A stretch of DNA of 64,000 nucleotides from IMG/VR virus record IMGVR_UViG_3300046463_000164; one strand, written 5' to 3'. The translations under genes and the position numbers were made by a program. Positions 1 through 64,000 of the stretch are shown here, piece by piece (the stretch's first letter is position 1; the number at the start of each line of letters is the position of its first letter). A model generated the notes under the pieces. That model worked only from the letters and a program-made list of their open reading frames with translations. It made no database searches and had not been told where the DNA came from. This DNA is from a virus.

Positions 1-123
1 AAAATCGTGAAGACCCGAACGGTTCCCTAGACCCATCCAAACGTTCTTACCGTCGATAACGATTCTATCGCCTTCGTTTTTCGCGTAATCGATAATAACC
101 CGCTTAAGTTGAGCCGCTTTCAT
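1..123 (-). CDS. hypothetical early protein, runs off window start (MKAAQLKRVIIDYAKNEG...)
   Basis: ATG at 123 preceded by GGAG RBS and promoter module; open to position 1. Confidence 0.7.
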   Translation of the reverse strand, partial: MKAAQLKRVIIDYAKNEGDRIVIDGKNVWMGLGNRSGLHDF

Positions 124-202
124 TTTTGTTCTCCGCTTCGTTTCGATAAAGGAATTATACCGGAAACCTAGGAAAAACAAAATTGGAATTTTCTATCAAC
201 TC

Positions 203-361
203 TCAAGCCGCGATAGAGGTAATCTTATCGTGCGGCCTAACGCGAACCGTCGCGGTTTCCCGAAAGACTCGCGCGGCGTCCGACTCGTTTAGAGAACGGA
301 CTAGCCCCGCGTAACGCCCGTTCAAGAATACTCGATAACTTTTATAAATTTGATGTATCAT
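203..361 (-). CDS. 52-aa hypothetical early protein (MIHQIYKSYRVFLNGRYAG...)
   Basis: manual translation; GGAG RBS; resembles 623-766 product. Confidence 0.65.
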   Translation of the reverse strand: MIHQIYKSYRVFLNGRYAGLVRSLNESDAARVFRETATVRVRPHDKITSIAA

Positions 362-518
362 TTTAATAGTTCTCCCTCTCAGAACAAAACCATATTCTAT
401 TAGGAGAAACCCGGCTAATTACATTTTACTATCGCATTTCAGAACCCATAGAAAATGTCTATCAGACGAGTAAAATAAAAGCCCGCGTAAGCGGGCTTTC
501 GCTTCGGGTTAATCCCGA

Positions 519-620
519 TTACCGGAAACGGAAAATGAAGGTATGAATCGCCTGATCGAGTAGGGATAGAAGCGCCCCCACAAAAAGCGTACCCGCGACC
601 CCTAGAACGATAGCTTCCAT
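519..620 (-). CDS. 33-aa membrane peptide (MEAIVLGVAGTLFVGALLSLLDQAIHTFIFRFR)
   Basis: manual translation; hydrophobic; directly downstream of 623-766. Confidence 0.55.
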   Translation of the reverse strand: MEAIVLGVAGTLFVGALLSLLDQAIHTFIFRFR

Positions 621-622
621 CT

Positions 623-766
623 TTAATCCTTTCGCGCCGTAAGGTTATCGAACTTCGTTACCGTCTTACTATTACACCACAAAAACGCGCTAATCGCTTC
701 CCGCTCGCTAGTCGCGCCAATTTTACCCTTAAAAACCCCGTCTACAAAAATCGAAAACCGCTTCAT
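623..766 (-). CDS. 47-aa hypothetical early protein (MKRFSIFVDGVFKG...)
   Basis: internal ATG of ORF track 623..811 with GGAG RBS. Confidence 0.65.
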   Translation of the reverse strand: MKRFSIFVDGVFKGKIGATSEREAISAFLWCNSKTVTKFDNLTARKD

Positions 767-927
767 TTCCGTCCGTCTCCGGTAAGACTTACTATAAAAG
801 GTTAGGTGCAACGGAAATAATTATAGTACGTTACCGAACGAAGAAGATCATACCCCTCCATTTCAGTCGGGAAAGTAATTGTTACCGACTACCGGACGTT
901 AAAAAGCCCGCTTTCGCGGGCTTTTCT

Positions 928-1239
928 TTATCTACTACCGCTAATATAAGGGAAAACGATAAAATATTTACTAACGGGATATTCCGCGTATCGTTTAACC
1001 GCGCTAGTAAGCGCTCCGCGAGTCGTAATACAACCCGTACTTTCCGCGCCAAAATTCGCCGGTCCCCCGAAAAATCTTACAGCGACCTCCGAAATTTTGT
1101 CCGGGTCTTCCGTAAAGAAAATTAGGGTAATCCCTTTCTCGCCGTTCTTTAGCGCTTCGGTTTCCGCTTCGCGTATCGCCTTAACTAACGCGGTCTTACC
1201 GTTCGGGGTTAATTCGTTTCCGTACTTATTCGTAATCAT
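928..1239 (-). CDS. hypothetical early protein, 103 aa (MITNKYG...)
   Basis: ATG at 1239 after GGAG RBS and TATAAT; terminator downstream. Confidence 0.75.
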   Translation of the reverse strand: MITNKYGNELTPNGKTALVKAIREAETEALKNGEKGITLIFFTEDPDKISEVAVRFFGGPANFGAESTGCITTRGALTSAVKRYAEYPVSKYFIVFPYISGSR

Positions 1240-1382
1240 TTTCCAACTCCGCGTTAATTCGATAAAGGAATTATACGCGAAACCGCGATAAAACAAAATA
1301 GTATTTTTCTATCAGAATTGAAGTTTCAATAGATTTTAACTATCGACAAGATAAAATAAAAGCCCGCTTTCGCGGGCTTCGT

Positions 1383-1571
1383 CTAGCGGGGTTTAGCCTT
1401 TCGCCCGCGTCTTTTCGGTCGTCCTATCCCGTTTTCGTCGCTAAACCGCGATACGAGAATAAGCGCCGCTAAATCGGGTTTCTCCGTAACGTAATCCGCG
1501 AACGAAAGCCGATTTCTAGCGTCTAGCCGATATTTCCGATAGGCTAGAAAAATTTCCGTACTAGTTTGCAT
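1383..1571 (-). CDS. hypothetical basic protein, 62 aa (MQTSTEIF...)
   Basis: ORF track; coupled to upstream small ORF. Confidence 0.65.
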   Translation of the reverse strand: MQTSTEIFLAYRKYRLDARNRLSFADYVTEKPDLAALILVSRFSDENGIGRPKRRGRKAKPR

Positions 1572-1660
1572 TATTCCTTCCAATTTTTAATATATCGGAA
1601 AGCGTCGAGCGCCGCGAAGCCTTCCGCGCGAAGCCAACGATAGTATTCTAGGCGTTTCAT
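1571..1660 (-). CDS. 29-aa peptide (MKRLEYYRWLRAEGFAALDAFRYIKNWKE)
   Basis: manual translation; GGAG RBS; TAATG overlap with next gene. Confidence 0.55.
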   Translation of the reverse strand: MKRLEYYRWLRAEGFAALDAFRYIKNWKE

Positions 1661-2023
1661 TTTCAACTCCGTTTAACTAGACTCTAGTATAACGGGTTTC
1701 TTTCCAAAAAGGGGCATACCCTTATAAACCGTATGGATATGTTCGTCTAGTCCGATAGCGCCGCCGATAGGCGAAACCCGCGTTAAGCGGGCTAGATGAG
1801 CCGCTACGGGCTTCGCTACGCGTTCCCTAGGGCTAGTAGCTCTCCCCATAACAGCCCGTTATAGGCTCATCTAGACATTTACCTATCGGCTTATAATTCT
1901 TGATAGGTAAAAGCTATTGGCTCGTGGTCTGGCGGATTAGACGACCCGCGTTTGCGACCGTTAGAGCTATTATACTTGAAATTGTAAAAAAGTAAAGCCC
2001 CGAAAGGGGCTTTTTCTAACTCC

Positions 2024-2113
2024 TTAGTAGCTAACCGGATAATAGACGAGAAAACCGATCGTAGCGAAACAAGCGATAGCGAAAGCTAATAGAACTTTCG
2101 AGCCGATAGTCAT
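2024..2113 (-). CDS. 29-aa membrane peptide (MTIGSKVLLAFAIACFATIGFLVYYPVSY)
   Basis: manual translation; single hydrophobic segment; terminator follows. Confidence 0.55.
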   Translation of the reverse strand: MTIGSKVLLAFAIACFATIGFLVYYPVSY

Positions 2114-2305
2114 TTTTTCCCGCTTCGGGAAAACCGGGTTAAACGAGCGATAATTTTCCACTTTTTCTACTCCGCGTTAATTCGATAAAGGAATTATACC
2201 CGAAAACGCGAATCTACAAAATTGTAAATTTCTATTGAAATTGTAAACCGATAGAAATTGTCTATCAAGTAGACGATAAAAAACCCGCTTACGCGGGCTT
2301 TCGGG

Positions 2306-2608
2306 TTAGCCTTCTTCGCTATCGGGTTCCCCGTAAGCGGGGAATTCTACTCCGTAGCGACTCTTAAGAATCTCCCGTATCTCGTCTAGCGCCTTTAGCG
2401 TCGCGTTAAACGCGTTCGTAGCCGCTTCTCCGTTCGCTTTAAACTCCGACGATACCGCCGAATTAAAACGGATAATACCGTTAGAGCGGTTAAAATCGAT
2501 TTCCGCGTAAACGTTTAGCGCGTTAACTAGAGTCTTAGCGAGCGCCGAAAGGTTAAGCGCCGCGCGTTCGTTATCGTTCTTAATAATCGCCGTATCCGCT
2601 GCATTCAT
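2306..2608 (-). CDS. hypothetical early protein, 100 aa
   Basis: ORF track; RBS, promoter module and terminator. Confidence 0.8.
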   Translation of the reverse strand: MNAADTAIIKNDNERAALNLSALAKTLVNALNVYAEIDFNRSNGIIRFNSAVSSEFKANGEAATNAFNATLKALDEIREILKSRYGVEFPAYGEPDSEEG

Positions 2609-2750
2609 TTTTCTACTCCGGGTTAATTTCGATATAAGGATTCTAACGGATAACGCGGGAATTCCAAAATTGTAAATTTCTATCGGTTTACAATTTCAAT
2701 AGAAATTGCCTATCAAGAGGGTAAAATAAAAGCCCCTTTCGGGGCTTCGC

Positions 2751-2951
2751 TTATTCCGCTTCGTAAGCCTTAAACGCCGTATCTACTACCCGCGTTATTT
2801 CTTCCCGTCCGAACGCTTCGAAAAGAGCCCGCGTAATCCCGGTTTCCTCTAGTAGCGAGTTTAAAAGGTTTAGCCTATCGTCTATAGAAAGGTCTTTAAT
2901 ACTAATCTCTACCTTAACCGCGCGGATAATCGAGCTATAACGGACTTCCAT
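2751..2951 (-). CDS. hypothetical early protein, 66 aa
   Basis: ORF track; coupled to upstream ORF. Confidence 0.7.
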   Translation of the reverse strand: MEVRYSSIIRAVKVEISIKDLSIDDRLNLLNSLLEETGITRALFEAFGREEITRVVDTAFKAYEAE

Positions 2952-3055
2952 TATTTTTCCCCTTTAAGGAATTTTCGGATTTTAACGCTACGCGAACCGG
3001 ACCCCGCGAGCGAGAGTAAAGCGAAAAGAACGGCGAATAAAATTAGGGCTTTCAA
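2951..3055 (-). CDS. 34-aa membrane peptide (TTG start, MKALILFAVLFALLSLAG...)
   Basis: TTG after GGAG RBS; hydrophobic N-terminus. Confidence 0.55.
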   Translation of the reverse strand: MKALILFAVLFALLSLAGSGSRSVKIRKFLKGEK

Positions 3056-3211
3056 TTTCTCACTCCGGTTTAGATTCGATATAAGGATTATAGACGAAGC
3101 CCGCGAAATTCCAAAATTGTAAATTTCTATCAATAATTATTTCCAATAGAAATTGACTATCGCACAGACGTAAAAAAGCCCGCGTTAAGCGGGCTTCGTC
3201 TATCGGGCTTA

Positions 3212-3682
3212 TTAGCCCCGCGATTCGAGATAATCTAACGCGATAATACGCGCGGTTTCCTCTTTAGGCGCGGTTTTAAGTTTCGCTACCGTTACGGAAC
3301 CGGCCGCGAAAAGCGCCGTAACCTTAATAACGTATTCCCCGTCTTTCGGTTCGGACGAAACGAGATAATTAGCGCCTAATAGGAAAGAAAACGATTCTTT
3401 ACGGGGTTCCGGTTTCTTTACTTCGGGGATTTTAGCCGCCTTTAGGTACGCTTCGATATCTTCCCGCGAGTCGTCCGAAAATTCCGCGTTATAGCTTTTA
3501 AGCCATTTCGTAATATCTTCGCTATCGTTACTTCCCGCGTCGTCGATTAATTCGCCGTTCGCGTCTTTAAAATCGATATTAAAGCGGAAATAACCGTTAT
3601 AGATAACCGCGATAACGTTATCCGAAATTTTACCCGTAAGCGTAATTTTTTCCGGGTTAAAAACAAATTTCACCGCTTTCAT
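3212..3682 (-). CDS. hypothetical early protein, 156 aa
   Basis: ORF track; RBS, promoter module, terminator. Confidence 0.8.
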   Translation of the reverse strand: MKAVKFVFNPEKITLTGKISDNVIAVIYNGYFRFNIDFKDANGELIDDAGSNDSEDITKWLKSYNAEFSDDSREDIEAYLKAAKIPEVKKPEPRKESFSFLLGANYLVSSEPKDGEYVIKVTALFAAGSVTVAKLKTAPKEETARIIALDYLESRG

Positions 3683-3842
3683 TTTCGCTACTCCGTTTAG
3701 ATTCGATATAAGGATTCTAACCTAATCCCTATAGATTCCAAAATTGTAATTTTCTATCGTCTTACAATTTCAATAGCAATTGCCTATCATATAGACGAAG
3801 AAAAACCCGCTTTCGCGGGTTCGTTTCTAAGGTAACTTCCCG

Positions 3843-4178
3843 TTACCGGTAATCGTCCCGGTTCGCTTTACGCTTAATCTCGCCTAGGAATAGTTTAACG
3901 GCAACGCTTTCCGTATCGATTTTAAGCCCGAACGCTTCGAACGCTCTAACGACTTCGGGGAATTCCCGAAAATATAACGGCGCGATAAGGTCGATACTAT
4001 CGTCGTCGTTTTCGGGGAAAATCGAAACGATATAAGCGCGCCTACCGTCGCGGGGCCGTTTCGTTGCGTCGTGAATACAATAATAGAATCCGCGTTCCGG
4101 GATAGAATAGCTTACGAGAGTAGGCGTAAAATCGTAGACTTCGCCTTTCGGGTCGAATTCGAATTTTAGCGTCTGCAT
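3843..4178 (-). CDS. hypothetical early protein, 111 aa
   Basis: ORF track; RBS, promoter module, terminator. Confidence 0.8.
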   Translation of the reverse strand: MQTLKFEFDPKGEVYDFTPTLVSYSIPERGFYYCIHDATKRPRDGRRAYIVSIFPENDDDSIDLIAPLYFREFPEVVRAFEAFGLKIDTESVAVKLFLGEIKRKANRDDYR

Positions 4179-4347
4179 TTATTAACTCCGTTTAGTTTCG
4201 ATATAAGGATTATAGACGAAGCCCGCGAAATTCCAAAATTGTAAATTTCTATCAACCCCTGAAATCAATTAACAGAGCCTATCGGATAAAGCGAACGGAC
4301 GTAAAAAAGCCCGCGTAAGCGGGCTTCTCTTTTAAAATCGGGGCTTC

Positions 4348-4854
4348 TTAATATCCCCCGCGAATCTCGATTTTAGCGGGGTTCGCGGGATTACGATAAA
4401 TCTCGTAATAAAGCGCGTCGCTAGTTCCCGCTTCTAAGCCTAAATCGTCGTCCTCCGTAATCTCGTAAAGAACGCGGATTTCTAGGCCCGCTACTTTAAC
4501 GCCGTCGATTACGAACGTTTTACGGAAAATATCGGTAATATCGTATTTCGAAAGCGAGCCGCCGATTTCGGCTTTTACGAGTTTAGTAACCGTTTCCGCT
4601 TCTTTAGCCGCGTTACGGGAAAGCTCCGTATAATAACGGTCCGAATTAGCGAAACCGATATTTTCGCGCCGTTTCTCGTTAAGGCGCTCCGCTTTACGTT
4701 CTTCGGCGCGTTCCGCTTTTTCTTTCGGCGTAAGACGGCGCGAACGGTTCGCGCTACGTTCTTCGGCTTCGCGCGCTTCTACGGCTTCGCTAGGCGAAAG
4801 CGAACGGCAAAGCACGCCATTAGGCAAACGACGAAAAACGAAAGCAGCATTCAT
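4348..4854 (-). CDS. hypothetical early protein, 168 aa (MNAAFVF...)
   Basis: ATG at 4854 after GGAG RBS; charged helical middle. Confidence 0.8.
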   Translation of the reverse strand: MNAAFVFRRLPNGVLCRSLSPSEAVEAREAEERSANRSRRLTPKEKAERAEERKAERLNEKRRENIGFANSDRYYTELSRNAAKEAETVTKLVKAEIGGSLSKYDITDIFRKTFVIDGVKVAGLEIRVLYEITEDDDLGLEAGTSDALYYEIYRNPANPAKIEIRGGY

Positions 4855-5197
4855 TTCAATCTCCAGCGAATTAGTTACGGTAAGGAAAGTATAACCGAAT
4901 CCGCGAGAATCCAAAATTGTAAATTTCTATCGGTTATACAATTTCAATAGGAATTGGCTATTTCATCGCTAGGGCGTCTAAACGGGCTTCTAACGGGTTC
5001 GCGCGGTTTAGGCTACCTATTCCCTTAACGATAGTCCGGAACCCCTCTAGCGGGCTTTAAAACGCGTCTAAACCGCTTTACGCCGTCTAGCCTAGGTCTA
5101 GCCCGCGTCGAACCGATAGGAATTGTCTATTAGAAATTGTAGACGATAGATTTTGACTATCAAGTAGGCGAAAGAAAAGCCCCTTTCGGGGCTTCGC

Positions 5198-5689
5198 TTA
5201 AACCGGTTTAAAACGGTATTTTTCGACTAGGGCGTTAAACTCGCTTTCGCTTTCGATTCGGTTTAGGTCGGATAGGAAAGGGTAATAATCGAACGCGATA
5301 GAGTAACCGGGTTTTACTTCGTCCGTTCTTTCGAAAACCTTTAGCGAGTAACCCGCGTCGAGTTCTAGACTAAAGTAATCTTCGGTAAAATCCGCGATAA
5401 AGCGGATATCGAAACCGGGAATACTTTTAACGCCTAGGCGTTTATCGCCGTTTCCGTTAATCGGGGTAGTTTCTAGCTCGTTTTCCGTAATAATAACGTA
5501 ATAATCGCCTTCGAAATTTTCCGAAAACGCCTTTTCGAATTCCGCGAAAGTCTTAACCCCGTTAAAATCTAGATTATTACGCGGGTTAGCGATAGCGTTA
5601 TTAATCGCGTCTAGCTCGGTTTCGCCCGATCCTAGCGCGTCCCCCGCGATATCGTTTAAACCGGCCGAAAAGTAACGAATCGTTTTCAA
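5198..5689 (-). CDS. hypothetical acidic early protein, 163 aa (TTG start)
   Basis: AGGAG RBS; terminator downstream. Confidence 0.8.
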   Translation of the reverse strand: MKTIRYFSAGLNDIAGDALGSGETELDAINNAIANPRNNLDFNGVKTFAEFEKAFSENFEGDYYVIITENELETTPINGNGDKRLGVKSIPGFDIRFIADFTEDYFSLELDAGYSLKVFERTDEVKPGYSIAFDYYPFLSDLNRIESESEFNALVEKYRFKPV

Positions 5690-5699
5690 AATTCTCTCC

Positions 5700-5813
5700 T
5701 TAGAACGAGAAACGGGAAGCGAGCGTAAGCCCGATAGTTTCCGCGAAAATAAGAACCGCGAGGAACTTAACCGCGAGCGAGTCGCGCGTAAGGTAATACT
5801 TAATCGATTCCAA
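5700..5813 (-). CDS. 37-aa membrane peptide (TTG start, MESIKYYLTRDSLAVKFLAVLIF...)
   Basis: manual translation; same AGGAGAGAATT-TTG leader as next gene. Confidence 0.6.
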   Translation of the reverse strand: MESIKYYLTRDSLAVKFLAVLIFAETIGLTLASRFSF

Positions 5814-5971
5814 AATTCTCTCCTTAAGGACTAGACTCTAGTATAGACGAAAACCCGAGAATTCCAAAATTGTAATTTTCTATCAATTTTGAAGTTCCAA
5901 TAGGAAAATACAATCTTGAAAACGCGTCGGTTTCCCTTATACTAGCCTTACCTTAACGAACTAACCCGGAG

Positions 5972-6166
5972 TTGAAAATGCGCGTAAACCTGATCGATGA
6001 TTTCGGTAACGAAATTCGCCCGGTTCTAGACCTTAACGCGGCTACGGTTTTCCGCTTTATCCGCTTCGCGTTAGACGGCGCGATAGAAGGGATAGCGAGC
6101 GGGGTTATTAAGGGCGGGGACGCGGACGAATCGAGTCTAAAGTATTTCGGGCTAGTCGCCGTATAA
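5972..6166 (+). CDS. hypothetical protein, the only rightward gene of the early array
   Basis: TTGAAA-17-TATACT promoter at about 5916-5943, GGAG RBS, terminator 6187-6209. Confidence 0.7.
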   Translation: MKMRVNLIDDFGNEIRPVLDLNAATVFRFIRFALDGAIEGIASGVIKGGDADESSLKYFGLVAV

Positions 6167-6281
6167 AGAAAGCCCGTTTAAAGAGAAGCCCGCGAAAGCG
6201 GGCTTTTTTACGTCCGTCGAAAACGGAATAGGAAAAGAAAAAGCCCCTTTCGGGGCTTCGGGTCTATAACGCGCGGGGTTT

Positions 6282-6626
6282 TTACTTATCCGCCTTAACT
6301 TCGAACCGTTCGCCGGTTTCGCTATTCGCTTCGAGCTTTTCGGCTTCGTCCTTCGCTTCCCGATACGAAAGAAGCGAAATAACCTTTTCGCCCGTCGCGT
6401 AGTTAATAACCGAATAAGTCGATTCTTCCGGACGCTCCGCGAAAACCGCGTTAAGGTTCTTTACTTCGCGAGCGATAGCGAGTAGCTCGTTAAACTCGTA
6501 ATAGCCCGTCATTTTTACCGCGTAGCCTTCGTTATCCCGGACTAGCTCGGTATCGCCCGAAAGCGTACCGTCGAACGAAAGGTTAGGGCGGGCGTTAAGG
6601 ATATCTTGAACCGTGAAAGTTGCCAT
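6282..6626 (-). CDS. hypothetical early protein, 114 aa
   Basis: ORF track; RBS, promoter module, terminator. Confidence 0.8.
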   Translation of the reverse strand: MATFTVQDILNARPNLSFDGTLSGDTELVRDNEGYAVKMTGYYEFNELLAIAREVKNLNAVFAERPEESTYSVINYATGEKVISLLSYREAKDEAEKLEANSETGERFEVKADK

Positions 6627-6976
6627 TTTTCTCTACTCCGTTTGCGTTTCGTTAAAGTAAGGCTAGTTTACCCGATAAGCGCCAATTTCCCCTAGGAATA
6701 TCCGATTGTAATTTTCTATCAACTCTGAATATCAATAGAGAATTGCTATTTCAGCGCTAACCTAGCTAGATGAGCCGCTATGAGGTTTCGTCGCGTTCCG
6801 ATAGTCGCCTATAGCCTAGAGCCTAAAAGCCCGCTAGGGAACGTATAGGAAAGCCGGTTCTCTCCTATAGCGTAATCGCCCTATAGCCTAGAAAGCCCCG
6901 ATTCTCTCCCGTCTAGCTCCGTGCCGGTGGCCCGCGCGTATAGAGCCTATCTCCCTAGAGAAGTAAAGAACAATTA

Positions 6977-7235
6977 GCCTAGTAGTATTGGTACCTGGAT
7001 AAGCTCCCCCTTATACTACGTCTTGAAGGGAAAGTCTAGTCCAATATCACCCCCAACTCCAAGCGAGTCCGGAACGCCTTACCGGAGCTACGCTACCTAT
7101 AAGGGAAAACTATCGAAAAATGCGTGTGATAGTCCGTTGTAGCCTAGTAGTATTGGTACCTGGCTAAACCTAGGATAGACTAAAATTATCAAAATATGTG
7201 TGTGATAGTCGGTTGTAGCCTAGTAGTATTGGTAC
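6977..7235 (+). repeat. three direct copies of GCCTAGTAGTATTGGTAC
   Basis: starts at 6977, 7142, 7218; the last two share a longer upstream context (GTGTGATAGTC.GTTGTA). Confidence 0.9.
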
Positions 7236-8453
7236 TAGTGTATATAATACTATAGTAGCGGAGCCTAGTACCAATGGTTCTACCCTATAGAAATTGACTA
7301 TGAACGGTGTAAATGTGATAGATCACTCAACTATCCCTAGGGGAGAATTGATATGGAAACACTATTGACTATCAACTTCAAGCCACGATAGGAATTGTCT
7401 ATGGATAGTCCTAGCCTATTACCACAACTTTCCGAGAGCCTACGGCAATGTACTATCGATCCCGCCTGCCAATAGTCTTTCCCTATCCATAGCCCTAGCC
7501 TATCCAGGGTACCAACTCCGATAGGAAATATCAATCGATCCAGCTATAGGGGAAATCTATTGACTCATATTAGCTCTAGGGAAAACCTATCAATTTTCCG
7601 AACCTGTGAATTCCGAAAAAGTAAAGACATTTCGAAAATATTTCAATATAACCGAAAGCCGTAGAAAACGCCGATCAAAATCTAGGCGTCTACGTGAGCC
7701 GCTACGGGCTTTCTAGGGTGGGTCTAAGCTAGGATGGCGTGAGCTTCGTAGAATCCTCATAGGCTGAGTTTGGTATTTCTAGCCCCGTATAGCCTCTAGG
7801 TTCACATTCTCTCGTCTATAGGCTATAGGGATAGCGCCGCTAGGCGAGAAAGCCCGTAGCGAGCCTATACGAAAGCCTAGACACATTATTAAGCGGGACT
7901 ATCGACTATGCATATCGATAGGTAAATTTATCTTTACTTTTATAGAATTGAGGGCATCGATGTGTAACCCTATAGAGCGGAAGGTTATTCGAAAGTCTAG
8001 TTACATTTCTCTATAGGGATAGGCAAGTCGATAGGAAAATACAATTAGACTTTCTTTGCTAGTCGTGATCGAGAGATAGGTTTGGGCTATGGGCTGGACG
8101 ATGGTGATAGGAAAATACAACTAGACGGAATGTGAAAAGTCGTATAGGGGAAATTGCGGGTTCCCGGCGGTGGTGGGGCGTAGCTCACACAGTCTTATAC
8201 AAAGTTGATTTCAAAAATTGTCCACACCACGGTATCCAGAAAAATATTGAGCCTGGGGGGGGTATTGTCAGAAAAATGTGAGGGTGGGGTATTGGAAATA
8301 AAAAATGTGGGGTGGTGGGCTAGATATGTTTCCAACTCTTTCTTGTCACTATGGCCCTAATGTTGGGTACGGTGACATTAAACCTTTTCGCCAAATCATT
8401 CTTATGGGTGCCTGCGGCAAACTCTTGCCTTATCTCTAAAACAATCTCCGCAG

Positions 8454-8660
8454 TCAGTTTCGACATCCCATGTCCTTCCCCTTTGCTTTGTCGTATATCT
8501 TCTGCTCATACTTGTGCTTTAGGATAGCGAGCTCAGTCTTGGCAGCCTTCTGATTCTCATACTTGTTATTCCTAGCAATCGTCACCGCATCGTTATACCG
8601 GTTCTCGGCCTCTAGGATTATTTGTTGACAAGCTTTTACCCGTTCGCTATTTGTACTCAT
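8454..8660 (-). CDS. hypothetical protein
   Basis: ORF track; last gene of the leftward run. Confidence 0.6.
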   Translation of the reverse strand: MSTNSERVKACQQIILEAENRYNDAVTIARNNKYENQKAAKTELAILKHKYEQKIYDKAKGKDMGCRN

Positions 8661-8661
8661 A

Positions 8662-8805
8662 TCAATCCTGATAGACTGGTTTTGCTTCTTGTAACTCTAG
8701 GGCAAGCTTGTATCCCATATAGGCATTATCCGCTGCGTCGAACCCGTATTGATATCCCTTATCCTTCAGCAGCTGCCAAAACTCATCAAACGATAATTCT
8801 TTCAT
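8662..8805 (-). CDS. 47-aa hypothetical protein (MKELSFDEFWQ...)
   Basis: manual translation; fills gap with GAGGG RBS. Confidence 0.55.
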   Translation of the reverse strand: MKELSFDEFWQLLKDKGYQYGFDAADNAYMGYKLALELQEAKPVYQD

Positions 8806-8811
8806 ATCCCT

Positions 8812-9327
8812 CTATCCTGTAAACAATGATTCAAATAACTCGTCCCTCAATCTAGTCCTCACCCGTCCCATTACTTGACCTAACAGGTTCAGACCCTTCC
8901 AATTCTTCGGGTCCGCTGCTTCAGGACACACGGTAATTCCGACTCCCCAAATGCTGTCGTAGGGAGAAGCCTCAACGAATATCTTATTGTCTGTCTTCAG
9001 CAACTGGTATCTGAGTTCATCGTTCTGCTTGAACTTCAGATAGACCGCATGCTCCATTATCTGTTCCCGGCCTTGCTCCCAGAAGAACTGATTGAAGTTT
9101 GCGATTGACTTCCGTCCATAAGCCTTAGCATCCCTAGGATCAATGAAGTTGGCGATGATATCCATCTCAGCCCTATTCCTATTGAAGTAATAGGCTTTCA
9201 GCGCGATGAACAATCCCTCGCTGTGGTGGAACTCGGTTCCGTCAAACATAATCCTACAAGGATGAAAATTGCTATAGATACTCTCCTTGCTAAAGAACAG
9301 AATCTTGTCATCTATCTCTAGTTGCAA
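8812..9327 (-). CDS. NADAR (YbiA-like) family ADP-ribosyl/N-glycosidase
   Basis: SNF, KF.QN..L...LL.T, VEASPYD.IWG.G and G.NLLG..M..VR motifs. Confidence 0.9.
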   Translation of the reverse strand: MQLEIDDKILFFSKESIYSNFHPCRIMFDGTEFHHSEGLFIALKAYYFNRNRAEMDIIANFIDPRDAKAYGRKSIANFNQFFWEQGREQIMEHAVYLKFKQNDELRYQLLKTDNKIFVEASPYDSIWGVGITVCPEAADPKNWKGLNLLGQVMGRVRTRLRDELFESLFTG

Positions 9328-9654
9328 CTATAGTTCCTCCCACTTCATTCTATCAACAGCCTTTTCCCAATCACTATAGATTGCGTCACCGTATAACTCA
9401 AAGAACCAGCAATAGCTAGTCGCAACCTGCACATAACTCCACAGAAACCAACCTTTCTTCTCTAGGTGATATTTGCCATCTTGTTTCCTGATGCGAAACT
9501 TCCTTGATGGACTATACATCGGCCATTCTGGTTCAGGCGGTTTTGGTGGCCAAGGATATGGCTTTCTAGGGCCGACAAAGGTGGGTCTCGCCTTCCTTGG
9601 CTTTCCTTCGATAATCTCGACCCTTCCATCCGGATATAGAATCTTTACGGGCAT
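9328..9654 (-). CDS. hypothetical Pro/Trp-rich protein
   Basis: ORF track, internal ATG. Confidence 0.6.
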   Translation of the reverse strand: MPVKILYPDGRVEIIEGKPRKARPTFVGPRKPYPWPPKPPEPEWPMYSPSRKFRIRKQDGKYHLEKKGWFLWSYVQVATSYCWFFELYGDAIYSDWEKAVDRMKWEEL

Positions 9655-9914
9655 AATGGGGCTGGCACTCCAAAGTCGTGATCGCTCCAAGGCTTATGGC
9701 ATACATCACATAAGTCATTCGGCGTATTGATCATAAATTCTAGATGGGCACGTTCGGTCTTACGCTCTGCCTCAATTTCGGCTAGCAGCGCTTCACGCTC
9801 ATTCTCTATAATCTCTAGGAGCAAATCAATTAGTTCCAGACTTGCCGCTCTAGCCTTCTGTATCTCAAGATCGTATTCAATCCGAGCCTTAAGCTTCAGC
9901 TTGTGCTTTCTCAT
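9645..9914 (-). CDS. hypothetical coiled-coil protein with C-terminal CxxC...H...C
   Basis: ORF track. Confidence 0.6.
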   Translation of the reverse strand: MRKHKLKLKARIEYDLEIQKARAASLELIDLLLEIIENEREALLAEIEAERKTERAHLEFMINTPNDLCDVCHKPWSDHDFGVPAPLCP

Positions 9915-10172
9915 TCATATACCCAATTCTCAAAATACTCGTCAACCATACGCGTAGAGCAACCGACAAAATTCATCAGTCGCTTTAGCAAACAACATCA
10001 TTCCGTGAATCTGCTTATACAGCTTTTTCTTGTGTTTCCGCATTCTTCCTTTCCTTATCACAAGCTTCAGTATGCAGTATCCAACAACTGCACTTCCAAG
10101 TATCCCCTCTTGAAGCTCTATCGGCTTCATTTTCCTGGCGATACCATTTGGCGTCATCCTCCATCCAGTTAA

Positions 10173-10370
10173 TCATTTCACATACCGCCGCCTGAGCAGT
10201 TCAATCCTACCGTAATGGAGCCTCACACAAGCTGCCCTGAGAGGTTTCAATAATTCTTCCTTCTCGGGTCCATTGGGCAGCTCTAGGATAGGATTGACCT
10301 CTTTTACAATCATACGCAGAATCTCATTGGATTCTTCCCACAATTCATCCCAGGTCATACTAAACCCCAT
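10173..10370 (-). CDS. hypothetical protein
   Basis: ORF track; tightly packed operon. Confidence 0.6.
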   Translation of the reverse strand: MGFSMTWDELWEESNEILRMIVKEVNPILELPNGPEKEELLKPLRAACVRLHYGRIELLRRRYVK

Positions 10371-10557
10371 TTAGACCAGGATTTGGATATTCAAATCCTT
10401 CAGTCTTGTTCATAGCATAGGCAATTTTGTGTGCGTCTAAAGAGTTGGAACTACGACAGACTTCACGACCTTGCCCTTCAAGGGATGTGTCAATGACTAG
10501 ATATTTCATCCCGAATAAAGAACTAATGACCATATACTTCACAGGAACTGCACTCAC
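10360..10557 (-). CDS. hypothetical protein
   Basis: ORF track; overlaps neighbours. Confidence 0.6.
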   Translation of the reverse strand: MSAVPVKYMVISSLFGMKYLVIDTSLEGQGREVCRSSNSLDAHKIAYAMNKTEGFEYPNPGLNGV

Positions 10558-10967
10558 ATTAACCTCGTCTTGATAAAGGTTTCAATAGCAGGAGAAAGCA
10601 GATACTCAGCAAAATGGTCAACAACATAGTTATCAACACGAAGTCCGCTGAGTCGATTTTGGACTCTTGTAATCCCTTCCCCCAAGGACATGAAATAGAC
10701 TTTACATCCATTTTTGAATACCATGTAATCCTTGTAGGTCTCTGACGCTTCCTCTTTCATTCCCAAACCATCAAGGATATGTTCCTTGAAGACTCTAGCA
10801 TTCTCAATCGCCTGAGTGAAGTTAGCCGAGAAGTGAACCAACTTACCATAAGGATGAAAGTCTGTATATTGGGCCAGTTGAACCAATCCAGCTATGGTCC
10901 TACCATCACCGCGACCGAATCGCTTGCCCTCAAGGACATCGTGTAACTTATCAATATCAATATGCAT
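10554..10967 (-). CDS. small protein resembling an isolated, degenerate terminase ATPase domain
   Basis: GRGDGRT, FKNGCKVYF and GLRVDNYVVDH parallel the gp17 motifs ARQMGKT, FDNGSIIF and GRSVDLCYIDE; start could be as far as 10991. Confidence 0.6.
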   Translation of the reverse strand: MHIDIDKLHDVLEGKRFGRGDGRTIAGLVQLAQYTDFHPYGKLVHFSANFTQAIENARVFKEHILDGLGMKEEASETYKDYMVFKNGCKVYFMSLGEGITRVQNRLSGLRVDNYVVDHFAEYLLSPAIETFIKTRLM

Positions 10968-11126
10968 TTGGTATCTCATGTGCTGTGACAACTCTGGCCA
11001 GTTCTTTTATGCTTTCATAATCAACAAATAACTTCTGGCCATTGTACGCAGCAATGCTGAACCCAACCCCTTGGTAATGTTCAGTCTTTTCAATGCCCAC
11101 ATCTTTTAAAATATCTTGATTGACTT

Positions 11127-11396
11127 CTACCATTCAAATAACCAATTTCTGTTTGCTAATTCATAGAGCACGTCTCCATGACACCTTTGAGGACTACACC
11201 AACAGCCTAGACGCTTACCTTCCAACTCAGGCAACGATGCCATTAGATCAGGTTGTTTTACCACCCATTCTCTGAACTTCCTGATCACATCGTCGCGGGT
11301 TCCATCTTTACCGATCTCAAATGGATTACCCCACTTACTTGGCCTGCCGATATAGACGTCATACTCATCGCGTTGACAATGAACAACTGACATCAA
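11127..11396 (-). CDS. DUF4326-domain protein
   Basis: VYIGRPSKWGNPF and LGCWC.P..CHGDVL motifs. Confidence 0.85.
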   Translation of the reverse strand: MMSVVHCQRDEYDVYIGRPSKWGNPFEIGKDGTRDDVIRKFREWVVKQPDLMASLPELEGKRLGCWCSPQRCHGDVLYELANRNWLFEW

Positions 11397-11513
11397 TCAT
11401 CTTCATATGTTGCATCAAAATACCCATCCTTCCAACAATGATATTCGTAGCTGTTGAAGGTATAGGGATTTTGAAGATGATACTTTCCGTCACGATAAGC
11501 CTTCTTGCCTTCT

Positions 11514-11843
11514 TCATACGGACTCATATTGCTTCCTCTTTTTAATAGCCAGTTCCAAAATCTTACAAGATACCCGCATACTATGTGAAGGAATATCGTT
11601 GTCTAGAACCACGCCATATTCGCTCAGCTTGTAGGTCTTACCATTGTAAGTGAACTCAATATTATCCTTCGACAGCTTTCCTTGCGCCACTCGCAGACGG
11701 AACGCATCCATGATTTGTTCCGATCCAACCCGGTAATAATGCGTTGAAACGCGAGCGCCGTTGACACATTGATTTACATAGTGTTCAATCTTGTTGTCTG
11801 GCACCACATCACCAAAATCCGGATCATACTTGATTACTAACAT
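11514..11843 (-). CDS. hypothetical protein
   Basis: ORF track with GAGGG RBS. Confidence 0.7.
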   Translation of the reverse strand: MLVIKYDPDFGDVVPDNKIEHYVNQCVNGARVSTHYYRVGSEQIMDAFRLRVAQGKLSKDNIEFTYNGKTYKLSEYGVVLDNDIPSHSMRVSCKILELAIKKRKQYESV

Positions 11844-12216
11844 TACAAAAATTCCCTCTTAACTCTATACCAACCTTCCGGTCGATTTGGGTCTTGACGC
11901 CATGTGACTATTACGCGATGACCCTCAAACGTTTCAGCATCGTTCCTCACTGGGACAAGACTACTGAAAAACAATACATCATTGAAGGCCAGCATTAGCT
12001 GTATGGCGTCAAACTCATTCACTTACGGCTCCACTTGAATCCAAATACAAGTTCTTGCATCTTGCGTTGGAACCAGTTAGGTTCTGATCCCTCATGAATA
12101 TTGATGTTCAATCCATTAATATTCACAGTCCAAGTATAACTGGTGGAATATATGTGAAATGCTCCGGTTAGCTTGCCTTTTGGATCAGACAAATACGGAG
12201 AAGTAGAATAGATGTC

Positions 12217-12429
12217 CTACTCCGACCCCTTATAATTGGAGATGGTAATAGAACCATCAGAGTTATTCTTGCAGACTTGGGTATCTGTACTAATCACTTC
12301 GGCGTTGTTGACTCCACCTTGCATCTGTCGATAGATGTCGCCGTCAGACGTACATCCTACTCGATAGTCACTGCACCCGGTCAGAATAGATAGCGCGATT
12401 AAACAGCTCAGCAATACTTTGCCCGACAT
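12217..12429 (-). CDS. putative lipoprotein
   Basis: signal peptide with LTGC lipobox. Confidence 0.65.
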   Translation of the reverse strand: MSGKVLLSCLIALSILTGCSDYRVGCTSDGDIYRQMQGGVNNAEVISTDTQVCKNNSDGSITISNYKGSE

Positions 12430-12715
12430 TTGTTCTATACTCCTTTCGTTGATCTCTCACATCTTGACAGATGCTCTCAAATTGATCCTTGCTACGGAAC
12501 ACTCTTTTGGCTTCCCGGATTTCCAGATGGTCTTCAATCCAGTTAGATACATGCAAGACATAATGAACGCCTAGTCCCAATGTCTCATCAGCCGGAATAA
12601 CCTTTAGAACAGTCACCTCAAATGGCTTCTCGTTGACCGTTACAGTATTGGCGATCCAAACGCGTTCACCCACATTGAAGATATTATCGTCGTTGTTATA
12701 AACCCACATCACCAA
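12368..12715 (-). CDS. hypothetical protein
   Basis: ORF track. Confidence 0.65.
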   Translation of the reverse strand: MVMWVYNNDDNIFNVGERVWIANTVTVNEKPFEVTVLKVIPADETLGLGVHYVLHVSNWIEDHLEIREAKRVFRSKDQFESICQDVRDQRKEYRTNVGQSIAELFNRAIYSDRVQ

Positions 12716-13092
12716 ATACCTGATAGAACGTTAATGATTTCTTTTTGGTTAGCTAGTACAGCATTTGCTACTTCTTCGCCAATCAATCTTTGAAGTTTAA
12801 CCTTCACCACATAGTCATATGCTTCTCCGCGCGTGGGGAACTTTTCAGAACCCACCGCATAATACTCATGGTGGGAGATTTTGAGATCTACCTTCTCTAG
12901 GCTTGATTGAGGAAACCCATACCCAACAGTCTCCCTTTCATCAAAATATACGCCGCATTTTTCGTCAACCTTAGCCACAGTAAATTCCTTACCAATTGCT
13001 TTGTCCATAACATGGGTCCAACCGTTTTCCCAACCATCTTCTTTTGGAACCTTTTTTACAACCTTTACTTTATCGCCTTTGTTGAATGTCAT
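12709..13092 (-). CDS. hypothetical protein with KOW/SH3-like N-terminus
   Basis: FNKGDKVKVV..W...MD; similar to 18259-18690. Confidence 0.7.
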   Translation of the reverse strand: MTFNKGDKVKVVKKVPKEDGWENGWTHVMDKAIGKEFTVAKVDEKCGVYFDERETVGYGFPQSSLEKVDLKISHHEYYAVGSEKFPTRGEAYDYVVKVKLQRLIGEEVANAVLANQKEIINVLSGIW

Positions 13093-13136
13093 CTCAAAAT
13101 CCTTAGAAAATAAGGCGGCTCAAGGCCGCCGTTTCA

Positions 13137-13679
13137 TTACTTGGTAGGTTGAACAACCGTCGCTTCTACCGGGGCAGCAAGCGTGTCGCCAACTGTGGTC
13201 GCAATCACAACCGGAGCAGCTTCAGCTTGATTAGATTCATGCGCAGCAATTTGAGCCGCACGCGCCGTATCGAAAACTGATTTGGCCAGCTTACCATCGA
13301 ACAAACCAGCATAGAACGACTTAAGATGTGCCATGAAATCCTTCAACGCAGCCGGTTCCAGCGCATTGAAAATCGAATGGAGTTGATCTTCGCTCAGTTG
13401 CTGGGGCAACAGAGACTCCAGAATTGCCTTTTCGCGTTCCTTCAGAGCAGCAACATCAGCTGCGATCGCGTTCTTTGCGTAGATTTCCAGAGTTTCAACC
13501 ACGCCCTTCAGATGCTTCTTGACCACAGATACAACCGATGTATCATCGGGAGTCGTGCCAGCCGCCGAACCGACCGGATTGGTGTCCGAGAACACGTTGG
13601 TCAGAACGCTGTGAAGAAACTTGTCGCCTTCCTTGAAGGCTTGGTCGCGCAAATCTTTAATCTTATTAAACAGTTCCAT
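13137..13679 (-). CDS. GatB/YqeY-domain protein
   Basis: A.K..DK, E..ILE.LLP.QLSE and DGK motifs. Confidence 0.75.
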   Translation of the reverse strand: MELFNKIKDLRDQAFKEGDKFLHSVLTNVFSDTNPVGSAAGTTPDDTSVVSVVKKHLKGVVETLEIYAKNAIAADVAALKEREKAILESLLPQQLSEDQLHSIFNALEPAALKDFMAHLKSFYAGLFDGKLAKSVFDTARAAQIAAHESNQAEAAPVVIATTVGDTLAAPVEATVVQPTK

Positions 13680-13712
13680 AATTTTCCTTAGTTTTCGGGT
13701 TTACATACTAAT

Positions 13713-13741
13713 ATTATACCGTATGGGGTATGTGTAGTAAA
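13713..13741 (-). promoter_or_regulatory. sigma70-like promoter TTTACT-17-TATAAT
   Basis: same motif (16-17 bp spacer) at 18730-18758, 25092-25120, 58305-58332 and about 60296-60324; TAGACT variant at 15675-15703. Confidence 0.8.
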
Positions 13742-13745
13742 GTAG

Positions 13746-14282
13746 TTAAGCTGAAATGTCTTTCTGAATCATAGATTTAATATGATCCATCATCACTTGA
13801 GGTGCAGTATCGTCCGCTACAATAGTGGTGTAAGGAATTCCATACTCATTGAGCATTTGTTGAATTTCTCCATCCAGAGCCTTAGCTTGAGCTTCAGTTT
13901 GGTCTCTGCCAATCGGAACATATTTCTTTGTCCGCGTCAGATAGAAATTCACATTATTATACTGATCGTGGACATCCAATACCATCTTATCGAAGTTATT
14001 GATGTAGAAATTAGGACCGGCGTAGATGATGCTATTTAGCAATGCACCATCGGTAATCGCAAAATCTACAGTTCTGACCAGACGACGCAGGCGCTTGTTC
14101 TGATTGGCAAGAACCGTCAACTGGTCTGCCCTATCTCTGAAGCGTTCTTCGTAAGTGAGGTCTTTAGCATATTCTTGCACGAGCTCACAATTAAAATAAT
14201 TCCGCTTCATCAATGAAAACAGCCCAGCCGCGTTTGTGGATTTACCGGCACCCGGACCAGCGAATAGGTTGATGACGATCAA
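13746..14282 (-). CDS. NadR-like P-loop kinase/ATPase (AAA_28-type)
   Basis: GPGAGKST Walker A, EYAK, ITD..LL, GR.Q...A. Confidence 0.75.
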   Translation of the reverse strand: MIVINLFAGPGAGKSTNAAGLFSLMKRNYFNCELVQEYAKDLTYEERFRDRADQLTVLANQNKRLRRLVRTVDFAITDGALLNSIIYAGPNFYINNFDKMVLDVHDQYNNVNFYLTRTKKYVPIGRDQTEAQAKALDGEIQQMLNEYGIPYTTIVADDTAPQVMMDHIKSMIQKDISA

Positions 14283-14689
14283 GCTTTAGTCTCCGTGATG
14301 TCCCATTTCTTAACAACCCAGTTTGGGTTGCCACCAACTTGCTTGCGCCGCGCTTCTGCCTTGCCTTTACTCAGATAAACTTGAGGCGCAGATGACGGAC
14401 TGCGAGCAGGAGACCAATATTCGCCAGTCATTTCGTTCTTGATGACCCAATAAGCTAGTTCCTTAACTTCCTTCAGGGTTACTTCAACCTTCGGAACATA
14501 GACTTGAGTTTGAGTCATCGTCTTGGTGTCAAAATATGACACCAGATACTCAGAAGGTTCTTCAGCGAGGATCACGCAATGTTGATCGGCTGTATCAGTA
14601 TGAGTCTGGCCGTTACGATAGTTGTATGAAACTTCACGCTTAAACGTTCCGCGACCAATAATGGCGCCAATATTTTCAATCACTTCCAC
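14279..14689 (-). CDS. hypothetical protein
   Basis: ORF track. Confidence 0.7.
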   Translation of the reverse strand: MEVIENIGAIIGRGTFKREVSYNYRNGQTHTDTADQHCVILAEEPSEYLVSYFDTKTMTQTQVYVPKVEVTLKEVKELAYWVIKNEMTGEYWSPARSPSSAPQVYLSKGKAEARRKQVGGNPNWVVKKWDITETKA

Positions 14690-14882
14690 GATTATTGAAA
14701 TCCTGTTCTAGGTTAAACTGCTCATTCATAGCCTCAACCAACTTTGAATTGATGACCTCCAGAATTAACGACACCAATTCTTCTGCCGCGTTGTATACAT
14801 ACGGCTTTAGATCAGTTTGACCTTCTTTGATGGTGAATCCATTCTTCAGAAAGACTTCACGAATTTGATCTTTTGTAATCAT
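14676..14882 (-). CDS. hypothetical protein
   Basis: ORF track; coupled. Confidence 0.65.
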   Translation of the reverse strand: MITKDQIREVFLKNGFTIKEGQTDLKPYVYNAAEELVSLILEVINSKLVEAMNEQFNLEQDFNNRGSD

Positions 14883-15175
14883 TAGCAGGTAATAATGGTC
14901 CGAGTGGGGTCATAACCAGGGAATACCCAGTCAGGATATGTTTGCGGAGTCTTAAATGGGTCAATATACGGCGGGTATTGATATGGAGTTGATGGCATTT
15001 GCGGCGCTACATCAATTTTATCCGTTGTTGATGGAGTTAGTACGGGCGTAACCTTCTTGAATACTAGATTCAGATGCTCCTTGATAGACTTCCATTGAGC
15101 TGAAGTCGGTGGAGCATCATTTCCGGTCAACTCAACGAAGCCGTTAAGCCAATATGCAAATTCTTGTGCGTTCAT
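14882..15175 (-). CDS. hypothetical protein (F.YWLNGFVE N-terminus, Pro-rich tail)
   Basis: ORF track. Confidence 0.7.
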   Translation of the reverse strand: MNAQEFAYWLNGFVELTGNDAPPTSAQWKSIKEHLNLVFKKVTPVLTPSTTDKIDVAPQMPSTPYQYPPYIDPFKTPQTYPDWVFPGYDPTRTIITC

Positions 15176-15176
15176 A

Positions 15177-15377
15177 TTAATTCTGTAAAATTCTATTCAC
15201 GTGATAGCGATTATCCACTAGATGACCAACCAGGTCCAACAAGTCAACTTCTGAGCCAGACTTGAACTTTTCTTCGATCAACGCAAGCAGTTCGATCTTG
15301 CGAAGATGATATTGAGCTGCCGCTAGAGTTTTGAACTCCAGTCCTTCAACCTTATATGAGGTTTCAATTTTAGTCAC
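15177..15377 (-). CDS. hypothetical protein
   Basis: GTG start after GGAA; ORF track frame. Confidence 0.55.
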   Translation of the reverse strand: MTKIETSYKVEGLEFKTLAAAQYHLRKIELLALIEEKFKSGSEVDLLDLVGHLVDNRYHVNRILQN

Positions 15378-15642
15378 GGTTCTTTTCCTTGAAGACCTTG
15401 ATGTTATCAAGATCGCTAATGAGATTAGAGGCATCTTGCCAGACGATACTACATACCACAAATGTGTTATATACAGGGATTAAACTCAACAAAAATCCCT
15501 TCACGATGTGACCATAGGTCAATCTGTTCTTCAGCGGAGTTTTATCCCATTTGGACACCAACGCCATATTAACGGGCAACAGAATTGCACAGAATATAGC
15601 GCTCACAAAATAGATGAGTTCATAATAAATCAGATCACCCAT
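15370..15642 (-). CDS. hypothetical membrane protein (2 TM)
   Basis: two hydrophobic segments; GAGG RBS. Confidence 0.65.
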   Translation of the reverse strand: MGDLIYYELIYFVSAIFCAILLPVNMALVSKWDKTPLKNRLTYGHIVKGFLLSLIPVYNTFVVCSIVWQDASNLISDLDNIKVFKEKNRD

Positions 15643-15705
15643 ATTTTCCTCTTAAAATGTAAAAGCATCCATAGATTATACTATGGATGCCGACAAAAGT
15701 CTATC

Positions 15706-16146
15706 TCAAAGTGCTGATTTCAGCTCAGCATACATATAATTATACTTCTGAAGACGCTTAAAATCCTTGTCTGTTAGACCTTTCAGACGGCGAATATCAG
15801 AGTTGTGCTCCAAATCACACAGCTTAACCCGGATGGAATCTGGCGAAGATTTGACGCGATCCATATATTCATCATTAGTTTCACCTGGAACCTTTGTGAG
15901 ATTCTTGATACCTTGGATAACTCGGTCAGAGATACCCATTTCCTTGAGTTCCACAAACGTGGTAGACGTATCTTCAATCAGATCGTGTCCGATAGCAATA
16001 CAATTCAACTCTTCATCCTCGCTGTGAAGTTTGTTCATTACCGCAAGGACGTGTAGAATATACGGCTTGCCTGACTTGTCGTATTGGCCTGCGTGGCGAG
16101 TGACCGCCAAAACAAGCATCGCATTCAGCATTTCACCCGGTTTCAT
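15706..16146 (-). CDS. SpoT/Mesh1-like HD-domain hydrolase
   Basis: H.GQ....G.PYI.H, HDLIEDT, LTK and VKLCD..HN motifs. Confidence 0.85.
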   Translation of the reverse strand: MKPGEMLNAMLVLAVTRHAGQYDKSGKPYILHVLAVMNKLHSEDEELNCIAIGHDLIEDTSTTFVELKEMGISDRVIQGIKNLTKVPGETNDEYMDRVKSSPDSIRVKLCDLEHNSDIRRLKGLTDKDFKRLQKYNYMYAELKSAL

Positions 16147-16155
16147 AGACGCCTC

Positions 16156-16509
16156 TTACAGTTGAGCTTCAATAAGGTTGGCCAAGGTCTTGAACGTCAG
16201 ACCTTCATCATCGTTCAGACTCATGAGGCTGGTTTCATATCCTTTGTGCACAACACAAGGATTGGTATTATATCTTCCCAACCCGGCCCATTCTGCTACT
16301 TCCATTGGAATAATGGTTGACTCTCCCATATACTCGTTCATCTTCGGTTGGGCTGCTGCGATCTCAGGGTGGTGCTTTGCGTGAACGTTACACAAAGCCC
16401 CCAGAACGCACATACGATTCTTGCCTTGACGCAAAGCATATTTGTTCTTGATGATCTTACCGCTGCGCAGATCAGCAACCCATTCCTTCTTAATTTCTTG
16501 ATTCATCAT
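16156..16509 (-). CDS. hypothetical phage protein
   Basis: WVA.LRSG, CVLG.LC and LND....F..IA..IE pattern. Confidence 0.7.
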   Translation of the reverse strand: MMNQEIKKEWVADLRSGKIIKNKYALRQGKNRMCVLGALCNVHAKHHPEIAAAQPKMNEYMGESTIIPMEVAEWAGLGRYNTNPCVVHKGYETSLMSLNDDEGLTFKTLANLIEAQL

Positions 16510-16512
16510 GAT

Positions 16513-17700
16513 TTATTCCTGTTTCAGTAGATAGCTGTTAGAGATAGCCTTGAAGCTAAATTGCGTCTGGTTAGACTTGAACACAATACCTTCCCGCTTC
16601 ACACCCTTGTTCATACCTGGACCTTCAGCAAACGCAAGGATTGCATCAATCAGAGCACGGATAGCAGTTTGGTCGCCAGTTTTAATGAGTTCAATATCCT
16701 TGGTGAAGTCGCTGAGTTTCGCGGTTTCATTCAGAACTTGAACATAGTTCAGACCGAGTTCAGTTGCGATAGCACGAGCATCCTTCGGCAGCATATATTC
16801 TTGCTTGTCGATATTGAACACATCGTAGATGTAAAACTCGGGCTTTTCAACCTTCTCATAGTTCGCTTGGATCGATGGGGAGATCAGTTCACCTTGAATC
16901 GCGATGTTCTGATTCAGATTCTCCAGGCGTTCCAGGATGCCTTCTTGCGCGACAAACTTAGCAAAATGGCTATCTCCCTTCGGGTCTAGATTCACATTCC
17001 GCGAGCAGACGCCTTGAGCAATATCAGGAATCGAGACAAAACCAAACTTCTTCTTGACCATCTGGGCCAACTTGCCAAACCAGCCCAGCTTCCGGTTTTC
17101 CCGCTTCCGAATTTCCTCAACATACGAGGTGAATTGCTCAGAATCCTTATTCAGATGGAATACCGTCATCGAAGAACCGTCAATCTTGATCGATACTTCA
17201 TAGTCGTCGTCAATATGACGAACCAGTTGACCAGCACTGTTCTGCACGCGCTCTTGATCAGTCTTGAAGATGAACGAAGGGAATGCCCAGCTGGAGCTTG
17301 CGCCGCTACTATTAGCATTTGCCTCGTTGAGACTTTCCCACTTCTCAATCTTCAAGACTTCGGTAACATCGTCACCTTCAGCCGGATTCTTGATCTCAGG
17401 AAAGTCCTTGACTTTCAGCACCAGACCCTGGGAGATTTGCTTACGCAGCTTAATCGTCTTAAGACGCATACCACGCTTGCTACCCCAGTTGATGAATCGA
17501 GGTTCGAAGGTCTTGTAACGAGGATCATCTGCGTTCAGGAAGGAGTCGATCTCATAATACACTGCAAGATCACCAACTGCGAAATCGCCCTTAGTAACAA
17601 CGACGCTCCACCCAAGAACGTCTACCACTTCGATCAGGTCCGCACCAGGAATCGGACGAATGTTTGTGATCTTTTGAATACTAGCAAGCTTTCTACTCAT
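16513..17700 (-). CDS. RNA ligase (DRB0094/Rnl2-like) with N-terminal OB-fold
   Basis: RKLASIQ..PIPGAD.IE N-terminus; KIDGSS, QGEL, REGIVFK and FKAISN.YL ligase motifs. Confidence 0.9.
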   Translation of the reverse strand: MSRKLASIQKITNIRPIPGADLIEVVDVLGWSVVVTKGDFAVGDLAVYYEIDSFLNADDPRYKTFEPRFINWGSKRGMRLKTIKLRKQISQGLVLKVKDFPEIKNPAEGDDVTEVLKIEKWESLNEANANSSGASSSWAFPSFIFKTDQERVQNSAGQLVRHIDDDYEVSIKIDGSSMTVFHLNKDSEQFTSYVEEIRKRENRKLGWFGKLAQMVKKKFGFVSIPDIAQGVCSRNVNLDPKGDSHFAKFVAQEGILERLENLNQNIAIQGELISPSIQANYEKVEKPEFYIYDVFNIDKQEYMLPKDARAIATELGLNYVQVLNETAKLSDFTKDIELIKTGDQTAIRALIDAILAFAEGPGMNKGVKREGIVFKSNQTQFSFKAISNSYLLKQE

Positions 17701-17724
17701 TCTTCTTTTATTCCTTTGTTGTTT

Positions 17725-17931
17725 TTAGCAAAACGCTACTTCACCGACATCCGGCAGTTGCCTTTGAATCAAGGCAGCGGTGATCTCAGCTGCTTCTCTC
17801 GACAAGCGAAAGCCCGTTACGTCACCTTTTAGATTGACGAATTCAATGAAAAAATCCGTACCATCATTGGCGACAGTAACCTTGCGTCCATCTTTGAACG
17901 TGATAACCGAACCGTTAAACGTTGGATTCAT
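17725..17931 (-). CDS. hypothetical protein
   Basis: internal ATG in ORF track frame. Confidence 0.55.
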   Translation of the reverse strand: MNPTFNGSVITFKDGRKVTVANDGTDFFIEFVNLKGDVTGFRLSREAAEITAALIQRQLPDVGEVAFC

Positions 17932-18277
17932 TTTCTGTCTCTGCCTTTTGTTGGGCGGCTTTGAAAGATTCTTCTGCTGCTTTAGCAAAAAGAACTCGTA
18001 GACCTTCAGTAGGGGTAAAGTCAATCGCATTTTGCTTGGGGACGAACTTTACACCAATATCCTCTCCCTTGAACATACCACATTCCTGATATTTGCGCAT
18101 CAGGCCGCGAACTAGCTGCTTGACTTGAATCAACAGAACGCCGTTCATAGCAACGCCATAGATACGACGCTTGATCATGAATACTTCGTTCATCAGCTGG
18201 AGCGCAGCTTGCAATTCCAGTTCTTCTTGGGTCGGCTCGACTTCCTGTACTTCTAGTTTTACTTGAGTTTCTGACAT
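17915..18277 (-). CDS. hypothetical protein
   Basis: ORF track. Confidence 0.7.
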   Translation of the reverse strand: MSETQVKLEVQEVEPTQEELELQAALQLMNEVFMIKRRIYGVAMNGVLLIQVKQLVRGLMRKYQECGMFKGEDIGVKFVPKQNAIDFTPTEGLRVLFAKAAEESFKAAQQKAETENESNV

Positions 18278-18690
18278 AGTTCCTTCAGACCTTTAAAATC
18301 TGCAATAATACGGTCAATTGATGTTTCGTTAATCTTACCGTTGACGAAACGGGTGATGATATCGTTGGCTACAGTTCCAGCCAAATCGTCCTTGGCGGTG
18401 AATACCTGACCATTGTAGATATATGCTGGAATTTCTTTAACCTGCGGCACAATGCTCTGCGTATCGCCATACGCCCTAAGCGAGCCTTTCGGGAAATACC
18501 AATAGTCCAACCAATCCTCGCCATCCCCTTTCACCAAAACTTTGGTATCCCCATGACGAGTAGTATCTTCCATGACGGTATATACTTTACCATCATTGAC
18601 ATACTGATCCATTTCGTCAACCCAAATTGAGGTGCCATATGTTGTATGAACCTTAGCTACCACTTCAACCTCGTTACCAGCTTTAAACAT
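18259..18690 (-). CDS. hypothetical protein, paralog-like to 12709-13092
   Basis: ATG after GGAG; FKAGNEVEVV..W.DEMD. Confidence 0.7.
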   Translation of the reverse strand: MFKAGNEVEVVAKVHTTYGTSIWVDEMDQYVNDGKVYTVMEDTTRHGDTKVLVKGDGEDWLDYWYFPKGSLRAYGDTQSIVPQVKEIPAYIYNGQVFTAKDDLAGTVANDIITRFVNGKINETSIDRIIADFKGLKELCQKLK

Positions 18691-18773
18691 TATCTCTCCA
18701 TCGGGGTTAATAAAAAACGACACATAGCTATTATACTATGTGTCGTTATAAAAGTAAATATGTAATTTCTGAC

Positions 18774-20051
18774 TTAAATCGTCACAGACTGAATGACGTA
18801 TGTACCTTGTTGCTTCTTAGTCTTGTAAGATGCGAGGGTTTCATCAAAGTTATACATCGGTTCATCGTCAACATTCTGTAGGTCAATCTTGATTCCGTCA
18901 ATCTCACCAAACTTGTTGTGAACCAAATAAACATTCTGCGATGCGCGACCCGAAAGATTCAATGCACGTTCAGAGTATGCATTACTGCCCGGCAGACCAG
19001 ATGATCTTGCATATAGATCAGAGACTTGAGCGCAGTGGATGTGTCCCATCAAAACATACGATATCAATGTACCCCTGATTGCGTATCGAGCTTTGATTTT
19101 CTCGATTTCGGATTCAGGATTTCGAGCCATGCCCTTGTGCAGATTTCCATGTACAAGGAGAATATTGTTACCATTGACATTAACTACAGCCTCCACCGGA
19201 TTTTCCACCGGAACAAATTTGATGCCAGCATGACCCTTGAACAGATAGGTCAACATGTTGTGGATTACAATATCATAAGAGTCGCCAGCAAGGAAGTCCG
19301 AGAAGTGAACGTGTTCACCAACGCGAGATTCGTTACCAGTAATACTTGCTACTGTTACGTTGAAATCCTTATTCAGATCAATAATAATCTGTTGGATGAT
19401 ATCTACTGCCAAGAATACGGCTCTTGAGCGATTAGTTGCTGCGTTAGTGATTTCATCCAAGCGACGGTCGCTGTTCAAAAGATCGCCTGTCAGGAACAGA
19501 GCAACTTCCTTGACTCCATTAGCTTTGAACAGAGGTTTCGCCTTGCGGATTAGCTTGTGTAGACGCTTAGATGCGATTTCAAAGTTGAACTCATTATCAC
19601 GTAGGTCATCAATAAGTTCATTGAAGTGAACATCGCTTAGTTGGACAATACCTACCGGAGCTTGACTGGCGGTGTATTCATGCAGCTTGGTTCTGGAGAA
19701 CTCATTCTTGTCCAGCACTTCCTTCATACCTTGATGAAGGGCTAGAATCATATTGTCTACGCGTGCGTGTTCCCGGAATGACTTACGTTCAACGCGTTGA
19801 ACATCTTGTAGCTTGAATACCTTCTTAGCCAGCTTGATGTTCTCGTCAACGATCTCAGCATCGTCAATGCCATCAAAATCCTCGACAGACTCGAATACTT
19901 CCGGGATTCCCTTTAGCTTTACAAGCAGGCGGCTAACCGTTGAACGAGAAATACCCAGTTCAGCCGCAATAGCCGTCTTTGTTTGGCCTTCTTCTGCCAG
20001 CTGCAATAGTTGTTCAATTTCTTCTGATGTGAGTTTTGTATTAATGCTCAA
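18774..20051 (-). CDS. HTH plus calcineurin-like metallophosphoesterase
   Basis: IAAELGISRSTVSR HTH; SDVH, GDL, GNE, HG and GHIH motifs. Confidence 0.85.
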   Translation of the reverse strand: MSINTKLTSEEIEQLLQLAEEGQTKTAIAAELGISRSTVSRLLVKLKGIPEVFESVEDFDGIDDAEIVDENIKLAKKVFKLQDVQRVERKSFREHARVDNMILALHQGMKEVLDKNEFSRTKLHEYTASQAPVGIVQLSDVHFNELIDDLRDNEFNFEIASKRLHKLIRKAKPLFKANGVKEVALFLTGDLLNSDRRLDEITNAATNRSRAVFLAVDIIQQIIIDLNKDFNVTVASITGNESRVGEHVHFSDFLAGDSYDIVIHNMLTYLFKGHAGIKFVPVENPVEAVVNVNGNNILLVHGNLHKGMARNPESEIEKIKARYAIRGTLISYVLMGHIHCAQVSDLYARSSGLPGSNAYSERALNLSGRASQNVYLVHNKFGEIDGIKIDLQNVDDEPMYNFDETLASYKTKKQQGTYVIQSVTI

Positions 20052-20052
20052 G

Positions 20053-21078
20053 TTAGGTTCCTCTTATTTTATTGAACACCAACTTGGCTTTGAGACCTTG
20101 ATAAGTGTTCCGCTTAATCACGCTTTCGATATCATCTAAGGATAATCCGCCATCCTTGACGGCATCATTGATATCCTTCCATTCAAACTCTTTTGGAAAT
20201 AAGACAACTTTGACTCCCGACCCAATTGCCTTATCGATATGACGACAAACATCTTTATTCCGATATTGAGCGTCATAGATATACACGTCACCCTCTACCT
20301 TAGTCAGGTCAGCGTCTGCCGAAGCTAGACAGTTATCAACAAACATACTGTCAATCGGACCTTCGCAAACTCTAACCTCTCGACTGCGATCAACTCTATC
20401 CATACCAAACACCTTAGACACCGCGTCGTGTTTCTTGACTGTGATGTATCTAATTTTGTCTGTTGGATCTAGAGAACGGCCTTGATAACACAAAAGCTCG
20501 CCAAACTCATTGTAAAATGGGATGACGAGCCTTTTGTCTTCTGGCATCTTCTTCGCATATTCCTCATCTTTGAAAGACGCGGTCATTGCTCTGAAGTTTT
20601 CTGTGTACATCAGATAGTCTAGGTATTTATCGGGGATCAAACGACCCTTAACATACCGAACAGCTAGATTATCCTCAGGCAAATCTGAAAGTTTGGCGGC
20701 TCCAACAAGCTCAACAGTATCCAGGCGCGGATCAATCACCGGACTGGTTTCTGTTGCTGTCTCTTGAAACATCTGTCTAGGCTCTCTCCCGAACTTATCC
20801 CGGAACTTCTCAAGACGATATTCGCGGAAAAGCCCTGGGTCCCAGTCTTTCAGAAATGAATGGAATGACATCGAAAAGCCGCAGTTTTTACATTCAACAT
20901 TGTACCCCGTGGAACCATACTTAACATTCTCATAGAAATAGAAACGCGTGCGAGTGCCCTTTCTACCATCACCGCACTGAGGACACTTACACAACGCAAC
21001 GTTGGGTCTAATCCATTTAAACCTTTCAAGGCGTCCTGATAGAAAATTAACATATTGCTTATCAATCAGAACCGACAT
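20053..21078 (-). CDS. 61: DNA primase (T4 gp61-like)
   Basis: CPQCGD..CKNC zinc ribbon; LVIPF, YQGR, EGPIDSMF and KDIND motifs. Confidence 0.92.
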   Translation of the reverse strand: MSVLIDKQYVNFLSGRLERFKWIRPNVALCKCPQCGDGRKGTRTRFYFYENVKYGSTGYNVECKNCGFSMSFHSFLKDWDPGLFREYRLEKFRDKFGREPRQMFQETATETSPVIDPRLDTVELVGAAKLSDLPEDNLAVRYVKGRLIPDKYLDYLMYTENFRAMTASFKDEEYAKKMPEDKRLVIPFYNEFGELLCYQGRSLDPTDKIRYITVKKHDAVSKVFGMDRVDRSREVRVCEGPIDSMFVDNCLASADADLTKVEGDVYIYDAQYRNKDVCRHIDKAIGSGVKVVLFPKEFEWKDINDAVKDGGLSLDDIESVIKRNTYQGLKAKLVFNKIRGT

Positions 21079-21081
21079 CTA

Positions 21082-22800
21082 TTACGCCTCCACAGTCATA
21101 TCGTCCTTCAGACGGTATGTGATCCTACGATCAAAATATTCATCAAATTCAGCAGCACGTTGACTGATGACGATCAGGTTAGTATCCTGACCAATAGTTC
21201 CCCACATGTCCATAAATTCCTCAACGCCTGAAGCCGATAGGTTTTCCAGGATTTCGTCTAGGATGAGAACATTGCAATCTACAGACGCTTTCGACTTCGC
21301 AATTTCTCGCCATGCAAGAAGGACAGCAAGATCGATACGCCGAAGTTGACCCGTTGAAAGGTTCCCCAGAGTCTGACCCTTGCGGTCGGGCGCAAACATG
21401 GCAACGTTAAACTCAGAGTCGATGTTGATCTGAACATATAAGTTTAACTGGTCTAGGATGTTATTTATAGCCTGATTCAGATATGGAACATACTGAGCTA
21501 CGATATTCGCTTTGATTCCATCGTCCTTCAGAATCTGAAGCAACTGCATATGTTCATCTTCTTGACTTTGAAGAAGATTTAACGCGCCAGTCTTTTCCTC
21601 AACTTCAGTATCAATCTTGAAACATTCCGCCTTCTCAGCCTGAATCAGATCATCTTCGTTCGAATCCACCATTTTGGCTTCGATATTTCTGATGTTAGTT
21701 CGGATAGACGATAGCTTAGTATCCAACTGGAACTTTACCTGACTAATCTTCTGATATTCAGCTTCGATTGCATTGTTGTTGTTAACCGCCTCTTGATACT
21801 TGGCGATTTCTTCTTCCAACTTCATCATTGGACCAACTAGCTCATCGCGTTTGATATCAGAATCTAACCGGATGCTATGCTTGTGCTCTTCAGTAACTGC
21901 TTGCTTGCAAGTCGGACAATCATGCAAAGACGTGATATTTTCGGCTGCTTTTGAAATATCGTCTAGCTTCATCTGAAAACGCTGATACATGGTCTTAACC
22001 TTACTCAAACTAGGTAAGGCGGTATCATCAATCTTGCTACTCAGAGTCGTCATCTTATCTGTGGCCATATTGATAAGAGTTACCGTCTTTTGCGCTTCTG
22101 ACTTCAGACCATCTAGTTCAGACCCGGTTTCCGCAAGTCTAGCTTTTTTCTTGTCTTCCAGAATCTGAACCGTTCGCTGACGACCTGCTAGCTTCGATTC
22201 CAGCAAACCGATATCATACATCGCTTGTTCGATCTGTTTACGAATCGCCTTAACCTTATCCTTGGTCAGCGTATTCATATGCGAGATAACAACCATATCC
22301 AGCATCTGTTCAACGAAGTCTCTACGTTCCTGAGTCTTCATCTGAACAAACGGAACAAATCGATCAACTCCTAGAGCAACGATGTTACAGAATGCCCGCT
22401 TGTCCATGCCGACGACTGATTGCAGATACGCTTGCATATCTCCGCCAGCAGCTTCGTTCTCAATCAGCTTGCCTTCACGATACAACTCAAATACAGCTGG
22501 CTTGTAACCGCGCTTCAGATTCCACTTAACGCCGCGAGTCTCGAAATCCAAAGTGACTAGACAGTCCTTGTTTGATTTCGAATTCACCAGACCGCCGATC
22601 TTACAATCTTTACCGTATGGTTCACCGAACAGAGCGAAATACAACGCCCAGATTGCTAGAGTTGACTTACCGCTGCCATTGTCGGTAGAAGCGATCAAGG
22701 TTGAAGGCGAAGCCAGATAATTGATAGATAACGGCATGTTACCGATACTTCGGAAATTCTTAGCCGTCAGTTCACCAAATACTATCTTATTGTCCGCCAC
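21082..22800 (-). CDS. 46: Rad50-like recombination ATPase (gp46)
   Basis: NGSGKST, CPTC zinc hook, LSTGQ signature, LILDE. Confidence 0.93.
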   Translation of the reverse strand: MADNKIVFGELTAKNFRSIGNMPLSINYLASPSTLIASTDNGSGKSTLAIWALYFALFGEPYGKDCKIGGLVNSKSNKDCLVTLDFETRGVKWNLKRGYKPAVFELYREGKLIENEAAGGDMQAYLQSVVGMDKRAFCNIVALGVDRFVPFVQMKTQERRDFVEQMLDMVVISHMNTLTKDKVKAIRKQIEQAMYDIGLLESKLAGRQRTVQILEDKKKARLAETGSELDGLKSEAQKTVTLINMATDKMTTLSSKIDDTALPSLSKVKTMYQRFQMKLDDISKAAENITSLHDCPTCKQAVTEEHKHSIRLDSDIKRDELVGPMMKLEEEIAKYQEAVNNNNAIEAEYQKISQVKFQLDTKLSSIRTNIRNIEAKMVDSNEDDLIQAEKAECFKIDTEVEEKTGALNLLQSQEDEHMQLLQILKDDGIKANIVAQYVPYLNQAINNILDQLNLYVQINIDSEFNVAMFAPDRKGQTLGNLSTGQLRRIDLAVLLAWREIAKSKASVDCNVLILDEILENLSASGVEEFMDMWGTIGQDTNLIVISQRAAEFDEYFDRRITYRLKDDMTVEA

Positions 22801-23872
22801 TCAAAACCTCCATATAAACACTCTTGGCCAATTCCTTCAGCCGATCTTTGTTAATTTCTTCGCCCTGTTTGTCGATATAGGCGTTCATAGCCGATAGAGT
22901 ATCTAGCGCAAGAACCTCTTCAGAAATCTCAACCTTCTCTACTTCAACCATTGTGGTATCAATAATCTTGTAGTCGATCATCTCAGCTTTGGTTAGCAGA
23001 TCAACAAACTTCTTGTAATGCTTCACCTCAGGCTTTTCCTTCACCAGAATCTTAGCAATCGTGCCCTTGTAGGCTTCCAGAGACTTAGCATCATATTTCT
23101 CAGCCGGATCATATTCAATGACAGAGAACAGAGTCATATGATCTTCGTTCTTATGAAGTTCCAATTCGTCTGTGTCTAGATCAAGAGTCCAGAAGCCCCG
23201 ATTGTTTCCATCCTGAACATCACCCCAGGTAATGTGATACGGTGTACCAACCATCGTTACATTGGTATGTTGAGACACCGTATGGAAGTGACCGCTGATG
23301 ACTCGCTTGAACTTCTTGAATTCCTTCGGATCAATGCCGTGTTCACAGAGAACACCAGGAATCATCGGCATACCGGCCATTTCAAAGTGACCAAAAACGT
23401 AGTCGGCTTTGAGCCCGGCCAGTTCTTCAAACAACCTAGTCTTGTTGTTCTTGTTGATCCAAGGCATCAATACAATTGTTTTACCGCCTTGCCGGAAGAA
23501 ATGATTACAATCAATAGCTGCATCAAACATGATATGATCATCATTCAATAGCATCAATAGATTAAGAGAACAAATTTCATTACTATCACGATAGAACATC
23601 TCATGATTACCGCCGTATGTATACCAACGTTCTATGCCATACTTTTTCAAAAGCGGCGAAAACTCGTTGATGAAGAAATGAAGTACGTTCAGCTTGATAT
23701 GCTGACGGGTATCAAACATATCTCCAGTTTGGATGATAGTCGTGATCCCCATAGCTTGAATCTTCTTCAGGGCTTCTTCCAACCAGTAAATCTGGAAGGC
23801 CAGAAAATCGTTGTTTCCTGCTTTTACGCCGAAATGCATATCACCAATGATAGCGACTTTATTCGAATTCAA
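22787..23872 (-). CDS. 47: Mre11-like recombination nuclease (gp47)
   Basis: GDMHFG, GDMFD, GNHE and SGHFH motifs; adjacent to gp46. Confidence 0.93.
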   Translation of the reverse strand: MNSNKVAIIGDMHFGVKAGNNDFLAFQIYWLEEALKKIQAMGITTIIQTGDMFDTRQHIKLNVLHFFINEFSPLLKKYGIERWYTYGGNHEMFYRDSNEICSLNLLMLLNDDHIMFDAAIDCNHFFRQGGKTIVLMPWINKNNKTRLFEELAGLKADYVFGHFEMAGMPMIPGVLCEHGIDPKEFKKFKRVISGHFHTVSQHTNVTMVGTPYHITWGDVQDGNNRGFWTLDLDTDELELHKNEDHMTLFSVIEYDPAEKYDAKSLEAYKGTIAKILVKEKPEVKHYKKFVDLLTKAEMIDYKIIDTTMVEVEKVEISEEVLALDTLSAMNAYIDKQGEEINKDRLKELAKSVYMEVLSGGQ

Positions 23873-24569
23873 TATTCAGCTCCTCACCCAATTCAAGATC
23901 AACATCTTCAGGAGTATCTTCAGCCGCAGACAGATCAAACATGAAGCTATCGAATTCTACTTTCTTCTCACGCTTTTTCTGTTTATCAAGTCCATACTTC
24001 TCTTCATATTCGGCAATCTTGCTCATGAAGTCTTGACCCAGAGCACCGATATCCGCTGTTTCACCATCACCGCTCAAGTCTGCCATATCTTCATCGCGGA
24101 ATGCGTCAGCGCCACCCAGAAGTTGGAAACTCTTATACTTGAGATACTGTTCGCGTTTCTCAGCGTCGATACGGTGGGTGAAGCTACGCCAGATAATCAT
24201 ATTGATATAACCGAACGCGCTGACCTTACCTTTCTTCTCGGACTTCTTCTTAGGGTTGAAGTTGTGAATATATTTGACGCAGTGAAGAATCGCGTCCGAC
24301 TTCATTTCATCCAAATACGAATAGGCATGGAAGTTGTGACGTTTGCCCATCGCTTCTGACATATCGTAAATCGCTTCACCAACGGCCTCGGGCAGCTTGG
24401 GGCGTTCTTGACCTGCCGCAACTAGAGCATCAAAGCGTTCTTTCCATTCGGAGAGGATAGCAGTCAGATGATCATCATCAATATAATGTCGGCTAGGCTT
24501 TGCTGCTACGGGAGCATCTTTGGAGAAGGAAATTGACTCTACTTCGTTGTCTTCAATAAGTTCAGGCAT
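23859..24569 (-). CDS. 55: late-transcription sigma factor (gp55)
   Basis: HYID, NF..YSY.DEM.SDAI, NF.P.K and AF.Y...I...F..RI..EK; T4-like synteny. Confidence 0.88.
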   Translation of the reverse strand: MPELIEDNEVESISFSKDAPVAAKPSRHYIDDDHLTAILSEWKERFDALVAAGQERPKLPEAVGEAIYDMSEAMGKRHNFHAYSYLDEMKSDAILHCVKYIHNFNPKKKSEKKGKVSAFGYINMIIWRSFTHRIDAEKREQYLKYKSFQLLGGADAFRDEDMADLSGDGETADIGALGQDFMSKIAEYEEKYGLDKQKKREKKVEFDSFMFDLSAAEDTPEDVDLELGEELNIEFE

Positions 24570-25062
24570 TCAGCAACCTTTCATGTGAAATCTTTTGTAC
24601 ATCATATTTATCATTGGACATTGACATATCCACGTTTCTTGAACCGAAACCAGCGTATTCGTCTGCTAGTTCGTTTCCGTAAGTACCTGCGTGTCCCTTA
24701 ACCCAGCTAATTTTGGCATTGCCGTGCTTATCCCAGGCTTCAAAGAGCGGGATGAACATATCTGGATTTTTGATACCTTGGTATTTGTTTCGCTTCCAGC
24801 CGTGTCGCCATTCATTGATGGACTTAACGACATATTGCGAATCGGAATAGATTTGGATTTCCCAGTCTTTCTTGTCCGCGAATGTCAGCATCGTAAATAA
24901 AACTCCGCCAATCTCGCCTCGATTATTTGAGGATGGGGCAGGGAGGTGCCCATATCGAACAAATTTCTTTTGACCCATCATGAAGACCGCGCTCCAACCA
25001 CCGACACAGTCGGGTTTGCCATTTGCGATCGATGAGCCGTCAGTCCATACTTCAAGCTTCAT
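24562..25062 (-). CDS. rnhA: ribonuclease HI
   Basis: TDGS, NNRGE, SDSQYV and WVKGHAG..GNE.AD motifs. Confidence 0.92.
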   Translation of the reverse strand: MKLEVWTDGSSIANGKPDCVGGWSAVFMMGQKKFVRYGHLPAPSSNNRGEIGGVLFTMLTFADKKDWEIQIYSDSQYVVKSINEWRHGWKRNKYQGIKNPDMFIPLFEAWDKHGNAKISWVKGHAGTYGNELADEYAGFGSRNVDMSMSNDKYDVQKISHERLLNA

Positions 25063-25303
25063 TCATTTCCTAATCAGTTAACACTATAGGAATTATACTA
25101 TGGAGTATGTGAAAAGTAAAGTCCTTTCTATGAGTTTTTATTAGCAGTGATAGGTGAGTCCGTAACGGCTCGGGCTATCCTTTACTATACCTATAGGATA
25201 AAGCCCGCCTGCGGCCTGCTAATCGTTGCCTATCGACATCTTAACCGGTTACACTACCAGGAAACCTTATATAAAACTTTCATAAAAATAAGTGAAATAC
25301 CAC

Positions 25304-25332
25304 TTTACTTTTACATAGGATGGGGGTATAAT
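25304..25332 (+). promoter_or_regulatory. rightward sigma70-like promoter TTTACT-17-TATAAT with no downstream ORF
   Basis: exact match to the recurring phage promoter motif. Confidence 0.8.
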
Positions 25333-25338
25333 ATCGGC

Positions 25339-25664
25339 TGTTGTAAAGTTTGCGTGGACGGTAAGACAAGACGGTGGCGCGCTAACTTGTAATTGGAACA
25401 CCACGCATCGAAGATATTCCAAACCCTGCAATCTAAGCGGATACGCTTGCATGACCCTAGGGCTTCGACTGTTAGATAATCACGACAGCGTAAGAGGGTG
25501 TAGCTTTCATCGGACGATTATGTAACCGATGGGCCTATGGCTCCGTATATGGGAGGCATTGGAAGATGAGCTACGGGCTTAATTGCCCGGGCTATCTTTC
25601 GCCTAATCACCGTGCTGGGGTCGAAAGGATAAAATAAAACCCCTTAGAGTAAACTAAGGGGTTT
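25339..25664 (+). ncRNA. candidate structured ncRNA of about 320 nt
   Basis: between promoter and terminator; many nested stems; no ORF in the track on this strand. Confidence 0.65.
25637..25664. terminator. hairpin terminator AAACCCCTTAG-agtaaa-CTAAGGGGTTT, probably bidirectional
   Basis: 11-bp perfect stem between convergent units. Confidence 0.75.
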
Positions 25665-25679
25665 GTTTCTACATAGGGA

Positions 25680-26045
25680 TTATACTGAACCTAGATCATA
25701 CAGCGTAGCATAGGATACTTTCTGATAAGTACCCGGTGCCTGCTTAAGATACAGGCCATTGATTAGGGCAGTATCTCCCCAAACTCTCACTAGCAAACCA
25801 ACTTCTAGAGTTGAATCGGCCGCAATCATATCACTATAAAGGCGCTGGTCAACCACCTTCTGAACATAATGAAAACGCGTCAGATCAGCCACGATGCCAG
25901 ACAGCGTTTTGATTGTATTGCCGTTATCCAGAGCAACAGTGTCCGTTGCGGCACCATTGATGAAGGCGTTGAGTTTTGCGTTCAATGCAGATAACTGATC
26001 GATCAATGTTGAATATTGTTGATCAAGAGCCGGTTGTTGGATCAT
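25680..26045 (-). CDS. hypothetical late protein
   Basis: ORF track; downstream of holin-like gene. Confidence 0.7.
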   Translation of the reverse strand: MIQQPALDQQYSTLIDQLSALNAKLNAFINGAATDTVALDNGNTIKTLSGIVADLTRFHYVQKVVDQRLYSDMIAADSTLEVGLLVRVWGDTALINGLYLKQAPGTYQKVSYATLYDLGSV

Positions 26046-26389
26046 TTATTGTCCTCTCCTTCTCCCAAATCGAATGGGGTGATCTTTTCAAGAATACCCT
26101 TAACCAATCGGGAAATATAAGCATTAAAAATGTCCAATAGTGGAAAGACGCAGAAGCCGGACATTAGTAGCAACCCATCGTGATATTGATGCAGGCTATC
26201 AGGTATCATTGAGCCTACTACCTGACCTACAAAGAATGACAGTAGAACACAAACGATAAACGATAGAATGGAGAAAGGTTTTTCTCCCTTATATAACTGA
26301 TACAGCGCTTGAGCAGCGCCACCAAACGAAGCAAGCACCCCAGCAGCAGCCAAGTCTGATATACGGTCTATAAAACTAGAAACTGTCAT
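26042..26389 (-). CDS. putative holin (3 TM)
   Basis: three hydrophobic segments, FGG and SGF motifs, charged tail. Confidence 0.65.
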   Translation of the reverse strand: MTVSSFIDRISDLAAAGVLASFGGAAQALYQLYKGEKPFSILSFIVCVLLSFFVGQVVGSMIPDSLHQYHDGLLLMSGFCVFPLLDIFNAYISRLVKGILEKITPFDLGEGEDNK

Positions 26390-26403
26390 GGTCAGTCCTA
26401 TTA

Positions 26404-26754
26404 TTAGTTTGTTTTATTATGTGCGATATGGTCCAAAACGAACGTCGCTAGTAATAGTTGGAACATTGATATACCAAAAGCAAGATATACCATTAATTGT
26501 TGACCGGTATTAAAAAATTTGCCAGTCTCTGTAAAAAAGCAACCTACACCGTATGCTAAGTTTAGCCCGCATAGCAGCACGATTGTAATAGCGGTTACTT
26601 CCCTTTTGGAAAGTCCTGTATCTCTAAGTGATCGGAACACCCGGATTCCTTGATACGTAAGGACTAACCAAAATGCAACACTTATTATATTCAAAAGTAT
26701 CATTTCTAGTTTCCTGTTTGTGGATATGAGAGTATATACCCTCCAGAAACTCAA
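26404..26754 (-). CDS. membrane protein (3 TM), possible lysis accessory
   Basis: hydrophobicity; start probably at internal Met. Confidence 0.6.
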   Translation of the reverse strand: MSFWRVYTLISTNRKLEMILLNIISVAFWLVLTYQGIRVFRSLRDTGLSKREVTAITIVLLCGLNLAYGVGCFFTETGKFFNTGQQLMVYLAFGISMFQLLLATFVLDHIAHNKTN

Positions 26755-26770
26755 AAATGGAGAGTCTATA

Positions 26771-26797
26771 TATTTAGCAAGCTATAAATACTAAATA
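26771..26797. promoter_or_regulatory. divergent late promoters (CTAAATA on both strands, TATAAATA on +)
   Basis: T4 late consensus TATAAATA; CTAAATA also at 36247, 42396, 46283, 48816, 51724, 52675 and 52883 before late genes. Confidence 0.75.
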
Positions 26798-26826
26798 TAC
26801 CGTACCGTCTACAATAAGGGAATCAA

Positions 26827-28599
26827 ATGTCTCAAACCTACACGTCCACCGATTTCGACGATATTCTCAATTCTCTTGTGTTGTTTATGCGCAATCAAGT
26901 GGAATTTCAGGACATGAACTTCGAAGGTAGCGCAATCAGAGAGCTATTAAGAGTATTAGCATTTAACGCACAACAACAAGCATTTCAAAATAATTTTACA
27001 TATAATGAATTACAACTAGATACCGCACAGCTACGTCAAAACGTGGCTAGTATTGCTTCGCGTCTAGGATATACGCCTTCTTCACCTACTGCGGCTAAGT
27101 TGAAGGTAAACATTACTGTTACGCCTAGCGACCCCACAAGCGCTCCGGCAACCCTTGTATTGGATGGCAACAACCAGTTCTATTCTACCAAGGATGGTAA
27201 CACATACATCTTCAGTCCTGATACGGCTTACTCGGCAACTCTAGCTGGCGGCTCGTATCTGTTCACCGGTGTAAACTTGCTACAAGGCGTTTGGACGATC
27301 AACGGCTTTTTGGTGCAGACTCAGTATGGTAACGAAAGCTATGTGATCCCCAACGGCAATATTGATACCAGCACACTTGAAGTCGCCGTTAGAACGTCCG
27401 AAACGTCGGGTGATCAGACATCGTATAAGGTATTCCAAACTGCATACGATCTAGGTCCAACCTCGTTGCTGTATTTCATTCGTGAGAACAGAGACAGCTT
27501 GTATGAAATCAAGTTTGGCGATAACAAGTTTGCTAAGCGTCTGGATTACGGCAACGTCATCACCACTCGCTACTTGGTGACTCAAGGATCGGCAGGTAAC
27601 AATATCTCTGGTTTGTCTACCGTTGCGTCTATCGGCGGATTTTATGATATCGCCATCGAGCAAGTTGATGCTCGCTCTTATGGTGGCGCTGATATTGAAG
27701 ATATCGAATCGATTCGCACTCTAGCCCCAATCGCATTTGCGGCTTCAGGTAATGCAGTTACGCCGGGTGACTATGTTGGTCTAGCCAAGAAGCTATTCCC
27801 GGAAACGTCTGATGCTATCAGCTGGGGTGGTGAGGACAACGTTCCGCCAAAATATGGATATGTTTTCTTGTCCGTTATTCCTAAGAACAGCGACGTGCTA
27901 TCAAGCGATCAGAAAGATGCGCTTGTCGCCATATTAAAGCAATACAATGTTGGTTCGGTGACTCCGTTGATCGTTGATCCGGTATATACCTACATCAATG
28001 TTAACTCCACGGTGAAATATAAATCAACTCAGTTGAATATTTCTACGGATGCTTTGAAGGCGAAGGTCAGCGACTACTGCCGCACATACAGCAAATCTAA
28101 GATGGAGAAATTTGGCGGGTCTCTGGATATGTCCAATCTATCCGACTTCGTGAACACTGTTGATGCGGCTATTACCGGCAACTTCACGCAGGTGTCATAT
28201 GAGAAACGGTTTGTTCCAAGCCTGAACGTCGAAAGCTCTTACACGATTGACTTCTCGCACAAGATCACTCCAGGAACAATTGCTATCACAGGGTTTAAGG
28301 TTGCTGATGCTTATAGCGACGGTTACACTTACAGCATCTATGATGATGGTTTGGGAACACTGAAGCTGAAGAAAACTAGTGTCGCCAATACTCAAATCTT
28401 GGTAGATAACTTGGGTACTGTTGACTATACTCGCGGTTTGATCAGTATCGTTGGATTCAAACCTAACCTTCTCACTGACTTGTATATCACGGTAGCTTGC
28501 TATTGCAACCCTGCTGATGACCAGTCTATGGTTGGGGTTAAGAACTCTATTTTGAAGTTCAACACGATTAACGTTATTCCGTCGGCGGTGCTGAAATGA
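26827..28599 (+). CDS. 6: baseplate wedge protein (gp6)
   Basis: DF..I...L, D.NFEGS, LDTAQLR.NV.S.A..LGY.P, FGD, AVT..DY and WGGE motifs. Confidence 0.9.
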   Translation: MSQTYTSTDFDDILNSLVLFMRNQVEFQDMNFEGSAIRELLRVLAFNAQQQAFQNNFTYNELQLDTAQLRQNVASIASRLGYTPSSPTAAKLKVNITVTPSDPTSAPATLVLDGNNQFYSTKDGNTYIFSPDTAYSATLAGGSYLFTGVNLLQGVWTINGFLVQTQYGNESYVIPNGNIDTSTLEVAVRTSETSGDQTSYKVFQTAYDLGPTSLLYFIRENRDSLYEIKFGDNKFAKRLDYGNVITTRYLVTQGSAGNNISGLSTVASIGGFYDIAIEQVDARSYGGADIEDIESIRTLAPIAFAASGNAVTPGDYVGLAKKLFPETSDAISWGGEDNVPPKYGYVFLSVIPKNSDVLSSDQKDALVAILKQYNVGSVTPLIVDPVYTYINVNSTVKYKSTQLNISTDALKAKVSDYCRTYSKSKMEKFGGSLDMSNLSDFVNTVDAAITGNFTQVSYEKRFVPSLNVESSYTIDFSHKITPGTIAITGFKVADAYSDGYTYSIYDDGLGTLKLKKTSVANTQILVDNLGTVDYTRGLISIVGFKPNLLTDLYITVACYCNPADDQSMVGVKNSILKFNTINVIPSAVLK

Positions 28600-29402
28600 T
28601 GATCTTTGATAAGCGTATCAAGGATTTGCTGCCTGCTCATTACTCGCAGTATTATCCTAGACTGATCAAGTTTCTTGAGAAATATTACGATTGGTTGTAT
28701 CGCACATCAGGTCTATCTGAACTTGAAGTACAGGATTTGAAGAACGATACATCTTGGTTAGTTCAAGACCTTGATAAGTTCATAGCCACAGGTAAGTTGA
28801 GGTATATGGATCAGGTGACTGATCCTAATGTATTGGATACCGCTATTATTGATATCAATGGAACAGAAGCTGCCGGTGTTCAAGCAGCTATGTTGCCTGA
28901 TAACTATAATCTTGAAGACAATTTCAACGGCTTCGTTACTGCCGATGATATGGTGTTCAACGATGTCAATAATAACGACATGGAATTGACTACGGTTGAG
29001 GATAATATTCTCGATGGTTGGTTCAATTCCATGGGCTTTGATAGAATCCAACGCAATCGACTTTACGCAACGACAAACGCGGTAGATCAGGTGCTGATGC
29101 TGTCCCTATTGAAGCATATCTATGCTATCAAGGGAACAGAAACCTCTATCAAGTTGTTCTTTGATCTATATTTCAATGAGCAAGTAACAATCTTCTATCC
29201 TAAACCGTTGATCGGAGTGATAGACGATAATATGATCATTGATGGTATTCAGGTCATTCGTGATGATGAATTGTATCAGGAATATTCTTATGTGATTAAC
29301 GTGGCCAATGATCCTGCATCTTATCAGGATATATTCGACACAATCTACAAGAAATTGATCCATCCATCCGGCTTCCGGGTGGAGCTACGACAAACGACTT
29401 AA
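28596..29402 (+). CDS. baseplate wedge protein (gp7-like)
   Basis: LP....YP..I.FLE.YY, Y..KGT..S and YQEYSY..K..IHPSGF; follows gp6. Confidence 0.7.
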   Translation: MMIFDKRIKDLLPAHYSQYYPRLIKFLEKYYDWLYRTSGLSELEVQDLKNDTSWLVQDLDKFIATGKLRYMDQVTDPNVLDTAIIDINGTEAAGVQAAMLPDNYNLEDNFNGFVTADDMVFNDVNNNDMELTTVEDNILDGWFNSMGFDRIQRNRLYATTNAVDQVLMLSLLKHIYAIKGTETSIKLFFDLYFNEQVTIFYPKPLIGVIDDNMIIDGIQVIRDDELYQEYSYVINVANDPASYQDIFDTIYKKLIHPSGFRVELRQTT

Positions 29403-29475
29403 ATATAAGAGGCGTCCCATAATTGGCGACGCCTCTAATTTTATTAACTCATGGAAAATGAAATGAGAGCAAAAT

Positions 29476-31887
29476 ATGGCTGAAATCAATAATCGCTTCA
29501 GAGTTAAAAAGGGCTTAGAGGTTCAAGGGGATTCTACCTTTTCAGGTAATGTAGACGTATCAGGCGTCATTACCGTTCCTACTCTAGCCGCAACTGAAAA
29601 TTCTACAAAGGTTGCAACCACTGAGTTCGTTAGAACTGCTATTGCTAACCTAATTGCATCATCGCCTGCCGCGCTCGACACTTTGAACGAGCTTGCTGCC
29701 GCATTGGGCAATGATCCTAACTTCGCAACAACGATGACCAATGCTTTGGCGCTTAAGGCTCCATTGGCATCACCCGCGCTTACTGGAAGTCCTACTGCCC
29801 CTACTCCGCCAACTGCGGATGCTAGCACGCTACTAGCCACGACACAATACGTTAAGAATCAGGCTTATGCAACTCTAGCTTCACCTGCATTGTCTGGTAT
29901 TCCGACTTCCCCCACTGCGGCTCCAGATACTAACACAACTCAGATTGCAACGGCGGCTTTCGTTCTGGCCCAAGCTGGTACAGCTAATCCGTTGATGAAT
30001 GGAGCAGTGTCTGTTGGTACAAGCTATCGCTATTCTAGGCAAGATCACGTACACCCTATTGATACGTCTAGAGCACCGTTGGATTCTCCTGGATTGACCG
30101 GAACTCCGACATCTACCACACCGGCATTTGGTGATAATACAACTCGTATTCCTACCACTGCATTTGTTCAAGCGGCTCTAGCAGCCACCGGTATTGGTTA
30201 CGACGCAGCAGCAATTCCTGGTGGATCAACCGTATCTATTGATACTGCTACGATTCCTACCGGCATCTATGTAGTGACCTCAGCTAACACCGGCACGAAG
30301 CCTTCAGGCGATACGTCTGGTTTCTTGATCGTTAGTAGAGCAACTTCCACGGTACATCAGTTGTATGTGGATGATACTACGGCCCGTATGTGGTCGCGTG
30401 CTTATGCTAGTTCTGCATGGACGGCGTGGAGAGAAGTCGCGTACACCGATTCTCCAGCGCTTACGGGCGTTCCTACGGCTCCGACCGCAGCGGCTAATAC
30501 TAACTCTACCCAGATCGCCACGACCGCCTACGCGGATGCTATCGCGGCTCTAAAGGCCAACATCAATAACCCGGCTTTTACCGGAAACGCTACGGTAGCA
30601 GGTAGTTTGTCTACGGACGATTATGCCTTTATCGCTTTCCCGGATAATGGCAACTATATCTCGACAGCCGCATCAGTAACTGGCGCTATCAAGATCAAAC
30701 TACCGGTGTTGTACAACACAAGCCAGGTGAGCTTTGATCTAACAGTGAATGAGGCAGTTACCGACTCTTCAATGAAGATGCGCATCAGCGGATTGAATAG
30801 AGGGTCTGATAACACATGGCAGTTTGTGACCGCATATACCGCTGGTGGAGTTGCTAGCAGAATCTCTAACGTTAGATTTGGTAATGATGGTACTAGCTGC
30901 TGTATTTGGGTTGGTGAATTGGCTGATACCTGGGCGACCCCACAGATTCAAGTCAGTAACATCAGTGTGGGTAACGCTGGGGTTGCTAGTTCTTGGTTGA
31001 GTGGTTGGGCCGTATCTTATGTCACCACTTTCGATACAGTCAAGACTGGGCCTATCACTCCGAGTAAGGCTGCTGGTATCAATAGTCCTGCATTCACTGG
31101 AGTTCCGACTGCTCCGACCGCAGCACCTAATACTAACACTACTCAGATTGCAACTACGGCTTACGCAGATGCTATTGCAGTTCTAAAAGCTAATCTAGCA
31201 AGTCCGACGTTCACCGGGGTTCCTGCTGCCCCAACGGCAGCACCGAACACTAACACGACTCAGATTGCTACTACGGCTTACGCGGACGCGATTGCAGTGC
31301 TGAAGGCTAATATTGCAAGCCCGACATTTACCGGAACTCCTGCTGCTCCGACGCCAAGCCAGTTTGATAATTCTACAAAACTGGCAACTACGGCGTTCGT
31401 GAAACAGGCTCAAGGTAATGCGGCGGGTGCTCTTGCTTTCAATAGTAACCAGACTCTAACCGTTGCTCAACTAGGTTATGAGATTCAATACTATGGTCCG
31501 ACCGGTGGGGTGTTTACGCTTCCGTCATTGGCTACCATTCCAGCAGGTTATGGGTACACTATCTATAACCAAGGAGCGGGAACGCTTATAGTAACAACTG
31601 CTGGTGGTGATACCCTATACAATGGTAGTGCTATTGCTAGCATCACGTTGCAAAAGGGCGATAACCTAGTATTGAATGGTAGAGGATCGACCAGCATTGA
31701 TATTAGTGGCGGTACGGCATCTTTGCAGTTCGTACAGACTCCGACATTGGTTTCTCCTAACATGACGGGAACTCCAATCGCACCTACTCCTGCAGTTGGT
31801 GATGTGTCTACTAAGGTCGCTACCACAGCATTTGCTCAATCAGCAGCGGATAACTCTGCTATTGTTTATGCTATTGTGTTCGGTTAA
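29476..31887 (+). CDS. tail fibre protein with internal repeats
   Basis: LDTL.ELA.ALGNDPNFATT; repeated SP.(F/L)TG.PTAPT...N.TQIATTA units. Confidence 0.85.
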   Translation: MAEINNRFRVKKGLEVQGDSTFSGNVDVSGVITVPTLAATENSTKVATTEFVRTAIANLIASSPAALDTLNELAAALGNDPNFATTMTNALALKAPLASPALTGSPTAPTPPTADASTLLATTQYVKNQAYATLASPALSGIPTSPTAAPDTNTTQIATAAFVLAQAGTANPLMNGAVSVGTSYRYSRQDHVHPIDTSRAPLDSPGLTGTPTSTTPAFGDNTTRIPTTAFVQAALAATGIGYDAAAIPGGSTVSIDTATIPTGIYVVTSANTGTKPSGDTSGFLIVSRATSTVHQLYVDDTTARMWSRAYASSAWTAWREVAYTDSPALTGVPTAPTAAANTNSTQIATTAYADAIAALKANINNPAFTGNATVAGSLSTDDYAFIAFPDNGNYISTAASVTGAIKIKLPVLYNTSQVSFDLTVNEAVTDSSMKMRISGLNRGSDNTWQFVTAYTAGGVASRISNVRFGNDGTSCCIWVGELADTWATPQIQVSNISVGNAGVASSWLSGWAVSYVTTFDTVKTGPITPSKAAGINSPAFTGVPTAPTAAPNTNTTQIATTAYADAIAVLKANLASPTFTGVPAAPTAAPNTNTTQIATTAYADAIAVLKANIASPTFTGTPAAPTPSQFDNSTKLATTAFVKQAQGNAAGALAFNSNQTLTVAQLGYEIQYYGPTGGVFTLPSLATIPAGYGYTIYNQGAGTLIVTTAGGDTLYNGSAIASITLQKGDNLVLNGRGSTSIDISGGTASLQFVQTPTLVSPNMTGTPIAPTPAVGDVSTKVATTAFAQSAADNSAIVYAIVFG

Positions 31888-31941
31888 ATAACTGTAATCT
31901 CAAGGGAGAGCTTGTCTCTCCCTTTAAACTTTTGGTGATAT

Positions 31942-32277
31942 ATGACAACAAACGTTCTTAAATCATATCCAGTTGCTGCGCTGCCGGCTGGCTCGGCAGG
32001 TACAGCCTATACGGTTCCAGCGAGCACGACAGCTACAGTTATTGGATTCAGCATTGCTAATAATAGCCCCACGGCTGTAATTTCGGTTAATGTACAGTTG
32101 AAACGCGGCGCTACTTCTTACAACTGGGTGCCGCCAGGCGCTAATATTCCGGTGGGCGGTTCTCTTCAGGTAGTTGGACAAGAAGGTAAAATGGTTCTAG
32201 CTGCGGGTGACTTGCTAACGGTCACTCCTGTTGGTGGAACTGTAGATACTATCGTTTCTGTATTGGAGCAATCTTAA
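31942..32277 (+). CDS. small virion/tail-fibre associated protein
   Basis: beta-rich; after TTAAATA late promoter. Confidence 0.65.
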   Translation: MTTNVLKSYPVAALPAGSAGTAYTVPASTTATVIGFSIANNSPTAVISVNVQLKRGATSYNWVPPGANIPVGGSLQVVGQEGKMVLAAGDLLTVTPVGGTVDTIVSVLEQS

Positions 32278-32278
32278 T

Positions 32279-33379
32279 ATGAGCTTTCTCGGTAATGGCG
32301 TAGGACGCCAAATGATTATGCCGGGCCAAATCTCTCCCGGTGCAGTAGGATATCCTCAGTTGGATACCACGGTATCAACGCCTCTGGTGGGACGTAATCG
32401 CATCATCAATGGCGATATGAGAGTTGCTCAAAGAAGCTCAGCGGCATTTGCTTCAGGCGCCAACGGATATGCCGGACCCGATCGGTGGTTTGTGGGCAAT
32501 ACTGGAACCGGAGGAACTATTCAGCAACAAGTAGGGGCATTCACCATTAATGGTGTATCAACTAGTGATTGTGCCCAAATTGCTACCGTAGCCTCAACAA
32601 ATATGACTGGCGGCAATTATATCTCTGGTATTACTCAAGTTATTGAGGGATATAATTGTTTTGATCTATTGGGACAGAATGTTACAGTATCCTTTTGGTT
32701 TTATGCTACTGCGACAGGACAATATTCTGTTACACTAAGAGATTATACTGCTACGAAATCTTGCGTAATTCCTTTTACATATAATGTAGCAAATACCGGT
32801 CAGTATGTTTCAGTGACATTTCCTGCCCTACCAACTAGCATGGTTGTACCGAATTCAAGTGCTGGAGGACTTTGGTTGAACATTGGATCGTTGAATAACG
32901 GTACATACCAGACCTCTAATACAGGAACATGGCTATCGGGTAACTATTTTTCAGCAACAGGCAATGCGAATTGGCCTGGTACTATCAATGCTATTATTGC
33001 CGCGACTAATGTTCAATTGGAAGCTGGGAGCGTCGCAACGCCGTTCGAAAGACGCAGCATTGCTCAGGAATTGGCTTTGTGTCAGAGATATTACTGGGCA
33101 GCTACGATCCAAGTTGTCGGGACCATGATTTGTAATGGATCAGGCAACGCAAGCACCGGGTATCTACCATTCCCAGTACAAATGAGAGTGGCACCATCCG
33201 TGGGGTATGCAAGTGGTTCCTTCACGGTTCAACCGGGAGGCGCTTCTGTTACAGGTTACACATTAAGTTCTAATACCAACGGGTTTATTCTATCGCTTAC
33301 AACTGCTGGCGGTCTAACCATAGGCAGTGCATATCAGATGGTTGGTGGAAATGGACTTAGTGCGTCTGCTGAGCTATAA
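32279..33379 (+). CDS. tail fibre tip / receptor-binding protein, paralog 1
   Basis: RNRIINGDMRVAQR, DRW, VQLE.G..ATPFE.R...ELALCQRYY; ends SAEL. Confidence 0.75.
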   Translation: MSFLGNGVGRQMIMPGQISPGAVGYPQLDTTVSTPLVGRNRIINGDMRVAQRSSAAFASGANGYAGPDRWFVGNTGTGGTIQQQVGAFTINGVSTSDCAQIATVASTNMTGGNYISGITQVIEGYNCFDLLGQNVTVSFWFYATATGQYSVTLRDYTATKSCVIPFTYNVANTGQYVSVTFPALPTSMVVPNSSAGGLWLNIGSLNNGTYQTSNTGTWLSGNYFSATGNANWPGTINAIIAATNVQLEAGSVATPFERRSIAQELALCQRYYWAATIQVVGTMICNGSGNASTGYLPFPVQMRVAPSVGYASGSFTVQPGGASVTGYTLSSNTNGFILSLTTAGGLTIGSAYQMVGGNGLSASAEL

Positions 33380-33395
33380 AGAATAAGGATCAATT

Positions 33396-34640
33396 ATGTC
33401 AATTCTAGGAAATGCGCCTAACCTATCAACTATGCGAACGCTGGTTGAAGGTCAGGCATATAATAATCAAACTGAAATTCCTGTGCCGGGCGGATTTAAC
33501 TCTGGTATGCTTGACGTTGTAGTTGGTGGTGCCGATCTAGGTATGGCAGACTACGATGATAGTAACGGAATGAGTGTGAAGCTTAAAGTGCCTATGTCTT
33601 CGGGCACTCAGTTCAAGATCGTTGCTTGGACACCAAACCAAACTGTTGTGCATGCTGGCGGACAACTTGCTGGATTCCGTAACCGTATCATCAATGGTGA
33701 TTGTCGTATTGTTCAAAGGGTATCTGCAGCAGTTACAACCGCAGTTGGTGGAATTTATGGCGGTCCTGACCGTTGGCTCACTGCCAACACCGCAGGCGGA
33801 CAATATACGCAAGCCGCAGGAACGATTGCCTTTGGTGGAATCAACAGACCAGCAATCGTTCAAACAGTAAATACTGCAGCAACTACCGCAAACTTGACTA
33901 ATACATATTGGTATGGTATCTGTCAACGAATTGAGGGATATAACGCTTTTGATATGCTAGGTCAAACCGTCACGTTGTCGTTTATCTTCCTATCAAACGT
34001 TTCGGGAACTTTTAGTGCTTGTGTGAGGGATGGGGCTTTTGCACTTACTTGCGTCCAAACATTTACTGCGGTCGCTAACGTAGCTCAGAAGGTATCGCTT
34101 GTATTCAATATTCCATCAAACGCCAGCATTCCAGCCAACAATACTATGGGATTTGATATTTCCATCGGTACGCTAAGTTTCGGTGGTACGTGGTCAACTT
34201 CCACCCTCAACACTTGGATGTCAGGTGTTGCTAATGGATATTCAGGATCTACTAACTGGGCAGCAACAGTTGGCAACTTTATTGCAATTACAGACGTACA
34301 ATTTGAATTGGGCGCTATCGCTACCGACTTTGAGCGTAGGTCTTTGGATACAGAATATAACTTATGTAAAAGATACTTCCAAAGAGTAAAGATTGATATT
34401 GAATCTTATCAGGCAGCCAGTCAAAATGCCATCTGGACTATCAACTATCCGGTTACTATGAGAGCTGCGCCGACTCAAACGTTATGGCAAGGCATGTCGC
34501 CATCATATGGTGGGGCTATTGCAACTCCCCCAACATTCAATATGACAGCATATTCTATCGGATGTACTGCTCCTATGACCGCTACTGGCGGCACCTGGTT
34601 TGCTGTGGGATACGATGTGGCTCTCAGCGCTGAACTATAA
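33396..34640 (+). CDS. tail fibre tip / receptor-binding protein, paralog 2
   Basis: same motif set; ends LSAEL. Confidence 0.75.
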   Translation: MSILGNAPNLSTMRTLVEGQAYNNQTEIPVPGGFNSGMLDVVVGGADLGMADYDDSNGMSVKLKVPMSSGTQFKIVAWTPNQTVVHAGGQLAGFRNRIINGDCRIVQRVSAAVTTAVGGIYGGPDRWLTANTAGGQYTQAAGTIAFGGINRPAIVQTVNTAATTANLTNTYWYGICQRIEGYNAFDMLGQTVTLSFIFLSNVSGTFSACVRDGAFALTCVQTFTAVANVAQKVSLVFNIPSNASIPANNTMGFDISIGTLSFGGTWSTSTLNTWMSGVANGYSGSTNWAATVGNFIAITDVQFELGAIATDFERRSLDTEYNLCKRYFQRVKIDIESYQAASQNAIWTINYPVTMRAAPTQTLWQGMSPSYGGAIATPPTFNMTAYSIGCTAPMTATGGTWFAVGYDVALSAEL

Positions 34641-34649
34641 GGAAATTAA

Positions 34650-35594
34650 ATGTCAACAGCACAAAACCTGGCAAATCTTAGCCAAGTATATACGGCAGGA
34701 CCGTTGAGTCACCGTAATAGATTCATCAACGGCTGTATGAGAGTATCTCAGAGAGGCTCTGTTGCGCTACCTTCTAACGGGATAACATATTCAGCGGCAG
34801 ATAGATGGTATGTTTATACTCAATCGGCAGCAACCAACTCTTTTAATGACTGGGCTTGTCCCGTATCTCAAAACGCATTAAGAGTTCCGGGTGTCGCCGG
34901 GAACGCTAGTTTGGTTATAGGTCAAAAGATTGAGTCTGCTAATATCGCAGACTTAGCTGGGAAGCAAATTACCATCAGCGGCTGGGTGTCAACTCCCGTC
35001 ACAACAGTGCCTACGGTGGTATTATATTACCCAACCAATACCAAAGATGATTTCAGTGCAGTTACAGTTATATCAAGCTCCCCGATATTATCATCAATTA
35101 CTCCGTCAAGTTGGAATTATTTTAGTTTCACAACAACTTTACCAACACAAGTCACCAATGGTCTAAAAGTAGAGTTTGCTTTTGGTGCAATAACTTCAGG
35201 CACTGTGGCTATAGGCGGCATGCAGCTTGAAGCTGGTCCTGTGGCAACTAACTTTGAAATTAGACCCTTTGGATATGAACTAGCATTGTGTCAGCGCTAT
35301 TATCAATCAATATCAACAAGCGGAGCGGCATTCAATGGAGTTACAACTTCGTCTAATACCGCATATTCTTTTGGTGCCACTCTATTCGTTCCCATGAGAA
35401 TAGGTCCAACCTGTAGTCTAACCGGCACTTGGTCTCTAACCGCTCCGGCTGGGCCCTCAGGAACAGTATCTGTTGTCGCCCAGACCAATTGTAACTATTA
35501 TTTGCAGGCTTCAGGCGGAACATATACTGCAGGGCAAACTTGCTATTTCGGATCAACGGTTGGATCTTCGATCAATCTATCTGCAGAGCTATAA
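34650..35594 (+). CDS. tail fibre tip / receptor-binding protein, paralog 3
   Basis: same motif set; ends LSAEL. Confidence 0.75.
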   Translation: MSTAQNLANLSQVYTAGPLSHRNRFINGCMRVSQRGSVALPSNGITYSAADRWYVYTQSAATNSFNDWACPVSQNALRVPGVAGNASLVIGQKIESANIADLAGKQITISGWVSTPVTTVPTVVLYYPTNTKDDFSAVTVISSSPILSSITPSSWNYFSFTTTLPTQVTNGLKVEFAFGAITSGTVAIGGMQLEAGPVATNFEIRPFGYELALCQRYYQSISTSGAAFNGVTTSSNTAYSFGATLFVPMRIGPTCSLTGTWSLTAPAGPSGTVSVVAQTNCNYYLQASGGTYTAGQTCYFGSTVGSSINLSAEL

Positions 35595-35627
35595 ATATAT
35601 TTTGAATATCAATTCAGGAACAAACAA

Positions 35628-36206
35628 ATGACACAACTATATCGTGAATCCAAAAGCCACATTGATGGATCACTAATCGGCATCTTCCGCACTTCTGATA
35701 ATGCGCATATCCCTTTGGATGAGGGCAATACTGACTATGCGGCTTATCTTCAATGGGTAGCTTCGGGGAATACTCCTGACGCAGACCCATTATTTTCATT
35801 GGATGCTATCAAGGATCGTAAATGGGAAGACATTAAGAATCAAAGGGATGCTCGCAAGTCTGGCGGTGTTCTAGTTGGCACGCACTGGATCCATACTGAT
35901 GATTCTAGCCGCATCCAATGGATCGGAATAAAAGATACTGCGCGCGACTTGATCGCCGCTGGCGGTAAGATGACCGATGCTATTCCCATGCAAGGTCAGA
36001 ATCTGATGTGGAAGACAATGTCTGGCGATTTCGTGCTTGTCACGATTCAACTAGCCTTTGATGCGGTGCAAGCAACTAAGGATTTGGATGCCATTCTATT
36101 TGCATCTGCTGAATCTAAGCGAGCAGCTTTGTATGCTTCGACAACTCCAGAAACATTTGACACCACAACAGGTTGGAATAAAACCTACGATGAATCTGTA
36201 GCGTAA
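35628..36206 (+). CDS. tail fibre assembly protein (DUF4376-like)
   Basis: IP.D..N.DY..YL.W...GN; W..IK..RD; D..S; WKT. Confidence 0.7.
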   Translation: MTQLYRESKSHIDGSLIGIFRTSDNAHIPLDEGNTDYAAYLQWVASGNTPDADPLFSLDAIKDRKWEDIKNQRDARKSGGVLVGTHWIHTDDSSRIQWIGIKDTARDLIAAGGKMTDAIPMQGQNLMWKTMSGDFVLVTIQLAFDAVQATKDLDAILFASAESKRAALYASTTPETFDTTTGWNKTYDESVA

Positions 36207-36296
36207 TGAAAGGAGACACGATATCGTGTCTCCTTTTTGCTATCCACTAAATAAACTATATGATTGATAACGACACCTTCCTTCAAGGAATAGGAT

Positions 36297-39200
36297 ATGC
36301 AAAAGACAAACACTAATGTTTCCCCAATCTTCGATGACTTCGATGAAACAAAGAATTACCATCGTATTCTTTTCAATGCTGGGAAGGCAGTACAAGCTCG
36401 TGAACTAACGCAGGCTCAAACCATCCTTCAGAATCAGGTTGAGAGAATTGGTAAGCACTTGTTTACTGAAGGATCGATGGTTGTTCCTGGCGGCATTAAG
36501 GCAATTGAATCTCAAGATTACGCTAAGATCACTTTGAACACCGGCTCGTCATATACCGATTTTGCTGGCGTTTCTGATCTGTTTGCTAAGTCTACAACAA
36601 GCGGAGTAGTATTCCAGGTTTCAAAAACGTTCGATGTTGACGGTACTGATCCTGTGACGCTGTTTATCGATCTGCTAACACCGGGTTCTAATCAAGAAAA
36701 GACTTTCACCATCGGTGAGACGATTCAGATTTACACTCACGCAAGCAACGGCGCTGAACAAGCACTAGCCTTGGCAACACCTACTGAGTTGGGTGAAGGC
36801 GCTTGGATCAAGGTTCAAGCGGGTATCTATTTCGTCCGTGGTATGTTCATCCGCACCGACGATCAAGACTACGTTGTGTCTAAGTACACAACCAGCCAGA
36901 CTAAGAAGGTAGGTTTCCACGTTACTGAACAAATCGTAACAGCGTCTGACGATCCATCTTTGTACTCTAACGCTAACGGCTTTCCTAATCAGAATGCTGA
37001 AGGTGCGTCGCGTCTAAAGATTACCCTAGTATTGACTGGCCTGGATATCGATGCGGTCGATCCGGACTTCATTGAAATCGCCCGTTTTGACGGCGGTTCT
37101 TTGTCGTCTCAAATCGACTACACCAGCTACTCGATCATCGAACAAGCTATTGCTCAACGCACCTACGAAACCAGCGGCGATTACATCGTGTCTGATTTCG
37201 GTATGGATATCAAGGAACATTTGAAGACCGGTACCAACGGTGGCGTGTATGATGCAGCTAGTGGTGGCGATGCAACGAAGCTAGTGGCGGCTATGAAGCC
37301 AGGAGTTGGATACGTTAAGGGTTATCGTGTAGAGAACATCGGCATTCAAAATGTTCCCTTCGACAAGGCTCGTGATACTGCATTCTTGAACAACGCGGCT
37401 TACACAGCTGACTACGGTCAATATATTCTATTGACAAACGTTAAGTCTTTGCCGGATATCGACATTAAGAAGCAAATTCTGCTTCTGGATTCTACGTCTG
37501 CTCAGATTGGTACTGCTCGTGTTCGTGCGATGCGTTTGGATGGTTCATACTACCGTCTATACATTTTCGATCTGAACTTCAACTCGGGTAAGGGCGTGTC
37601 CGACGCGACGAAAGTGAAATACACTGATTCGTCTAGTTTGTTCACTGCTGATATTGTACTACCTGCTACGATGTACAACACTGGATCAAGCACGTTGCTA
37701 TTCAAGCTACCTGTTCCGGCTATCAAGTCGTTGTTCCAGACTGGTGTTGGTGGAGATACGTCTTACACGGTTTTGCGTACATTCAACTTGACGACAGACT
37801 CTAATGGTAACGTTTCGGCTTCTGCCAACGCCAACGAGTTCTTCGGTCCGGTCGATAACATCAGCTACATGATCGGTTTGACCGGTGTGGCTAACGTTGG
37901 TACTCTGTTTAATCCTTTGACGTGCGTCACCCTCAGCGGAACTATTGCTGGGACTACGATGACGGTGGCTCTAGGCGCAGGAAATGCTAACAAGGCGATC
38001 AAGGTTATTGCTCCGATTCTGAAGAATCAGACTACGCAAAAGACCAAGACTTTGTTGACTGTGACGGATGAAGTTATCAGCTTCCCTGGCACTAACCAAC
38101 AAGCTATGTCTAAGGCGGATATCTACAAGATCATTTCGGTCACGGATAGCACGACCGGCGCTGATTTGACTTCTCAATTCAGCTATGATAACGGTCAACG
38201 CGATAACTGGTATCAGAACGGTAAGTTGATCCGAGTAGATGGACAGTTGGTGATTCAAAGTGTCAAGGTAACGTATCAGTACTTTGCTCATTCTGCTGGC
38301 GATTACTTCTCGATTGACTCATATGTGGGTCTAACTCGTGATGGTATTCCTACGTACAACAACAGCAATCTGGGCGACTTCATCGATTTCCGTCCTTTGA
38401 AAGACGCCAGCGGCAACTTTACATCTTCTACGGTGTACGGTGAAATCATCAAGCCGGGTGACACTATCAGAGCGGACATCACGTATTACTTGCCGCGTGC
38501 TGACCTTATTGTCGTAAACTCTAAGGGTGAGTTCAAGAACGTGCGTGGAATTCCTAGCTTGAAGGCTACGGTTCCTGATACTCCGGCAGATGCTATGAAG
38601 TTGTATGAGTTGTATTTGAACGCATATACTTCTACAACGGCTGACGTATCCATCAAGTCTGTGGACAACCGCAGATATACGATGCGTGATATCGGTAAGC
38701 TTGAGAATCGTATTGCTAACGTTGAGTACTACACCACTCTATCTGCGCTAGAATCAAAAGCTAACAAGGTAGAGGTACTAGACCCGACTACAGGTAACAA
38801 CCGCTTTAAGAACGGTTTCGCAGTAGATGGCTTCACAGACTTTAGTTTGGCGGACGTTAATGCTACCGACTGGTCTGCGTCTTTGGATTTGAATGTAGGA
38901 CAGCTGAACCCGGCTTTCGCTGAGAACGGCGTTGATATGGCAATGAGTTCGTTGTCTGCGGCAACTAAGCGCACGACCGTCTTTATGCCTGCATATACCG
39001 AAGTTGCTGCGGTTTCTCAACCGTATGCCACGACGACTATTAACATCAACCCTTATGCAGTATATGGTTGGATCGGTTCTATCAATCTAACTCCTGATCG
39101 TGATTACTGGACTGACGTATATTACAACCAGCCTATCATCATCAACAACACGATTGATTACACCGGCGGTCAGCCTCAAGGAACCTTCTGGGGTTCTTGG

Positions 39201-41105
39201 ATCAAGACTACCCGCGATATGTTGGGTGGACACAAGGCTTGGGCTTCGTCTCAGTATGTGCAGTATCAATATCAGTATCAAACAACGGTATATACTCAAG
39301 ACTTCAGTTCTCAAACTGATAACTTGGTGTCTACGTCGATCATTCCGTTTATGCGTTCGATTCCTATTACCATCAAGGGTACTGGTTTCCGTCCGTTCAC
39401 GCGTTTGTATCCGTTCTTTGATAACGTCAACATTACGGTTGACTGCAGACCTACCGCTGGTAACTTTGGTGATGCTCTGTATACTGATGCTAACGGTACG
39501 TTGAATGCGATCTTCCAGGTGCCTTGCCGCGCTGATCGTAGATTTGCGGTGGGAACTTCGGTATTGGTTTTGACTGATGATCCTTCTAACACCAACGATC
39601 CTAACGTGATGACTACTTATGGCTCGACAACCTTCAGCTCAGGCGGTATTGCTGAAACACGTCAGGTCACGGTTACGAACACTAAGGTATTGACGGCCTC
39701 TACGGTTGCCGTTCAGACTGGCGGAGTTCAGTATATTGACCCAATTGCACAAACGTTCATTATGCCTTCTAAGGGCGGTTCGTATGCAACCAAAATCAAT
39801 ATCTACTTTGCTACTAAGTCAACGACTGTTCCGGTTACGTTGCAGTTGAGAACGGCTAACTCAGGTCTGCCTACCTCGACAGTTCTTGCTCAGGTTACGT
39901 TGTTGCCTAGCCAAGTTAATACGTCTGCCAACGGTACGGTTCCGACATCGTTTGTGTTTAATGATCCTGTGTATTTGTTGGAAGGTTCTGAATATGCTAT
40001 CGTGCTGACAGCTGACACTCAATCCTATAACGTGTATATTGCACGCCAAGGACAGAATGTTATCGGTTCCGCTATGGCGTTGTCTAAACAAGCCTACACT
40101 GGCGTGTTCTTGACATCTTCGAATAGCTCTACATGGAATCCTGATCAGACAGCTGACTTGAAGTTTGATATCTACCGCGCATCGTTCTCTACAAGCACCC
40201 CTGGTATTGTAGTGTTCGACAACGTAGCTCAAATGAATGTTCCGCTGGCTTTCAACGCAGTCACGACCACGAGCGGTTCTAATAACCTAGTTGTTACTTC
40301 CAAGTCTCACGGTTTGCTAGCAGGCGATAAGGTTACGTTGTATGGGTTTGTAACAGGCAACAACATCAACGCTTCTCAGATCAACGGTGTTCAGTTCACA
40401 GTGTTGGCTTCTGATGTGGATACGTTCACAATTCAGGCTCCTACTGCGGCTAATGCTACTGGTTCGGTTGGTGGAAGCGCTATGACGGCTTCGGTTAATT
40501 CTCCGTTTAACGTGTTCAGCGGTAACGTTGATTCGTTTGTTCCAGATGGTTCTACGTTGTCTTGGGAGTATCAGTACACTTCTCAAACAACGCGAGTTAA
40601 GTCTGGCTGGATCAAGTTTAATCCGGGCGATAACAACACGTTGCCTTCTGAAGCAGTAGTCAGAGGCGCAGGAGACTTCCAATACAGAGCTACGATGACT
40701 ACTACGGTAGATAATCTTGCTCCTAGTATTGAAGCCTCTGGTATCAACGGTATCCTGATTAGCTTGCGGGTTGATGCTACGAAGAAGATTTTCAACTATG
40801 TAACAACGAACATCTTGTTCAACAACCCAACTACGCACTCTAGGTTCTACATTGGCGCTAAGTTGCCGGGTTCTTCGGTAATGAATGTATACATCAAGCA
40901 GATCACTTCTGCGGATCAAGATGTTGCGGCGACAGCGTGGACTCAGTTGACTCCGACTACGCCTGTAACCAACAGCGAGAACTTTGTTGAGTATGAGTAT
41001 GATTATGATGCCAACCTAGTTGGATATAAGGTTAAGGTGGAATTGCTAGGCAGTAACGTCAACCCGCCTCTGTTGTCTGATATCAGAACTATCTCTTTTG
41101 CGTAA
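36297..41105 (+). CDS. large virion structural protein (VrlC/DUF4815-like)
   Basis: DDFD..KNY.R.LF....VQARELTQ.Q.ILQNQ, RYTMRDIGKLE.RI.N.EYYT and DPIAQTF motifs. Confidence 0.85.
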   Translation: MQKTNTNVSPIFDDFDETKNYHRILFNAGKAVQARELTQAQTILQNQVERIGKHLFTEGSMVVPGGIKAIESQDYAKITLNTGSSYTDFAGVSDLFAKSTTSGVVFQVSKTFDVDGTDPVTLFIDLLTPGSNQEKTFTIGETIQIYTHASNGAEQALALATPTELGEGAWIKVQAGIYFVRGMFIRTDDQDYVVSKYTTSQTKKVGFHVTEQIVTASDDPSLYSNANGFPNQNAEGASRLKITLVLTGLDIDAVDPDFIEIARFDGGSLSSQIDYTSYSIIEQAIAQRTYETSGDYIVSDFGMDIKEHLKTGTNGGVYDAASGGDATKLVAAMKPGVGYVKGYRVENIGIQNVPFDKARDTAFLNNAAYTADYGQYILLTNVKSLPDIDIKKQILLLDSTSAQIGTARVRAMRLDGSYYRLYIFDLNFNSGKGVSDATKVKYTDSSSLFTADIVLPATMYNTGSSTLLFKLPVPAIKSLFQTGVGGDTSYTVLRTFNLTTDSNGNVSASANANEFFGPVDNISYMIGLTGVANVGTLFNPLTCVTLSGTIAGTTMTVALGAGNANKAIKVIAPILKNQTTQKTKTLLTVTDEVISFPGTNQQAMSKADIYKIISVTDSTTGADLTSQFSYDNGQRDNWYQNGKLIRVDGQLVIQSVKVTYQYFAHSAGDYFSIDSYVGLTRDGIPTYNNSNLGDFIDFRPLKDASGNFTSSTVYGEIIKPGDTIRADITYYLPRADLIVVNSKGEFKNVRGIPSLKATVPDTPADAMKLYELYLNAYTSTTADVSIKSVDNRRYTMRDIGKLENRIANVEYYTTLSALESKANKVEVLDPTTGNNRFKNGFAVDGFTDFSLADVNATDWSASLDLNVGQLNPAFAENGVDMAMSSLSAATKRTTVFMPAYTEVAAVSQPYATTTININPYAVYGWIGSINLTPDRDYWTDVYYNQPIIINNTIDYTGGQPQGTFWGSWIKTTRDMLGGHKAWASSQYVQYQYQYQTTVYTQDFSSQTDNLVSTSIIPFMRSIPITIKGTGFRPFTRLYPFFDNVNITVDCRPTAGNFGDALYTDANGTLNAIFQVPCRADRRFAVGTSVLVLTDDPSNTNDPNVMTTYGSTTFSSGGIAETRQVTVTNTKVLTASTVAVQTGGVQYIDPIAQTFIMPSKGGSYATKINIYFATKSTTVPVTLQLRTANSGLPTSTVLAQVTLLPSQVNTSANGTVPTSFVFNDPVYLLEGSEYAIVLTADTQSYNVYIARQGQNVIGSAMALSKQAYTGVFLTSSNSSTWNPDQTADLKFDIYRASFSTSTPGIVVFDNVAQMNVPLAFNAVTTTSGSNNLVVTSKSHGLLAGDKVTLYGFVTGNNINASQINGVQFTVLASDVDTFTIQAPTAANATGSVGGSAMTASVNSPFNVFSGNVDSFVPDGSTLSWEYQYTSQTTRVKSGWIKFNPGDNNTLPSEAVVRGAGDFQYRATMTTTVDNLAPSIEASGINGILISLRVDATKKIFNYVTTNILFNNPTTHSRFYIGAKLPGSSVMNVYIKQITSADQDVAATAWTQLTPTTPVTNSENFVEYEYDYDANLVGYKVKVELLGSNVNPPLLSDIRTISFA

Positions 41106-41168
41106 AACTTAAATAAGAAAGAAGGGACTGAGAGCAATCTCAGTCCCTATTTCCATAGGAGAATTGAA

Positions 41169-41375
41169 ATGATTAGAGTGCAGGATGAGCCTGATCTGGT
41201 TAGAGCCCCTGACGGCACTATTCAGAATATCAATCAAACAGAATATCAAGCCTACATCGCCAGGCGAAAGAGCGTGATGGAAACAAAGAACAGATTAGAT
41301 AACCTGGAAAAGGATATGTCGGGAATCAAAGATTCTCTTGCTACAATTCTCCAGCTTTTGACAGAAAGGAAGTAA
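41169..41375 (+). CDS. small coiled-coil protein
   Basis: ORF track; precedes gp13. Confidence 0.7.
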   Translation: MIRVQDEPDLVRAPDGTIQNINQTEYQAYIARRKSVMETKNRLDNLEKDMSGIKDSLATILQLLTERK

Positions 41376-41376
41376 T

Positions 41377-42147
41377 ATGAAACGCGTTCAGAGTAGGGCA
41401 GAACTAAAGCATAAGATTCTATTGGGTCTAGGCCACCCATATATCCGTGTTGATCTTTCGGATGAACATATTGATATGGCGATAGATACATCGCTACGTC
41501 ATTTCTTCAAGTATAGTCCTTATGGCTCATTTGAGAACCATTATCTTTATACAATCACAGATCAAGATGTCACCAACGGCTATATTCCGATGCCTCGTAA
41601 TATCGACGCTGTGGTGGAAGTTATTCAAGCTGGTAATACGCTGAGCGATCTATCGTTTGCTACCGCTGAATATCAAATGACGCGCGAAACGTTTATGGCC
41701 GGCATGCGATTCAACAACGTATCTCTAGTGGATTTCGTTACGTTGAGACAGCGCCTAGAGAATACCATGAACATCATTCAAGCTCCATTTGGGTTTGAAT
41801 TCGTTAGATATCAACGTAGATTGATTCCTACATTCACTCTGGTGTCTGGCGGAACTATCGCGTTGAGAGTGTATGAGAACGTTGATCCTGAAGCGGCTGA
41901 CGTGGGTGTTGATCCATCTTTGGTATTGCCTGCTGCCGATCTTTGGGACGATGAGCTTTTGCTATCCTTGTCTACGGCTCAGTGTAAGATGATCTGGGGT
42001 AATATCCTGAAGAAGTTCGGTCAGGTTGTTCTACCAGGCGGGGTTACGCTTGACGGGCAGAAGATGTATGAGGAAGGCAAGTCAGAGTTTGACGGAGCTA
42101 CGAGAGAAATGCTTAACTCAAGTCCTATGGACTTCTTCATGGGGTAA
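41377..42147 (+). CDS. 13: neck protein (gp13)
   Basis: LG.P.I.V and WG..L.KF..V.LPGGVTL.G motifs. Confidence 0.88.
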   Translation: MKRVQSRAELKHKILLGLGHPYIRVDLSDEHIDMAIDTSLRHFFKYSPYGSFENHYLYTITDQDVTNGYIPMPRNIDAVVEVIQAGNTLSDLSFATAEYQMTRETFMAGMRFNNVSLVDFVTLRQRLENTMNIIQAPFGFEFVRYQRRLIPTFTLVSGGTIALRVYENVDPEAADVGVDPSLVLPAADLWDDELLLSLSTAQCKMIWGNILKKFGQVVLPGGVTLDGQKMYEEGKSEFDGATREMLNSSPMDFFMG

Positions 42148-42150
42148 TGT

Positions 42151-42399
42151 ATGAGCTATCGTTCAATCTATTCAGGTCAACAAATTGACCTGATTCTAGC
42201 TTCGATTAAGAATAAGTTGGATAACTCTGGAACCTATACTGTGTTGGGGCTACCCGCTTCGGCCACAGAAGGTACATTTGCCTTTGCTAGCAACGGGCGT
42301 AAATCTGGAGAAACCGCAGGAAATGGTACTGGCGTGCCAGTCTACTTCAGCAATGGGGCTTGGCGGGTATTCTCAACTGATGCCGCAGTGATGGCCTAA
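42151..42399 (+). CDS. small virion protein (fibre-like)
   Basis: LP.....G......GRK.GE..G.GTG.PVY. Confidence 0.6.
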   Translation: MSYRSIYSGQQIDLILASIKNKLDNSGTYTVLGLPASATEGTFAFASNGRKSGETAGNGTGVPVYFSNGAWRVFSTDAAVMA

Positions 42400-42427
42400 A
42401 TAAGTAATATATATTTGGAGGTTCAGC

Positions 42428-43084
42428 ATGGCTATGAATTTGATGGGGCAATATAAAAGGCCCAATGAGCAAGATTTGGTTGCTGATTTGATTGAAGAAG
42501 CAATCGAACAACGCGGGGTTCAAGTCCGTTATATTCTACGCGACATGCTGAACCCAGACGAATTATTTGGTGAGGCGCCCATGTCCAAGTTTGATAAGGG
42601 ATTTGAGCTGCCTATGTTTATCGAATCGGTGGAGCACTTCAACGGAAACGGTGATGTGTTTGATGAGTTCGGTATTAACAAAATTGACTCTTCCATCTTC
42701 CAGGTCGGAGCTAGAAAGTTCAGAGTGGAAGTAACTTCAGATACTCCTGAAGTTGAAAGACCCAGAGAAGGTGACTTGATCTATCTCCCTTTCTCTGATT
42801 CCTTATGGGAAATCAATAAGGTTAAGATGGACATTAAGTATTACCAACTAGGTCGCAATTACACTTACCGTTTGGTATGTAAGCTGTTCGAATACAGCCA
42901 CGAAGAAGTAAACAACCCAGAAAGCGATTTCACAGAATATTCTACCATCACTGAACTCGATGATGTTGGATTGAAACGCCTATTGGAAGTTGGTCCTGGG
43001 CAAGAGATTGATGAGAATGGTCACATTCAACAGGCTCTTGAACCTTATCGTACAACACCCGCTGACGACGCATTTGGATTCTAA
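42428..43084 (+). CDS. 14: neck protein (gp14)
   Basis: EQ.L...LI.E.I, RPREGDLIY.P and YQLG..Y.Y.L.C.LFEYS.E motifs. Confidence 0.9.
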   Translation: MAMNLMGQYKRPNEQDLVADLIEEAIEQRGVQVRYILRDMLNPDELFGEAPMSKFDKGFELPMFIESVEHFNGNGDVFDEFGINKIDSSIFQVGARKFRVEVTSDTPEVERPREGDLIYLPFSDSLWEINKVKMDIKYYQLGRNYTYRLVCKLFEYSHEEVNNPESDFTEYSTITELDDVGLKRLLEVGPGQEIDENGHIQQALEPYRTTPADDAFGF

Positions 43085-43086
43085 TT

Positions 43087-43872
43087 ATGAGCGATACAAG
43101 TATTTTTGGTCTTGACCAGTATTTCTACCACGCATCCACTCGTCGCTACGTTGCTTTGTTCGGCACCTTATTCTCTGATTTGTATATCAAGAGAACGTCT
43201 ACTGATGGTAGCAAGGAAGATACCATCAAGGTGCCTATTCAATATGCAACCGGTAATATGTATCTTAAGGCGGCGCAAGATGTTGCTCTGAGAGAGAACA
43301 AGCAGCTCAGTCGTATTCTGCCTTCAATGGCATACTCTCTACAGAATATATACAAAGATGTTAGCCGCAAAACTAACCCGATGAATAGGTTGAAGGGACC
43401 AGCGGTCAGCGCCACTAATCAGAAGCAGTTTCAATACAACCGTGTTCCGTATAACTACATGTTCGAGTTGGTCATCAGAACTAAGAATACTGATGATATG
43501 CTACAATTGGTAGAACAGATTGTGCCCGCATTCGATGGCAACCTTTCTGTGACTATTCAAGATACCACTGGAGTTGATGTGGAGCAGGACATCATAATAG
43601 TGTTGGACGAAATTGCCATGTCTGATGATTATGATGAAGAAATGCAATCTAGATTGATTGAGTATAAGATCACGTTTGAACTAAAGGGCTATCTGTATAA
43701 GAGAACTCAGACAGGATTGGTGATCAAGGAAGTTGACATTCAGTTTGCCGACATTGATGACGCATCATTCATCTACGATGAGCAACCGTATGCTGACAAG
43801 TATCCTATTCAAGCTGAGCAAGATAATCTCAATAAGATGAGCACAGTGTTGGAAGGTCTCGGAGTTCAATAA
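43087..43872 (+). CDS. 15: tail sheath stabiliser/terminator (gp15)
   Basis: YFYH...R.YV..FG.LF, VPI.Y, VPYN..F.L and Q..EQI.P.F motifs. Confidence 0.9.
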   Translation: MSDTSIFGLDQYFYHASTRRYVALFGTLFSDLYIKRTSTDGSKEDTIKVPIQYATGNMYLKAAQDVALRENKQLSRILPSMAYSLQNIYKDVSRKTNPMNRLKGPAVSATNQKQFQYNRVPYNYMFELVIRTKNTDDMLQLVEQIVPAFDGNLSVTIQDTTGVDVEQDIIIVLDEIAMSDDYDEEMQSRLIEYKITFELKGYLYKRTQTGLVIKEVDIQFADIDDASFIYDEQPYADKYPIQAEQDNLNKMSTVLEGLGVQ

Positions 43873-43886
43873 AAAGGAAAATAAAA

Positions 43887-44459
43887 ATGACTACAATGTC
43901 CGAAAGGTTAAAAGATACCTTGGGTATGCTGGAATCTCGCGGCGTTGAGATCAAGCGTGCTAATAGTACTGAGTTTGATATTGATGAAGATGGAGTGATC
44001 GGCGGACACCCAGGCAGCGGCGGCGGTGCCCTGATCCCCTTCAAACCAAAAGAAGTGGTTACTTCGGTCCCAGAAACAGAGAATTCTGATATTCGGGACG
44101 ACTATATCACTTCAAGAAATATTACCCATACCCTGATTGATATGGCTGGTAGTGCTCTTGAGGGCGCTCTCAGCGTAGCTATTGAAACTCAACACCCAAA
44201 GGCTTACACGGTGTTTAACGAACTAGCTACCACAATGAGAGGTTTGTCTAAGGATTTGCTTGAGATGCAGAAAATCTACAAGGAAATCTCTGCTGAGAAA
44301 GCGGCTAAAGCGGCTGCTGAGAAGGCGGCTAATGTCACTCAGAACAACGTGACCAACATCACCACTAACGCTTCTCTATCTGAAGTGTTGAAGATGTTGA
44401 AAGAAGGCGGTGGTGATCCGACCCCGATTCAAGCGGTTGATGAGGTGATAGATGTTTGA
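43887..44459 (+). CDS. 16: terminase small subunit (gp16)
   Basis: DDY..SR, HPKAY.V and NNVT motifs; precedes gp17. Confidence 0.8.
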   Translation: MTTMSERLKDTLGMLESRGVEIKRANSTEFDIDEDGVIGGHPGSGGGALIPFKPKEVVTSVPETENSDIRDDYITSRNITHTLIDMAGSALEGALSVAIETQHPKAYTVFNELATTMRGLSKDLLEMQKIYKEISAEKAAKAAAEKAANVTQNNVTNITTNASLSEVLKMLKEGGGDPTPIQAVDEVIDV

Positions 44460-46275
44460 GAAGAAAGCGATTCAGTATGCTCCGTTTAAGGATGGTGCGG
44501 GTCATCCTTTTCCGGTTGAAGACATTATGTTGCCGTATAAAGACACCTACAACGGTAATATCCTGATCAAAAAGGCATTTGTCAAATCTGAGCTTTCAAT
44601 GAATCACATCATTGAAGCGGCAAGGTGTGAGAAAGACCCGATTTACTTCATCGAGAACTATTGTCGTATTGTTTCTCTGGATGACGGTATCATTCCTTTC
44701 AAGCTGTTTGATTATCAGAAGAAGATGATCAAAATGTATGCTGAGAATCGATTCAGCTTGACGCTTACTGCCCGTCAGATGGGTAAGACAGCAGCGATGG
44801 CTGCGTTCATTCTTTGGTTTGCCATCTTCCACCCAACTAAGACCATTGCCGTTCTGGCTAATAAGGGTGAACAGGCTCAGGAAATTATGGACCGTATTCG
44901 TATGGCCTTTGAGTACTTGCCTTTCTTCTTACAGCACGGCGTTAAGGTATACAACAAGCGTCGTATCGAGTTCGACAATGGCTCGATCATTTTCTCAGCA
45001 GCAACTTCTGCTTCTGGTATTCGTGGACGTTCTGTTGACCTTTGTTATATTGACGAAGCAGCGTTCATCGAAAACGACTTGACATTCTACGAATCAACTT
45101 ACCCGGTTATTACGTCTGGTAAGGAGTCGCGCGTTATTATGACGACAACGCCTCGTGGTGCTCGTGGTATGTTTTATATGCTTTGGCGGGATTCTCTCGC
45201 AAATAGAAACTACTACACCAGACTTGAAGTTATCTGGGATGCTCACCCGAAACGCGATGAACGTTGGAAAGAAGAAACCATCGCCAACATTGGATATTCT
45301 CGATTCGCCCAGGAGTTCTCTTGTAAGTTCCAAGGGTCTTCAGGCACTCTTATCCCAACCGAAGTGTTGGAAAGAATGCAGTGGATCAACCCTATTCAAG
45401 AAGATGAGTATTTCAAAGTCTACTTGGAATACCAACACAAGCACGTTGAGATTCCTGATCCTGAGGATGAAACTGGCCAAAGGAAAATTAAGGTTGCAAT
45501 GCCTGTTGATCCAACTAAGGACAAGCCAAGAAAGTATCTTGCTATCTCGGACCCGGCTGGGGGATTAGGACAAGACTATTCAGTATGTACCGTATTGGAC
45601 GTTACTGAATATCCTTACAAAATCGCGGCTAAATATAGGAATAACAATATCAGCCCATTGCTGTTCCCGCATACAATTCTAAATATATGTATGACGTATG
45701 GCAATTGTCCTGTCCTCGTTGAAGCGAATAATGACGTAGGCGGTCAGGTTACATATATCTTGTATTATGAACTTGAATACGAGAATATGATTCTAACGTC
45801 TAACTCAGAACGCGCCATCGGCGGATTGAGAGAAGGCGGTAAAGGCAACGCTGCGCTACCTGGCGTGAAGACAACCAAAAAGGTTAAATCCATTGGATGT
45901 TCAAACCTCAAGACATTGCTTGAAAATGAGTATCTGGTTATTGAGGATCAGGAAACTATTGAAGAACTAGGCACATTCATCGCCAAGGGCGCAAGCTACG
46001 AAGCCGATGAAGAATGTCACGACGACACCGTAATGCCATTGGTGTTGTTTTCTTGGTTCATCAAGACCGAGCTTTTCAACGAATATTGTGGTAGTGATAT
46101 CGGCGCTGATCTCTATAGGAGAAACGTCAATATTGCTATGGAAAGTATTCTACCATTCGGCTACATTGAAATTGCAAATAATGAAGTCGTTGAGTATGCT
46201 GCAAATATTGGCGGTCACGCCATGAACGTAACTGAAAATAATATGATGTCGTTTGAACAATGGATGGCCCTGTAG
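44452..46275 (+). CDS. 17: terminase large subunit (gp17)
   Basis: DPIYFIENY, RQMGKT, YIDEAAF, TTP.G, QEF, DYS and HDD.VM motifs. Confidence 0.95.
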   Translation: MFEKKAIQYAPFKDGAGHPFPVEDIMLPYKDTYNGNILIKKAFVKSELSMNHIIEAARCEKDPIYFIENYCRIVSLDDGIIPFKLFDYQKKMIKMYAENRFSLTLTARQMGKTAAMAAFILWFAIFHPTKTIAVLANKGEQAQEIMDRIRMAFEYLPFFLQHGVKVYNKRRIEFDNGSIIFSAATSASGIRGRSVDLCYIDEAAFIENDLTFYESTYPVITSGKESRVIMTTTPRGARGMFYMLWRDSLANRNYYTRLEVIWDAHPKRDERWKEETIANIGYSRFAQEFSCKFQGSSGTLIPTEVLERMQWINPIQEDEYFKVYLEYQHKHVEIPDPEDETGQRKIKVAMPVDPTKDKPRKYLAISDPAGGLGQDYSVCTVLDVTEYPYKIAAKYRNNNISPLLFPHTILNICMTYGNCPVLVEANNDVGGQVTYILYYELEYENMILTSNSERAIGGLREGGKGNAALPGVKTTKKVKSIGCSNLKTLLENEYLVIEDQETIEELGTFIAKGASYEADEECHDDTVMPLVLFSWFIKTELFNEYCGSDIGADLYRRNVNIAMESILPFGYIEIANNEVVEYAANIGGHAMNVTENNMMSFEQWMAL

Positions 46276-46326
46276 GATACATCTAAATATTACTAGGTTG
46301 AACTTTAACAAGATAAAGGAAGATTT

Positions 46327-48189
46327 ATGCTATTTTTATCGCCTGCTGTCCTTACTTCTGAGGACGATCAAACCCTATACACCACGCAGGTAGCCAATAA
46401 AGTTGGCGCTATTGCTGGTGCCTTCCAATGGGGTCCAGTAGATGCCCCTACACAAATCACAAACGGCGAAAAGGAATTTGTTGCCAAATTCGGCATTCCT
46501 GACAACGTAACGTATCCGTATGTAATGCCTTTGCTAGACTTCTTCTCATACAGCAAGGCTGCATGGGTTGTTCGTCAAGTGGGTGCTGCTGCGCGTAACG
46601 CATTCCCTACAGGTCAAACGGCTGAACTCGTGAAGAACGATGACGCATTTGACGCGGGCAATTTCACAGGTTCTGACTTTATCGCCAAGTATCCTGGAGT
46701 TGCTGGTAACGGTCTTGCTGTCGTAATTATCGACCAAGCCCACTTCGATGGTCATGAACTAGCTAACCAATTCACGTATGTTCCCATCGCTTCTGCCGGT
46801 GAATATGCTATCGCTGTGGTTGATACCACGGGATATTGGACTGGTACGGCTCAAAAGAAACAAAAAGAAAGCCTATATGTAACTGGCTCTGCTACGGCAA
46901 GCGCGACGATCACTGTATTTGGTGTTCCTGTTACAGTTGCTGCTAATGATACGGCTTCCGCAGTTGCTGCTAAGATTGCTGGTACTGCTGGCATCGTTGC
47001 ACTATTCGATTCTGTAGTTGCTAACGGCAGCATCGTTACCTACGTTGAGAAAACTGCTGGCTACTCTACGGTGACTCCTGCTCCTGCGGCTCAAAATGGC
47101 GTGGCTTTCGCTACTACGATTGTTGATCCAGGTTCTCTAGGTGGCGTTCTAGAGAAGTATGAATTGATGACGTCTAATCCTGCTGCTCGCTTTGCCGACG
47201 GCACAACTCAGTACTATGTGGACGCTATCAACAAGGGTTCTAAGTACATCCGAGTTGGCGACAAGTCAATTGCTCTTTCTAACCGCACAGTGGTTCTAGC
47301 TGGTGGTGTGGATGACCAAGTGGTTAACGTCACAGAAGGTTTCCAGCTATTCGCCAACCGTGAAGCATATGATATTCAGTTCCTAATCGCTCCTGCTGTT
47401 AGCGAAGCTGAACAAAAGGCGATCATCGACGTTGCTGAAACTCGTATGGATTGTATGCCTTTCGTGGCTCCGATGTTGGCTGACGTTGTGAATAACCGTG
47501 GTAATGAAGTAGCTTCTGTTCTAGATTGGCGTCAAAACCGTCTAAACAAGGACTCTAATTACTCATTCGCAGTCGACAACTGGGGTTACATGTACGACAA
47601 GTACAACGATGTGTACCGTTGGATTCCGGCTACTGGTGGTACGGCTGGTATCTTCGCGCGCACGTTCGTTAACAACGATCCTTGGATTAGCCCGGCTGGT
47701 CTAACGCGCGGTAAGTATTTGAACTACACTAAGATGGCTTGGTCTGCATCTGAAGATGACCGTAACGCTTTGTACCCATTCGGTATCAACAGCATTGTTA
47801 CGTTCCCGTCTGATGGTATTGTCCTTTACGGCGATAAGACGTTGACTCAACGTCCTTCTGCTTTCAGCCGCGTGAACGTCCGTTGGGCATTCATCGTTGC
47901 TAAGCAGAGTGTTGCTGCTATGGCACGTTACTACTTGTTCGAACTAAACGATGCTAGCACTCGTGCTCAATTCGTGAATGCGGCTACTCCGTTCTTGCGT
48001 AACATGAAGAACCGTCGCGCGTTTGAAGATTTCCGTGTGATTTGTAACGCCGACAATAACGATGCCGATACGCGCTTGCAAAACAAGTTTGTTGTTCAGT
48101 TGCTATTGAAGCCTACTTACTCTATCAACTGGGTGATCTTGAACTTGTCTGCTATCCGTCCGGACGTGGCATTTACAGAAAACTCTTAA
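46327..48189 (+). CDS. 18: tail sheath protein (gp18)
   Basis: SP.V...E.D, F.WGP, YDKYND.YRW.P, W.SPAG..RG and SAF.R.NVR motifs. Confidence 0.95.
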   Translation: MLFLSPAVLTSEDDQTLYTTQVANKVGAIAGAFQWGPVDAPTQITNGEKEFVAKFGIPDNVTYPYVMPLLDFFSYSKAAWVVRQVGAAARNAFPTGQTAELVKNDDAFDAGNFTGSDFIAKYPGVAGNGLAVVIIDQAHFDGHELANQFTYVPIASAGEYAIAVVDTTGYWTGTAQKKQKESLYVTGSATASATITVFGVPVTVAANDTASAVAAKIAGTAGIVALFDSVVANGSIVTYVEKTAGYSTVTPAPAAQNGVAFATTIVDPGSLGGVLEKYELMTSNPAARFADGTTQYYVDAINKGSKYIRVGDKSIALSNRTVVLAGGVDDQVVNVTEGFQLFANREAYDIQFLIAPAVSEAEQKAIIDVAETRMDCMPFVAPMLADVVNNRGNEVASVLDWRQNRLNKDSNYSFAVDNWGYMYDKYNDVYRWIPATGGTAGIFARTFVNNDPWISPAGLTRGKYLNYTKMAWSASEDDRNALYPFGINSIVTFPSDGIVLYGDKTLTQRPSAFSRVNVRWAFIVAKQSVAAMARYYLFELNDASTRAQFVNAATPFLRNMKNRRAFEDFRVICNADNNDADTRLQNKFVVQLLLKPTYSINWVILNLSAIRPDVAFTENS

Positions 48190-48234
48190 TATTGAAGGGG
48201 AGTAAATCTCCCCTTCCTTTGAAAAGGAAATAAA

Positions 48235-48762
48235 ATGCAGATTTCTCAAATTCGCCAAGCCGTTCGTTCTGGTCTAGTCCGTACTAACCGCTGGCGTGTC
48301 ACGGTGAACCTACCTGGTTATGCCGGTAGTCAAGCGGATGCTTCACAAGCCTCTCTACTTGCTCGTACAACTAGCACGCCTTCATCTGCTATTGGTGTAA
48401 TCGAGCTAACGTGGGGCGGACGTACATTGCCGGTTCCTGGTGATCGTACCTATGAAGAATTCACTGTTACGTTCATCGGCGTCAATGATATGAACGTGTA
48501 CAATGCATTCCAGAAGTGGTCTGAAAACATCAACGGTTCTGACTCTAATACGGGTCTAACCAGTCTTGATAACATCATGAACGACATCACGTTGGAACTA
48601 CTAGACGTGAACGACAATGTTACAAAGACTTTCGTTCTACATGACTCTTGGCCCGCTACGGTTGGTCAGATGTCTATGGATTCGGGCGAAATGGATGGCT
48701 ACGCTCAATATGATGTAACTTTCCGTTATGTCAACTACAGCCAGCCTAACGTAACGCTGTAA
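48235..48762 (+). CDS. 19: tail tube protein (gp19)
   Basis: R.N.W.V, GR...PGDRTY and WP..VG motifs. Confidence 0.9.
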   Translation: MQISQIRQAVRSGLVRTNRWRVTVNLPGYAGSQADASQASLLARTTSTPSSAIGVIELTWGGRTLPVPGDRTYEEFTVTFIGVNDMNVYNAFQKWSENINGSDSNTGLTSLDNIMNDITLELLDVNDNVTKTFVLHDSWPATVGQMSMDSGEMDGYAQYDVTFRYVNYSQPNVTL

Positions 48763-48848
48763 TCTTCAAATAAGAAAGGGACTCTAACGAGTCCCTTTTG
48801 ATTTGTGGGTTAGCCCTAAATACTAATACTACATTAACGAGGGCAATT

Positions 48849-50522
48849 ATGGCACTCCAATCATCTATTCGCAATGGCTTCTCCCGCTTGTTTCTAGGCA
48901 CGGAAGTTGCTAATCCAGAGCGCGAAGAAGAACAGAAAATCATCCAAAAACAGACCCTGGTGGCTGTTGAAAACGATGATGCATCCGATCTTATTGACGT
49001 TAACCATTACTACACTACCGGCTTTGCTAATCAGCTGGATATGCGTAATCAGGCTGAAGTCATCAATGAATATCGCTCTATGGTCATCCACTCTGAGGTG
49101 GATAGAGCAGTGGATGATATCATCAATGAAGCTGTTACCGCAGACGCTGACGAAAGCCCTGTTGTTATCAGTATCAAGGATATTCAGGAAGGATTGGCCC
49201 AAGAAACGAAAGATAAGATTATCAAGGAATTCAACTACTTGATTCGCTTGTTGAAATTCGATCTTCGTTCTTATGAAATCTTCAAGCAGTTCTATGTCGA
49301 TGGTAGACTCTACTACCACAAGATCATTGACCCTCAGCGCCCCAAGAAGGGCATTCTGAAGCTGGTTAATCTAGACTCTCGTTCAATCAAGAAGGTTAAA
49401 GAGATTGCAACTGAGACCGACCCTCAAACAAAGATCGATCGCATTGTAGATACTCGCTCATACTTCTTGTATGACCCGACCTACGCGACTTCAGCATCAA
49501 ACGATACCGGTGTTCGCTCTAACCTAGTCTCTCGCGTAGAGCAGGCTCTGGAACTGAGCCTAGACACGGTAGCATTCGTGCATAGCGGGATTATATCGGG
49601 TGATGCTGGTAACGTTATCCTAGGCCACCTAGAGAAGGCTAGAAAGCCTCTAAATAACCTCCGTATGCTAGAGGATGCCTGCGTAATCTATCGTATTACG
49701 CGTGCGCCTGAACGCCGCATTTTCTATGTGGACGTTGGTACGCTTCCTAAGAAGGGTGCTGAGGAATACATGATGAGCCTGATCAATAAATACCGGACTA
49801 AACTGGTATATGACGGCACAACGGGTAAGGTTAAAGGCAATTCTCACCAAGTCTCCATGATGGAAGATTATTGGTTGCCTCGTCGTGAAGGTGGACGCGG
49901 TACTGAGATTGATACTCTACCTGCCGGCGAGAACCTAGGCCAAATTGAAGATTTGCGTTACTTCCAGAAGAAACTGCTTGAGTCGCTGAACGTGCCTAAG
50001 TCGCGTCTGGAAAGCGAAGCTACCATTTCTATTGGTAACCGCGCTACGGAAATCAACCGTGATGAAATTAAGTTCAACAAGTTCGTTCAACGTCTACGCC
50101 GCCGTTTCAACGGTTTGTTCCTAGACCTTTTACGCACTCAGTTGATTTTGAAGGGCATTACGACTGCGGATGACTGGGAAGAAATTGTTCTACCATCACT
50201 CTCATTCGACTATGCTTCTGATGAATTCGTCAAAGAAGAACAAGAAGCACAAATTATGGAAGGCCGTCTAAATGCCCTCCAGCAAGCTGATGAATACGTT
50301 GGTAAGTATTTCTCTAAGCGTCAAGTCCAGAAGAAGATTCTGCGAATGACTGATGAAGAGATCAAGGAAACCGCTGAAGAGATTGATGAAGAGATCAAGG
50401 CTGGTGAGTATCTATCGGCTCAAGATCAAGCTGATATGGATGCTGGTATCCATGACGACCAACTAGATGCGCAGATTAAGGTTGCTAAGGCAACTAAACC
50501 TCCTGCCCCAAGTAAAAAGTAA
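48849..50522 (+). CDS. 20: portal protein (gp20)
   Basis: IYRITRAPERRIFYVDVG and EDYWLPRREGGRGTEI; ATG at 48849. Confidence 0.95.
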   Translation: MALQSSIRNGFSRLFLGTEVANPEREEEQKIIQKQTLVAVENDDASDLIDVNHYYTTGFANQLDMRNQAEVINEYRSMVIHSEVDRAVDDIINEAVTADADESPVVISIKDIQEGLAQETKDKIIKEFNYLIRLLKFDLRSYEIFKQFYVDGRLYYHKIIDPQRPKKGILKLVNLDSRSIKKVKEIATETDPQTKIDRIVDTRSYFLYDPTYATSASNDTGVRSNLVSRVEQALELSLDTVAFVHSGIISGDAGNVILGHLEKARKPLNNLRMLEDACVIYRITRAPERRIFYVDVGTLPKKGAEEYMMSLINKYRTKLVYDGTTGKVKGNSHQVSMMEDYWLPRREGGRGTEIDTLPAGENLGQIEDLRYFQKKLLESLNVPKSRLESEATISIGNRATEINRDEIKFNKFVQRLRRRFNGLFLDLLRTQLILKGITTADDWEEIVLPSLSFDYASDEFVKEEQEAQIMEGRLNALQQADEYVGKYFSKRQVQKKILRMTDEEIKETAEEIDEEIKAGEYLSAQDQADMDAGIHDDQLDAQIKVAKATKPPAPSKK

Positions 50523-50531
50523 AGGACTAAT

Positions 50532-50876
50532 ATGGAAAAGCAAGACATCATCAATTCGTTTCTGTCTAAAGACGCGGACAAAGTAACCGAAGCCAAAGCT
50601 GCTCTAAAGTCGCTTTTGACTGCTCGTATGACTCAGTTCCGTTCGGACTCTTCAAAATTCATCGCTAAATCGCTGTTTGAATCTGGCATGACTTTTGTTC
50701 CGCCTGGTATTAAGGTTGGTGACTATGGCGTGAATGCTGCCGGCGCTAAGGTTGTGGTCACACAAGTCCTAGGCGATGGTATGCTAGAACTGAAGCATAT
50801 TGAAGGCGGCACTCTATACAAGGCCGCTGGAGATTTTACCCCTGAAGGCGGAACGCCGCCTGGTAAAGGAGCGTAA
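50532..50876 (+). CDS. putative prohead core protein
   Basis: position between gp20 and gp21; LFE cleavage-like motif. Confidence 0.55.
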   Translation: MEKQDIINSFLSKDADKVTEAKAALKSLLTARMTQFRSDSSKFIAKSLFESGMTFVPPGIKVGDYGVNAAGAKVVVTQVLGDGMLELKHIEGGTLYKAAGDFTPEGGTPPGKGA

Positions 50877-50879
50877 GCT

Positions 50880-51497
50880 ATGATGTTCCTACGCGAGTGG
50901 GCGCCAAATATGGAAACCCTTACCGAGCAAACTGCTGAAGGTAAGGTTCTGTATTTGGAAGGTCCAATGATCATGACCGAAAAACGTAACCGCAACGGTC
51001 GTATCTATGAAAAAGCAATGATGGAAAGCTCAGTCGATACTTACATCGAGAGCTATCTAAAGGCCAATCGTGCTATTGGTGAGCTAAACCATCCTGACTA
51101 TCCGTTCCCTAATATCAAAGAAGCGGCTGTCTATATTGAGTCTCTATCTTGGCAAGGGACTGATGTTATTGGAAAAGCGCGCGTACTAAATAATATTCAC
51201 GGACAACAAATCAAGTCTCTAGTGGAAGCAGGTTTCCGCATGGGGATGTCTACTCGCGGTCTTGGTAATGTCGTAGAACGTTCCGGCCAAAAGTATGTCA
51301 CAGAATATATGCTCAACGCCATCGACGCGGTTGATATGCCTTCGGGACAAAACTGCTATATGAACGCATTGAAGGAATCTACTGAGTGGGTTCAACAAGG
51401 CGGAATCTGGGTTGAGAAAGAGAACCAAGAAAAGGCTCAGGCTCTGTTCTTGGAGAAATTCGAACAATTGATTCACGAAATCAAGAAGGCTAAATAA
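50880..51497 (+). CDS. 21: prohead protease (gp21)
   Basis: NRNGRIY, GELNHP, STRGLG and D.V..PS motifs. Confidence 0.93.
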   Translation: MMFLREWAPNMETLTEQTAEGKVLYLEGPMIMTEKRNRNGRIYEKAMMESSVDTYIESYLKANRAIGELNHPDYPFPNIKEAAVYIESLSWQGTDVIGKARVLNNIHGQQIKSLVEAGFRMGMSTRGLGNVVERSGQKYVTEYMLNAIDAVDMPSGQNCYMNALKESTEWVQQGGIWVEKENQEKAQALFLEKFEQLIHEIKKAK

Positions 51498-51715
51498 TGG
51501 GTATCTTCAAAGACCTATATGAATCTGCTGGCGGTTCAGTGCCACAGAAGCGTACATTTGTTGTTCATGTTACCCCAAAAGGTAAATCTGAACCTGAAAC
51601 ATATGAACATGAAGCTTATAGCCCACGAAGCACTGTAAGGCATCACCAGGCTGAAGGTAATACGCTACATAAGATTGTTGATAAACATACTGGCGAAGAT
51701 GTTACCAACGAATAA
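51497..51715 (+). CDS. small protein, probable internal head protein
   Basis: MGIFKDLYE leader; located in head cluster. Confidence 0.6.
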   Translation: MGIFKDLYESAGGSVPQKRTFVVHVTPKGKSEPETYEHEAYSPRSTVRHHQAEGNTLHKIVDKHTGEDVTNE

Positions 51716-51764
51716 GTTGGCGACTAAATACTCTCTATAAACGAATTACCCGAAAGGAACCAAA

Positions 51765-52667
51765 ATGGAACTACTAAAAGCCCTTTTTGAAAACGCTGAA
51801 CTACCTGCAGATTTCAAAGAAAAGACCACGACTCTTTTCGAAGCTGCTGTTGACGAAAGCGTCAAGGCTGAACTCGTCAAGATCCAAGAATCATATGATG
51901 CAAAGCTAGTTGAAGCTAAGGCTGCATTTGCTGCTGATGCCGTCAAGACTGTTGATGCTCTAGTTGAAGAAACCGTCCTAGAATGGGCCAAGGAAAACGC
52001 AGTTGCTCTAGACTCTGAAATCAAGGGTCAGATCGCTGAGTCGTTCCTACAAGGTCTAAAGGGCGTGTTTGAAAAGGCTGATATCGAACTAAGCGGCGAT
52101 ACGGCTGGTAAGGAATTGGTTAAGCTACAAGAGGCTAATGCTGCTCTATCGGCTGAAGCTGCTGCAACTAAGCAAGCTCTAGTTGAGGCTCAAGGCGCTC
52201 TATCTCAGATCAAGCGTAAAGAAGTTATTGCACAAGTTACTGAAGGTCTAGCTGACACGCAAATTCATCGCGTCACTAAGCTATTGGAAGCATTCGACTT
52301 CAAGACTGAAGACGACTTCCGTAACAAGGCTGCTCTAGTTGTTGAAGCTGTTGGTGGTAAGGCCATCAAGGGCACTCACGATGCAGACGGCGTTATCGTT
52401 GCTGTAACTGGCGATACGACTCCTGTTGCTACTAGCAAGATTGACTCTGCATCTACGGGTGTAGAAAATCCTGAAGGCGTGCTAGTTACCAAGCCAGCTG
52501 GTGCTGAAAGCGGTGCAAATGGAGCAAACGCCTCTGCTGAAGGTGCAGACGGTAAGGGCGCAGTTGTGAAGGATCCAGTAACAGAAGCGTATAACCACGC
52601 ACGTGACACATATGCGCCTCACTTCGAAGCAGATATGGTTGCCGAAACCCTAAAGCTGTTCAAGTAA
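51765..52667 (+). CDS. 22: prohead scaffold (gp22)
   Basis: F.EK....FEAAV and EW..EN.VA motifs; position before gp23. Confidence 0.88.
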   Translation: MELLKALFENAELPADFKEKTTTLFEAAVDESVKAELVKIQESYDAKLVEAKAAFAADAVKTVDALVEETVLEWAKENAVALDSEIKGQIAESFLQGLKGVFEKADIELSGDTAGKELVKLQEANAALSAEAAATKQALVEAQGALSQIKRKEVIAQVTEGLADTQIHRVTKLLEAFDFKTEDDFRNKAALVVEAVGGKAIKGTHDADGVIVAVTGDTTPVATSKIDSASTGVENPEGVLVTKPAGAESGANGANASAEGADGKGAVVKDPVTEAYNHARDTYAPHFEADMVAETLKLFK

Positions 52668-52923
52668 TCCGTATCTAAATATCTTTTGAGGCGATAGGGA
52701 AGTACAAGACTATCGCACGGGGAGCAAACACTCCCCGTTTATGTTTCGATTCAATCTCCTGCTTAGAGAACTAAGTAATAGTAGATATGAATCAAAAGGG
52801 AGCGCAAACCTCCCTTTATAAAATTCTCTTTGAGCTTGGACTCGATTAGAAACCTATGAGGATGGCGTTTGCAAAACATCCTCTAAATATAGTTGTATGT
52901 TAAAACTTTAATAGGAAATACAA

Positions 52924-54219
52924 ATGGCACTCGTCACTGAAGAAATGCTAAACAAGTGGAAGCCTGTTCTAGAGTCCACCGACTCACAATCAGCTGCTGA
53001 ATTGAACCAACAAAAGATCGCTGCTCGCCTCTTGGAAAACCAAGAAGCATGGTGTAAGTCTAATCAGCAATTCCTATTGGAAACTGCTGCTTCTACGAAC
53101 GCTACTGGCACTTCTGTTGCTACGTGGTCTCCCGTTCTTATCAAGATGGCAAAGCGTTTGCCTCCGATGCTTATCAGCATGGAATTCTTCGGCGTACAAC
53201 CGCTAAAGACTCCTGATGGTCTAGTATTCGCAATGCGTTCGCGTTATACGAACCAAACCGGCGCTGAAGCTCTATTCAACGAAGCTAACTCTGCATTCTC
53301 TGGTGCAGGCGCGCAAGCTGGTTCTATGACCGGTCTACCGAAGGACTACATCACAACGGGTACGCCTGCTGTTGATCCTACAACTGGTACCGGTATGTCT
53401 ACGGCTACTGCTGAATCTCTAGGGTCTACGACTCCTTGGGCGCAGATGGCTTTCAGCATCGAAAAGACGACCGTGTCTGCAAAGGCTCGTGGTCTATTCG
53501 CTGACTACACGCACGAACTACGTCAAGACATGCAAGCTGTTCACGGTCTTGAAGTTGACTCGATCCTAAGCGAAATGCTAGTGACCGAAATCCAAGCTGA
53601 AATGAACCGCGAATTCATCCGCACGATGTTGATCGCTGCCAAGTACGGCGCAGCTGGTGCAACTAAGGCTGGTCTATTCGACGTTACCGTTGATACTGAC
53701 GGCCGTTGGATGATGGAACGTTGGAAGGGTCTATTGTTCCAAATCGAATTGGACGCTAACGCTATCGCGATTGATACGAAGCGTGGTAAGGGTAATCGTT
53801 TGCTAGTTTCTCCTAACGTTGCTTCTGCTTTGGCAATGGCTGGTGTTCTAGAATACAACCCTAACCTAGCAACCTCTATCAAGGTTGATTCTACGTCTAG
53901 CACGTTCGCTGGTGTTTTGGCTAACGGTATGCGCGTACACATCGACCCGTATGCTGATCGCGAGTTCTACTGCGTTGCATACAAGGGCGCTAACGAAATG
54001 GACGCTGGTATTTTCTACAGCCCGTACACTCCGTTGGAAATGTACCGTACTGTTGGTGAAGACAACTTCAATCCGCGTATGGGTTTCAAGACCAGGTACG
54101 CTATCAGCGCCAATCCTTTTTATAAACAGGATGCGTCTGGTACGCCCGCTACTGGCGCTGGTCTTGGTCAAGGTGAGAATGGATTTTACCGGAAAGCGGT
54201 CGTGACTAAACTATTTTGA
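52924..54219 (+). CDS. 23: major capsid protein (gp23)
   Basis: KW.PVLE, LLENQ, GVQP...P.GL.FAMRS.Y, DAGIFY.PY.PL and GFKTRY motifs. Confidence 0.96.
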   Translation: MALVTEEMLNKWKPVLESTDSQSAAELNQQKIAARLLENQEAWCKSNQQFLLETAASTNATGTSVATWSPVLIKMAKRLPPMLISMEFFGVQPLKTPDGLVFAMRSRYTNQTGAEALFNEANSAFSGAGAQAGSMTGLPKDYITTGTPAVDPTTGTGMSTATAESLGSTTPWAQMAFSIEKTTVSAKARGLFADYTHELRQDMQAVHGLEVDSILSEMLVTEIQAEMNREFIRTMLIAAKYGAAGATKAGLFDVTVDTDGRWMMERWKGLLFQIELDANAIAIDTKRGKGNRLLVSPNVASALAMAGVLEYNPNLATSIKVDSTSSTFAGVLANGMRVHIDPYADREFYCVAYKGANEMDAGIFYSPYTPLEMYRTVGEDNFNPRMGFKTRYAISANPFYKQDASGTPATGAGLGQGENGFYRKAVVTKLF

Positions 54220-54268
54220 GAAATGAGGGTTTCGGCCCTCATGCTCCGAGTAGTTAAGCAATAAATGG

Positions 54269-54299
54269 AAAAGCCCTCAGGAATCCTGAGGGCTTTTTT
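54269..54299. terminator. bidirectional terminator AAAAGCCCTCAGG-aat-CCTGAGGGCTTTT
   Basis: perfect stem with A/T tails between convergent genes. Confidence 0.8.
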
Positions 54300-54300
54300 G

Positions 54301-55164
54301 TTATACTCCGTGGGTCTTTTTGAGATGAACGTTTAATCTGGCTGTGGTTGTCTCCATTCTACATATAGTACAAGAGGCTCGAATTCTAGGATATTTTCCT
54401 TTGTTGCCGGTTATATCCTTTCTGAGACTCTTGTCTCCCGTACACTTACCTTCTCCGTGGTATGCAGCTAGATTGTTGACCGCAGTATTTTCTCCGCAAT
54501 GAGGACAATCAACTCTATCTCTCTTCAATCCTTGAGCCTTGATATTGGCCGCAGATTTCTTACGACCTAACTTAAAGGATTCGTCGCTCACAGCCGCGCG
54601 TGCCTTCCTGGCCACCTCTTGTAAATCAGGACGGTTTAAGGCTGTCTGCCTCATGGCTTCGCTGTACGCTTTCCTAAACTCGGGATCGGTCTCAAGCTTC
54701 TTTTTGAGACCCTCTATCATCAAATCTCCATGCGCCTTCTTTTCTTCTGGCGATTTGGAATCCCAATGATCCTGAACAGCTTGTTTGAGTCTGGCCAGTT
54801 CTTCGGGCGTTCTCTCGCTTGTATTACCATCACCGCCTTTAGTGATGTTACAAAGGATACCTCCTTTATCATAAGCCTTTCGGCCCAGGAAGGCAATCAT
54901 GAATATCTCTAGTTCAACCGCTTGTTCCTTAGAGATACCGATATCAACTATCTCAACTTCAGGCTCTAATCCATTCTTCAGAATCATTTGAATGGTGCGG
55001 TTCTTGTGGGGATTGTAACCAACCTCTCCGCCAGAGGCTTCCTTCTGATGTACCAAAGGTCGTCCGTCTGGATTATCGTAGATACTCAATCCCACATAGA
55101 AAATCTTGTTTCTGCCAGAGGAATCAACCTTTAACGGGTTCCTCAATAGATATACCAAAGCCAT
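54301..55164 (-). mobile_element. free-standing GIY-YIG (Seg/LEM-3-like) homing endonuclease gene
   Basis: LVYLL..FYVG, R...H, A..LE...I...G and LCN.T.GG.G motifs; C-terminal CPHC/CTIC..H zinc fingers; inserted antisense after gp23 with its own promoter near 55184. Confidence 0.8.
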
Positions 55165-55238
55165 AGCATCCTCCTTTTAGCCTATTATACCCTAAAGCAC
55201 TAAAAAGAAAAGCCCTTCATTTCTGAAGGGCTTTTGCT

Positions 55239-55433
55239 TTATGTCAACACTACATAACTATTGCCATGACGCCGCCATACCTCTCGAATCTGCTTGATAG
55301 TTCCTTTCTTGAGCAAACGAAACAAATCTACATCTTCCCTAGTCTGGAGGCAATACTTGCGATTCACCGGCAACTTACCCATGATCAGAATGTGATCAAT
55401 AATCGCTTTCTTTCTCTCTGTTCCGGGTGTCAT
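55239..55433 (-). CDS. hypothetical protein
   Basis: ORF track frame; start uncertain. Confidence 0.5.
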   Translation of the reverse strand: MTPGTERKKAIIDHILIMGKLPVNRKYCLQTREDVDLFRLLKKGTIKQIREVWRRHGNSYVVLT

Positions 55434-55473
55434 GCCCTGCCAGGCAAAAGCAGGGTATTCTACACAGACAAAC

Positions 55474-56913
55474 TTACGAGCGGGCGCGTGCGCGGACTTC
55501 TTCAAACTTCGGGACATAGTCAACAAATCCGTCGCTGAAATAACGCCTCCAACCCTTCTGCGATTGGAACACCGTGTAGTCCGATGTCACAATCAAATCG
55601 TCGCCATCGTACTGCGTATGAGCCAGACCAGTCAACGACTTCTTGCTTGCGTCTGTCTTAGGTTCCTTCAGAAGATTGACCCAAACTCCACCGCCCAAAC
55701 GAGCCGTTGCCTTCATCGAGAAGCTGAACTCATCGCGGCCAGGACCATGAGTCAAACCGCCGCCCATACCAAACGTCAGATTATCCAGCGAGTACCCAGA
55801 CTTGACCAGATTGTCCAGAATCTTCACCAGAGAATCTTGGTTGATGCCGTCACCCTGGATAACGCGAACTGAAGGATGCAGCGTTTTGAATCCCATGGCG
55901 TTATCAGTAGAACCAAACTTCTCATCAAGCCATTCGATCACTTGAATAGGCTTGGTCATAGGATCGCCCGAATCAGGCCGTGCAACGAGAACGCCGCCAG
56001 ATGCAACAATACGTTCCTTCAGACGTTCTCCCAGATATTCCTTGACAAAACGTTCATCATCATACGTATCAATCACAACCGATTGCAACGGAATGCCGAT
56101 GCCGCGTTGAGTACGCTTAACCGCTTCTTCCAGACGAGTAACCGACATCTCAGCTGCACCAAAGTCATCCTTGGTCTTAGCATCCGAGTGCGAGCACATT
56201 ACGCTATGCTCCGTCGCGTCAACCGAACTGAGATAGTTCTTGCTGGTGCGATACAGCTTCTTGATATAGCGACCGGCGCTGAGACAGTCAGAACCGCTGA
56301 ACAACGTGCCGTGAGCGATTGCTGCCAAAATCGCGCCATCTTCGCCATCTGCACCGCGATCACCAAAGTTATGCAGCTTGTATTCCAGCAGTTCCTTAGT
56401 AGAACCGGTGAGTGCAGTAACTTCCTCAAGCTCTTTGTAGCAGTAGCGGCTGATCGATGCAACTGTGGTCATCTTCCACATGATACGCTGAACAACCGTT
56501 TCAACATAGGAAACCAACCAGAAGAAGCGCGGGTCAGTATTCACAATACCCAGAATCGGAGTGTTGGGTTTGACAACCGTACCTTCCTCAACTCCGTAGA
56601 CATCCAGAGGCAGACGACCGTCAAACTCACGGACGATGGTTTCCCAATCTTTACGGTTGAACTCATAACCGTAGGCATTGACTTCCAGTTCGGCTTCGTC
56701 AATCATTTCTTGAGTAATACGAACAGCAGCCAGTTCAGCCGCCACAAACGTTGCGCCGGTGGCAACAATTTCCTTCGTATATGCAGAACCCTTGCGAGGC
56801 ACCACCGTCGAGTAGATGAATTGAGTATCATCCGGATACTCAGCGAAGTGATGCAGCTTGTAGCTATCGCACAGAAGAATGAAGTTTGCCGCAAGAATCG
56901 AATTCAAAGACAT
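55474..56913 (-). CDS. nadV: nicotinamide phosphoribosyltransferase
   Basis: DSYK..H, LHNFG.RG, A.EHS, RPDSGDP, IQGDGI and FGMGGGL motifs. Confidence 0.93.
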   Translation of the reverse strand: MSLNSILAANFILLCDSYKLHHFAEYPDDTQFIYSTVVPRKGSAYTKEIVATGATFVAAELAAVRITQEMIDEAELEVNAYGYEFNRKDWETIVREFDGRLPLDVYGVEEGTVVKPNTPILGIVNTDPRFFWLVSYVETVVQRIMWKMTTVASISRYCYKELEEVTALTGSTKELLEYKLHNFGDRGADGEDGAILAAIAHGTLFSGSDCLSAGRYIKKLYRTSKNYLSSVDATEHSVMCSHSDAKTKDDFGAAEMSVTRLEEAVKRTQRGIGIPLQSVVIDTYDDERFVKEYLGERLKERIVASGGVLVARPDSGDPMTKPIQVIEWLDEKFGSTDNAMGFKTLHPSVRVIQGDGINQDSLVKILDNLVKSGYSLDNLTFGMGGGLTHGPGRDEFSFSMKATARLGGGVWVNLLKEPKTDASKKSLTGLAHTQYDGDDLIVTSDYTVFQSQKGWRRYFSDGFVDYVPKFEEVRARARS

Positions 56914-56924
56914 TATTATTTTCC

Positions 56925-58010
56925 TTACATACCCAAAAGAAGATTATCCAACTGTTGCAGTTCCTTCTCAACCTTCACGAAGTGCTTCACCATGAAGATG
57001 TGATCATCATACGTTTCAGCGGCGATATCATCCAACCGTTGTTGGTGAACCCATTCATATCCAGCCGCGTCATCAGCCGGATAGATTTCAGGGAAGTCAT
57101 CAAACATATCAGTGATATCGAAATACACTCCCAACGTACTACGGGGAATACCCATTGCCCGATGCGGGTCATCGAACAGCTTAGTTGCCTTGATACATTT
57201 CTCCAAGGCATCAGGCGGAATATTCGGGCGGCATTCCTCATAAAATTCACGAATCGCAGCTTGTTGGAAAGTCTCATCGCGGTTCTTAAACCCGCCAGGA
57301 GTAGCCTTGCAGCCTTTACCCGGAACGCGAGCGCGGATGATGAACAAGAAGTAATCGCGCCAACGAACAATCGCATCCGCACAGCTGAAGTTCAACGTTT
57401 CCTTATACGGATATCCAGAGAAGCGCAAAGCCTCATCTTGATAATACTTCCACTCTTGCTGTAGGTCCATATTGAAAGGCAACGAATTCAGATATTGAAT
57501 AGTCGCGTAGGGAACTTCTTTGTGCATCTTATTCAGCAGCAAATCTGTCTGATACCCATCAAACCAAGCCTTACGCAGCGTCGTTGCGTCCATGCTACTC
57601 TTGGCTGGTGTAATGCCTTGTTTCCATTCCGGAAACATCTTCAGGTAGAACGTCGATTCATCCTTGTCGCTACCATACAGCGTAATCGTATCTTCCCAAC
57701 GGGCTTGCGAATTCACATTCATGCGAACCATTTCTGCCCAAGCATCGTTGTCAAGAGGATCATCAGGCAGCGGCTTAAACACAAATCTAACTGATGGCGG
57801 AATCTCATAATCCGCCCAGATGTTCTCAGAAATCAGTTCTTCCCGCTGCTTTACCGTGAGGGGATTCTTGATCGACACGCGACGATTGCTAGAGCCTAGC
57901 AGGATGATCACCACATCGTTTTCCAGCGCTGCACGACGCACATGGTCGTGATGTTCATTATGATAGCCTTCAAAACGACCAATCAATACACCAATACGCT
58001 TACTCATCAA
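56925..58010 (-). CDS. bifunctional NMN adenylyltransferase / Nudix hydrolase (NadM/NatV-like)
   Basis: IGRF...H..H, KNP, KD.ST.YL..FP.W; Nudix PGG....ET...A.RE..EE. Confidence 0.9.
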   Translation of the reverse strand: MMSKRIGVLIGRFEGYHNEHHDHVRRAALENDVVIILLGSSNRRVSIKNPLTVKQREELISENIWADYEIPPSVRFVFKPLPDDPLDNDAWAEMVRMNVNSQARWEDTITLYGSDKDESTFYLKMFPEWKQGITPAKSSMDATTLRKAWFDGYQTDLLLNKMHKEVPYATIQYLNSLPFNMDLQQEWKYYQDEALRFSGYPYKETLNFSCADAIVRWRDYFLFIIRARVPGKGCKATPGGFKNRDETFQQAAIREFYEECRPNIPPDALEKCIKATKLFDDPHRAMGIPRSTLGVYFDITDMFDDFPEIYPADDAAGYEWVHQQRLDDIAAETYDDHIFMVKHFVKVEKELQQLDNLLLGM

Positions 58011-58288
58011 TCAGTCACTCCGCTACGAAAATAAAACGCGCCATCTTCAAAACCATAATCTTCTCGATCTTTCCATTCTTTGGCCGGAATGAAAGGGCGG
58101 ATCGCATTTTTGATCGCATCTCCATGTTTCCTTCGGCTAGCAATAGGATCGCCGCCTACGTGCCAAATAATATCGCGGAGGAAAATCGCTTCTTCAACTG
58201 TCAAATTGAGTTGAATGAATTCCTCATCAACAACCTTTTGTACCGGAATCAATACTTTACTGGCTTCAGCCATTTTTACATTCTCCAT
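58007..58288 (-). CDS. hypothetical protein
   Basis: ORF track; first gene after promoter 58305-58332. Confidence 0.65.
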   Translation of the reverse strand: MENVKMAEASKVLIPVQKVVDEEFIQLNLTVEEAIFLRDIIWHVGGDPIASRRKHGDAIKNAIRPFIPAKEWKDREDYGFEDGAFYFRSGVTD

Positions 58289-58398
58289 CGTTAAGGATAC
58301 ATCTATTATACCCTAATATGCGAAAAAGTAAAGAAAAATGCCCTGAGATTTCTCCCAGGGCATAAGTACATAAATGAAAAGTTTGTTATGAAGAAGAT

Positions 58399-58472
58399 TG
58401 GCGGGCCGTCGAGGAATCGAACCCCAGTAACTGGATTTGGAGACCAGCGTAATACCACTATACGAACAACCC
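58399..58472 (-). tRNA. tRNA-Trp(CCA)
   Basis: cloverleaf; loop CTCCAAA; encoded CCA. Confidence 0.9.
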
Positions 58473-58478
58473 ATAATT

Positions 58479-58553
58479 TGGAGTCACATGCGGGAGTCGA
58501 ACCCGCCTTACCTGATAGAAAGTCAAGTGTCCTAACCAATAGACGAATGTGAC
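58479..58553 (-). tRNA. tRNA-Glu(TTC)
   Basis: cloverleaf; loop CTTTCTA; CCA. Confidence 0.9.
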
Positions 58554-58595
58554 ATAGACTGTTTCTTGTTTGGGTACAGTTAAACCCATAGTAAT

Positions 58596-58736
58596 CGGAG
58601 GGATGAGCGCGGAATCGAACCGGCCCAACTGGAGATCAACCCAGTACTCTACGGCGTCCATGTCAAATATATTGTTTCTCCGATGCGGCCAGCGCTAGCA
58701 GAAAAGGTTCCGCAATATAAGTGTGTAGATCATCCC
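58596..58736 (-). ncRNA. 141-nt tRNA-like RNA
   Basis: GGGATGA/TCATCCC acceptor and GGTTCGATTCC T-arm with expanded interior. Confidence 0.65.
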
Positions 58737-58745
58737 ATTGAAACT

Positions 58746-58823
58746 TGGTGGACCGTGTCGGATTCAAACCGACCTGTATCCTACTTGCAAAGCAGGTGAC
58801 CACGTCTAGCAGTCCCACAGCCC
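58746..58823 (-). tRNA. tRNA-Ala(TGC)
   Basis: loop TTTGCAA; G3:U70; CCA. Confidence 0.9.
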
Positions 58824-58841
58824 ATATTACTACTTAATCGT

Positions 58842-58917
58842 TGGCAGGGGTGGTAGGATTCGAACCTACGATAACCGGGTCAAAGCCGATTGCCTTGGGC
58901 CTCTAGGCGACACCCCA
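58842..58917 (-). tRNA. tRNA-Gln(TTG)
   Basis: loop CTTTGAC; CCA. Confidence 0.9.
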
Positions 58918-59002
58918 ACTGAAGGAAGTTGGCTGTTATCGGGAATCCACTTCCCAACACAATCCAGTTCTTAGTGGATACAGATAACTTCCTTTTAAAC
59001 TT

Positions 59003-59078
59003 TGGTGCCCGGTGTCTGATTCGAACAGACAACCCACTGCTTACAAGGCAGTCGCTCTACCGTTGGAGCTAACCGGGC
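59003..59078 (-). tRNA. tRNA-Thr(TGT)
   Basis: loop CTTGTAA; CCA. Confidence 0.92.
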
Positions 59079-59150
59079 ATTAGAGAGTCCAAATTATTTA
59101 ACGTTGCTGTCCTCTACAAGCCCACAACGCTTCCCATCCCGATGAGAATT

Positions 59151-59237
59151 TGGTGCCAAGGGCCGGATTCGAACCGGCACGCCCTTTCGAACGGCGGATT
59201 TTGAATCCGCTGCATCTACCTATTACACCACCCTGGC
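59151..59237 (-). tRNA. tRNA-Leu(CAA)
   Basis: loop TTCAAAA; long variable arm; CCA. Confidence 0.92.
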
Positions 59238-59242
59238 AATAC

Positions 59243-59327
59243 TGGTGGGCGAAGTGGGACTTGAACCCACACGTCTTTCGACACTGGCTTCTAAGACCAG
59301 CGCGGCTGCCAATTACGCCATTCGCCC
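59243..59327 (-). tRNA. tRNA-Leu(TAG)
   Basis: loop CTTAGAA; long variable arm; CCA; matches heavy CTA use in late genes. Confidence 0.92.
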
Positions 59328-59432
59328 AAATTAGTGGAGAACCAGTTAACTTCGGGGAAACTGGTGCCGCGATTATCTCCTCAAACGGTCTTCATTTACC
59401 GCCACTGGTGGCAAGGCAAATTCTTTTAAACT

Positions 59433-59519
59433 TGGTGGGTGCAGTAGGATTCGAACCTACAACGTTTCTTAAGTAACTGATTTACAGTCAGCGCCCTTCA
59501 GCCATTTGGATACACACCC
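59433..59519 (-). tRNA. tRNA-Tyr(GTA)
   Basis: loop CTGTAAA; long variable arm; CCA. Confidence 0.92.
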
Positions 59520-59528
59520 ATAAAACTT

Positions 59529-59605
59529 TGGTCACCCTGGAAGGATTCGAACCCTCACCACCTGGTCCCAAACCAGGCATGCTAACCGTTAAACACTACA
59601 GGGAG
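59529..59605 (-). tRNA. tRNA-Pro(TGG)
   Basis: loop TTTGGGA; CCA. Confidence 0.9.
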
Positions 59606-59707
59606 ATAGTATTACTACTTAGCACATTTCCAAAGCAGGTCGCAACTCCTACGTCGCTGGGTACTAAACGACCCAGTATCCTTGCTCGCTAGAAGATTTG
59701 GAAAACT

Positions 59708-59785
59708 TGGCTCTCATCATGGGAATCGAACCCAATCTTAAAACCCGTATACCAGGCTCGTGCTTACCATTTACACCATCAGAGA
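59708..59785 (-). tRNA. atypical tRNA, identity undetermined (loop GGTATAC)
   Basis: good D and T arms and CCA, but mismatched acceptor stem and no U33. Confidence 0.55.
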
Positions 59786-59795
59786 ATTGAAACTT

Positions 59796-59871
59796 TGGTC
59801 CGCAGGGCTAGAATCGAACTAGCGACACCAGGCTCTTCAGGCGAGTGCTCTACCAACTGAGCTACCTGCGG
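59796..59871 (-). tRNA. tRNA-Phe(GAA)
   Basis: loop CTGAAGA; two mismatches in anticodon stem; CCA. Confidence 0.8.
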
Positions 59872-59876
59872 ATATT

Positions 59877-59948
59877 TGGTTGCGGGCATAGGAATCGAAC
59901 CCATTCCCTGCTGGCTTATGAGACCAGAGTCCCCCTTGGGAACCCGCA
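59877..59948 (-). tRNA. tRNA-Met/Ile2(CAT) with shortened D-arm
   Basis: loop CTCATAA; CCA. Confidence 0.75.
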
Positions 59949-60193
59949 ATTAAACTTTCAATATTTTTGATAACTAGCCGCAGGCCGCCACAACATCGGC
60001 CATCATTTTCTAGAAATTTTCGCGCGTCTAGGGTTGGGAGTTTAAATCCCATTAGGGTATTTGCGACTTGGGGCATACTTGGCGCCTCACCAGAGGACTC
60101 GAATCGAACGGTTCGCCTTTCTCATTCCATTAGATTATGCATAAATCTGCCGGAAGGATTTCAACCTTGCTCGTAGCTAATTACCAAAAATAT

Positions 60194-60272
60194 TGGCTCC
60201 GCATCTGGGTAACGATCCCAGCTAGTCATTGATTAACAGTCAAGTCCGTGCACCATGCTCGAATTCTGCGGA
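60194..60272 (-). tRNA. tRNA-Asn(GTT)
   Basis: loop CTGTTAA; variant T-loop ATCGTTA; CCA. Confidence 0.8.
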
Positions 60273-60416
60273 ACTGTCTTACTACATAAACATCTATTAT
60301 AACGGTTTACATACAAAAAGTAAAGCGTTATAATATGAATTAGTGCCGTACTTCACTATGTAACCCCTAGAACACACTTAGTGGGAAGCGGTATACAATC
60401 GGCTAGATTACTTAGG

Positions 60417-60490
60417 GGTGACTACTGGGACTTGAACCCAGACTTACCAGATTCACTGTCTGGTTCTCTACCAAATTGAGATATAGCCAC
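60417..60490 (-). tRNA. tRNA-His(GTG)-like, no encoded CCA
   Basis: cloverleaf; loop CAGTGAA; C73. Confidence 0.75.
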
Positions 60491-60524
60491 ACCTAAGCAA
60501 TCGTAAAACTACTTAGGTCAAACT

Positions 60525-60776
60525 TTAGGTATCAGTCTTTGCTTTAAATGCAACACCAGCGGCCAAACCGCCTAGTCCTGCCATCATAGCACCGAATCCT
60601 GTACCAAATGTTACATAATCAAGAGTTCCTGTTTTATAGATAGAGACAATGCCTCCAGCAACAAAAGTAGGAATACCGGTGGTGGAAAGGGCCGCACCAG
60701 CTACTCTAAAAGGACAATAAGAAGTGCCGTTATTTTCAGTCAGGCAATCTTTGATCAGTTTTACTAACGATCCCAT
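60525..60776 (-). CDS. small membrane protein (2 TM)
   Basis: Gly/Ala-rich hydrophobic segments. Confidence 0.65.
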   Translation of the reverse strand: MGSLVKLIKDCLTENNGTSYCPFRVAGAALSTTGIPTFVAGGIVSIYKTGTLDYVTFGTGFGAMMAGLGGLAAGVAFKAKTDT

Positions 60777-60945
60777 TATTCATCCTCAAAAACCAAGCAT
60801 CATCGCATTGCGGATATTGCTTTAGAAAATCCGCATTAGCGCGTTGATATGTTGTCTCAATTACTGATGGATGCGCTCCCTCTTTGATTAGAGTCCCTAG
60901 AACCGAAGTGCTAGCAGCTACCATATCTTTGTAACGATACATCAC
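60736..60945 (-). CDS. hypothetical protein
   Basis: ORF track; AGGA RBS. Confidence 0.55.
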   Translation of the reverse strand: MMYRYKDMVAASTSVLGTLIKEGAHPSVIETTYQRANADFLKQYPQCDDAWFLRMNNGIVSKTDQRLPD

Positions 60946-60955
60946 ATTTCCTATT

Positions 60956-61029
60956 TGGAGCAGGTGACAGGATTCGAACCCGTCTCAACGGAGTGGAAGT
61001 CCGCGGCACAACCTCTATACCACACCTGC
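60956..61029 (-). tRNA. tRNA-Gly(TCC)
   Basis: loop CTTCCAC; U73; CCA. Confidence 0.9.
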
Positions 61030-61103
61030 ATAAATTTGCATCTACAAACCCTAGGCGGTCGTTATTAACCAATCTAGGTTGAATATTTGTAGATGACTAT
61101 ATT

Positions 61104-61178
61104 TGGCGGCTAGTAGGGGAATCGAACCCCTATGTTCGGATAGACAGTTCAACATAATAACCGTTATATGAACTAGCC
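61104..61178 (-). tRNA. tRNA-Asp(GTC)
   Basis: loop CTGTCTA; CCA. Confidence 0.85.
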
Positions 61179-61194
61179 ATTCTTTCTTACAAAA

Positions 61195-62010
61195 TTACTT
61201 AGTCGCTGCGCAAACAGCCTTTTTATCGGCGGTGAACTTTGCGATATCATCAGGCCACACCGACTTTGCGGCTACAGCCTTATTGCCAGGAACCGGGAAA
61301 GTAATTCCAGTATCCTTTTCAATCTTTGATTCCGGTACCAGATACGGCGTCATATCGTTTTTGATAGACAAAGCCTGATGAGGGAACTCAAAATCCATTT
61401 CTTCCTTAGTCGCTGTATCAATCACGATTTTATAGAAAGCGTGCGGCACAACAACCTTATTAGGACCAATTGTCTTGTCTTGCGGACCATAGATCGGACC
61501 AGTATAGACTTGCATCGTATGCTGACGATTAAACGCCCAACCACGCACATTTGTCTCTAGCTCTTCCCAGATACCCGCATTAAACGGATGGATCTGCGGT
61601 GCCATATTAGACAATAGAAAACTTTCCTTGTCCACATTCAAATCCCAAGCCATATCAGCATTATTAGCCAAATGGCCCTTATCATATCCGCTGTTAGTGT
61701 AGTCTTTCAACTCAGCGCGCTTTCCAACAGGAAGCAAAGGATCAGGAATGAAACTATCTTGACGCGGAACACAACCTTCTGAATGCTTCGGAGTCAACGT
61801 ATATGCAACCCAAACCGGAATCTTGGCAACATCGTCATGCTTCAAAACATATGCTTTATGGCACAACTGAGTACCGACTACCTTATCTGTAGGTAGACCC
61901 AACGGGGCTTCTACCGAAGCGATGGCGCAGGGCGTAGAGGCTGCATAAGATGCCGGAGCGCTCACTAGAGTCGATACGGCGATTACTAATGCTGCTAGAA
62001 ATTTCTTCAT
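61195..62010 (-). CDS. DNA/RNA non-specific endonuclease (NucA/EndoG family) with signal peptide
   Basis: MKKFLAALVIAV..SYA signal; P.WVAY, GYDKGHL, SNM.PQ...N.G.W..LE and VP..FYK motifs. Confidence 0.92.
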   Translation of the reverse strand: MKKFLAALVIAVSTLVSAPASYAASTPCAIASVEAPLGLPTDKVVGTQLCHKAYVLKHDDVAKIPVWVAYTLTPKHSEGCVPRQDSFIPDPLLPVGKRAELKDYTNSGYDKGHLANNADMAWDLNVDKESFLLSNMAPQIHPFNAGIWEELETNVRGWAFNRQHTMQVYTGPIYGPQDKTIGPNKVVVPHAFYKIVIDTATKEEMDFEFPHQALSIKNDMTPYLVPESKIEKDTGITFPVPGNKAVAAKSVWPDDIAKFTADKKAVCAATK

Positions 62011-62034
62011 CTTTATCCAAAGTTTGTTAAAATC

Positions 62035-62177
62035 TGGCGGGTTACTATCGTCCCGCAGGCACCTTCAAGAGCACCAGGTTAGGCTTCTCTTAAGCATATC
62101 GTATCCCCAAGCGTCCGAGGGGAATCAACTGTAACTTCAGTTTACATTATCACGGATTTCACAGCCCGTTTCCTGCC
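62035..62177 (-). ncRNA. candidate multi-stem RNA ending in CCA
   Basis: several hairpins inside a GCAGG/CCTGC closing stem. Confidence 0.5.
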
Positions 62178-62187
62178 GATTGTACTC

Positions 62188-62571
62188 TTACGACCAATCC
62201 CACATATGGCTCTTGGGATTCTCAAAAACCATCGGCTCATAATTATCAGGGTCTTTCATATACTTGATCAACTCCTGCTTATTGTGAGACCGCAATTCTA
62301 TTTCACGATTTTGGCGAAACCAACGGCTGGGAGTCCAAGCATTCTTGGAGCGACTTTCGCCATGGATTCGTTTGTATTCGTGGTTTCTTTCTTGTTCAGA
62401 CATAGGACGAAAGAATTCTTCGGTTCTGCCCCAAATCCAACAATCACCTCCATCCTTTTGATAGTATTCATAATCGGAAGTGGTATAGAAACCGTTGGTC
62501 TTACGTCCCTTGTTATCCCAGCTATTACGTTGTGTATCTTCGAAATTTTTACGTCGAAAGGTTCTGCTCAT
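62188..62571 (-). CDS. hypothetical phage protein (MSRTFRRK N-terminus)
   Basis: ORF track; GGAG RBS. Confidence 0.75.
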   Translation of the reverse strand: MSRTFRRKNFEDTQRNSWDNKGRKTNGFYTTSDYEYYQKDGGDCWIWGRTEEFFRPMSEQERNHEYKRIHGESRSKNAWTPSRWFRQNREIELRSHNKQELIKYMKDPDNYEPMVFENPKSHMWDWS

Positions 62572-62647
62572 TTAGTTTCTCCATATATGTTAACTTACAT
62601 ATATGAGAAGCCTTGTAATGATGAACAATAAACATAAATCTCCTAAT

Positions 62648-62737
62648 TGGCGGAAGCAGTAGGATTCGAACCCACGGACCCAGTGAAGAGTCGCCAGTTT
62701 TCTAAACTGGTGCAATCGACCGCTCTGCCATGCTTCC
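62648..62737 (-). tRNA. tRNA-Ser(AGA)
   Basis: CCAGT-TTAGAAA-ACTGG; long variable arm; G73; CCA. Confidence 0.88.
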
Positions 62738-62744
62738 AGTAAAA

Positions 62745-62999
62745 CTACTTAGCCACTTGTCGTTGAACATGCTGATTTGCATGCGCTTTCGCTTCGTGCT
62801 CGCTATCAAAATGATAGTCGTTTTCCTTGCCGGTGTACTTACCGTCCACGTAATGCGTTACTCGGTACTTGTCGCCAGTAGGTTTGACCTTGGCTTCATG
62901 TTGAGCTCCACCGCGTCTTTGTGCCGTAGCAGTATGTACAAAACCGTGTTGATCAGGCTCAGTTTGTAAGCCTTCGTGTAAATCTGCAAACTTACCCAT
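62745..62999 (-). CDS. small protein, probable capsid-packaged internal protein
   Basis: MGKFADLHE leader; GGAG RBS. Confidence 0.65.
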   Translation of the reverse strand: MGKFADLHEGLQTEPDQHGFVHTATAQRRGGAQHEAKVKPTGDKYRVTHYVDGKYTGKENDYHFDSEHEAKAHANQHVQRQVAK

Positions 63000-63013
63000 C
63001 TGAACTCCAAATT

Positions 63014-63089
63014 TGGTACCAGGGGCAGGATTCGAACCTGCGACAAACGGATTATCGGTCCGCTACTCTACCAACTGAGTTACCCTGGT
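63014..63089 (-). tRNA. tRNA-Ile(GAT)
   Basis: loop CCGATAA; CCA. Confidence 0.88.
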
Positions 63090-63109
63090 ATTGTAAAATT
63101 ACTTAGTAC

Positions 63110-63184
63110 TGGTCCCGCGTCAAGGAATCGAACCTCATTCTGACGGTGAACATACCGCCCATCCTACCAATAAACGAACGCGGG
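63110..63184 (-). tRNA. atypical tRNA with 8-nt anticodon loop (TATGTTCA)
   Basis: perfect acceptor stem, canonical T-arm, CCA. Confidence 0.65.
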
Positions 63185-63191
63185 ATAAAAC

Positions 63192-63303
63192 TGGTGGTAG
63201 TGGAGGAATCGAACCTCAAAATCCCGAATGCAGTATCTCAATCACTGACGCCTGTTTAGTGATCGTCGGGTTCCCAATACTGTAGGCACCTTGCCTAACT
63301 ACC
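63192..63303 (-). ncRNA. 112-nt tRNA-like RNA with expanded anticodon arm
   Basis: GGTAGT/ACTACC acceptor, T-arm GAGGTTCGATTCCTC, CCA. Confidence 0.7.
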
Positions 63304-63311
63304 GTGAAACT

Positions 63312-63440
63312 TGGCCGGAACTGATGGAATTGAACCATCAATTTGTCTTTCACTACTCAGATCGTATCGCACTCTGGCGCCGTTTTAATTTCATTACTTC
63401 CCAATACACATGGGATTCCTTACCACTTGGATAAGTTCCG
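63312..63440 (-). ncRNA. 129-nt tRNA-like RNA with very long variable region
   Basis: CGGAACT/AGTTCCG acceptor, D arm, T arm, CCA. Confidence 0.7.
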
Positions 63441-63446
63441 TAAACT

Positions 63447-63522
63447 TGGTCGAGATAGGTGGAATCGAACCACCGACACGCGGAATATGAATCCGATGCT
63501 CTACCTACTGAGCTATATCTCG
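63447..63522 (-). tRNA. tRNA-Met/Ile2(CAT)
   Basis: loop TTCATAT; CCA. Confidence 0.88.
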
Positions 63523-63524
63523 TT

Positions 63525-63608
63525 TGGAGGGTAGAGAGGGATTTGAACCCACGAACCTTGCGGACCGGGTTTGCAATCCGGCGCTTTTGACCTCTCAGCC
63601 ATCTACCC
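63525..63608 (-). tRNA. tRNA-Cys(GCA) with long variable arm
   Basis: loop TTGCAAA; U73; CCA. Confidence 0.82.
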
Positions 63609-63618
63609 CTCAGTAAAA

Positions 63619-63807
63619 CTACTTAGTTGCTGCTTGCTCGCGTGACTTATCGTTCGGGCCGCGCTTCTTTGCGGTATACAAACGCTTCGCTGGATCCTTG
63701 CCATGAGCAGGCTTAGTTTGCTTCGGACCCTTTTCGCCGCGCTTATGCATTGCCGTGATTTGCTTTGCTTCAGCGCGCTTCTTAACATTCTTACTTTGAC
63801 GAGACAT
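63619..63807 (-). CDS. small, highly basic protein
   Basis: ORF track; Lys/Arg-rich. Confidence 0.65.
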   Translation of the reverse strand: MSRQSKNVKKRAEAKQITAMHKRGEKGPKQTKPAHGKDPAKRLYTAKKRGPNDKSREQAATK

Positions 63808-64000
63808 AATAACCTGTATTGTAGTTTAAACGAAAGCTTGTATTACTCAAGCAACAAACACTTATACCGCTTATGATGATTGGCTCTGCCTTTGGCCACA
63901 TCACACATACGAGGAAAATTTAGACCTTGTTCCTTGCAGAACCTAGTCAAGTTTTCAACGATTACTTCATCGCCGTCTGGAGTTATTATCTTCCACAACT

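Follow-up and report, generated by a model that had tools for sequence, protein, structure and literature searches.

The first-step-transfer region of phage T5 is early DNA free of restriction sites, and the hmU-type phage SPO1, which has TF1, carries a host-takeover module, a densely packed set of small early genes that all have strong host-type promoters, in a genome in which all T is replaced by hmU without sequence context. The hyperplastic regions of T4-type phages, reportedly described by Arbiol et al. in 2010, are said to hold promoter-early/stem-loop (PeSL) cassettes. Hypermodified thymidine in a defined sequence context has been mapped in other phages. In M6, ViI and phiW-14 it is carried at TG (and TC), and the M6 kinase, in which PF18748 is fused to PF18723, modifies TG (PMC6449724). 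The TG sites of phage SH-Ab 15599 are almost fully occupied (PMC13458397).

Here, we analyzed a window of 64,000 nt (the whole stretch of DNA studied, IMG/VR record IMGVR_UViG_3300046463_000164) from a new T4-like phage of rhizosphere (soil) metagenomes, whose T4-like backbone includes T4-type portal, sheath, terminase, gp6 and Rad50-like proteins. The window begins within a block of about 20 small orphan genes, all on one strand, from which the dinucleotide TG/CA is largely purged. Most of these genes lie in their own cassette with a terminator, a sigma70-type promoter carrying ATAG-N7-CTAT boxes and a Shine-Dalgarno sequence (Table 1), and the purge is confined to a block of small genes with such promoters. 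The best explanation of the block, which as a whole we place somewhat below an even chance, is an immediate-early module of the host-takeover type, kept free of modification, in a T4-like phage that makes 5-hydroxymethyl-dU DNA.

The block resembles the early genes of SPO1, for which we are aware of no reported TG/CA purge. Its orphan ORFs, like those of PeSL regions, each have an early promoter and a hairpin at their flanks, and strains exchange the cassettes; to our knowledge, no dinucleotide purge has been described in PeSL regions. ZAP-driven CpG depletion in vertebrate RNA viruses is likewise a dinucleotide-level selection across codon phases, but it acts on RNA, genome-wide and much more mildly, whereas the depletion here is at the duplex level, regional and nearly complete. 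A homologous TS-type block and PF18723 connect this phage with M6, ViI, phiW-14 and SH-Ab 15599, and the dinucleotide purged here is the one modified there (PMC6449724, PMC13458397). With the leading region of T7 and other Autographiviridae (PMC12455610), and with the first-step-transfer region of T5, the block shares small early genes, host-type promoters and site avoidance confined to one block. One or a few 5-7-bp sites are avoided in those phages, whereas a whole dinucleotide is avoided here at the cost of five amino acids, and a terminal position or stepwise entry of the block is putative in this T4-like phage.

Table 1 Features of the TG/CA-purged block and its upstream boundary.
Feature	Positions	Strand	Details
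Strongly TG/CA-purged, putatively immediate-early cassette array	1..6950	(-)	runs on past position 1
First early ORF	6282..6626	(-)	114 aa, rho 0.09
Early ORF	5198..5689	(-)	163 aa, TTG start, zero CA/TG beyond start codon
Early ORF	4348..4854	(-)	168 aa, rho 0.10
Early ORF	3843..4178	(-)	111 aa, rho 0.12
Early ORF	3212..3682	(-)	156 aa, rho 0.05
Early ORF	2751..2951	(-)	66 aa, rho 0.00
Early ORF	2306..2608	(-)	100 aa, rho 0.05
Early ORF	928..1239	(-)	103 aa (ATG at 1237), rho 0.11
Repeated early promoter (example)	4209..4253	(-)	GATAGAAATTTACAATTTTGGAATT, then TTGGAA-N16-TATAAT
Conserved 25-mer of early promoter, further copies	2660-2684, 3107-3131, 3734-3758, 4907-4931, 5860-5884
Second promoter type within block	5136..5163	(-)	TTGATA-N16-TACAAT; similar at 2240-2268
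GC-rich hairpin terminator (example)	6240..6259	(-)	one closes each cassette
Further terminators	477-500, 902-925, 1359-1380, 1994-2013, 2729-2748, 3803-3822, 4307-4326
Boundary region upstream of block	6950..8300	(.)	ORF-poor, repeat-dense, intermediate TG/CA

Extent of the TG/CA depletion

At positions 1-6630, 106 CA and 57 TG were counted against 431 and 390 expected, respectively, while CG reached 726 against 341 expected (2.1x) and TA was in 1.2x excess. The combined CA and TG odds ratio per kb is 0.14-0.34 over positions 1-7000, 0.59 at 7001-8000 and 0.93-1.25 beyond, and the TG/CA rho is 0.0-0.3 in the block versus about 1.07 elsewhere. As the initial annotation had supposed, the sliding odds ratio of the block lies well below that of the rest of the window, and TG/CA use is normal beyond about 8.3 kb. 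The two stretches it had read as CA/TG-free, 4275-4806 and 5163-5686, contained neither dinucleotide in our recount. The three longest such runs of the block measure 535, 526 and 512 nt, whereas none in the 55.7 kb of positions 8300-64000 exceeds 55 nt, and a 530-nt gap would arise at the background rate with a chance of about 1e-33.

The limits proposed earlier, 1-6630, needed correction at both ends. The strong purge reaches 6.9-7.0 kb and is followed by intermediate depletion to about 8.0 kb; position 1 lies within the purge and is not its boundary, since the purge extends about 5.6 kb further along the window's contig with falling strength, giving a block of about 12 kb in total. It weakens from one gene to the next in the direction of transcription, and TG/CA is normal or slightly raised in the remaining ~160 kb of the phage genome. 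The boundary region upstream of the block carries 31-54-nt direct repeats and many ATAG/CTAT boxes, and two independent metagenome contigs end in it, at 8216 and 8279.

Constraint on duplex DNA, codons and proteins

On the coding strand, CA and TG are equally purged (rho 0.04 and 0.09), and the depletion extends to both strands, all three codon phases, UTRs, terminators and spacers; every hairpin terminator in Table 1 is free of CA/TG. The duplex-level constraint claimed earlier is thus upheld. All 16 NTGN contexts are depleted (0.29-0.76), most of them not palindromic. The residual sites lie in promoter/operator boxes, chiefly in the repeated early promoters, in start codons and in a few Trp, Cys, His and Gln codons. 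In half-purged genes, the synonymous phases stand at 0.33-0.45 of normal and the amino-acid-fixed phase at 0.8-1.0. Selection acts on the dinucleotide 5'-TG-3'/5'-CA-3', which is removed wherever the block can spare it.

The proteins are affected as well. The 163-aa and 100-aa products lack His, Gln, Cys, Trp and internal Met, as had been noticed at first reading, and the former is acidic (E17 and D13 versus R7 and K9). Searches in PHROG and the Atlas gave no relative of the 163-aa product, and a PHROG search of 10 block ORFs gave no match. The Atlas model of the 156-aa product has a pLDDT of 0.78, with no fold relative found, and the leftover TG of the 168-aa ORF lies in a signal-like N-terminal stretch.

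The strand symmetry at the dinucleotide level would also suit an early phage nuclease or DNA-damaging activity that cuts host DNA at CA/TG, with the early module built to survive it, as the initial annotation had offered; early degradation of host DNA is common in T4- and T5-like phages. We consider this improbable, because the other ~160 kb, with normal TG/CA, would be destroyed too unless modified or still outside the cell, and a nuclease domain was looked for among the early ORFs (PHROG, Atlas) and not found.

A cause in RNA or translation is extremely improbable. An endoribonuclease might act at CA/UG, or the tRNAs for certain codons might be missing or attacked early and supplied later by the phage, and by our own count from the ARAGORN list CA/TG codons are read by 9 of the 17 assignable phage tRNAs (Trp, Gln, His, Cys, two Met, Thr-ACA, Leu-TTG and Pro-CCA). 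However, CA and TG at codon boundaries, which no tRNA reads, are lost too (the normal gene set has 221 and 177, the strong set, ~2.6x smaller by expected count, has 2 and 8), and terminators and spacers are equally purged. Two RNA rules would be needed instead of one duplex rule, and the known pyrimidine-purine-cutting RNases would predict avoidance of UA and CG, both of which are enriched. The codon-phase counts largely refute this explanation.

The excess of CG and TA raises the question of a mutational cause, in which a deaminase specific to a sequence context, or modified T that mispairs, would turn TG/CA into CG or TA without selection; TG to CG or CA to CG would indeed yield CG. Synonymous swaps (NCA to NCG, and TG to CG across the codon boundary) already account for the CG excess, however, and Arg makes up 6.5% of block proteins versus 5.7% in normal genes, not the ~15% expected from converted His, Gln, Cys and Trp codons. 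The ORFs are intact, promoters and start codons retain TG/CA, and the effect is regional though such a process would hit the whole genome, which makes a mutational cause very improbable. Next to no credit can be given to an artefact by which modified T is read as C in library preparation or sequencing, producing false CG for TG. Modified DNA is probable in this phage and the CG excess points the expected way, but the error would touch every genomic TG rather than a single block, normal readings are seen at start codons and promoters, and the composition of the proteins is at odds with it. The same or a related sequence was recovered in independent JGI, Logan and ENA assemblies, and together with the regional pattern these refute the artefact in practice.

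Strain variants, relatives and palindromes

Among strain variants 89-97% identical to each other, 9 of 174 substitutions create CA or TG, against about 57 expected, and eight of these nine lie in intergenic promoter parts; transversions and transitions number 117 and 66. Counterselection against TG/CA is still ongoing in these variants. In variants L085-L088, whole cassettes are swapped or deleted between flanks that are 96-99% identical. The syntenic block of five relatives (L188, L189, L187, L191 and G002) has the same sharp onset and fade, despite a marker-protein identity of only 41-63%. In the outgroup L190/L192, the TS block is present and the purge absent, which shows that having the pathway is not sufficient for a purge.

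Several palindromes are avoided in the block relative to Markov expectation (observed/expected): GATC (5/25), GGCC (5/15), GTAC (7/17), ACGT (14/31) and AGCT (15/32). GATC stands at 0.20 of expectation versus 0.73 elsewhere, the other four behave likewise, and the avoidance scales with purge strength in the relatives. No avoidance is seen for CTAG, TCGA, CGCG, TTAA and AATT, and GAATTC (six copies), GATATC (four) and TCTAGA (four) remain. The depletion of all NTGN contexts rules out palindrome avoidance as the source of the TG/CA loss. The earlier statement that the pattern is not type II site avoidance therefore holds for the TG/CA loss and fails for these five palindromes. The additional avoidance fits a block without protective modification.

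The palindromes also bear on the proposal that first-exposed or leading-end DNA evades a host nuclease or defence recognizing CA/TG independently of modification, after polar or stepwise entry as in T5 or T7 (an option of the initial annotation). Restriction-type palindromes are more strongly avoided in the same block, the purge sets in sharply at a non-coding boundary dense in repeats, the fade along transcription is as in transcription-coupled entry, and there is a precedent of motifs that matter only in the first-injected region (PMC12455610). Against it, the coincidence of the avoided dinucleotide with a known hypermodification site is left unexplained, and contig depth, weak data for this purpose, shows no clear 2x terminal-repeat step over the block. 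The phage also has a T4-type terminase and portal, and T4-type packaging is usually headful with permuted ends, which would leave no fixed leading end. No defence system that recognizes a dinucleotide on unmodified DNA is known to us, and we regard this proposal as rather unlikely.

Proposed thymidine modification and the early genes

On the window's own contig, a TS-family protein (L108:16910-17995) matches PF00303 (E 1.3e-9, 38 bits), and its identity with the copies of ViI, phiW-14 and TSW001 is 40-42%. A dNMP-kinase-like gene and then dUTPase_2 follow it in the same order as in those three phages, and from sequence this block is predicted to be a dUMP-hydroxymethylase (5-hmdU) pathway. PF18723 (HMUDK helical domain / aGPT-Pplase clade 1) was found in G001 and G002 (E 2e-61 and 3e-65), and the window genome has 42 of 82 short words in common with the PF18723 protein at the syntenic place (word index). 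PF18748 (5-hmdU DNA kinase catalytic domain) was detected in ViI, M6, SP10 and TSW001 and, at a weak level, in phiW-14. In G001 and G002, a family search, tblastn and a custom HMM all failed to find it; the kinase search yielded AAA_33 P-loop ORFs only. The chemistry of this clade may be different, and the TG specificity with it.

Of the three candidates in the initial annotation, base modification at TG/CA is the best supported, through the dUMP-hydroxymethylase block, PF18723 and the published TG mapping. Its further part, a block of host RNA polymerase, is not supported at the promoters, since it would predict loss of their TG/CA and they keep it. Because TG is the site of 5-hmdU-derived hypermodification in the mapped phages, the purge would most likely leave the first-expressed genes almost unmodified, while the rest of the virion chromosome would be hypermodified (chemically disguised). 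We infer both the modification of T at TG in this phage and an advantage of unmodified DNA; our leading explanation, at slightly less than even probability, is an immediate-early module kept clear of the thymidine hypermodification that the phage itself would install. The unassisted host RNA polymerase could then read the early genes unobstructed on fully modified incoming parental DNA, or, alternatively, a host defence sensing modified bases would have no target in the first-acting genes. The fade along transcription would reflect time, with later genes read or exposed once early proteins are present.

Besides the purge-free outgroup and the negative PF18748 searches, four further observations stand against this explanation. 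Five PF18723 phages (ViI, phiW-14, M6, SP10 and TSW001) hypermodify T and have no regional TG/CA or TC/GA purge. The early promoters retain TTG and ACAAT, which suggests tolerance of modified T at these places. The TS block and the ligase, needed before replication too, have normal TG/CA. Template and non-template strands are equally purged, unlike the prediction of a simple template-strand roadblock. The retained promoter sites might serve as an address label: hypermodified T, confined across the ~7-kb module to promoter/operator boxes (TTG, ACAAT, ATAG-N7-CTAT), would let the host polymerase or a modified-base-reading factor recognize immediate-early promoters on fully modified parental DNA alone, to the exclusion of progeny 5-hmdU DNA. 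We think this distinctly unlikely; if true, it would give the phage a chemical means of switching between parental and progeny templates.

With 7 kb almost free of TG/CA, this may be the most extreme dinucleotide avoidance known in a phage, maintained by present-day selection and shared clade-wide at the price of whole proteins devoid of five amino acids. An immediate-early module kept unmodified would imply that a protective modification is costly enough to reshape genes and proteins, and would join two fields so far unconnected, context-specific DNA hypermodification and immediate-early gene design. A regional TG/CA purge could serve as a purely computational marker to find such phages and to guess their modification context.

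Extent, boundary and spread of the TG/CA purge

The early depletion of TG and CA proposed in the initial annotation is real by direct count. Window positions 1-6630 hold 106 CA (431 expected) and 57 TG (390 expected), together with 726 CG (341 expected) and 584 TA (493 expected), and two stretches read as empty of both dinucleotides proved to be so. The combined CA+TG odds ratio (observed/expected) in 1-kb windows is 0.14-0.34 up to 7 kb and 0.59 at 7-8 kb; usage further along is normal, as had been stated, at 0.93-1.25 in 56 of 56 windows past 8 kb. The three longest CA/TG-free gaps measure 535, 526 and 512 nt, against 55 nt for the largest gap in the remaining 55.7 kb; at the background rate, a gap of 530 nt would arise with a probability of about 1e-33.

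The phage was recovered in several JGI and Logan assemblies. One metagenome contig (L081) matches the window over 9 kb except for one single-base gap, and gradient values beyond window position 1 were obtained by walking along it. The gene-by-gene odds ratios in transcription order are 0.09, 0.00, 0.10, 0.12, 0.05, 0.00, 0.05 and 0.11 for the first eight genes, 0.25, 0.27, 0.39, 0.45, 0.74, 0.46, 0.57, 0.52, 1.01 and 0.66 for the next ten, and about 1.0 afterwards, which gives a block of about 12 kb. The onset is sharp, at a repeat-dense, ORF-poor region around 6.95-8.3 kb, and the purge fades downstream. The boundary region may serve as an origin, as a signal for packaging or entry, or as a regulatory hub.

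T4-type portal, sheath, terminase, gp6 and Rad50-like proteins identify a distant T4-like myovirus; its portal shares 45% identity with those of cyanophages. Megablast of window 1-8000 and 20000-40000 against GenBank phages gave no match. Every sequencing run found to contain the phage is from a rhizosphere metagenome, with no RNA dataset listed among them. The syntenic early block of its relatives shows an equally sharp onset and fade with varying strength: 0.14-0.4 in L188, 0.18-0.4 in L189, 0.3-0.58 in L187, 0.44-0.65 in L191 and 0.42-0.7 in the IMG/VR genome G002. The marker protein, encoded by a 313-aa gene kept across the clade, is only 41-63% identical among these purge-bearing relatives. 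The purge is absent from the furthest relative (L190/L192, GC 57%). Among about 3,900 other 1-kb windows from fetched phage and metagenome loci, values below 0.6 occur in the G002 block only; metagenome contigs searched via the NADAR protein gave distant, unrelated contexts, none of them purged.

Features of the window and related loci (window coordinates unless a locus is named)
Feature	Location	Strand	Remarks
CA/TG-free stretches	4275-4806; 5163-5686		
Boundary region	6950-8300		ORF-poor; many ATAG/CTAT boxes
Direct repeats in boundary	6975-7292		31-54 nt
Contig ends in boundary	8216; 8279		two independent contigs stop
Strain difference in boundary	8254		one G
Tandem repeat in boundary	8255-8308		27-nt unit, opening with a G8 run
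NADAR-domain protein	8812-9327		just outside block
RNA ligase	16513-17700		PF09414 + OB domain; just outside block
Second-class promoters	18716-18747; 15664-15691	minus	TTTACT or TAGACT-N17-TATAAT
tRNA cluster	58399-63608	minus	18 genes
tRNA call	63110-63184		irregular 2-nt anticodon
Marker gene, 313 aa	L106:8944-9885		about 9 kb past window position 1; rho 1.01, a normal-TG/CA island within the fading purge; relatives with faint DUF3489 matches
Swapped cassettes	L085:989-1816 vs 5700-5960		whole promoter-ORF-terminator cassettes inserted, deleted or replaced
Candidate kinases	L092:1621-2109; L100:14324-14902		in G001 and G002; best candidates, small AAA_33 P-loop kinases

Selection on the duplex dinucleotide

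On the coding strand of strongly purged genes, rho is 0.04 for CA and 0.09 for TG, and none of the three codon phases is spared, not even the one spanning codon boundaries, where neither tRNA nor amino acid can account for a loss. At codon boundaries the normal genes have 221 CA and 177 TG; the strongly purged genes, a set with an expected count about 2.6 times lower, have 2 and 8. Half-purged genes keep the amino-acid-fixed phase at 0.8-1.0 of normal, and their synonymous phases are down to 0.33-0.45, nearly alike for CA and TG. The purge reaches the proteins as claimed, for the 163-aa (5198-5689) and 100-aa (2306-2608) products have no His, Gln, Cys, Trp or internal Met; strongly purged genes stop with TAA. 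Depletion extends over all 16 NTGN contexts (range 0.29-0.76), so no longer motif is concealed behind TG/CA, and the excess of CG and TA is accounted for by synonymous exchanges (NCA to NCG, T|G to C|G, C|A to T|A). Arg shows no marked excess in purged genes (6.5% vs 5.7%), which counts against both directional hypermutation and a sequencing artefact. The phase, context and Arg counts thus show a constraint on duplex DNA that operates via selection; the purging of both dinucleotides on one strand, in every phase and in the UTRs, terminators and spacers of the block bears out the annotation on this point. Three other candidates were dropped: CRISPR PAM avoidance, as a regional purge is useless while the rest of the genome bears the PAM; RNA polymerase pause-site avoidance, as CG, which belongs to the pause consensus just as much, is enriched; and H-NS-type silencing, as TA is enriched.

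Selection against CA/TG is still at work today. Strain variants (L085-L088) are 89-97% identical to the window, with whole cassettes swapped, and differ from it at 183 aligned positions. At 174 of these the window carries neither CA nor TG, and a variant gains one at only 9; about 57 gains would be expected, since 42% of random transitions and 28% of random transversions would create CA or TG. Eight of the nine gains fall in intergenic parts of promoters, the ninth in coding sequence. The 117 transversions exceed the 66 transitions, a bias that removal of CG-to-TG/CA transitions would produce. Flanks of the swapped cassettes are 96-99% identical, and the inserted genes are likewise CA/TG-free.

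Architecture of the early cassettes

All block genes lie on the minus strand, most of them in their own cassette. Each such cassette comprises a GC-rich hairpin terminator, a promoter region carrying ATAG-N7-CTAT boxes, the conserved word GATAGAAATTTACAATTTTGGAATT (six copies in the block, zero elsewhere in the window), TTGGAA-N16-TATAAT or TTGATA-N16/17-TACAAT, and a GGAG ribosome site followed by a small ORF. When all residual CA/TG were listed, nearly every one fell in promoter/operator boxes, start codons (ATG, TTG, GTG) or scattered Trp, Cys, His or Gln codons. The promoter word is kept in relatives L187 and L188; the exact early-promoter pattern found no match in IMG/VR, nor did it with three mismatches in the related genomes G001 and G002. 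None of ten early ORFs matched a PHROG family, no usable relative of the 163-aa or 156-aa (3212-3682) ORF turned up in the protein Atlas, G001 and G002 contain no homologue of the former, and one early ORF has only three database homologues.

Outside the block, the second promoter class has -35 hexamers free of TG and CA, and its TATAAT lies at the apex of an 11-13-bp hairpin. Rfam search of the window found tRNAs only. By our count, 9 of the 17 assignable tRNAs read CA- or TG-containing codons (Trp, Gln, His, Cys, two Met, Thr-ACA, Leu-TTG and Pro-CCA), possibly no more than the usual codon compensation for a GC-rich host. Repair or ADP-ribose-related functions, such as those near the block, are frequent companions of anti-defence genes.

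Proposed link between thymidine hypermodification and the first-acting genes

A TS-family protein of 361 aa (PF00303, 38 bits) is encoded on the contig of the window, and genes for a dNMP-kinase-like protein and dUTPase_2 come after it. The TS-family protein shares 40-42% identity with the copies in phages ViI, phiW-14 and TSW001 and 77% with that of G002, and the gene order is conserved among them. The PF00303 profile search missed this G002 homologue, which tblastn recovered, so negative family searches in these genomes are weak. PF18723 proteins (HMUDK helical domain, aGPT-Pplase clade 1) occur in G001 (E 2e-61) and G002 (E 3e-65), and the window genome has 42 of 82 short words in common with this protein at the syntenic place; G001 also carries a GT4 glycosyltransferase. 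The PF18748 kinase domain was undetectable in G001 and G002 by family search, tblastn or a custom HMM, which turned up AAA_33 kinases only, and the thymidine chemistry of the clade may differ from the ViI/M6 type. PF18748 and PF18723 lie within one open frame in M6, which makes PF18723 a plausible DNA-reading part. The M6 kinase reportedly modifies TG, and restriction mapping placed 5-hmdU-derived hypermodification at TG (and TC) in M6, ViI and phiW-14 (PMC6449724); TG sites are occupied nearly fully in Acinetobacter phage SH-Ab 15599 (PMC13458397). By inference, a stretch free of TG/CA in a phage of this kind would also be free of hypermodification. The best-supported mechanism, held tentatively at somewhat below even probability, is that the phage would keep its own TG-directed thymidine hypermodification out of the genes that must act first.

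The main rival, which we consider unlikely, is that the block is a leading end evading a host activity that reads CA/TG. Restriction-type palindromes bear on both. GAATTC, GATATC and TCTAGA are still present in the block, as noted initially, and the dismissal of restriction-site avoidance stands for the cause of the TG/CA loss, given depletion in 16 of 16 NTGN contexts. It does not stand for five palindromes that are additionally avoided in the block relative to the rest of the window (observed against second-order Markov expectation): GATC (0.20 vs 0.73), GGCC (0.33 vs 0.61), GTAC (0.41 vs 0.61), ACGT (0.45 vs 0.90) and AGCT (0.46 vs 0.85); CTAG, TCGA, CGCG, TTAA and AATT are not avoided. The GATC ratio in relatives' blocks (L188 0.23, L187 0.41, L189 0.51, G002 0.78) broadly scales with purge strength. 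This avoidance fits DNA exposed before anti-restriction proteins exist, as the leading-end reading has it, but equally fits block DNA without protective modification, and so does not discriminate between the two.

Several findings limit the proposed link with modification, and the pathway alone does not bring about the purge. In the whole genomes of ViI, phiW-14, M6, SP10 and TSW001, no region is purged of TG/CA or TC/GA, and the outgroup L192 carries the TS block without a purge. TG/CA is at normal levels in pre-replicative genes outside the block and is also kept by the early promoters. Overall, a genuine and extreme purge, upheld by selection on the duplex dinucleotide, marks the predicted immediate-early module of a T4-like clade that has a 5-hmdU pathway. 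Under modification exclusion, modifying the first-expressed genes must carry a cost specific to this clade, perhaps through a bulkier sugar-type adduct or through a host defence that reads it.

What the first reader, a model, noticed from the sequence alone, without database searches (positions are those of the whole stretch)
182..6749. Every early gene cassette carries paired ATAG-N7-CTAT (LysR/OxyR-like) boxes abutting the -35
Seen: about 12 copies of terminator, ATAG-N7-CTAT, 15-16 bp, ATAG-N7-CAAT, weak -35 (TTGGAA/TTGTAG), -10 and RBS. The copy at 5869-5914 has CAAT-type ends on both sides and sits between divergent promoters. Later promoters (TTTACT-17-TATAAT) lack these boxes. Established: T-N11-A palindromes are LysR-type operators, ATAG-N7-CTAT is the OxyR half-site consensus, and phage Mu mom is OxyR-controlled. 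The spacer here differs from the N7 of the oxidised-OxyR site. Inference: a host LysR regulator (possibly OxyR) or a phage protein gates or boosts the whole earliest gene class, potentially tying infection to host redox state.
Basis: partly seen in the sequence, partly recalled or inferred. Interest (0 to 1): 0.8.

Follow-up and report, generated by a model that had tools for sequence, protein, structure and literature searches.

The report
LysR-style operator pairs on phage early promoters
An uncultured T4-like phage puts two matched 15-base binding boxes at fixed positions upstream of about ten of its earliest promoters. The layout is that of a LysR/OxyR-type regulator bound in its stretched form, but the protein that binds is still unknown.

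Summary
ATAG-N7-CTAT occurs 19 times in the window against 0.2-1.2 expected, and every copy lies between 448 and 8090.

Ten full cassettes share one plan. It runs terminator, ATAG-N7-CTAT, 15-16 bp, ATAG-N7-CAAT, then T plus TTGGAA-like, a spacer of 15-16, TATAAT-like, a conserved leader, GGAG and the start codon. One pair serves two divergent promoters. "Every cassette" overstates it, because at least three promoters in the block lack the boxes.

The boxes are islands of conservation. They also keep TG/CA in a block otherwise purged of it. They sit 22-23 nt from the -10 hexamer, or 34 nt in one copy, which is one extra helical turn.

An unrelated siphovirus contig has six promoters with the same pair exactly 23 nt from a -10 and no -35 hexamer. 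The sister T4-like phage conserves an orphan array of the boxes.

Best reading: operator pairs for a dimer-of-dimers regulator acting positively at about -43 and -74. The four half-sites lie at 0, 11, 30-31 and 41-42 bp, the register described for reduced OxyR. A host LysR-type protein is the leading candidate but is unproven, because the host is unknown. Another note of this scan (e1-5845723) reports similar boxes in other phages.

The parts
6665..6749 (-). Cassette before the start codon at 6626. Distal box 6735-6749, proximal box 6705-6719, no -35 hexamer, -10 TAAACT at 6665-6670. The proximal box lies 34 nt from the -10, which is 23 plus 11.
5840..5943 (.). Shared box pair 5869-5883 and 5900-5914 between divergent promoters. 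Minus strand: TTGGAA 5862-5867 and TATACT 5840-5845. Plus strand: TTGAAA 5916-5921 and TATACT 5938-5943. The half-site next to each promoter is CAAT.
5116..5160 (-). Orphan pair behind a terminator: boxes 5146-5160 and 5116-5130, 15 bp apart, with no recognisable promoter downstream.
4888..4961 (-). Cassette before the start at 4854. Distal box 4947-4961, proximal box 4916-4930, TTGGAT 4909-4914, TATACT 4888-4893.
4209..4282 (-). Cassette before the start at 4178. Degenerate distal box 4268-4282 (ATAG-N7-TAAT), proximal box 4238-4252, TTGGAA 4231-4236, TATAAT 4209-4214.
3714..3787 (-). Cassette before the start at 3682. Distal box 3773-3787, proximal box 3743-3757, TTGGAA 3736-3741, TAGAAT 3714-3719.
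3087..3160 (-). Cassette before the TTG start at 3055. Distal box 3146-3160, proximal box 3116-3130, TTGGAA 3109-3114, TATAAT 3087-3092.
2640..2713 (-). Cassette before the start at 2608. Distal box 2699-2713, proximal box 2669-2683, TTGGAA 2662-2667, TAGAAT 2640-2645.
2193..2265 (-). Cassette before the GTG start at 2161. Distal box 2251-2265, proximal box 2221-2235, TTGTAG 2214-2219, TATAAT 2193-2198. Its 15-bp spacer is the exact reverse complement of the spacer at 2684-2698.
1270..1343 (-). Cassette before the start at 1239. Distal box 1329-1343, proximal box 1298-1312 (here CTAT-type), TTGTTT 1291-1296, TATAAT 1270-1275.
418..462 (-). Degenerate cassette before the start at 361. Distal box 448-462; proximal box 418-432 reads ATAG-N7-TAAT. 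The distance to the -10 is irregular.
154..228 (-). Cassette before the start at 123. Degenerate distal box 213-228 (one extra base), proximal box 182-196, TTGTTT 175-180, TATAAT 154-159.
7287..8126 (.). Gene-free array of at least nine boxes with no cassette promoter. It includes overlapping pairs 17 bp apart (7388/7405 and 7472/7489). The sister phage has a matching array at about 166.4-167.6 kb of its record.

Best explanation
Each module is a pair of operators for one DNA-binding protein that binds as two dimers, a dimer of dimers.

Geometry. Each dimer reads ATAG and CTAT (or CAAT) in two adjacent major grooves. The two dimers sit three helical turns apart on one face of the helix, centred near -74 and -43. 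The proximal site touches the -35 region.

Proposed action. From there the complex helps the host sigma-70-type RNA polymerase start at promoters whose -35 is weak or absent. The earliest gene class of this T4-like phage is thereby gated by that protein.

Likely binder. The layout is that of a LysR-type regulator in its extended conformation. The tetranucleotides are those of OxyR, and the register is the one described for reduced OxyR. The most likely binder is therefore a host LysR-type protein present in the uninfected cell.

Shown: the anatomy, the conservation and the helical register.
Inferred: that a protein binds, that it acts positively, and that it is host-encoded.
For: Enrichment and confinement to the early block.

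Invariant half-sites: 11-12 of 12 copies at each end position. Mean pairwise identity is 0.69 and 0.85 for the two boxes, against 0.42 for the inter-box spacer, 0.43 for the promoter spacer and 0.33 for the upstream flank.

Spacer sequence is free and even inverted, while its length stays 15-16 bp.

Distance from proximal box to -10 is 22-23 nt in nine cassettes and 34 nt in one, so the helical face is kept.

One pair serves two divergent promoters symmetrically.

The block is purged of TG/CA. Modules keep 9.98 per 100 bp, against 1.56 in ORFs and 13.3 in the rest of the window. This includes the proximal CAAT, where CTAT would have avoided the dinucleotide.

The unrelated siphovirus contig G004 has six promoters with the same pair, N16 between the boxes, and exactly 23 nt to a TAnnAT hexamer with no -35. 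Its relative L473 keeps the boxes where the neighbouring proteins are only 57-60% identical.

No protein similarity was found between the window and G004. No LysR-type HTH or HU-like gene was found in the complete sister genome. Both results favour a host factor.

Literature: OxyR consensus PMC5720770; reduced OxyR binding mode PMC2225504; symmetric regulatory site plus weaker activation site next to the -35, PMC11495319.
Against: No binding data exist and the host is unknown.

The distal site is centred near -74, not at the usual -65 of LysR-type regulators.

The inner bases are nCAATTn and AAAWTTA, not the OxyR nTnnnAn pattern.

The sister phage G002 places a different dyad, TAGGG-N5-CCCTA, at about -42 of its early promoters. 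It still conserves a gene-free array of ATAG boxes, which could point to a lineage-specific phage protein.

The window promoters (TTGGAA-16-TATAAT) could fire without help, so the boxes could equally be shut-off operators.

Perfect paired modules are not enriched in 391 Gammaproteobacteria genomes: 1 match against 5 in the control pattern. This is weak evidence, since natural sites are degenerate.

According to other notes of this scan, which I did not test, the virion DNA carries hydroxymethyluracil and bulky groups at TG. Such DNA might not fit a host protein.
Confidence: 0.5

Rival explanations
1. The boxes bind a phage-encoded protein, either carried in the virion or made early. It could be an activator. 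It could also be a repressor that shuts the early class off once it accumulates. The orphan array would then act as its loading site or sink.
For: The sister phage G002 conserves a gene-free array of 12 ATAG-N7-CTAT boxes with the same sub-pattern of box, N15, box, N2, box. G002's early promoters carry a different dyad at the same position, as expected if phage and operator co-evolve. A 48-residue helix-turn-helix ORF (8320-8466) lies beside the array and is not syntenic in G002.
Against: No protein is shared between the window and the siphovirus G004, which uses the same promoter build. An activator made by the phage cannot act at time zero unless it is injected. The early proteins match no DNA-binding family. 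The divergently transcribed 62-residue product folds as one long helix. Only 64 kb of the genome could be read, so a candidate elsewhere is not excluded.
Confidence: 0.27
2. No dedicated protein binds. The A/T-rich boxes act as UP-like elements or bent DNA that the polymerase alpha subunits contact. This resembles the A/T-rich zone upstream of T4 early promoters and of PeSL cassettes.
For: The box interiors are A/T-rich (AAATTT, CAATTT) and the proximal box spans about -50 to -36. The PeSL papers describe an AT-rich region upstream of the -35 (PMC4122927).
Against: The invariant positions are the G- and C-containing ends ATAG and CTAT, not the A/T interior. In the orphan arrays the interiors are not A/T-rich, yet the ends persist. 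A second copy at -74, and the dyad symmetry, are not UP-element features. The G004 promoters lack a -35 altogether.
Confidence: 0.1
3. The similarity only reflects recent copying. The cassettes are PeSL-type recombination modules that spread by homologous exchange, and the boxes have no function of their own.
For: The architecture of terminator, promoter, SD and start flanking ORFan genes in a T4-like phage is that of PeSLs (PMC2839356, PMC4122927). The spacer inversion shows recombination within the module.
Against: Conservation is patchy, not uniform: boxes 0.69-0.85 against spacers 0.42-0.43. The same boxes at the same distance occur in an unrelated phage with unrelated flanks. TG/CA is retained in the boxes against the purge of the block.
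Confidence: 0.06

Closest known systems
OxyR operators of Proteobacteria (ATAG-N7-CTAT-N7-ATAG-N7-CTAT), including the extended binding mode of reduced OxyR
   Same: Four ATAG/CTAT-type elements, with 15-16 of 16 bases matching in most modules. The site ends at the -35. The half-sites fall on turns 0, 1, 3 and 4, as described for reduced OxyR (PMC5720770, PMC2225504).
   Different: The gap between dyads is N15-16, not N7. The inner bases do not follow nTnnnAn. There are ten or more copies on a lytic phage. The host and the binder are unknown.
LysR-type regulator sites: a symmetric regulatory site plus weaker activation sites (for example BenM, ATAC-N7-GTAT)
   Same: The T-N11-A dyad format, a symmetric distal site, a one-base-off proximal site next to the -35, and a dimer-of-dimers geometry (PMC11495319).
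   Different: The distal site lies near -74 rather than -65. The dyad centres are 30-31 bp apart rather than about 21. No divergent regulator gene is present.
PeSL cassettes of T4-like phages (promoter-early stem-loop)
   Same: A stem-loop terminator directly upstream of a sigma-70-like early promoter, then SD and start codon. The cassettes are repeated around ORFan genes in a variable region (PMC2839356, PMC4122927).
   Different: Described PeSLs have only an AT-rich zone upstream of the -35. Here that zone is replaced by two defined dyad boxes.
Phage Mu mom and E. coli agn43 OxyR/Dam switches
   Same: A phage promoter region carrying OxyR-type sites that are bound irrespective of oxidation (my own knowledge; also recalled in notes of this scan).
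   Different: Those sites contain GATC and act by repression. No GATC lies in any module here, and the position suggests activation.
Cyanobacterial NdhR/CcmR sites (ATAG-N8-CTAT)
   Same: The same tetranucleotides, read by another LysR-type regulator (PMC13249358).
   Different: The spacing is N8 against N7. NdhR is a repressor. Nothing shows that the host is a cyanobacterium.
SPO1 TF1, an HU-like protein that prefers hydroxymethyluracil DNA and binds early promoters (my own knowledge)
   Same: A phage with modified thymine whose early promoter region carries specific protein-binding sites.
   Different: No HU/IHF-type gene was found in the complete sister genome. TF1 sites are not short dyads.

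Membership tests
OxyR operator | Four ATAG/CTAT-type tetranucleotide elements | tested here: met
   Ends are invariant in 11-12 of 12 copies. The proximal right half is CAAT. Consensus taken from PMC5720770.
OxyR operator | Dyads separated by N7, giving four adjacent major grooves (oxidised, activating form) | tested here: not met
   The spacer is 15 or 16 bp in all modules. No N7 pair occurs in the window.
OxyR operator | Extended register: two pairs of adjacent grooves one helical turn apart (reduced form) | tested here: met
   Half-site centres lie at 0, 11, 30-31 and 41-42 bp. Description from PMC2225504.
OxyR operator | Inner pattern nTnnnAn within each dyad | tested here: not met
   The distal interior is nCAATTn and the proximal is AAAWTTA. 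The nTnnnAn pattern itself is from my own knowledge.
OxyR operator | Bound by OxyR of the host | not testable with these tools
   The host is unknown. Pattern scans of metagenomes and genomes gave only chance hits.
LysR-type regulator site pair | T-N11-A dyads: a symmetric anchor site plus a less symmetric site beside the -35 | tested here: met
   PMC11495319.
LysR-type regulator site pair | Anchor site near -65, about two turns from the active proximal site | tested here: not met
   The centres lie near -74 and -43, three turns apart.
LysR-type regulator site pair | A LysR-type gene available, often divergent from the target | tested here: inconclusive
   No PF00126 match over the cut-off in sister genome G002, G004 or G001. 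A host gene cannot be examined.
PeSL cassette | Terminator stem-loop, sigma-70-like early promoter, SD and start, repeated around variable small genes of a T4-like phage | tested here: met
   the ORFs have no family matches; PMC4122927.
UP element | A/T-rich tract from -40 to -60 without a specific dyad; conservation lies in the A/T runs | tested here: not met
   Conservation lies in the ATAG/CTAT ends. A second copy sits at -74, and the arrays have non-A/T interiors.
Dam/OxyR switch (mom, agn43 type) | GATC sites inside the operator | tested here: not met
   None of the 10 GATC sites in 1-8200 lies in a module.

The most novel reading that the evidence does not exclude
The boxes are almost the only places in the purged early block where TG survives. 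Related phages hypermodify thymine at TG.

In virion DNA the operators would therefore carry bulky modified thymines at fixed positions. The regulator, whether a host LysR-type protein or a phage protein, could tell fully modified parental DNA from freshly replicated DNA. Early promoters would then fire only on the infecting genome.

The conserved orphan array would act as a sponge for the same regulator. If the regulator is OxyR, this would blunt the host peroxide response as phage DNA accumulates.
Probability: 0.08. Interest if true: 0.85.

Novelty: new variant of a known kind. Interest (0 to 1): 0.57.

Why it matters
T4-like early promoters are thought to rely on polymerase alone, plus injected modifiers. 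Here a whole early gene class carries defined regulator sites in a LysR/OxyR-like stretched register. The same build is found on an unrelated phage.

If a host regulator binds, infection onset would be wired to a host physiological sensor. If a phage protein binds, it is an unknown early-class regulator.

The modules are short, repeated and easy to test, and they offer ready-made parts for promoter studies. Their retention of TG/CA inside a purged block also marks which bases are needed.

Tried and rejected
- Closely similar DNA in cultured phages: none found.
- Exact cassette pattern in IMG/VR: none found.
- Pattern scans of metagenome contigs and of GTDB genomes (truncated): only single chance hits in AT-rich DNA, so no host clue.
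- Perfect paired modules in 391 Gammaproteobacteria: 1 match against 5 in the control pattern, so no enrichment.
- G001, the closest relative with 90% portal identity: its record lacks the early block.
- NADAR-anchored search for more relatives: only unrelated phages.
The rest of the early block could therefore not be read.
- The divergently transcribed 62-residue gene as a candidate regulator: no look-alikes and a single-helix model.
- Tandem-promoter reading of the boxes (TTGATA or TTGAAA with TACAAT): rejected. The spacer would mostly be 19 bp, and the conserved bases are the dyad ends.
- IHF, Fis, Lrp, TyrR and NtcA consensus compared by eye from memory: spacing or key bases do not fit.
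- G005 and G006 hits: iteron regions of other phages, not the same system.
Full report
**Context**

The window is part of an uncultured, distant T4-like myovirus.
- It encodes baseplate wedge, tail sheath, portal, large terminase, SbcCD-like nuclease and RNA ligase homologues, plus 18 tRNA genes.
- The best portal identity to cultured phages is 45%.
- No whole genome is held.

Positions 1-6750 carry small minus-strand ORFs with no Pfam or PHROG match. Each is bracketed by an intrinsic terminator and a promoter. Positions 6750-8150 have no convincing ORF.

**The observation**

ATAG-N7-CTAT occurs 19 times against 1.2 expected, and every copy lies at 448-8090. ATAG-N7-CAAT occurs 17 times against 2.8 expected, 12 of them below 8100. 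A Markov model of the first 8200 bases alone expects 0.20 and 0.12. It produced no paired module in 1000 simulations.

Alignment of the regions upstream of twelve start codons shows one plan:
- terminator
- about ten bases
- ATAG-N7-CTAT
- 15-16 bp
- ATAG-N7-CAAT
- one T
- TTGGAA-like hexamer
- 15-16 bp
- TATAAT-like hexamer
- a conserved leader
- GGAG
- start codon

The element table lists ten full cassettes. The pair at 5869-5914 lies between divergent promoters, with the CAAT-type half-site next to each promoter.

The promoters before the starts at 766, 1660 and 1849 lack the boxes. The cassette at 418-462 is degenerate, the pair at 5116-5160 has no promoter, and 7287-8126 holds an orphan array.

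**Evidence that the boxes themselves are selected**

- The eight end positions are the same in 11-12 of 12 copies.
- Mean pairwise identity is 0.69 for the distal box and 0.85 for the proximal box. It is 0.42 in the inter-box spacer, 0.43 in the promoter spacer and 0.33 in the upstream flank.
- The spacer keeps its length but not its sequence. In one cassette it is the exact reverse complement of another, as note e1-5669968 of this scan also says.
- The distance from the proximal box to the -10 hexamer is 22-23 nt in nine cassettes. It is 34 nt in the tenth, one extra helical turn.
- The whole block up to about 8150 is almost free of TG and CA. Odds ratios there are 0.09-0.35, with CG at 2.0-2.3, while the rest of the window is near 1.
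- The early proteins accordingly almost lack Cys, His, Met, Gln and Trp.
- The modules hold 9.98 TG/CA per 100 bp, against 1.56 in the ORFs and 13.3 in the rest of the window.
- The proximal half-site is CAAT, where CTAT would have avoided the dinucleotide. That base is therefore needed.

**Related sequences**

A degenerate pattern search of IMG/VR found one informative contig among chance hits. G004 is a 39-kb siphovirus record with terminal repeats.
- It has six minus-strand promoters built as ATAG-N7-CTAT, N16, ATAG-N7-CAAT, exactly 23 nt, TAnnAT, then SD and start.
- None of these promoters has a -35 hexamer.
- A relative, L473, keeps the boxes where the neighbouring proteins are only 57-60% identical.
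- G004 is not purged of TG/CA, so the boxes work as sequence and not only as carriers of modified bases.
- G004 shares no detectable protein with the window.

The complete sister T4-like genome G002 has 79% portal identity and a syntenic early block.
- Its purge is milder and strand-biased.
- Its early promoters carry a different dyad, TAGGG-N5-CCCTA, about 20 nt upstream of a TATACT core.
- Thirteen of its 15 ATAG-N7-CTAT boxes lie in that region, and 12 form a gene-free array. The array has the same unit as the window's array: box, N15, box, N2, box.
- One box at the block boundary aligns directly between the two phages.

**Mechanism**

The half-sites lie at 0, 11, 30-31 and 41-42 bp. These are helical turns 0, 1, 3 and 4 on one face. 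The dyad centres fall near -74 and -43.

This fits a protein that binds as two dimers and touches polymerase from a position next to the -35. Three observations point to a positive role rather than simple occlusion:
- the weak or missing -35;
- the exact spacing to the -10;
- the variant shifted by one full turn.

The format matches LysR-type regulators: a T-N11-A dyad, a symmetric distal site, and a slightly asymmetric proximal site beside the -35 (PMC11495319). The tetranucleotides are those of the OxyR consensus (PMC5720770). The N15-16 gap excludes the oxidised register of four adjacent grooves. It does match the description of reduced OxyR, which contacts two pairs of adjacent grooves one turn apart (PMC2225504).

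A host protein is favoured for two reasons. Unrelated phages use the same build without sharing proteins. The complete sister genome encodes neither a LysR-type HTH nor an HU-like protein.

Several points count against naming OxyR:
- the inner bases differ from the OxyR pattern;
- the anchor site is one turn further out than usual;
- the host is unknown;
- perfect modules are not enriched in 391 Gammaproteobacteria;
- the lineage-conserved orphan array and the different dyad in the sister phage fit a phage-encoded factor about as well.

My estimates:
- About 0.8 that the boxes are real protein operators.
- About 0.5 for the full statement: a positive-acting, dimer-of-dimers, probably host LysR-type factor.
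- About 0.3-0.35 that the factor is OxyR itself or a close functional analogue.

**Relation to the base modification**

Other notes of this scan (e1-5662094, e1-5669964, e1-5669996) say this phage replaces thymine by hydroxymethyluracil and adds a bulky group. They say the TG/CA purge keeps early genes free of it. I verified the purge. I also verified from the literature that thymine hypermodification falls mainly on TG (PMC13458397). I did not verify the enzymes, which lie outside the window.

If those notes are right, the operators carry modified thymines in virion DNA. Because G004 uses the same boxes without a purge, I treat this as tolerated rather than required.

**Comparison with known systems**

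- The cassettes are PeSL-type modules (PMC2839356, PMC4122927) with an added operator pair.
- They are not Dam/OxyR switches of the mom type, because no GATC lies in any module.
- They are not UP elements, because the conserved bases are the G- and C-containing ends.
- Note e1-5845723 of this scan reports similar stretched OxyR-like boxes on promoters of other phages. That agrees with this report but is not independent proof.

**Limits**

No binding or expression test is possible with these tools.

Noticed in passing
window 1-8150: Extreme TG/CA depletion (odds 0.09-0.35) and CG excess (2.0-2.3), with a sharp return to normal at about 8150-8200. The ORF bodies have long stretches with no TG or CA, and the proteins almost lack C, H, M, Q and W. 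This is the subject of another finding of this scan.
   Followed up: partly
G002 (L091-L092), record 156-166 kb: In the sister phage the purge is milder and strand-biased. TG on the template strand of the leftward genes is at 0.35-0.43, while CA is at 0.75-0.78. This suggests the constraint acts on the transcribed template strand.
   Followed up: no
window 1730-1996, minus strand: A TTTACT-16-TATAAT promoter (1996-1969) is followed by about 240 nt that fold well as RNA (z = -2.8). A long inverted repeat (CTAGATGAGCC...) has related 24-nt copies at 6766-6789 and 7690-7713. The ORF called here (1673-1849) is probably spurious, so this is a candidate small structured RNA.
   Followed up: partly
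window 6975-7292: Four copies of an approximately 20-31-nt repeat (AGCCTAGTAGTATTGGTAC...), two of them inside a 54-nt direct repeat. They lie in the gene-free stretch next to the box array. Function unknown.
   Followed up: no
window 7287-8126; G002 record about 166,390-167,615: Orphan arrays of ATAG-N7-CTAT boxes with a repeating unit of box, N15, box, N2, box. There are two inverted units in the window and two direct units in G002. Their interiors are not A/T-rich.
   Followed up: partly
window 8075-8310: The block boundary is about 75% identical to G002. It includes a box, a GATAGGAAAATACAAC element and a small GC hairpin, followed by G-runs in a 27-nt tandem repeat (8255-8308). It may be a conserved boundary element or promoter.
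   Followed up: partly
window 8320-8466, minus strand: A 48-residue helix-turn-helix ORF with weak Mor-like and endonuclease-HTH matches lies directly beside the array. Its only G002 match is 45% identical and lies elsewhere in that genome. It is a weak candidate for a phage-encoded DNA binder.
   Followed up: partly
window cassettes, for example 2612-2640 and 3062-3087: The transcribed leader is conserved (CCTT(T/A)ATCGAA, then TAA, then GGAG), and every Shine-Dalgarno is GGAG at the same distance from the start. This may be a shared post-transcriptional control site.
   Followed up: no
window 1676-1690 and 5830-5845; G002 162.9-166.1 kb: A second promoter core, TATACTAGAGTCTAG, is shared with seven G002 early promoters. 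In G002 it is usually preceded by a TAGGG-N5-CCCTA dyad about 20 nt upstream and has no -35.
   Followed up: partly
window 13741, 18758, 25120/25304, 58332, 60306/60324: Box-less promoters of the form TTTACT, N16-18, TATAAT occur outside the early block. They include two back-to-back divergent pairs, one beside RNase H and one inside the tRNA cluster.
   Followed up: no

Follow-up and report, generated by a model that had tools for sequence, protein, structure and literature searches.

Neither operator arrays nor conserved non-coding hubs are new as a kind of feature. The operator banks of temperate phages and plasmids, represented by lambda OL/OR, P22 Arc/Mnt and the P4 ori/crr iterons, consist of multiple short dyad sites. 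A different type of region is the injection-stop signal of phage T5 (iss; Repeat Region 3, located in the left terminal repeat), in which conserved untranslated repeats of ~1.2 kb carry paired boxes for a host factor and lie beside poorly conserved pre-early genes (Davison, bioRxiv 10.1101/866236). In the so-called PeSL cassettes of T4-type phages, small novel ORFs are flanked by a stem-loop terminator and an early sigma-70-like promoter, both of them conserved (PMC2839356, PMC4122927). The dyad ATAG-N7-CTAT has been published as the half-motif of OxyR, whose operator reads ATAG-N7-CTAT-N7-ATAG-N7-CTAT (PMC5720770, PMC8787470). Finally, restriction analysis located the thymidine hypermodification of Acinetobacter phage SH-Ab 15599 mainly at TG (PMC13458397), and the same approach gave the same preference for the hypermodified thymidine of the phages M6, ViI and PhiW-14 (PMC6449724).

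Here, we analyze a gene-free gap of 1.7 kb (6630-8330) in the window, i.e. in the whole 64-kb stretch of phage DNA under study. The gap is a real and conserved non-coding control region that heads a block of early genes. It resembles the operator banks of lambda, P22 and P4 in its helically phased short dyads, its two clusters a few hundred bp apart and its position at an operon junction, but the phage is virulent and T4-like, and its sites recur in unrelated phages; the two complete box-bearing genomes have thymidine-hypermodification enzymes alone in common. The likeness to the T5 iss is also considerable: both regions comprise ~1.2-1.7 kb of untranslated DNA dense in direct and inverted repeats and palindromes, both contain short boxes paired 2-3 bp apart, and both are adjoined by small first-expressed genes, with neighbours that are not conserved. 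In T5, however, the boxes are DnaA boxes, whereas the dominant box here is ATAG-N7-CTAT. Moreover, T5 has its iss within a long terminal repeat, at a set distance from a physical end, whereas the assembled contigs examined here show no such end or repeat, and the gap belongs to a T4-type myovirus with a terminase of the gp16/gp17 type.

The phage and its early cassettes

The window is part of the genome of a large T4-like myovirus, with genes for a baseplate wedge protein, tail sheath, portal, gp23-type capsid protein, large terminase, gp46/47-type nuclease and RNA ligase as well as 18 tRNA genes. Its capsid protein is closest to those of Ralstonia phage RSP15 (63%), Delftia phage PhiW-14 (58%) and Acinetobacter phage SH-Ab 15599 (57%), followed by the ViI-like phages. 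Hypermodified thymidine occurs in several members of this group. The stretch is present in at least nine rhizosphere metagenome runs of 2023. Among 50,697 phage records no match was found either by megablast of positions 6000-9000 or by tblastn of one early-block protein. The cultured relatives RSP15, PhiW-14 and SH-Ab 15599 show no enrichment of the box, no TG/CA-poor block occurs in RSP15 and PhiW-14, and the loci around homologues of the 171-aa neighbour and of the RNA ligase contain neither arrays nor such a purge.

Positions 1-6630 are occupied by about ten one-gene cassettes on the minus strand, each of them with its own promoter and terminator. Along the transcribed strand the strong hairpin terminator of the previous unit is followed by Box B (GATAGnCAATTTCTAT), 15 nt, Box A (ATAGAAATTTACAAT), TTGGAA, 16 nt, TATAAT, a conserved leader, GGAG and finally ATG. 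This layout means that Box B and Box A are centred near -75 and -45, respectively. The pair of boxes, 30-31 bp apart, is found upstream of most of these sigma-70-like promoters. A profile search with the whole module returned ten leftward copies and one full rightward copy (5868-5974); in the gap a full match is confined to the promoter at its left end (Table 1), and elsewhere the box part alone matches. Exact-pattern scans of IMG/VR with the cassette promoter and with a 19-nt repeat gave no match, and the 88 matches of the cassette-promoter pattern in metagenome contigs were all single ones, none of them accompanied by a box array or a TG/CA-poor stretch.

The residual TG/CA dinucleotides of the early block are found in promoters and start codons, not in the transcribed bodies. 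Since the bulky thymine modification of the relatives sits at TG and the block is nearly free of TG/CA, this part of the genome is probably modification-poor. The composite of terminator and early promoter between small variable ORFs that is known from PeSLs is present in this flanking block, where the small novel ORFs left of the gap are arranged in the same manner. PeSLs have, however, not been described with upstream pairs of dyad boxes, nor with coding sequence free of TG/CA, nor with orphan boxes gathered in a separate 1.7-kb bank that heads the array, all of which are present here.

Content and composition of the gap

A previous, sequence-only reading of the window had described the interval 6630-8330 as free of credible ORFs, and indeed none longer than 65 aa was found there. 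Comparison with a syntenic relative (G005, see below) also revealed no conserved ORF: the translated matches cover identical stretches of conserved nucleotides in multiple frames and on either strand and therefore point to no hidden gene. The boxes ATAG-N7-CTAT/CAAT are located where that reading had placed them, including the CAAT variants at 7521 and 8031 and the tandem pairs with a 2-bp gap (7388/7405 and 7472/7489). Its statement that the boxes are not tied to genes agrees with about ten orphans, 15-bp dyads of the form (G)ATAG-N7-CTAT(C/G) that have no core promoter. As a correction, the box at 6735 is tied to a gene: together with a variant partner at 6705 it belongs to the promoter of the gene starting at 6626.

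Eight exact boxes start in the gap (at 6735, at 8076 and at the six positions given for the orphan array in Table 1), as compared to 0.12 expected. The abundance of palindromes, likewise noted before, was confirmed with 10 copies of CTATAG (1.6 expected) and 31 of CTAG (13 expected). All these expectations are derived from 500 dinucleotide-preserving shuffles of 6630-8330, none of which reached the observed values. In the window N7 is the sole enriched spacing, with 19 boxes versus 0-2 for each other spacing from 3 to 12, and all 19 exact boxes fall left of 8100, none being found in 8100-64000. The dyad ends ATAG and CTAT and the distance between them are fixed while the inner 7 bp vary freely, as is expected of a protein site. 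Three copies of the 18-mer GCCTAGTAGTATTGGTAC had also been reported; they were recovered at 6977, 7142 and 7218 and are embedded in larger repeats of 28 and 54 nt.

The G+C content of the gap is 0.43-0.48 throughout. The frequency of TG/CA returns to normal across it, as had been stated, and does so from left to right: per 100 nt there are 0 in the coding parts left of 6600, 4-9 within 6900-8100 and 11-16 from 8100 on. The TATAG(G) words were also considered as promoters of a phage polymerase but rejected, because they have no upstream consensus in common.

Table 1. Features of the gap from left to right in window coordinates (+ and -, strand; dot, no strand assigned)
Feature	Position	Strand	Evidence and details
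Promoter of the first TG/CA-free cassette (gene 6282-6626)	6640..6752	-	nhmmer with cassette-promoter profile (E 6.5e-18) and alignment; spacing to the -10 region atypical
Box B of this promoter	6735-6749		
Box A variant of this promoter	6705-19		ATTG..CTAT on the + strand
CTAG/CTATAG-rich segment	6760..6960	.	CCTATAGCCTAGA twice (6808, 6880); TG/CA 0 in 6800-6899; 16-17-nt word CTAGATGAGCCGCTA in common with 7690 and 1791
Three copies of TAGCCTAGTAGTATTGGTAC (6975, 7140, 7216)	6975..7243	+	Each with -35-like TTGGTA, then a -10-like hexamer at promoter-like spacing; 54-nt repeats 7106-7159 and 7182-7235 are 91% identical and 76 nt apart
Inverted repeat TTGGTACTAG / CTAGTACCAA around TATATAATACTATAG	7229..7274	.	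Repeat analysis and direct reading; reads as two putative sigma-70-like promoters, overlapping and face to face
Orphan box array	7287..7590	.	Exact 7287, 7388, 7405, 7472, 7489, 7546; one-mismatch 7351, 7521, 7576; two tandem pairs, no core promoter; denser counterpart in G005
A/T-rich word block kept in G005	7610..7680	.	AAAAGTAAAG..AAAATATT..ATATA.CCGAA..TAGAAAACG; alignment
Multibranch fold of ~200 nt (candidate structured RNA or DNA cruciform)	7681..7880	.	Closed by a perfect 15-bp inverted repeat 7700-7714 / 7847-7861; z -3.7 on +, -3.3 on -
Short words kept in G005	7925..8022	.	GATAGG..TTATCTTTACTTT, AAGGTTATTCGAAAGTCTAGT, CTATAGGGA
Two 21-nt repeats GATAGGAAAATACAAnTAGAC, 76 nt apart	8030..8126	+	Box A-like sites in + orientation (8030, 8106); exact box 8076-8090 between the repeats
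Best-conserved block (~125 nt, 75% identity to G005)	8075..8198	+	Box A-like site, CTAGAC, 16 nt, TATAGG; resembles a rightward-turned cassette promoter with a poor -10; small CGGG-YT-CCCG hairpin and G-rich tract after the promoter-like part
27-nt G-run/A-tract repeats	8255..8319	.	Directly follow the last gene of the leftward operon upstream, abutting its stop codon; poly-G run 8255-8262 differs in length among samples; unit kept in G005, there with exact DnaA-box matches

The same boxes in other phages

An IMG/VR scan for two boxes 2 bp apart recovered the contig G005 (170.7 kb), a circular assembly that shares synteny with the window right of the gap. At the same junction it has an ORF-free gap of 1.77 kb with 12 exact and 12 one-mismatch boxes, in which the 17- and 30-bp box spacings are kept together with the 125-nt block, several words, the G-run repeats and the abundance of CTATAG. 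The block left of this gap is half-purged (30-43 TG/CA per 500 nt vs 60-75 elsewhere), and only one of its proteins matches a protein of the window. Thus the array, its position and several other modules are retained in this diverged relative, but the adjacent genes are not. The early promoters of G005 are mostly without boxes, and a single one of the cassette type can be recognized. On this comparison, the gap array is the conserved feature, and the promoter-linked box pairs are specific to the lineage of the window.

Five other IMG/VR contigs with G+C contents of 0.40-0.60 contain arrays of 4-8 boxes with the same start-to-start distances (17, 26 and 30/31) and with the same extended consensus (G)ATAG-N7-(A)CTAT(C/G). 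In two contigs (G006 and G009) the small terminase gene is preceded by the array at a distance of 180-390 nt, and in a third (G008) the array is found ~360 nt upstream of an operon that ends in the large terminase gene. The complete 41.8-kb genome G007 has two four-box clusters that flank a small gene, with a primase-helicase operon on one side and the packaging genes on the other. The boxes precede the large terminase gene by ~1.5 kb, and the adjoining primase-helicase gene is of the DUF5906/DUF3854 type. The gene neighbouring the array in G009 encodes a D5-like DNA-binding domain. The location that is typical of pac or cos sites, adjoining or inside the small terminase gene, was found in G006, G008 and G009 but not in the window. 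For the arrays heading terminase operons in four of these contigs a packaging or terminus role is an equally good explanation.

The two complete box-bearing genomes, G005 and G007, share just three proteins, namely a 5-hmdU DNA kinase, a thymidylate-synthase-like enzyme and a protein with weak similarity to pyrimidine-dimer glycosylase, which we take to be the transferase of the hypermodification pathway. Among bacteria and archaea (185,579 genomes) the strict three-box pattern occurred only once. The arrays are therefore a feature of phages and not a common regulatory element of bacteria.

Possible roles of the box array

The reading that we favour, if tentatively, is that the gap combines an operator bank with an insulator and in this way controls the early block, because such a function accounts for the box pairs at promoters as well as for the orphans, for the retention of the gap at an operon junction and for the C-richness of its right edge. 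The boxes would be operators for a dimeric DNA-binding protein, bound as pairs of dimers on one face of the DNA three helical turns apart. The array would then represent a high-capacity bank for this protein that could nucleate or buffer its action on the early promoters or set the timing of this action. Among the three functions that had been proposed from the sequence, an array holding or sponging a box-binding regulator fits best, in view of the box pairs at most early promoters and of the orphan boxes, although the binder was not found. The right edge of the gap resembles a Rho-dependent terminator: the minus-strand RNA that follows the stop codon across the G-run/A-tract repeats is untranslated, C-rich and G-poor (39 G versus 14 C on the + strand of 8200-8320), and no hairpin-type (intrinsic) terminator is predicted there. 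This edge would stop transcription coming from the upstream operon, probably via Rho, and we propose that the early block is therefore read solely from its own promoters. A purely transcriptional interpretation is weakened by G005, because its early promoters mostly lack boxes while its array is conserved.

Candidates for the binder are a host factor with an OxyR-like half-site or an undetected small phage protein. Full-text literature matches for the ATAG-N7-CTAT motif were to OxyR only. The dyad is identical to that of OxyR and LysR-type operators, and the cassettes, with a weaker dyad beside the -35 and a stronger one upstream, recall the activation and recognition sites of LysR-type regulators. 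The OxyR dyads are, however, 7-10 bp apart, whereas the distances here are 2, 10-11 or 15-16 bp (17 and 30/31 from start to start, 26 in the other phages, with one pair only at 25). In addition, OxyR prefers ATAGnT at the inner positions while the boxes here read ATAGnC, and arrays of 8-24 boxes are unlike OxyR operators. Given this mismatch in dyad spacing and inner bases, we regard an OxyR-like protein of the host as a lead and not as a finding.

On the side of the phage, neither BLASTP nor phmmer revealed a box-binding protein shared among the array-bearing contigs, no regulator common to G005 and G007 was detectable, and both genomes are devoid of LysR-type (PF00126) and HU-type DNA-binding domains. 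A small protein that G007 and G008 share beside their arrays has no homologue in the window. The gap itself is adjoined by a 48-aa helix-turn-helix ORF (8320-8466), which matches DNA-binding domains of homing endonucleases as well as part of a longer ORF far away in G005. It is probably a homing-endonuclease remnant, which counts against it as box binder, and its apparent helix-turn-helix likeness to the array neighbour of G009 is not significant by BLASTP. The paper on a ParB-dependent thymine dioxygenase yielded no motif of relevance here.

Alternatively, the gap could be a cis-acting site of packaging start or end, or the edge of a long terminal repeat, which we regard as unlikely. The modification-poor early block would then enter the cell first, and the array could pause entry as in T5. 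This would agree with the arrays at the head of terminase or packaging operons in G006, G008 and G009 and near the large terminase gene of G007, and with a modest enrichment of DnaA boxes: three of the 11 exact ones in G005 lie within its gap, and three with one mismatch occur in the window (8131 on the minus strand, 8195 and 8218; range 8131-8226), where the gap contains no exact one. The T5 analogy, already drawn in the sequence-only reading, is fair as anatomy, since in both cases a conserved, repeat-dense untranslated region lies beside poorly conserved early genes, but genes of the A1/A2/dmp type were not found and six early-block proteins had no match in PHROG. Two-step entry is not known for contractile-tailed phages, which also counts against an entry boundary. 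Furthermore, the terminase genes of the window (43.9-46.3 kb) are of T4 type, 36 kb distant from the gap and without any box nearby, and box pairs at most early promoters would be unexpected of a packaging site. The assemblies give no sign of a physical end either. Logan contigs from four samples stop solely at the poly-G run and at internal repeats, those of independent samples breaking exactly at the 6975..7243 repeats, and the circular assembly of G005 is opened inside a gene 3 kb away from its gap.

A replication origin is unlikely as well, although the iteron-like arrays in two clusters might be seen as initiator sites and the promoter-like block 8107-8150 with its G-rich non-template DNA and the DnaA-like boxes mentioned above as a site of R-loop formation or unwinding. 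The conserved promoter-like block is followed by strong positive GC skew, and the primase-helicase gene beside the G007 clusters and the D5-like domain beside the G009 array would suit such a function. However, box pairs are also present at about ten separate early promoters, cumulative GC skew does not turn at the gap, either in the window or in the relative with a complete genome, and a clear AT-rich unwinding element is absent at the given G+C content. In addition, the -10-like TATAGG lacks the conserved final T, exact DnaA boxes are missing from the gap of the window, and no initiator gene is found near it.

A more far-reaching idea, which we hold to be quite improbable, unites the arrays as a shared cis-acting landmark of thymidine-hypermodifying phages that would mark a genome boundary for packaging and entry. 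In small phages this boundary would be the head of the terminase operon. Here it would be the head of the modification-free early block, where a protein of the host or the virion would hold or pause the incoming DNA and thereby let the unmodified early genes act first.

It is very doubtful that the gap mainly encodes non-coding RNA, such as the ~200-nt structured candidate at 7681-7880 or short transcripts of the TTGGTA repeats. The perfect 15-bp helix closes its multibranch fold over a long range, a strong hairpin (1792-1875, z -4.2) begins with a related 17-nt word, and promoter-like sites exist at 6988-7017 and 7229-7256. However, these promoter candidates are not followed by terminators, Rfam gave no match in the gap even at E 1, and the counterpart of the fold in G005 is weak (z -1.2 and -1.8), as is the two-sequence consensus fold. 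Most of the gap has z values between -1.6 and +2, folding being better than in shuffled sequence only at 7681-7880, 7880-8040 and 7120-7360. Scarcely credible, finally, is a functionless remnant of decayed early cassettes: TG/CA depletion in the gap is intermediate, partial promoter-derived pieces are strewn across it and cassette turnover is high, but G005, a relative with the same architecture, retains the position, size, array and spacing pattern of the gap along with several sequence blocks, while the neighbouring proteins have become unrecognizable, and the ends of the box dyads are preserved with variable inner bases. The roles weighed here are not mutually exclusive.

Among operator arrays and non-coding hubs the present region appears to be set apart by a dyad box shared among otherwise unrelated phages, by its location in front of an early block free of TG/CA and by the alternative position of such arrays at the head of terminase operons. 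Phages that hypermodify thymine still need their DNA to be read, replicated and packaged. The gap is the conserved hinge between a probably modification-poor early block and the rest of such a genome. The identity of the box binder would show how these phages start and insulate their first genes, and it would also give a handle on whether ordered entry or a fixed boundary is possible in a T4-like phage.

Composition of the early block and the phage tRNA genes

The dinucleotides TG and CA are essentially absent (0 per 100 nt in long runs) from the transcribed parts of the approximately ten early cassettes at positions 1-6630, the small one-gene units left of the ORF-free gap (6630-8330), and therefore the encoded proteins are nearly devoid of Met, Trp, Cys, His and Gln. 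What is left of TG and CA in this block resides in the -35 element (TTGGAA), in both promoter boxes and in the start codons. Among the 18 tRNAs of the phage, many decode triplets containing TG or CA, and these are the same codons that are absent from the early block. At 63110-63184 ARAGORN also reports an odd tRNA whose anticodon call has two bases.

Features of the early block, the right flank of the gap and the tRNA region
Feature	Position	Strand	Remarks
Perfect-stem hairpin, 84 nt	1792-1875		within 1788-1905; z -4.2
Rightward cassette promoter	5868-5974	+	E 3.9e-11
64-aa ORF	5972-6166	+	faced by the rightward promoter
48-aa helix-turn-helix ORF	8320-8466	-	matches the DNA-binding domains found in HNH homing endonucleases and in Mor-type activators
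tRNAs for TG/CA codons	58399-63608		Trp, Cys, His, Gln, Met (two), Leu-CAA, Thr-TGT, Pro-TGG

A divergent promoter pair and a hairpin

Two full cassette promoters are arranged divergently at 5839-5974, and the rightward one, which was outside the training set of the promoter profile, belongs to the sole rightward cassette of the early block. The hairpin lies downstream of a single box (ATAG-N7-CTAT dyad) at 1903, and a 17-nt word in it recurs in the gap at 6765 and 7695. A 58-aa ORF (1673-1849) overlaps the hairpin and differs from the other cassette proteins, so that 1788-1905 may represent a non-coding transcription unit.

Box arrays in other phages and the right edge of the gap

In the complete 41.8-kb phage G007 two clusters of four 17-bp palindromes each (GATAGTC-N3-GACTATC), 890 bp apart (L189 3507-4488, contig 9506-10487), lie on either side of a 129-aa gene whose product has an N-terminus rich in Ala, Pro and Lys. 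Its 149-aa homologue directly follows the box array of contig G008 (L183 8582-9031); no match to a protein family was obtained.

At the right edge of the gap a run of eight G (8254-8262) is one G longer in contigs from two of the four samples compared. The G-run repeat units of the syntenic relative G005 (L190 16900-17204, contig 167.6-167.9 kb) include exact DnaA-box matches (TTTTCCACA, TTTTGCACA). On the minus strand, one G run there can pair with a C run to give a hairpin with a T-rich tail after it. Since the sole G005 homologue of the helix-turn-helix ORF is part of a longer ORF (137.65-138.16 kb), the ORF beside the gap is probably an endonuclease remnant.

What the first reader, a model, noticed from the sequence alone, without database searches (positions are those of the whole stretch)
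10554..10967. Stand-alone degenerate terminase ATPase domain: possible decoy for terminase-sensing immunity
Seen: motif order and spacing match this phage's gp17 N-domain: GRGDGRT vs ARQMGKT, SANFTQA vs ANKGEQA, FKNGCKVYF vs FDNGSIIF, and GLRVDNYVVDH vs GRSVDLCYIDE. The Walker A Lys is replaced by Arg and the catalytic Glu by His, there is no nuclease domain, and the gene lies among early accessory genes. Established: several Avs/STAND NTPases are activated by large terminase. Inference: a catalytically dead mimic that occupies such sensors, or a regulator of packaging.
Basis: partly seen in the sequence, partly recalled or inferred. Interest (0 to 1): 0.7.

Follow-up and report, generated by a model that had tools for sequence, protein, structure and literature searches.

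The report
Dead mini-copy of terminase ATPase
An uncultured phage carries a small, well-conserved early gene that copies only the middle of its DNA-packaging motor's ATP-binding domain and has lost the residues needed to burn ATP. Similar look-alikes are known in other phages (T4 vs.8), and whether this one fools bacterial terminase sensors is untested.

Summary

It belongs to a family of about 38 cluster representatives, all 111-169 aa. No member has the catalytic Glu. The Walker A Lys position varies (Q/R/K/H/N). The P-loop Arg, Gly, Thr and the Walker B Asp are nearly invariant. The strand before the P-loop and everything after Walker B are missing. dN/dS is 0.08, so the gene is under selection. 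It is translationally coupled to a conserved small downstream gene.

The decoy idea remains untested. The nearest published analogues, T4 vs.8 and Ksap2, activate Avs2 rather than block it. No natural terminase-mimic Avs inhibitor turned up in my searches. This family is closer to TerL than to vs.8 and has no member in the cultured phages searched.

Other agents of this scan have noted stand-alone terminase-ATPase paralogues on other DNA, in at least 20 genomes. Verdict: a real, new, degenerate variant of a recently recognised class. Its function is open.

The parts
10554..10967 (-). Gene for the 137-aa truncated, degenerate terminase-ATPase paralogue ('mini-TerL', P0002)
   Evidence: ORF and homologue starts. 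Homology to TerL. Fold. dN/dS 0.078 against the L017 orthologue.
10896..10916 (-). Degenerate P-loop G18-R-G-D-G-R-T24. R19, G22 and T24 are conserved. The Walker A Lys position (R23) is variable.
   Evidence: Alignment to TerL ARQMGKT and to T4 gp17 SRQLGKT. Column counts: R19 33/33, G22 33/33, T24 31/33. Position 23 is Q11/R10/K5/H3/N2/L1/A1.
10614..10631 (-). Walker-B-like strand N113-Y-V-V-D117-H118. The Asp is kept and the catalytic Glu is replaced by His.
   Evidence: Aligns to TerL LCYIDE. D117 is 32/33. Position 118 is His in 16/33 and never Glu.
10926..10961 (-). Family-specific N-terminal helix motif I-D-I-D-K-L-H-D-V-L-E-G. D4 and H9 are nearly invariant.
   Evidence: Alignment A2. 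Counts: D4 31/33, H9 30/33. Helix 5-12 in both models. The motif is not seen in the TerL or vs.8 alignments.
10360..10557 (-). Conserved small downstream gene (65 aa here, GTG start). It overlaps the mini-TerL stop by 4 nt (GTGA), with GAGG upstream. Function unknown.
   Evidence: Sequence. Orthologues lie directly downstream, with 4-8 nt overlap, in L017, L015 and L009, at 48-71% identity. No Pfam, PHROG or PDB relative.
10957..11133 (-). Small upstream gene (58 aa). Its last 11 nt overlap the mini-TerL start. Conserved only within the closest clade.
   Evidence: 32-44% identity in L017 and L015. Not related to the ~200-aa upstream gene of the second clade.
11127..11396 (-). DUF4326 gene, a conserved neighbour two genes upstream
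   Evidence: Pfam E 1.6e-30. Same position in L001-L004, L016, L017 and L018.
8812..9327 (-). NADAR-domain gene in the same early block (ADP-ribose-linked accessory gene)
   Evidence: Pfam E 1e-37. NADAR and Macro genes also lie beside the homologue in L007.
44452..46275 (+). The phage's genuine large terminase (gp17-like, 607 aa) with intact Walker A (K112), Walker B (D201-E202) and nuclease domain. This is the parent fold of the mini protein.
   Evidence: Pfam Terminase_6N E 7.3e-27 and Terminase_6C. PHROG terminase families. 55% identity to Ralstonia phage RSP15 TerL. Invariant columns.
43887..44459 (+). Small terminase subunit gene upstream of terL
   Evidence: Pfam DNA_Packaging E 1.1e-9. 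Same TerS-TerL-sheath order as RSP15.

Best explanation
What it is (about 0.9 sure). It is a selected, stand-alone pseudo-ATPase of 137 residues, derived from the T4-type large-terminase ATPase domain. It keeps only the stretch from the P-loop helix to the Walker B strand. It lacks the strand before the P-loop. It also lacks everything after Walker B: the coupling motif, further core strands, the lid subdomain and the nuclease. It has neither the Walker A lysine nor the catalytic glutamate. It therefore cannot hydrolyse ATP by the canonical ASCE mechanism, and it lacks the nuclease domain and the later motor elements needed to translocate or cut DNA.

It sits in a block of small early-type accessory genes. 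It is translationally coupled to a conserved small downstream gene.

How it most likely works (about 0.3 sure; inference). It acts by binding, not catalysis. It presents a terminase-like surface, including the preserved remnant of the nucleotide pocket (R19, G22, T24, D117). The likely target is a host factor that recognises the terminase ATPase domain, such as an Avs1-3-type or Upx-type sensor. Occupying or diverting that sensor before the real terminase appears would be an anti-defence role.

Shown: identity, truncation, degeneracy, purifying selection, family distribution and gene context. Inferred: the binding mode, the partner and the direction of the effect (block rather than trigger).
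For: Homology to TerL: hhalign 97.1%, E 4.9e-11. The family HMM hits the window's own TerL at E 3.6e-9. It also hits the TerLs of RSP15, Cygsa01 and T4. Pfam Terminase_6N matches 15/33 members.

Degeneracy across the family: Glu is never present at position 118. The Lys position is Q/R/K/H/N/L/A. R19, G22, T24 and D117 are 31-33 of 33.

Selection: dN/dS 0.078 at dS about 1.

Stand-alone status: all 38 representatives found by an exhaustive HMMER search are 111-169 aa.

Context: the block contains small genes with NADAR and DUF4326. Homologues sit next to Macro and NADAR or near a T7 Gp5.9-like gene. No T4-type late promoter lies nearby.

Precedent: T4 vs.8, a stand-alone terminase-ATPase-like protein, is placed in the EcAvs2 terminase pocket by an AlphaFold 3 model. 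[quoted passage not shown] It heads the T4 vs.3-vs.8 gene block used in PMC13243611, in which vs.3 encodes the anti-Thoeris sponge TadIV-1. Avs2 and Upx need only the terminase ATPase domain.
Against: No binding or phenotype data exist for this protein. The host is unknown and the phage is uncultured. The tested analogues (vs.8, Ksap1, Ksap2) activate Avs2; none has been shown to block it.

The mini protein lacks about a third of the ATPase core. It probably cannot hold the terminase-bound ATP that EcAvs2 reads through its bridging ATP. It also lacks the nuclease domain that Avs3 binds.

A second clade of the family sits directly upstream of uvsX, among nucleotide-metabolism and replication genes. 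That placement does not suggest immunity.

The strongly conserved N-terminal motif and the coupled downstream gene have no counterpart in TerL. They hint at a function of their own.
Confidence: 0.3

Rival explanations
1. Exapted pseudo-ATPase scaffold with a job unrelated to terminase recognition. Together with the translationally coupled small downstream protein, or with other partners in the second clade, it binds a phosphate-bearing ligand, nucleic acid or an early phage/host protein. Only the stable half-domain of TerL is reused.
For: R19, G22, T24 and D117 are kept while the catalytic residues drift. This pattern is typical of pseudo-enzymes that still bind a ligand. The N-terminal motif is family-specific. 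The coupled downstream gene is conserved in four lineages and is as conserved as the mini protein itself. Second-clade members lie between dNMP-kinase/dUTPase genes and uvsX in three lineages.
Against: Truncated TerL-ATPase paralogues seem to have arisen repeatedly in unrelated phages (vs.8, and small BFVD proteins of the same fold). This argues that likeness to TerL itself is what is selected. No ligand or partner is identified. The downstream protein has no detectable relatives.
Confidence: 0.25
2. Packaging modulator or poison subunit. The fragment docks onto the large terminase, either the phage's own (timing control) or that of a co-infecting phage or satellite (exclusion). It then disturbs assembly or firing of the pentameric motor.
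For: It is homologous to the part of TerL that carries the P-loop and the region preceding Walker B. In other terminases that region carries the trans-acting arginine (my knowledge of P74-26 R139). Basic residues are common at -10 (R in 17/33) and -7 (R/K in 26/33) from the Walker B Asp.
Against: It sits in an early-type gene block far from the packaging genes, on the opposite strand. It lacks the N-terminal region and subdomain II that in T4 gp17 carry the TerS and portal contacts (my knowledge; not tested). The -10 arginine is Ser in the window protein and variable in its clade.
Confidence: 0.2
3. A decaying remnant of a duplicated terminase gene, or a mis-called ORF, with no function.
For: The catalytic residues are lost and the domain is truncated.
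Against: dN/dS is 0.078. The length stays at about 135 aa over members down to 22-30% identity. Invariant residues persist. Micro-synteny and start/stop overlaps are conserved. The fold prediction is confident.
Confidence: 0.03

Closest known systems
Phage T4 vs.8 (NP_049732, phrog_1488), a stand-alone terminase-ATPase-like early protein reported as a non-terminase activator of EcAvs2 (Evans et al. 2026, PMC13601566)
   Same: Both are small stand-alone paralogues of the T4-type terminase ATPase domain with no nuclease. Both are encoded among early accessory genes far from terL. Both have an Arg-containing P-loop and an RG-x-[RK] motif before Walker B. Profile-profile relation: 89% probability, E 2.2e-6, over the P-loop-to-Walker-B stretch.
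   Different: vs.8 is 173-196 aa. It keeps the strand before the P-loop, an invariant GRQSGK[TS], Walker B IIDEP with Glu, and a C-terminal strand. This family is about 135 aa, lacks those strands, and has no Lys/Glu pair. HMM cross-scores are near noise (median 6 bits and below). The same family profile scores TerL at a median of 26 bits. It is therefore not a vs.8 family member and is probably a separate offshoot of TerL. vs.8 has experimental Avs2 data; this protein has none.
N-terminal ATPase domain of T4-type large terminases (T4 gp17, PDB 2O0H/3CPE; the window's own TerL; Pfam Terminase_6N)
   Different: This protein has no strand before the P-loop. It has no Walker A Lys and no catalytic Glu. 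It has no coupling (C) motif, no lid subdomain and no nuclease domain. It is 137 aa against 607 aa and lies in an early-type gene block.
Ksap2 (Bas60_220, phrog_17458), a small phage protein with a weak terminase-ATPase-like fold that binds and activates KpAvs2 (Bechon et al. 2024, PMC11564622)
   Same: Both are small accessory phage proteins with a central sheet resembling the terminase ATPase core. [quoted passage not shown]
Anti-Avs proteins named in the EVADES survey (ORF55 DNA ligase and ORF83 DprA-like of phage DruSM1; bioRxiv 10.1101/2025.06.06.658234)
   Same: They would share the biological target class (Avs) if the decoy idea is right.
   Different: Those proteins are not terminase mimics. 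A terminase look-alike that blocks a sensor did not turn up in the papers I could search.

Membership tests
Large terminase subunit TerL (T4-type, Terminase_6N + Terminase_6C) | Terminase-type ASCE ATPase fold and sequence homology | tested here: met
Large terminase subunit TerL (T4-type, Terminase_6N + Terminase_6C) | Walker A G-K-[TS] lysine | tested here: not met
   R23 aligns with K112 of the window TerL and K166 of T4 gp17. Across the family the position is Q11/R10/K5/H3/N2/L1/A1.
Large terminase subunit TerL (T4-type, Terminase_6N + Terminase_6C) | Walker B Asp followed by the catalytic Glu | tested here: not met
   The Asp is kept (32/33). The next residue is His here and is never Glu in 33 members.
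Large terminase subunit TerL (T4-type, Terminase_6N + Terminase_6C) | Coupling (C) motif strand, lid subdomain and RNase-H-like nuclease domain | tested here: not met
   The protein ends 20 residues after the Walker B Asp. The model shows only two helices after that strand. No Terminase_6C hit. All family members are 111-169 aa.
T4 vs.8 family (phrog_1488) | Sequence membership (profile match) | tested here: not met
   No PHROG hit for the window protein. The vs.8 HMM scores minis at 7 bits or less. The mini HMM scores vs.8 proteins at a median of 6 bits. The vs.8 profile finds nothing but TerL in the window. Only a distant profile-profile link exists (89%).
T4 vs.8 family (phrog_1488) | Intact GRQSGK[TS] Walker A and IIDEP Walker B; length of about 175-195 aa with N-terminal PYLSLMNAF and C-terminal FFVIG strand | tested here: not met
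   Compare the vs.8 alignment with the mini alignment.
T4 vs.8 family (phrog_1488) | Activates EcAvs2 on co-expression | not testable with these tools
   This is an experimental property reported in PMC13601566.
Ksap2 family (phrog_17458) | Sequence membership | tested here: not met
   hhalign probability 0.1%.
Anti-defence decoy / sensor blocker (functional class) | Binds a terminase-sensing receptor and prevents its activation by terminase | not testable with these tools
   No Avs or Upx sequence of the unknown host is at hand. This needs co-expression and plaque assays.
Active ASCE P-loop NTPase | Complete 5-1-4-3-2 core sheet with P-loop strand, Lys and catalytic Glu | tested here: not met
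   Neither model has a strand before the P-loop or a core strand after Walker B. Lys and Glu are absent.

The most novel reading that the evidence does not exclude
The family is a natural molecular mimic that blocks a bacterial pattern-recognition receptor. It would be a non-hydrolysing half-copy of the terminase ATPase domain that fills the terminase pocket of Avs1-3-type or Upx-type sensors without allowing oligomerisation. Loss of the ATP-holding Lys/Glu pair and of the threaded core strands would be the adaptation that turns a trigger (like vs.8) into an inhibitor.
Probability: 0.12. Interest if true: 0.8.

Novelty: new variant of a known kind. Interest (0 to 1): 0.42.

Why it matters
Bacterial NLR-like sensors (Avs1-3) and Upx detect phages by the shape of the terminase ATPase domain. 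It is an open question why phages keep small terminase look-alikes such as T4 vs.8 and Ksap2, which can set these sensors off.

This family is a cleaner test case. It is unmistakably terminase-derived and under strong purifying selection, yet it is stripped of catalysis and of a third of the fold. If it binds such sensors without firing them, it would be the first natural ligand-mimic inhibitor of a bacterial NLR-like receptor that I am aware of. It would also show which parts of the terminase fold are needed for binding and which for activation. If it does not, it is still a defined example of a pseudo-ATPase built from a viral motor. It has a conserved partner gene and can be tested in ordinary E. 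coli co-expression assays.

Tried and rejected
1. Complex prediction of the mini protein with the conserved downstream 65-aa protein returned 'no answer' (score 0.00). This is no evidence either way.

2. I considered that the downstream gene encodes the missing next piece of the ATPase domain. Its V-I-D-T-S-x-E-G stretch looks like the TerL V-I-M-T-S-T-P-N-G coupling strand, which would make this a split vs.8-like gene. hhalign found nothing against TerL or vs.8 (probability 0.3% and 0.2%). I dropped the idea.

3. I considered that the short upstream gene matches the C-terminus of the ~200-aa upstream gene of the second clade. This was not supported (hhalign 0.55%).

4. I looked for cultured-phage homologues. 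tblastn of P0002 and P0014 against 50,697 phage records found no match. megablast of the locus found no match. The family profile against the whole records of RSP15, Cygsa01, T4 and Bas60 hit only the TerL genes.

5. The IMG/VR scan with the close-family alignment found no confirmed locus. The wide alignment had no stretch conserved enough to scan with.

6. No whole genome is held for the window, and the metagenome contigs could not be searched whole. I could therefore not check for a second paralogue beyond the 64-kb window. Within the window there is none.

7. PADLOC gave only noise. PHROGs gave no family for the window protein.

8. Direct BLASTP of the mini protein against the window TerL is not significant on its own (E 0.38). 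Significance comes only from profiles.

I therefore have no language-model neighbours and no expression evidence.

Full report
THE GENE. On the - strand an ORF runs from ATG 10967 to the stop at 10554-10556 (137 aa, P0002). A longer TTG-initiated frame reaches 10991.

The ATG lies 11 nt inside the end of a 58-aa upstream ORF (10957-11133). The stop overlaps the GTG start of a 65-aa downstream ORF (10360-10557) in the sequence ATGTGAGTG, with GAGG a few bases upstream. The three genes are therefore tightly packed and probably translationally coupled.

THE PHAGE. The window carries a TerS-TerL-tail-sheath block (43887-48189), baseplate genes, gp46-like and RNA-ligase genes, and many small - strand ORFs. 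Its TerL is 55% identical to that of Ralstonia phage RSP15 (Ackermannviridae) and 51% to that of Pseudomonas phage Cygsa01. Nothing closer exists among 50,697 phage records. Identical copies of the mini gene lie on metagenome contigs of up to 174 kb. It is an uncultured member of the wider T4/ViI-like myophages, and its host is unknown.

IS THE RESEMBLANCE TO TERMINASE REAL? Yes.
- Alone, the protein gives only a sub-threshold Pfam Terminase_6N hit (E 0.004, 17.3 bits against a cut-off of 22) and a non-significant BLASTP to the window TerL.
- An exhaustive HMMER search of 1.84 billion representatives found a family of 38 clusters, every one 111-169 aa long.
- Of 33 aligned members, 15 hit Terminase_6N, best E 1.7e-8.
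- The family profile finds the window's own TerL at E 3.6e-9 among 683 ORFs.
- It also finds the TerL genes, and nothing else, in the full records of RSP15, Cygsa01 and T4.
- Profile-profile comparison with 20 T4-type TerLs gives 97.1% probability, E 4.9e-11, over 97 columns.
- Against PDB sequences the best hit is T4 gp17 residues 160-258.

FOLD. AlphaFold2 with five sequences gave pLDDT 83. With 33 sequences it gave 91.3, with all five models at 88-91 and identical secondary structure.

The model has five strands (42-47, 74-77, 81-84, 89-94, 113-116). It has no strand between the N-terminal helix and the P-loop, and only two helices after the Walker B strand. Against T4 gp17 it spans residues 126-280, so it ends before the coupling motif (residues 285-287 by my knowledge of gp17). 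It is thus the P-loop-to-Walker-B half of the domain, not a whole ASCE domain.

DEGENERACY. Counts over the 33 aligned members:
- P-loop Arg (R19, equivalent to T4 R162): 33/33.
- G22: 33/33.
- T24: 31 Thr and 2 Ser.
- Walker B Asp (D117): 32/33.
- Walker A Lys position: Q11, R10, K5, H3, N2, L1, A1.
- Catalytic Glu position: His in 16 and never Glu.

Canonical ATP hydrolysis is therefore excluded for the whole family. The retained Arg/Gly/Thr/Asp set would suit a site that still binds a phosphate ligand, or a surface that must go on resembling the terminase active site. A family-specific N-terminal helix motif, (I/L)-D-(I/V)-(D/E)-(R/K)-L-H-x-V-x-E-G, is the most conserved stretch (D4 31/33, H9 30/33). 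It has no obvious counterpart in the TerL or vs.8 alignments.

SELECTION. Between the window gene and its 84%-identical orthologue in L017, dS is about 1 and dN/dS is 0.078. This is a functional protein-coding gene, not a relic.

CONTEXT. In the closest clade (window, L017/L018, L015/L016) the order is conserved: DUF4326, small upstream gene, mini-TerL, small downstream gene. The overlaps are 4-11 nt.

The downstream protein (core P-V-K-Y-M-V...L-F-G-M-K-Y-x-V-x-D-T-S-x-E-G-x-G-R) also follows the mini gene in L009. There the mini proteins are only 37% identical but the downstream proteins are 48% identical. It has no relatives in Pfam, PHROGs or PDB sequences.

A second clade (L005/L006, L010/L011, L012) places the mini gene after a conserved ~200-aa protein and directly before uvsX. 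That sits in a dNMP-kinase, dUTPase, uvsX, DnaB-like helicase block.

Elsewhere the neighbours include NADAR and DUF4326 (window), Macro, NADAR and NAD kinase (L007), and a T7 Gp5.9-like gene (L009). No T4-type late promoter lies near the gene. The setting is that of early/middle accessory genes, with several of the anti-defence type. This is only weak evidence by association.

WHAT IS KNOWN. Two papers bear directly on this.

Bechon et al. 2024 (PMC11564622) showed that Ksap2 is the trigger that KpAvs2 binds during Bas60 infection. Ksap2 is a 111-aa protein of phage Bas60 with a weak structural likeness to a terminase ATPase domain.

Evans et al. 2026 (PMC13601566) made several relevant findings:
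- EcAvs2 and Upx need only the terminase ATPase domain.
- EcAvs2 reads the terminase-bound ATP through a bridging ATP.
- AlphaFold 3 models have Upx threading several core strands of an unfolded ATPase domain.
- T4 vs.8 is 'an uncharacterized ATPase-like protein' homologous to the T4 terminase ATPase with intact Walker motifs. It is toxic with EcAvs2 and is modelled in the terminase pocket.
- The authors call the function of these activators open and suggest they may be anti-defence proteins.

In PMC13243611 the T4 vs.3-vs.8 genes were expressed from the vs.8 promoter, and vs.3 encodes the anti-Thoeris sponge TadIV-1. The anti-Avs proteins named in the EVADES survey are a ligase and a DprA-like protein, not mimics.

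RELATION TO vs.8 AND Ksap2. I fetched both.

Ksap2 shows no relation to this family.

vs.8 (phrog_1488) and its homologues are 173-196 aa. They have an invariant G-G-R-Q-S-G-K-[TS], a Walker B I-I-D-E-P and a C-terminal strand. The two families are linked only at profile-profile level (89%, E 2.2e-6). In HMM cross-scoring, the mini profile gives TerL a median of 26 bits but vs.8 a median of 6 bits.

The family is therefore nearer to TerL than to vs.8 and is best seen as a separate, more reduced offshoot. The BFVD fold search also brings up several unnamed small viral proteins (141-222 aa) with the same fold. The window TerL touches several small unknown-function PHROGs. Other agents of this scan have reported stand-alone terminase-ATPase paralogues in at least 20 other genomes (unchecked notes). 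The class is recurrent. This family is a new and unusually degenerate form of it.

MECHANISM. What can be said firmly is negative. The protein is not a motor, not a nuclease and not an ATPase by the canonical mechanism.

Repeated origin of such fragments from TerL, rather than from other P-loop proteins, suggests that likeness to TerL is the selected property. Because the gene sits in an early-type block, far from and opposite to the packaging genes, I rank a host terminase-recognising factor as the likeliest partner (about 0.3). Next come an unrelated pseudo-enzyme role with the coupled small protein (about 0.25) and interference with a terminase motor (about 0.2).

The main objection to the decoy reading is that every tested analogue fires Avs2 instead of blocking it. 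Whether the missing Lys/Glu pair and the missing core strands convert a trigger into a blocker is exactly what an experiment must decide.

The one complex prediction I could run (mini with the downstream protein) gave no answer. Binding to TerL or to a sensor was not tested.

VERDICT. It is a new variant of a recently recognised kind, of moderate interest.

Noticed in passing
window 55474-56913 (-) and 56925-58010 (-): Adjacent genes for a nicotinamide phosphoribosyltransferase (NAPRTase and NAMPT_N domains) and a 361-aa NUDIX-containing protein. This looks like a phage NAD+ salvage pair of the kind used against NAD-depleting defences.
   Followed up: no
window 10360-10557 (-); L017:2670-2984, L015:5411-5638, L009:799-1083: A small protein family (conserved core of about 60 aa) always lies directly downstream of the mini-TerL gene and overlaps it. 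It has no relatives in Pfam, PHROGs or PDB sequences.
   Followed up: partly
L005:6001-6417, L010:5001-5426, L012:234-674: A second clade of the mini-TerL family sits immediately upstream of uvsX and after a conserved ~200-aa protein. It lies in a dNMP-kinase, dUTPase, uvsX, DnaB-like helicase block in three lineages. The L010 contig carries a TerL whose ATPase region is 91% identical to the window's.
   Followed up: partly
window 8812-9327 (-), 11127-11396 (-); L007:3355-3795 and 5487-5954: ADP-ribose-linked accessory genes recur near mini-TerL genes: NADAR and DUF4326 in the window; NADAR, Macro and NAD kinase in L007. In T4 the vs.8 region likewise holds tk.4 (A1pp motif) and nudE.
   Followed up: no
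window 26783-26790 and 35590-35597 (+): Only three TATAAATA (T4-type late promoter) matches occur in 64 kb, no more than chance. Two of them sit directly before structural genes (gp6-like at 26827, and the ORF at 35628).
   Followed up: no
window 61195-62010 (-): A 271-aa non-specific DNA/RNA endonuclease (Endonuclease_NS, E 2.5e-46).
   Followed up: no
family member P0014 (L007:6001-6441): This member is recorded on contigs of 0.2-1 Mb in seven blocks of the collection. These could be jumbo phages or integrated elements.
   Followed up: no
BFVD hits to model mc5c3db2ef143: The best viral fold matches are unnamed small proteins (A0A2I7RKU4 162 aa, A0A514AB09 222 aa, H9YTE3 177 aa, A0A0S1WEV6 141 aa), ahead of or among full terminases. 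These are further candidate stand-alone terminase-ATPase-like proteins.
   Followed up: no
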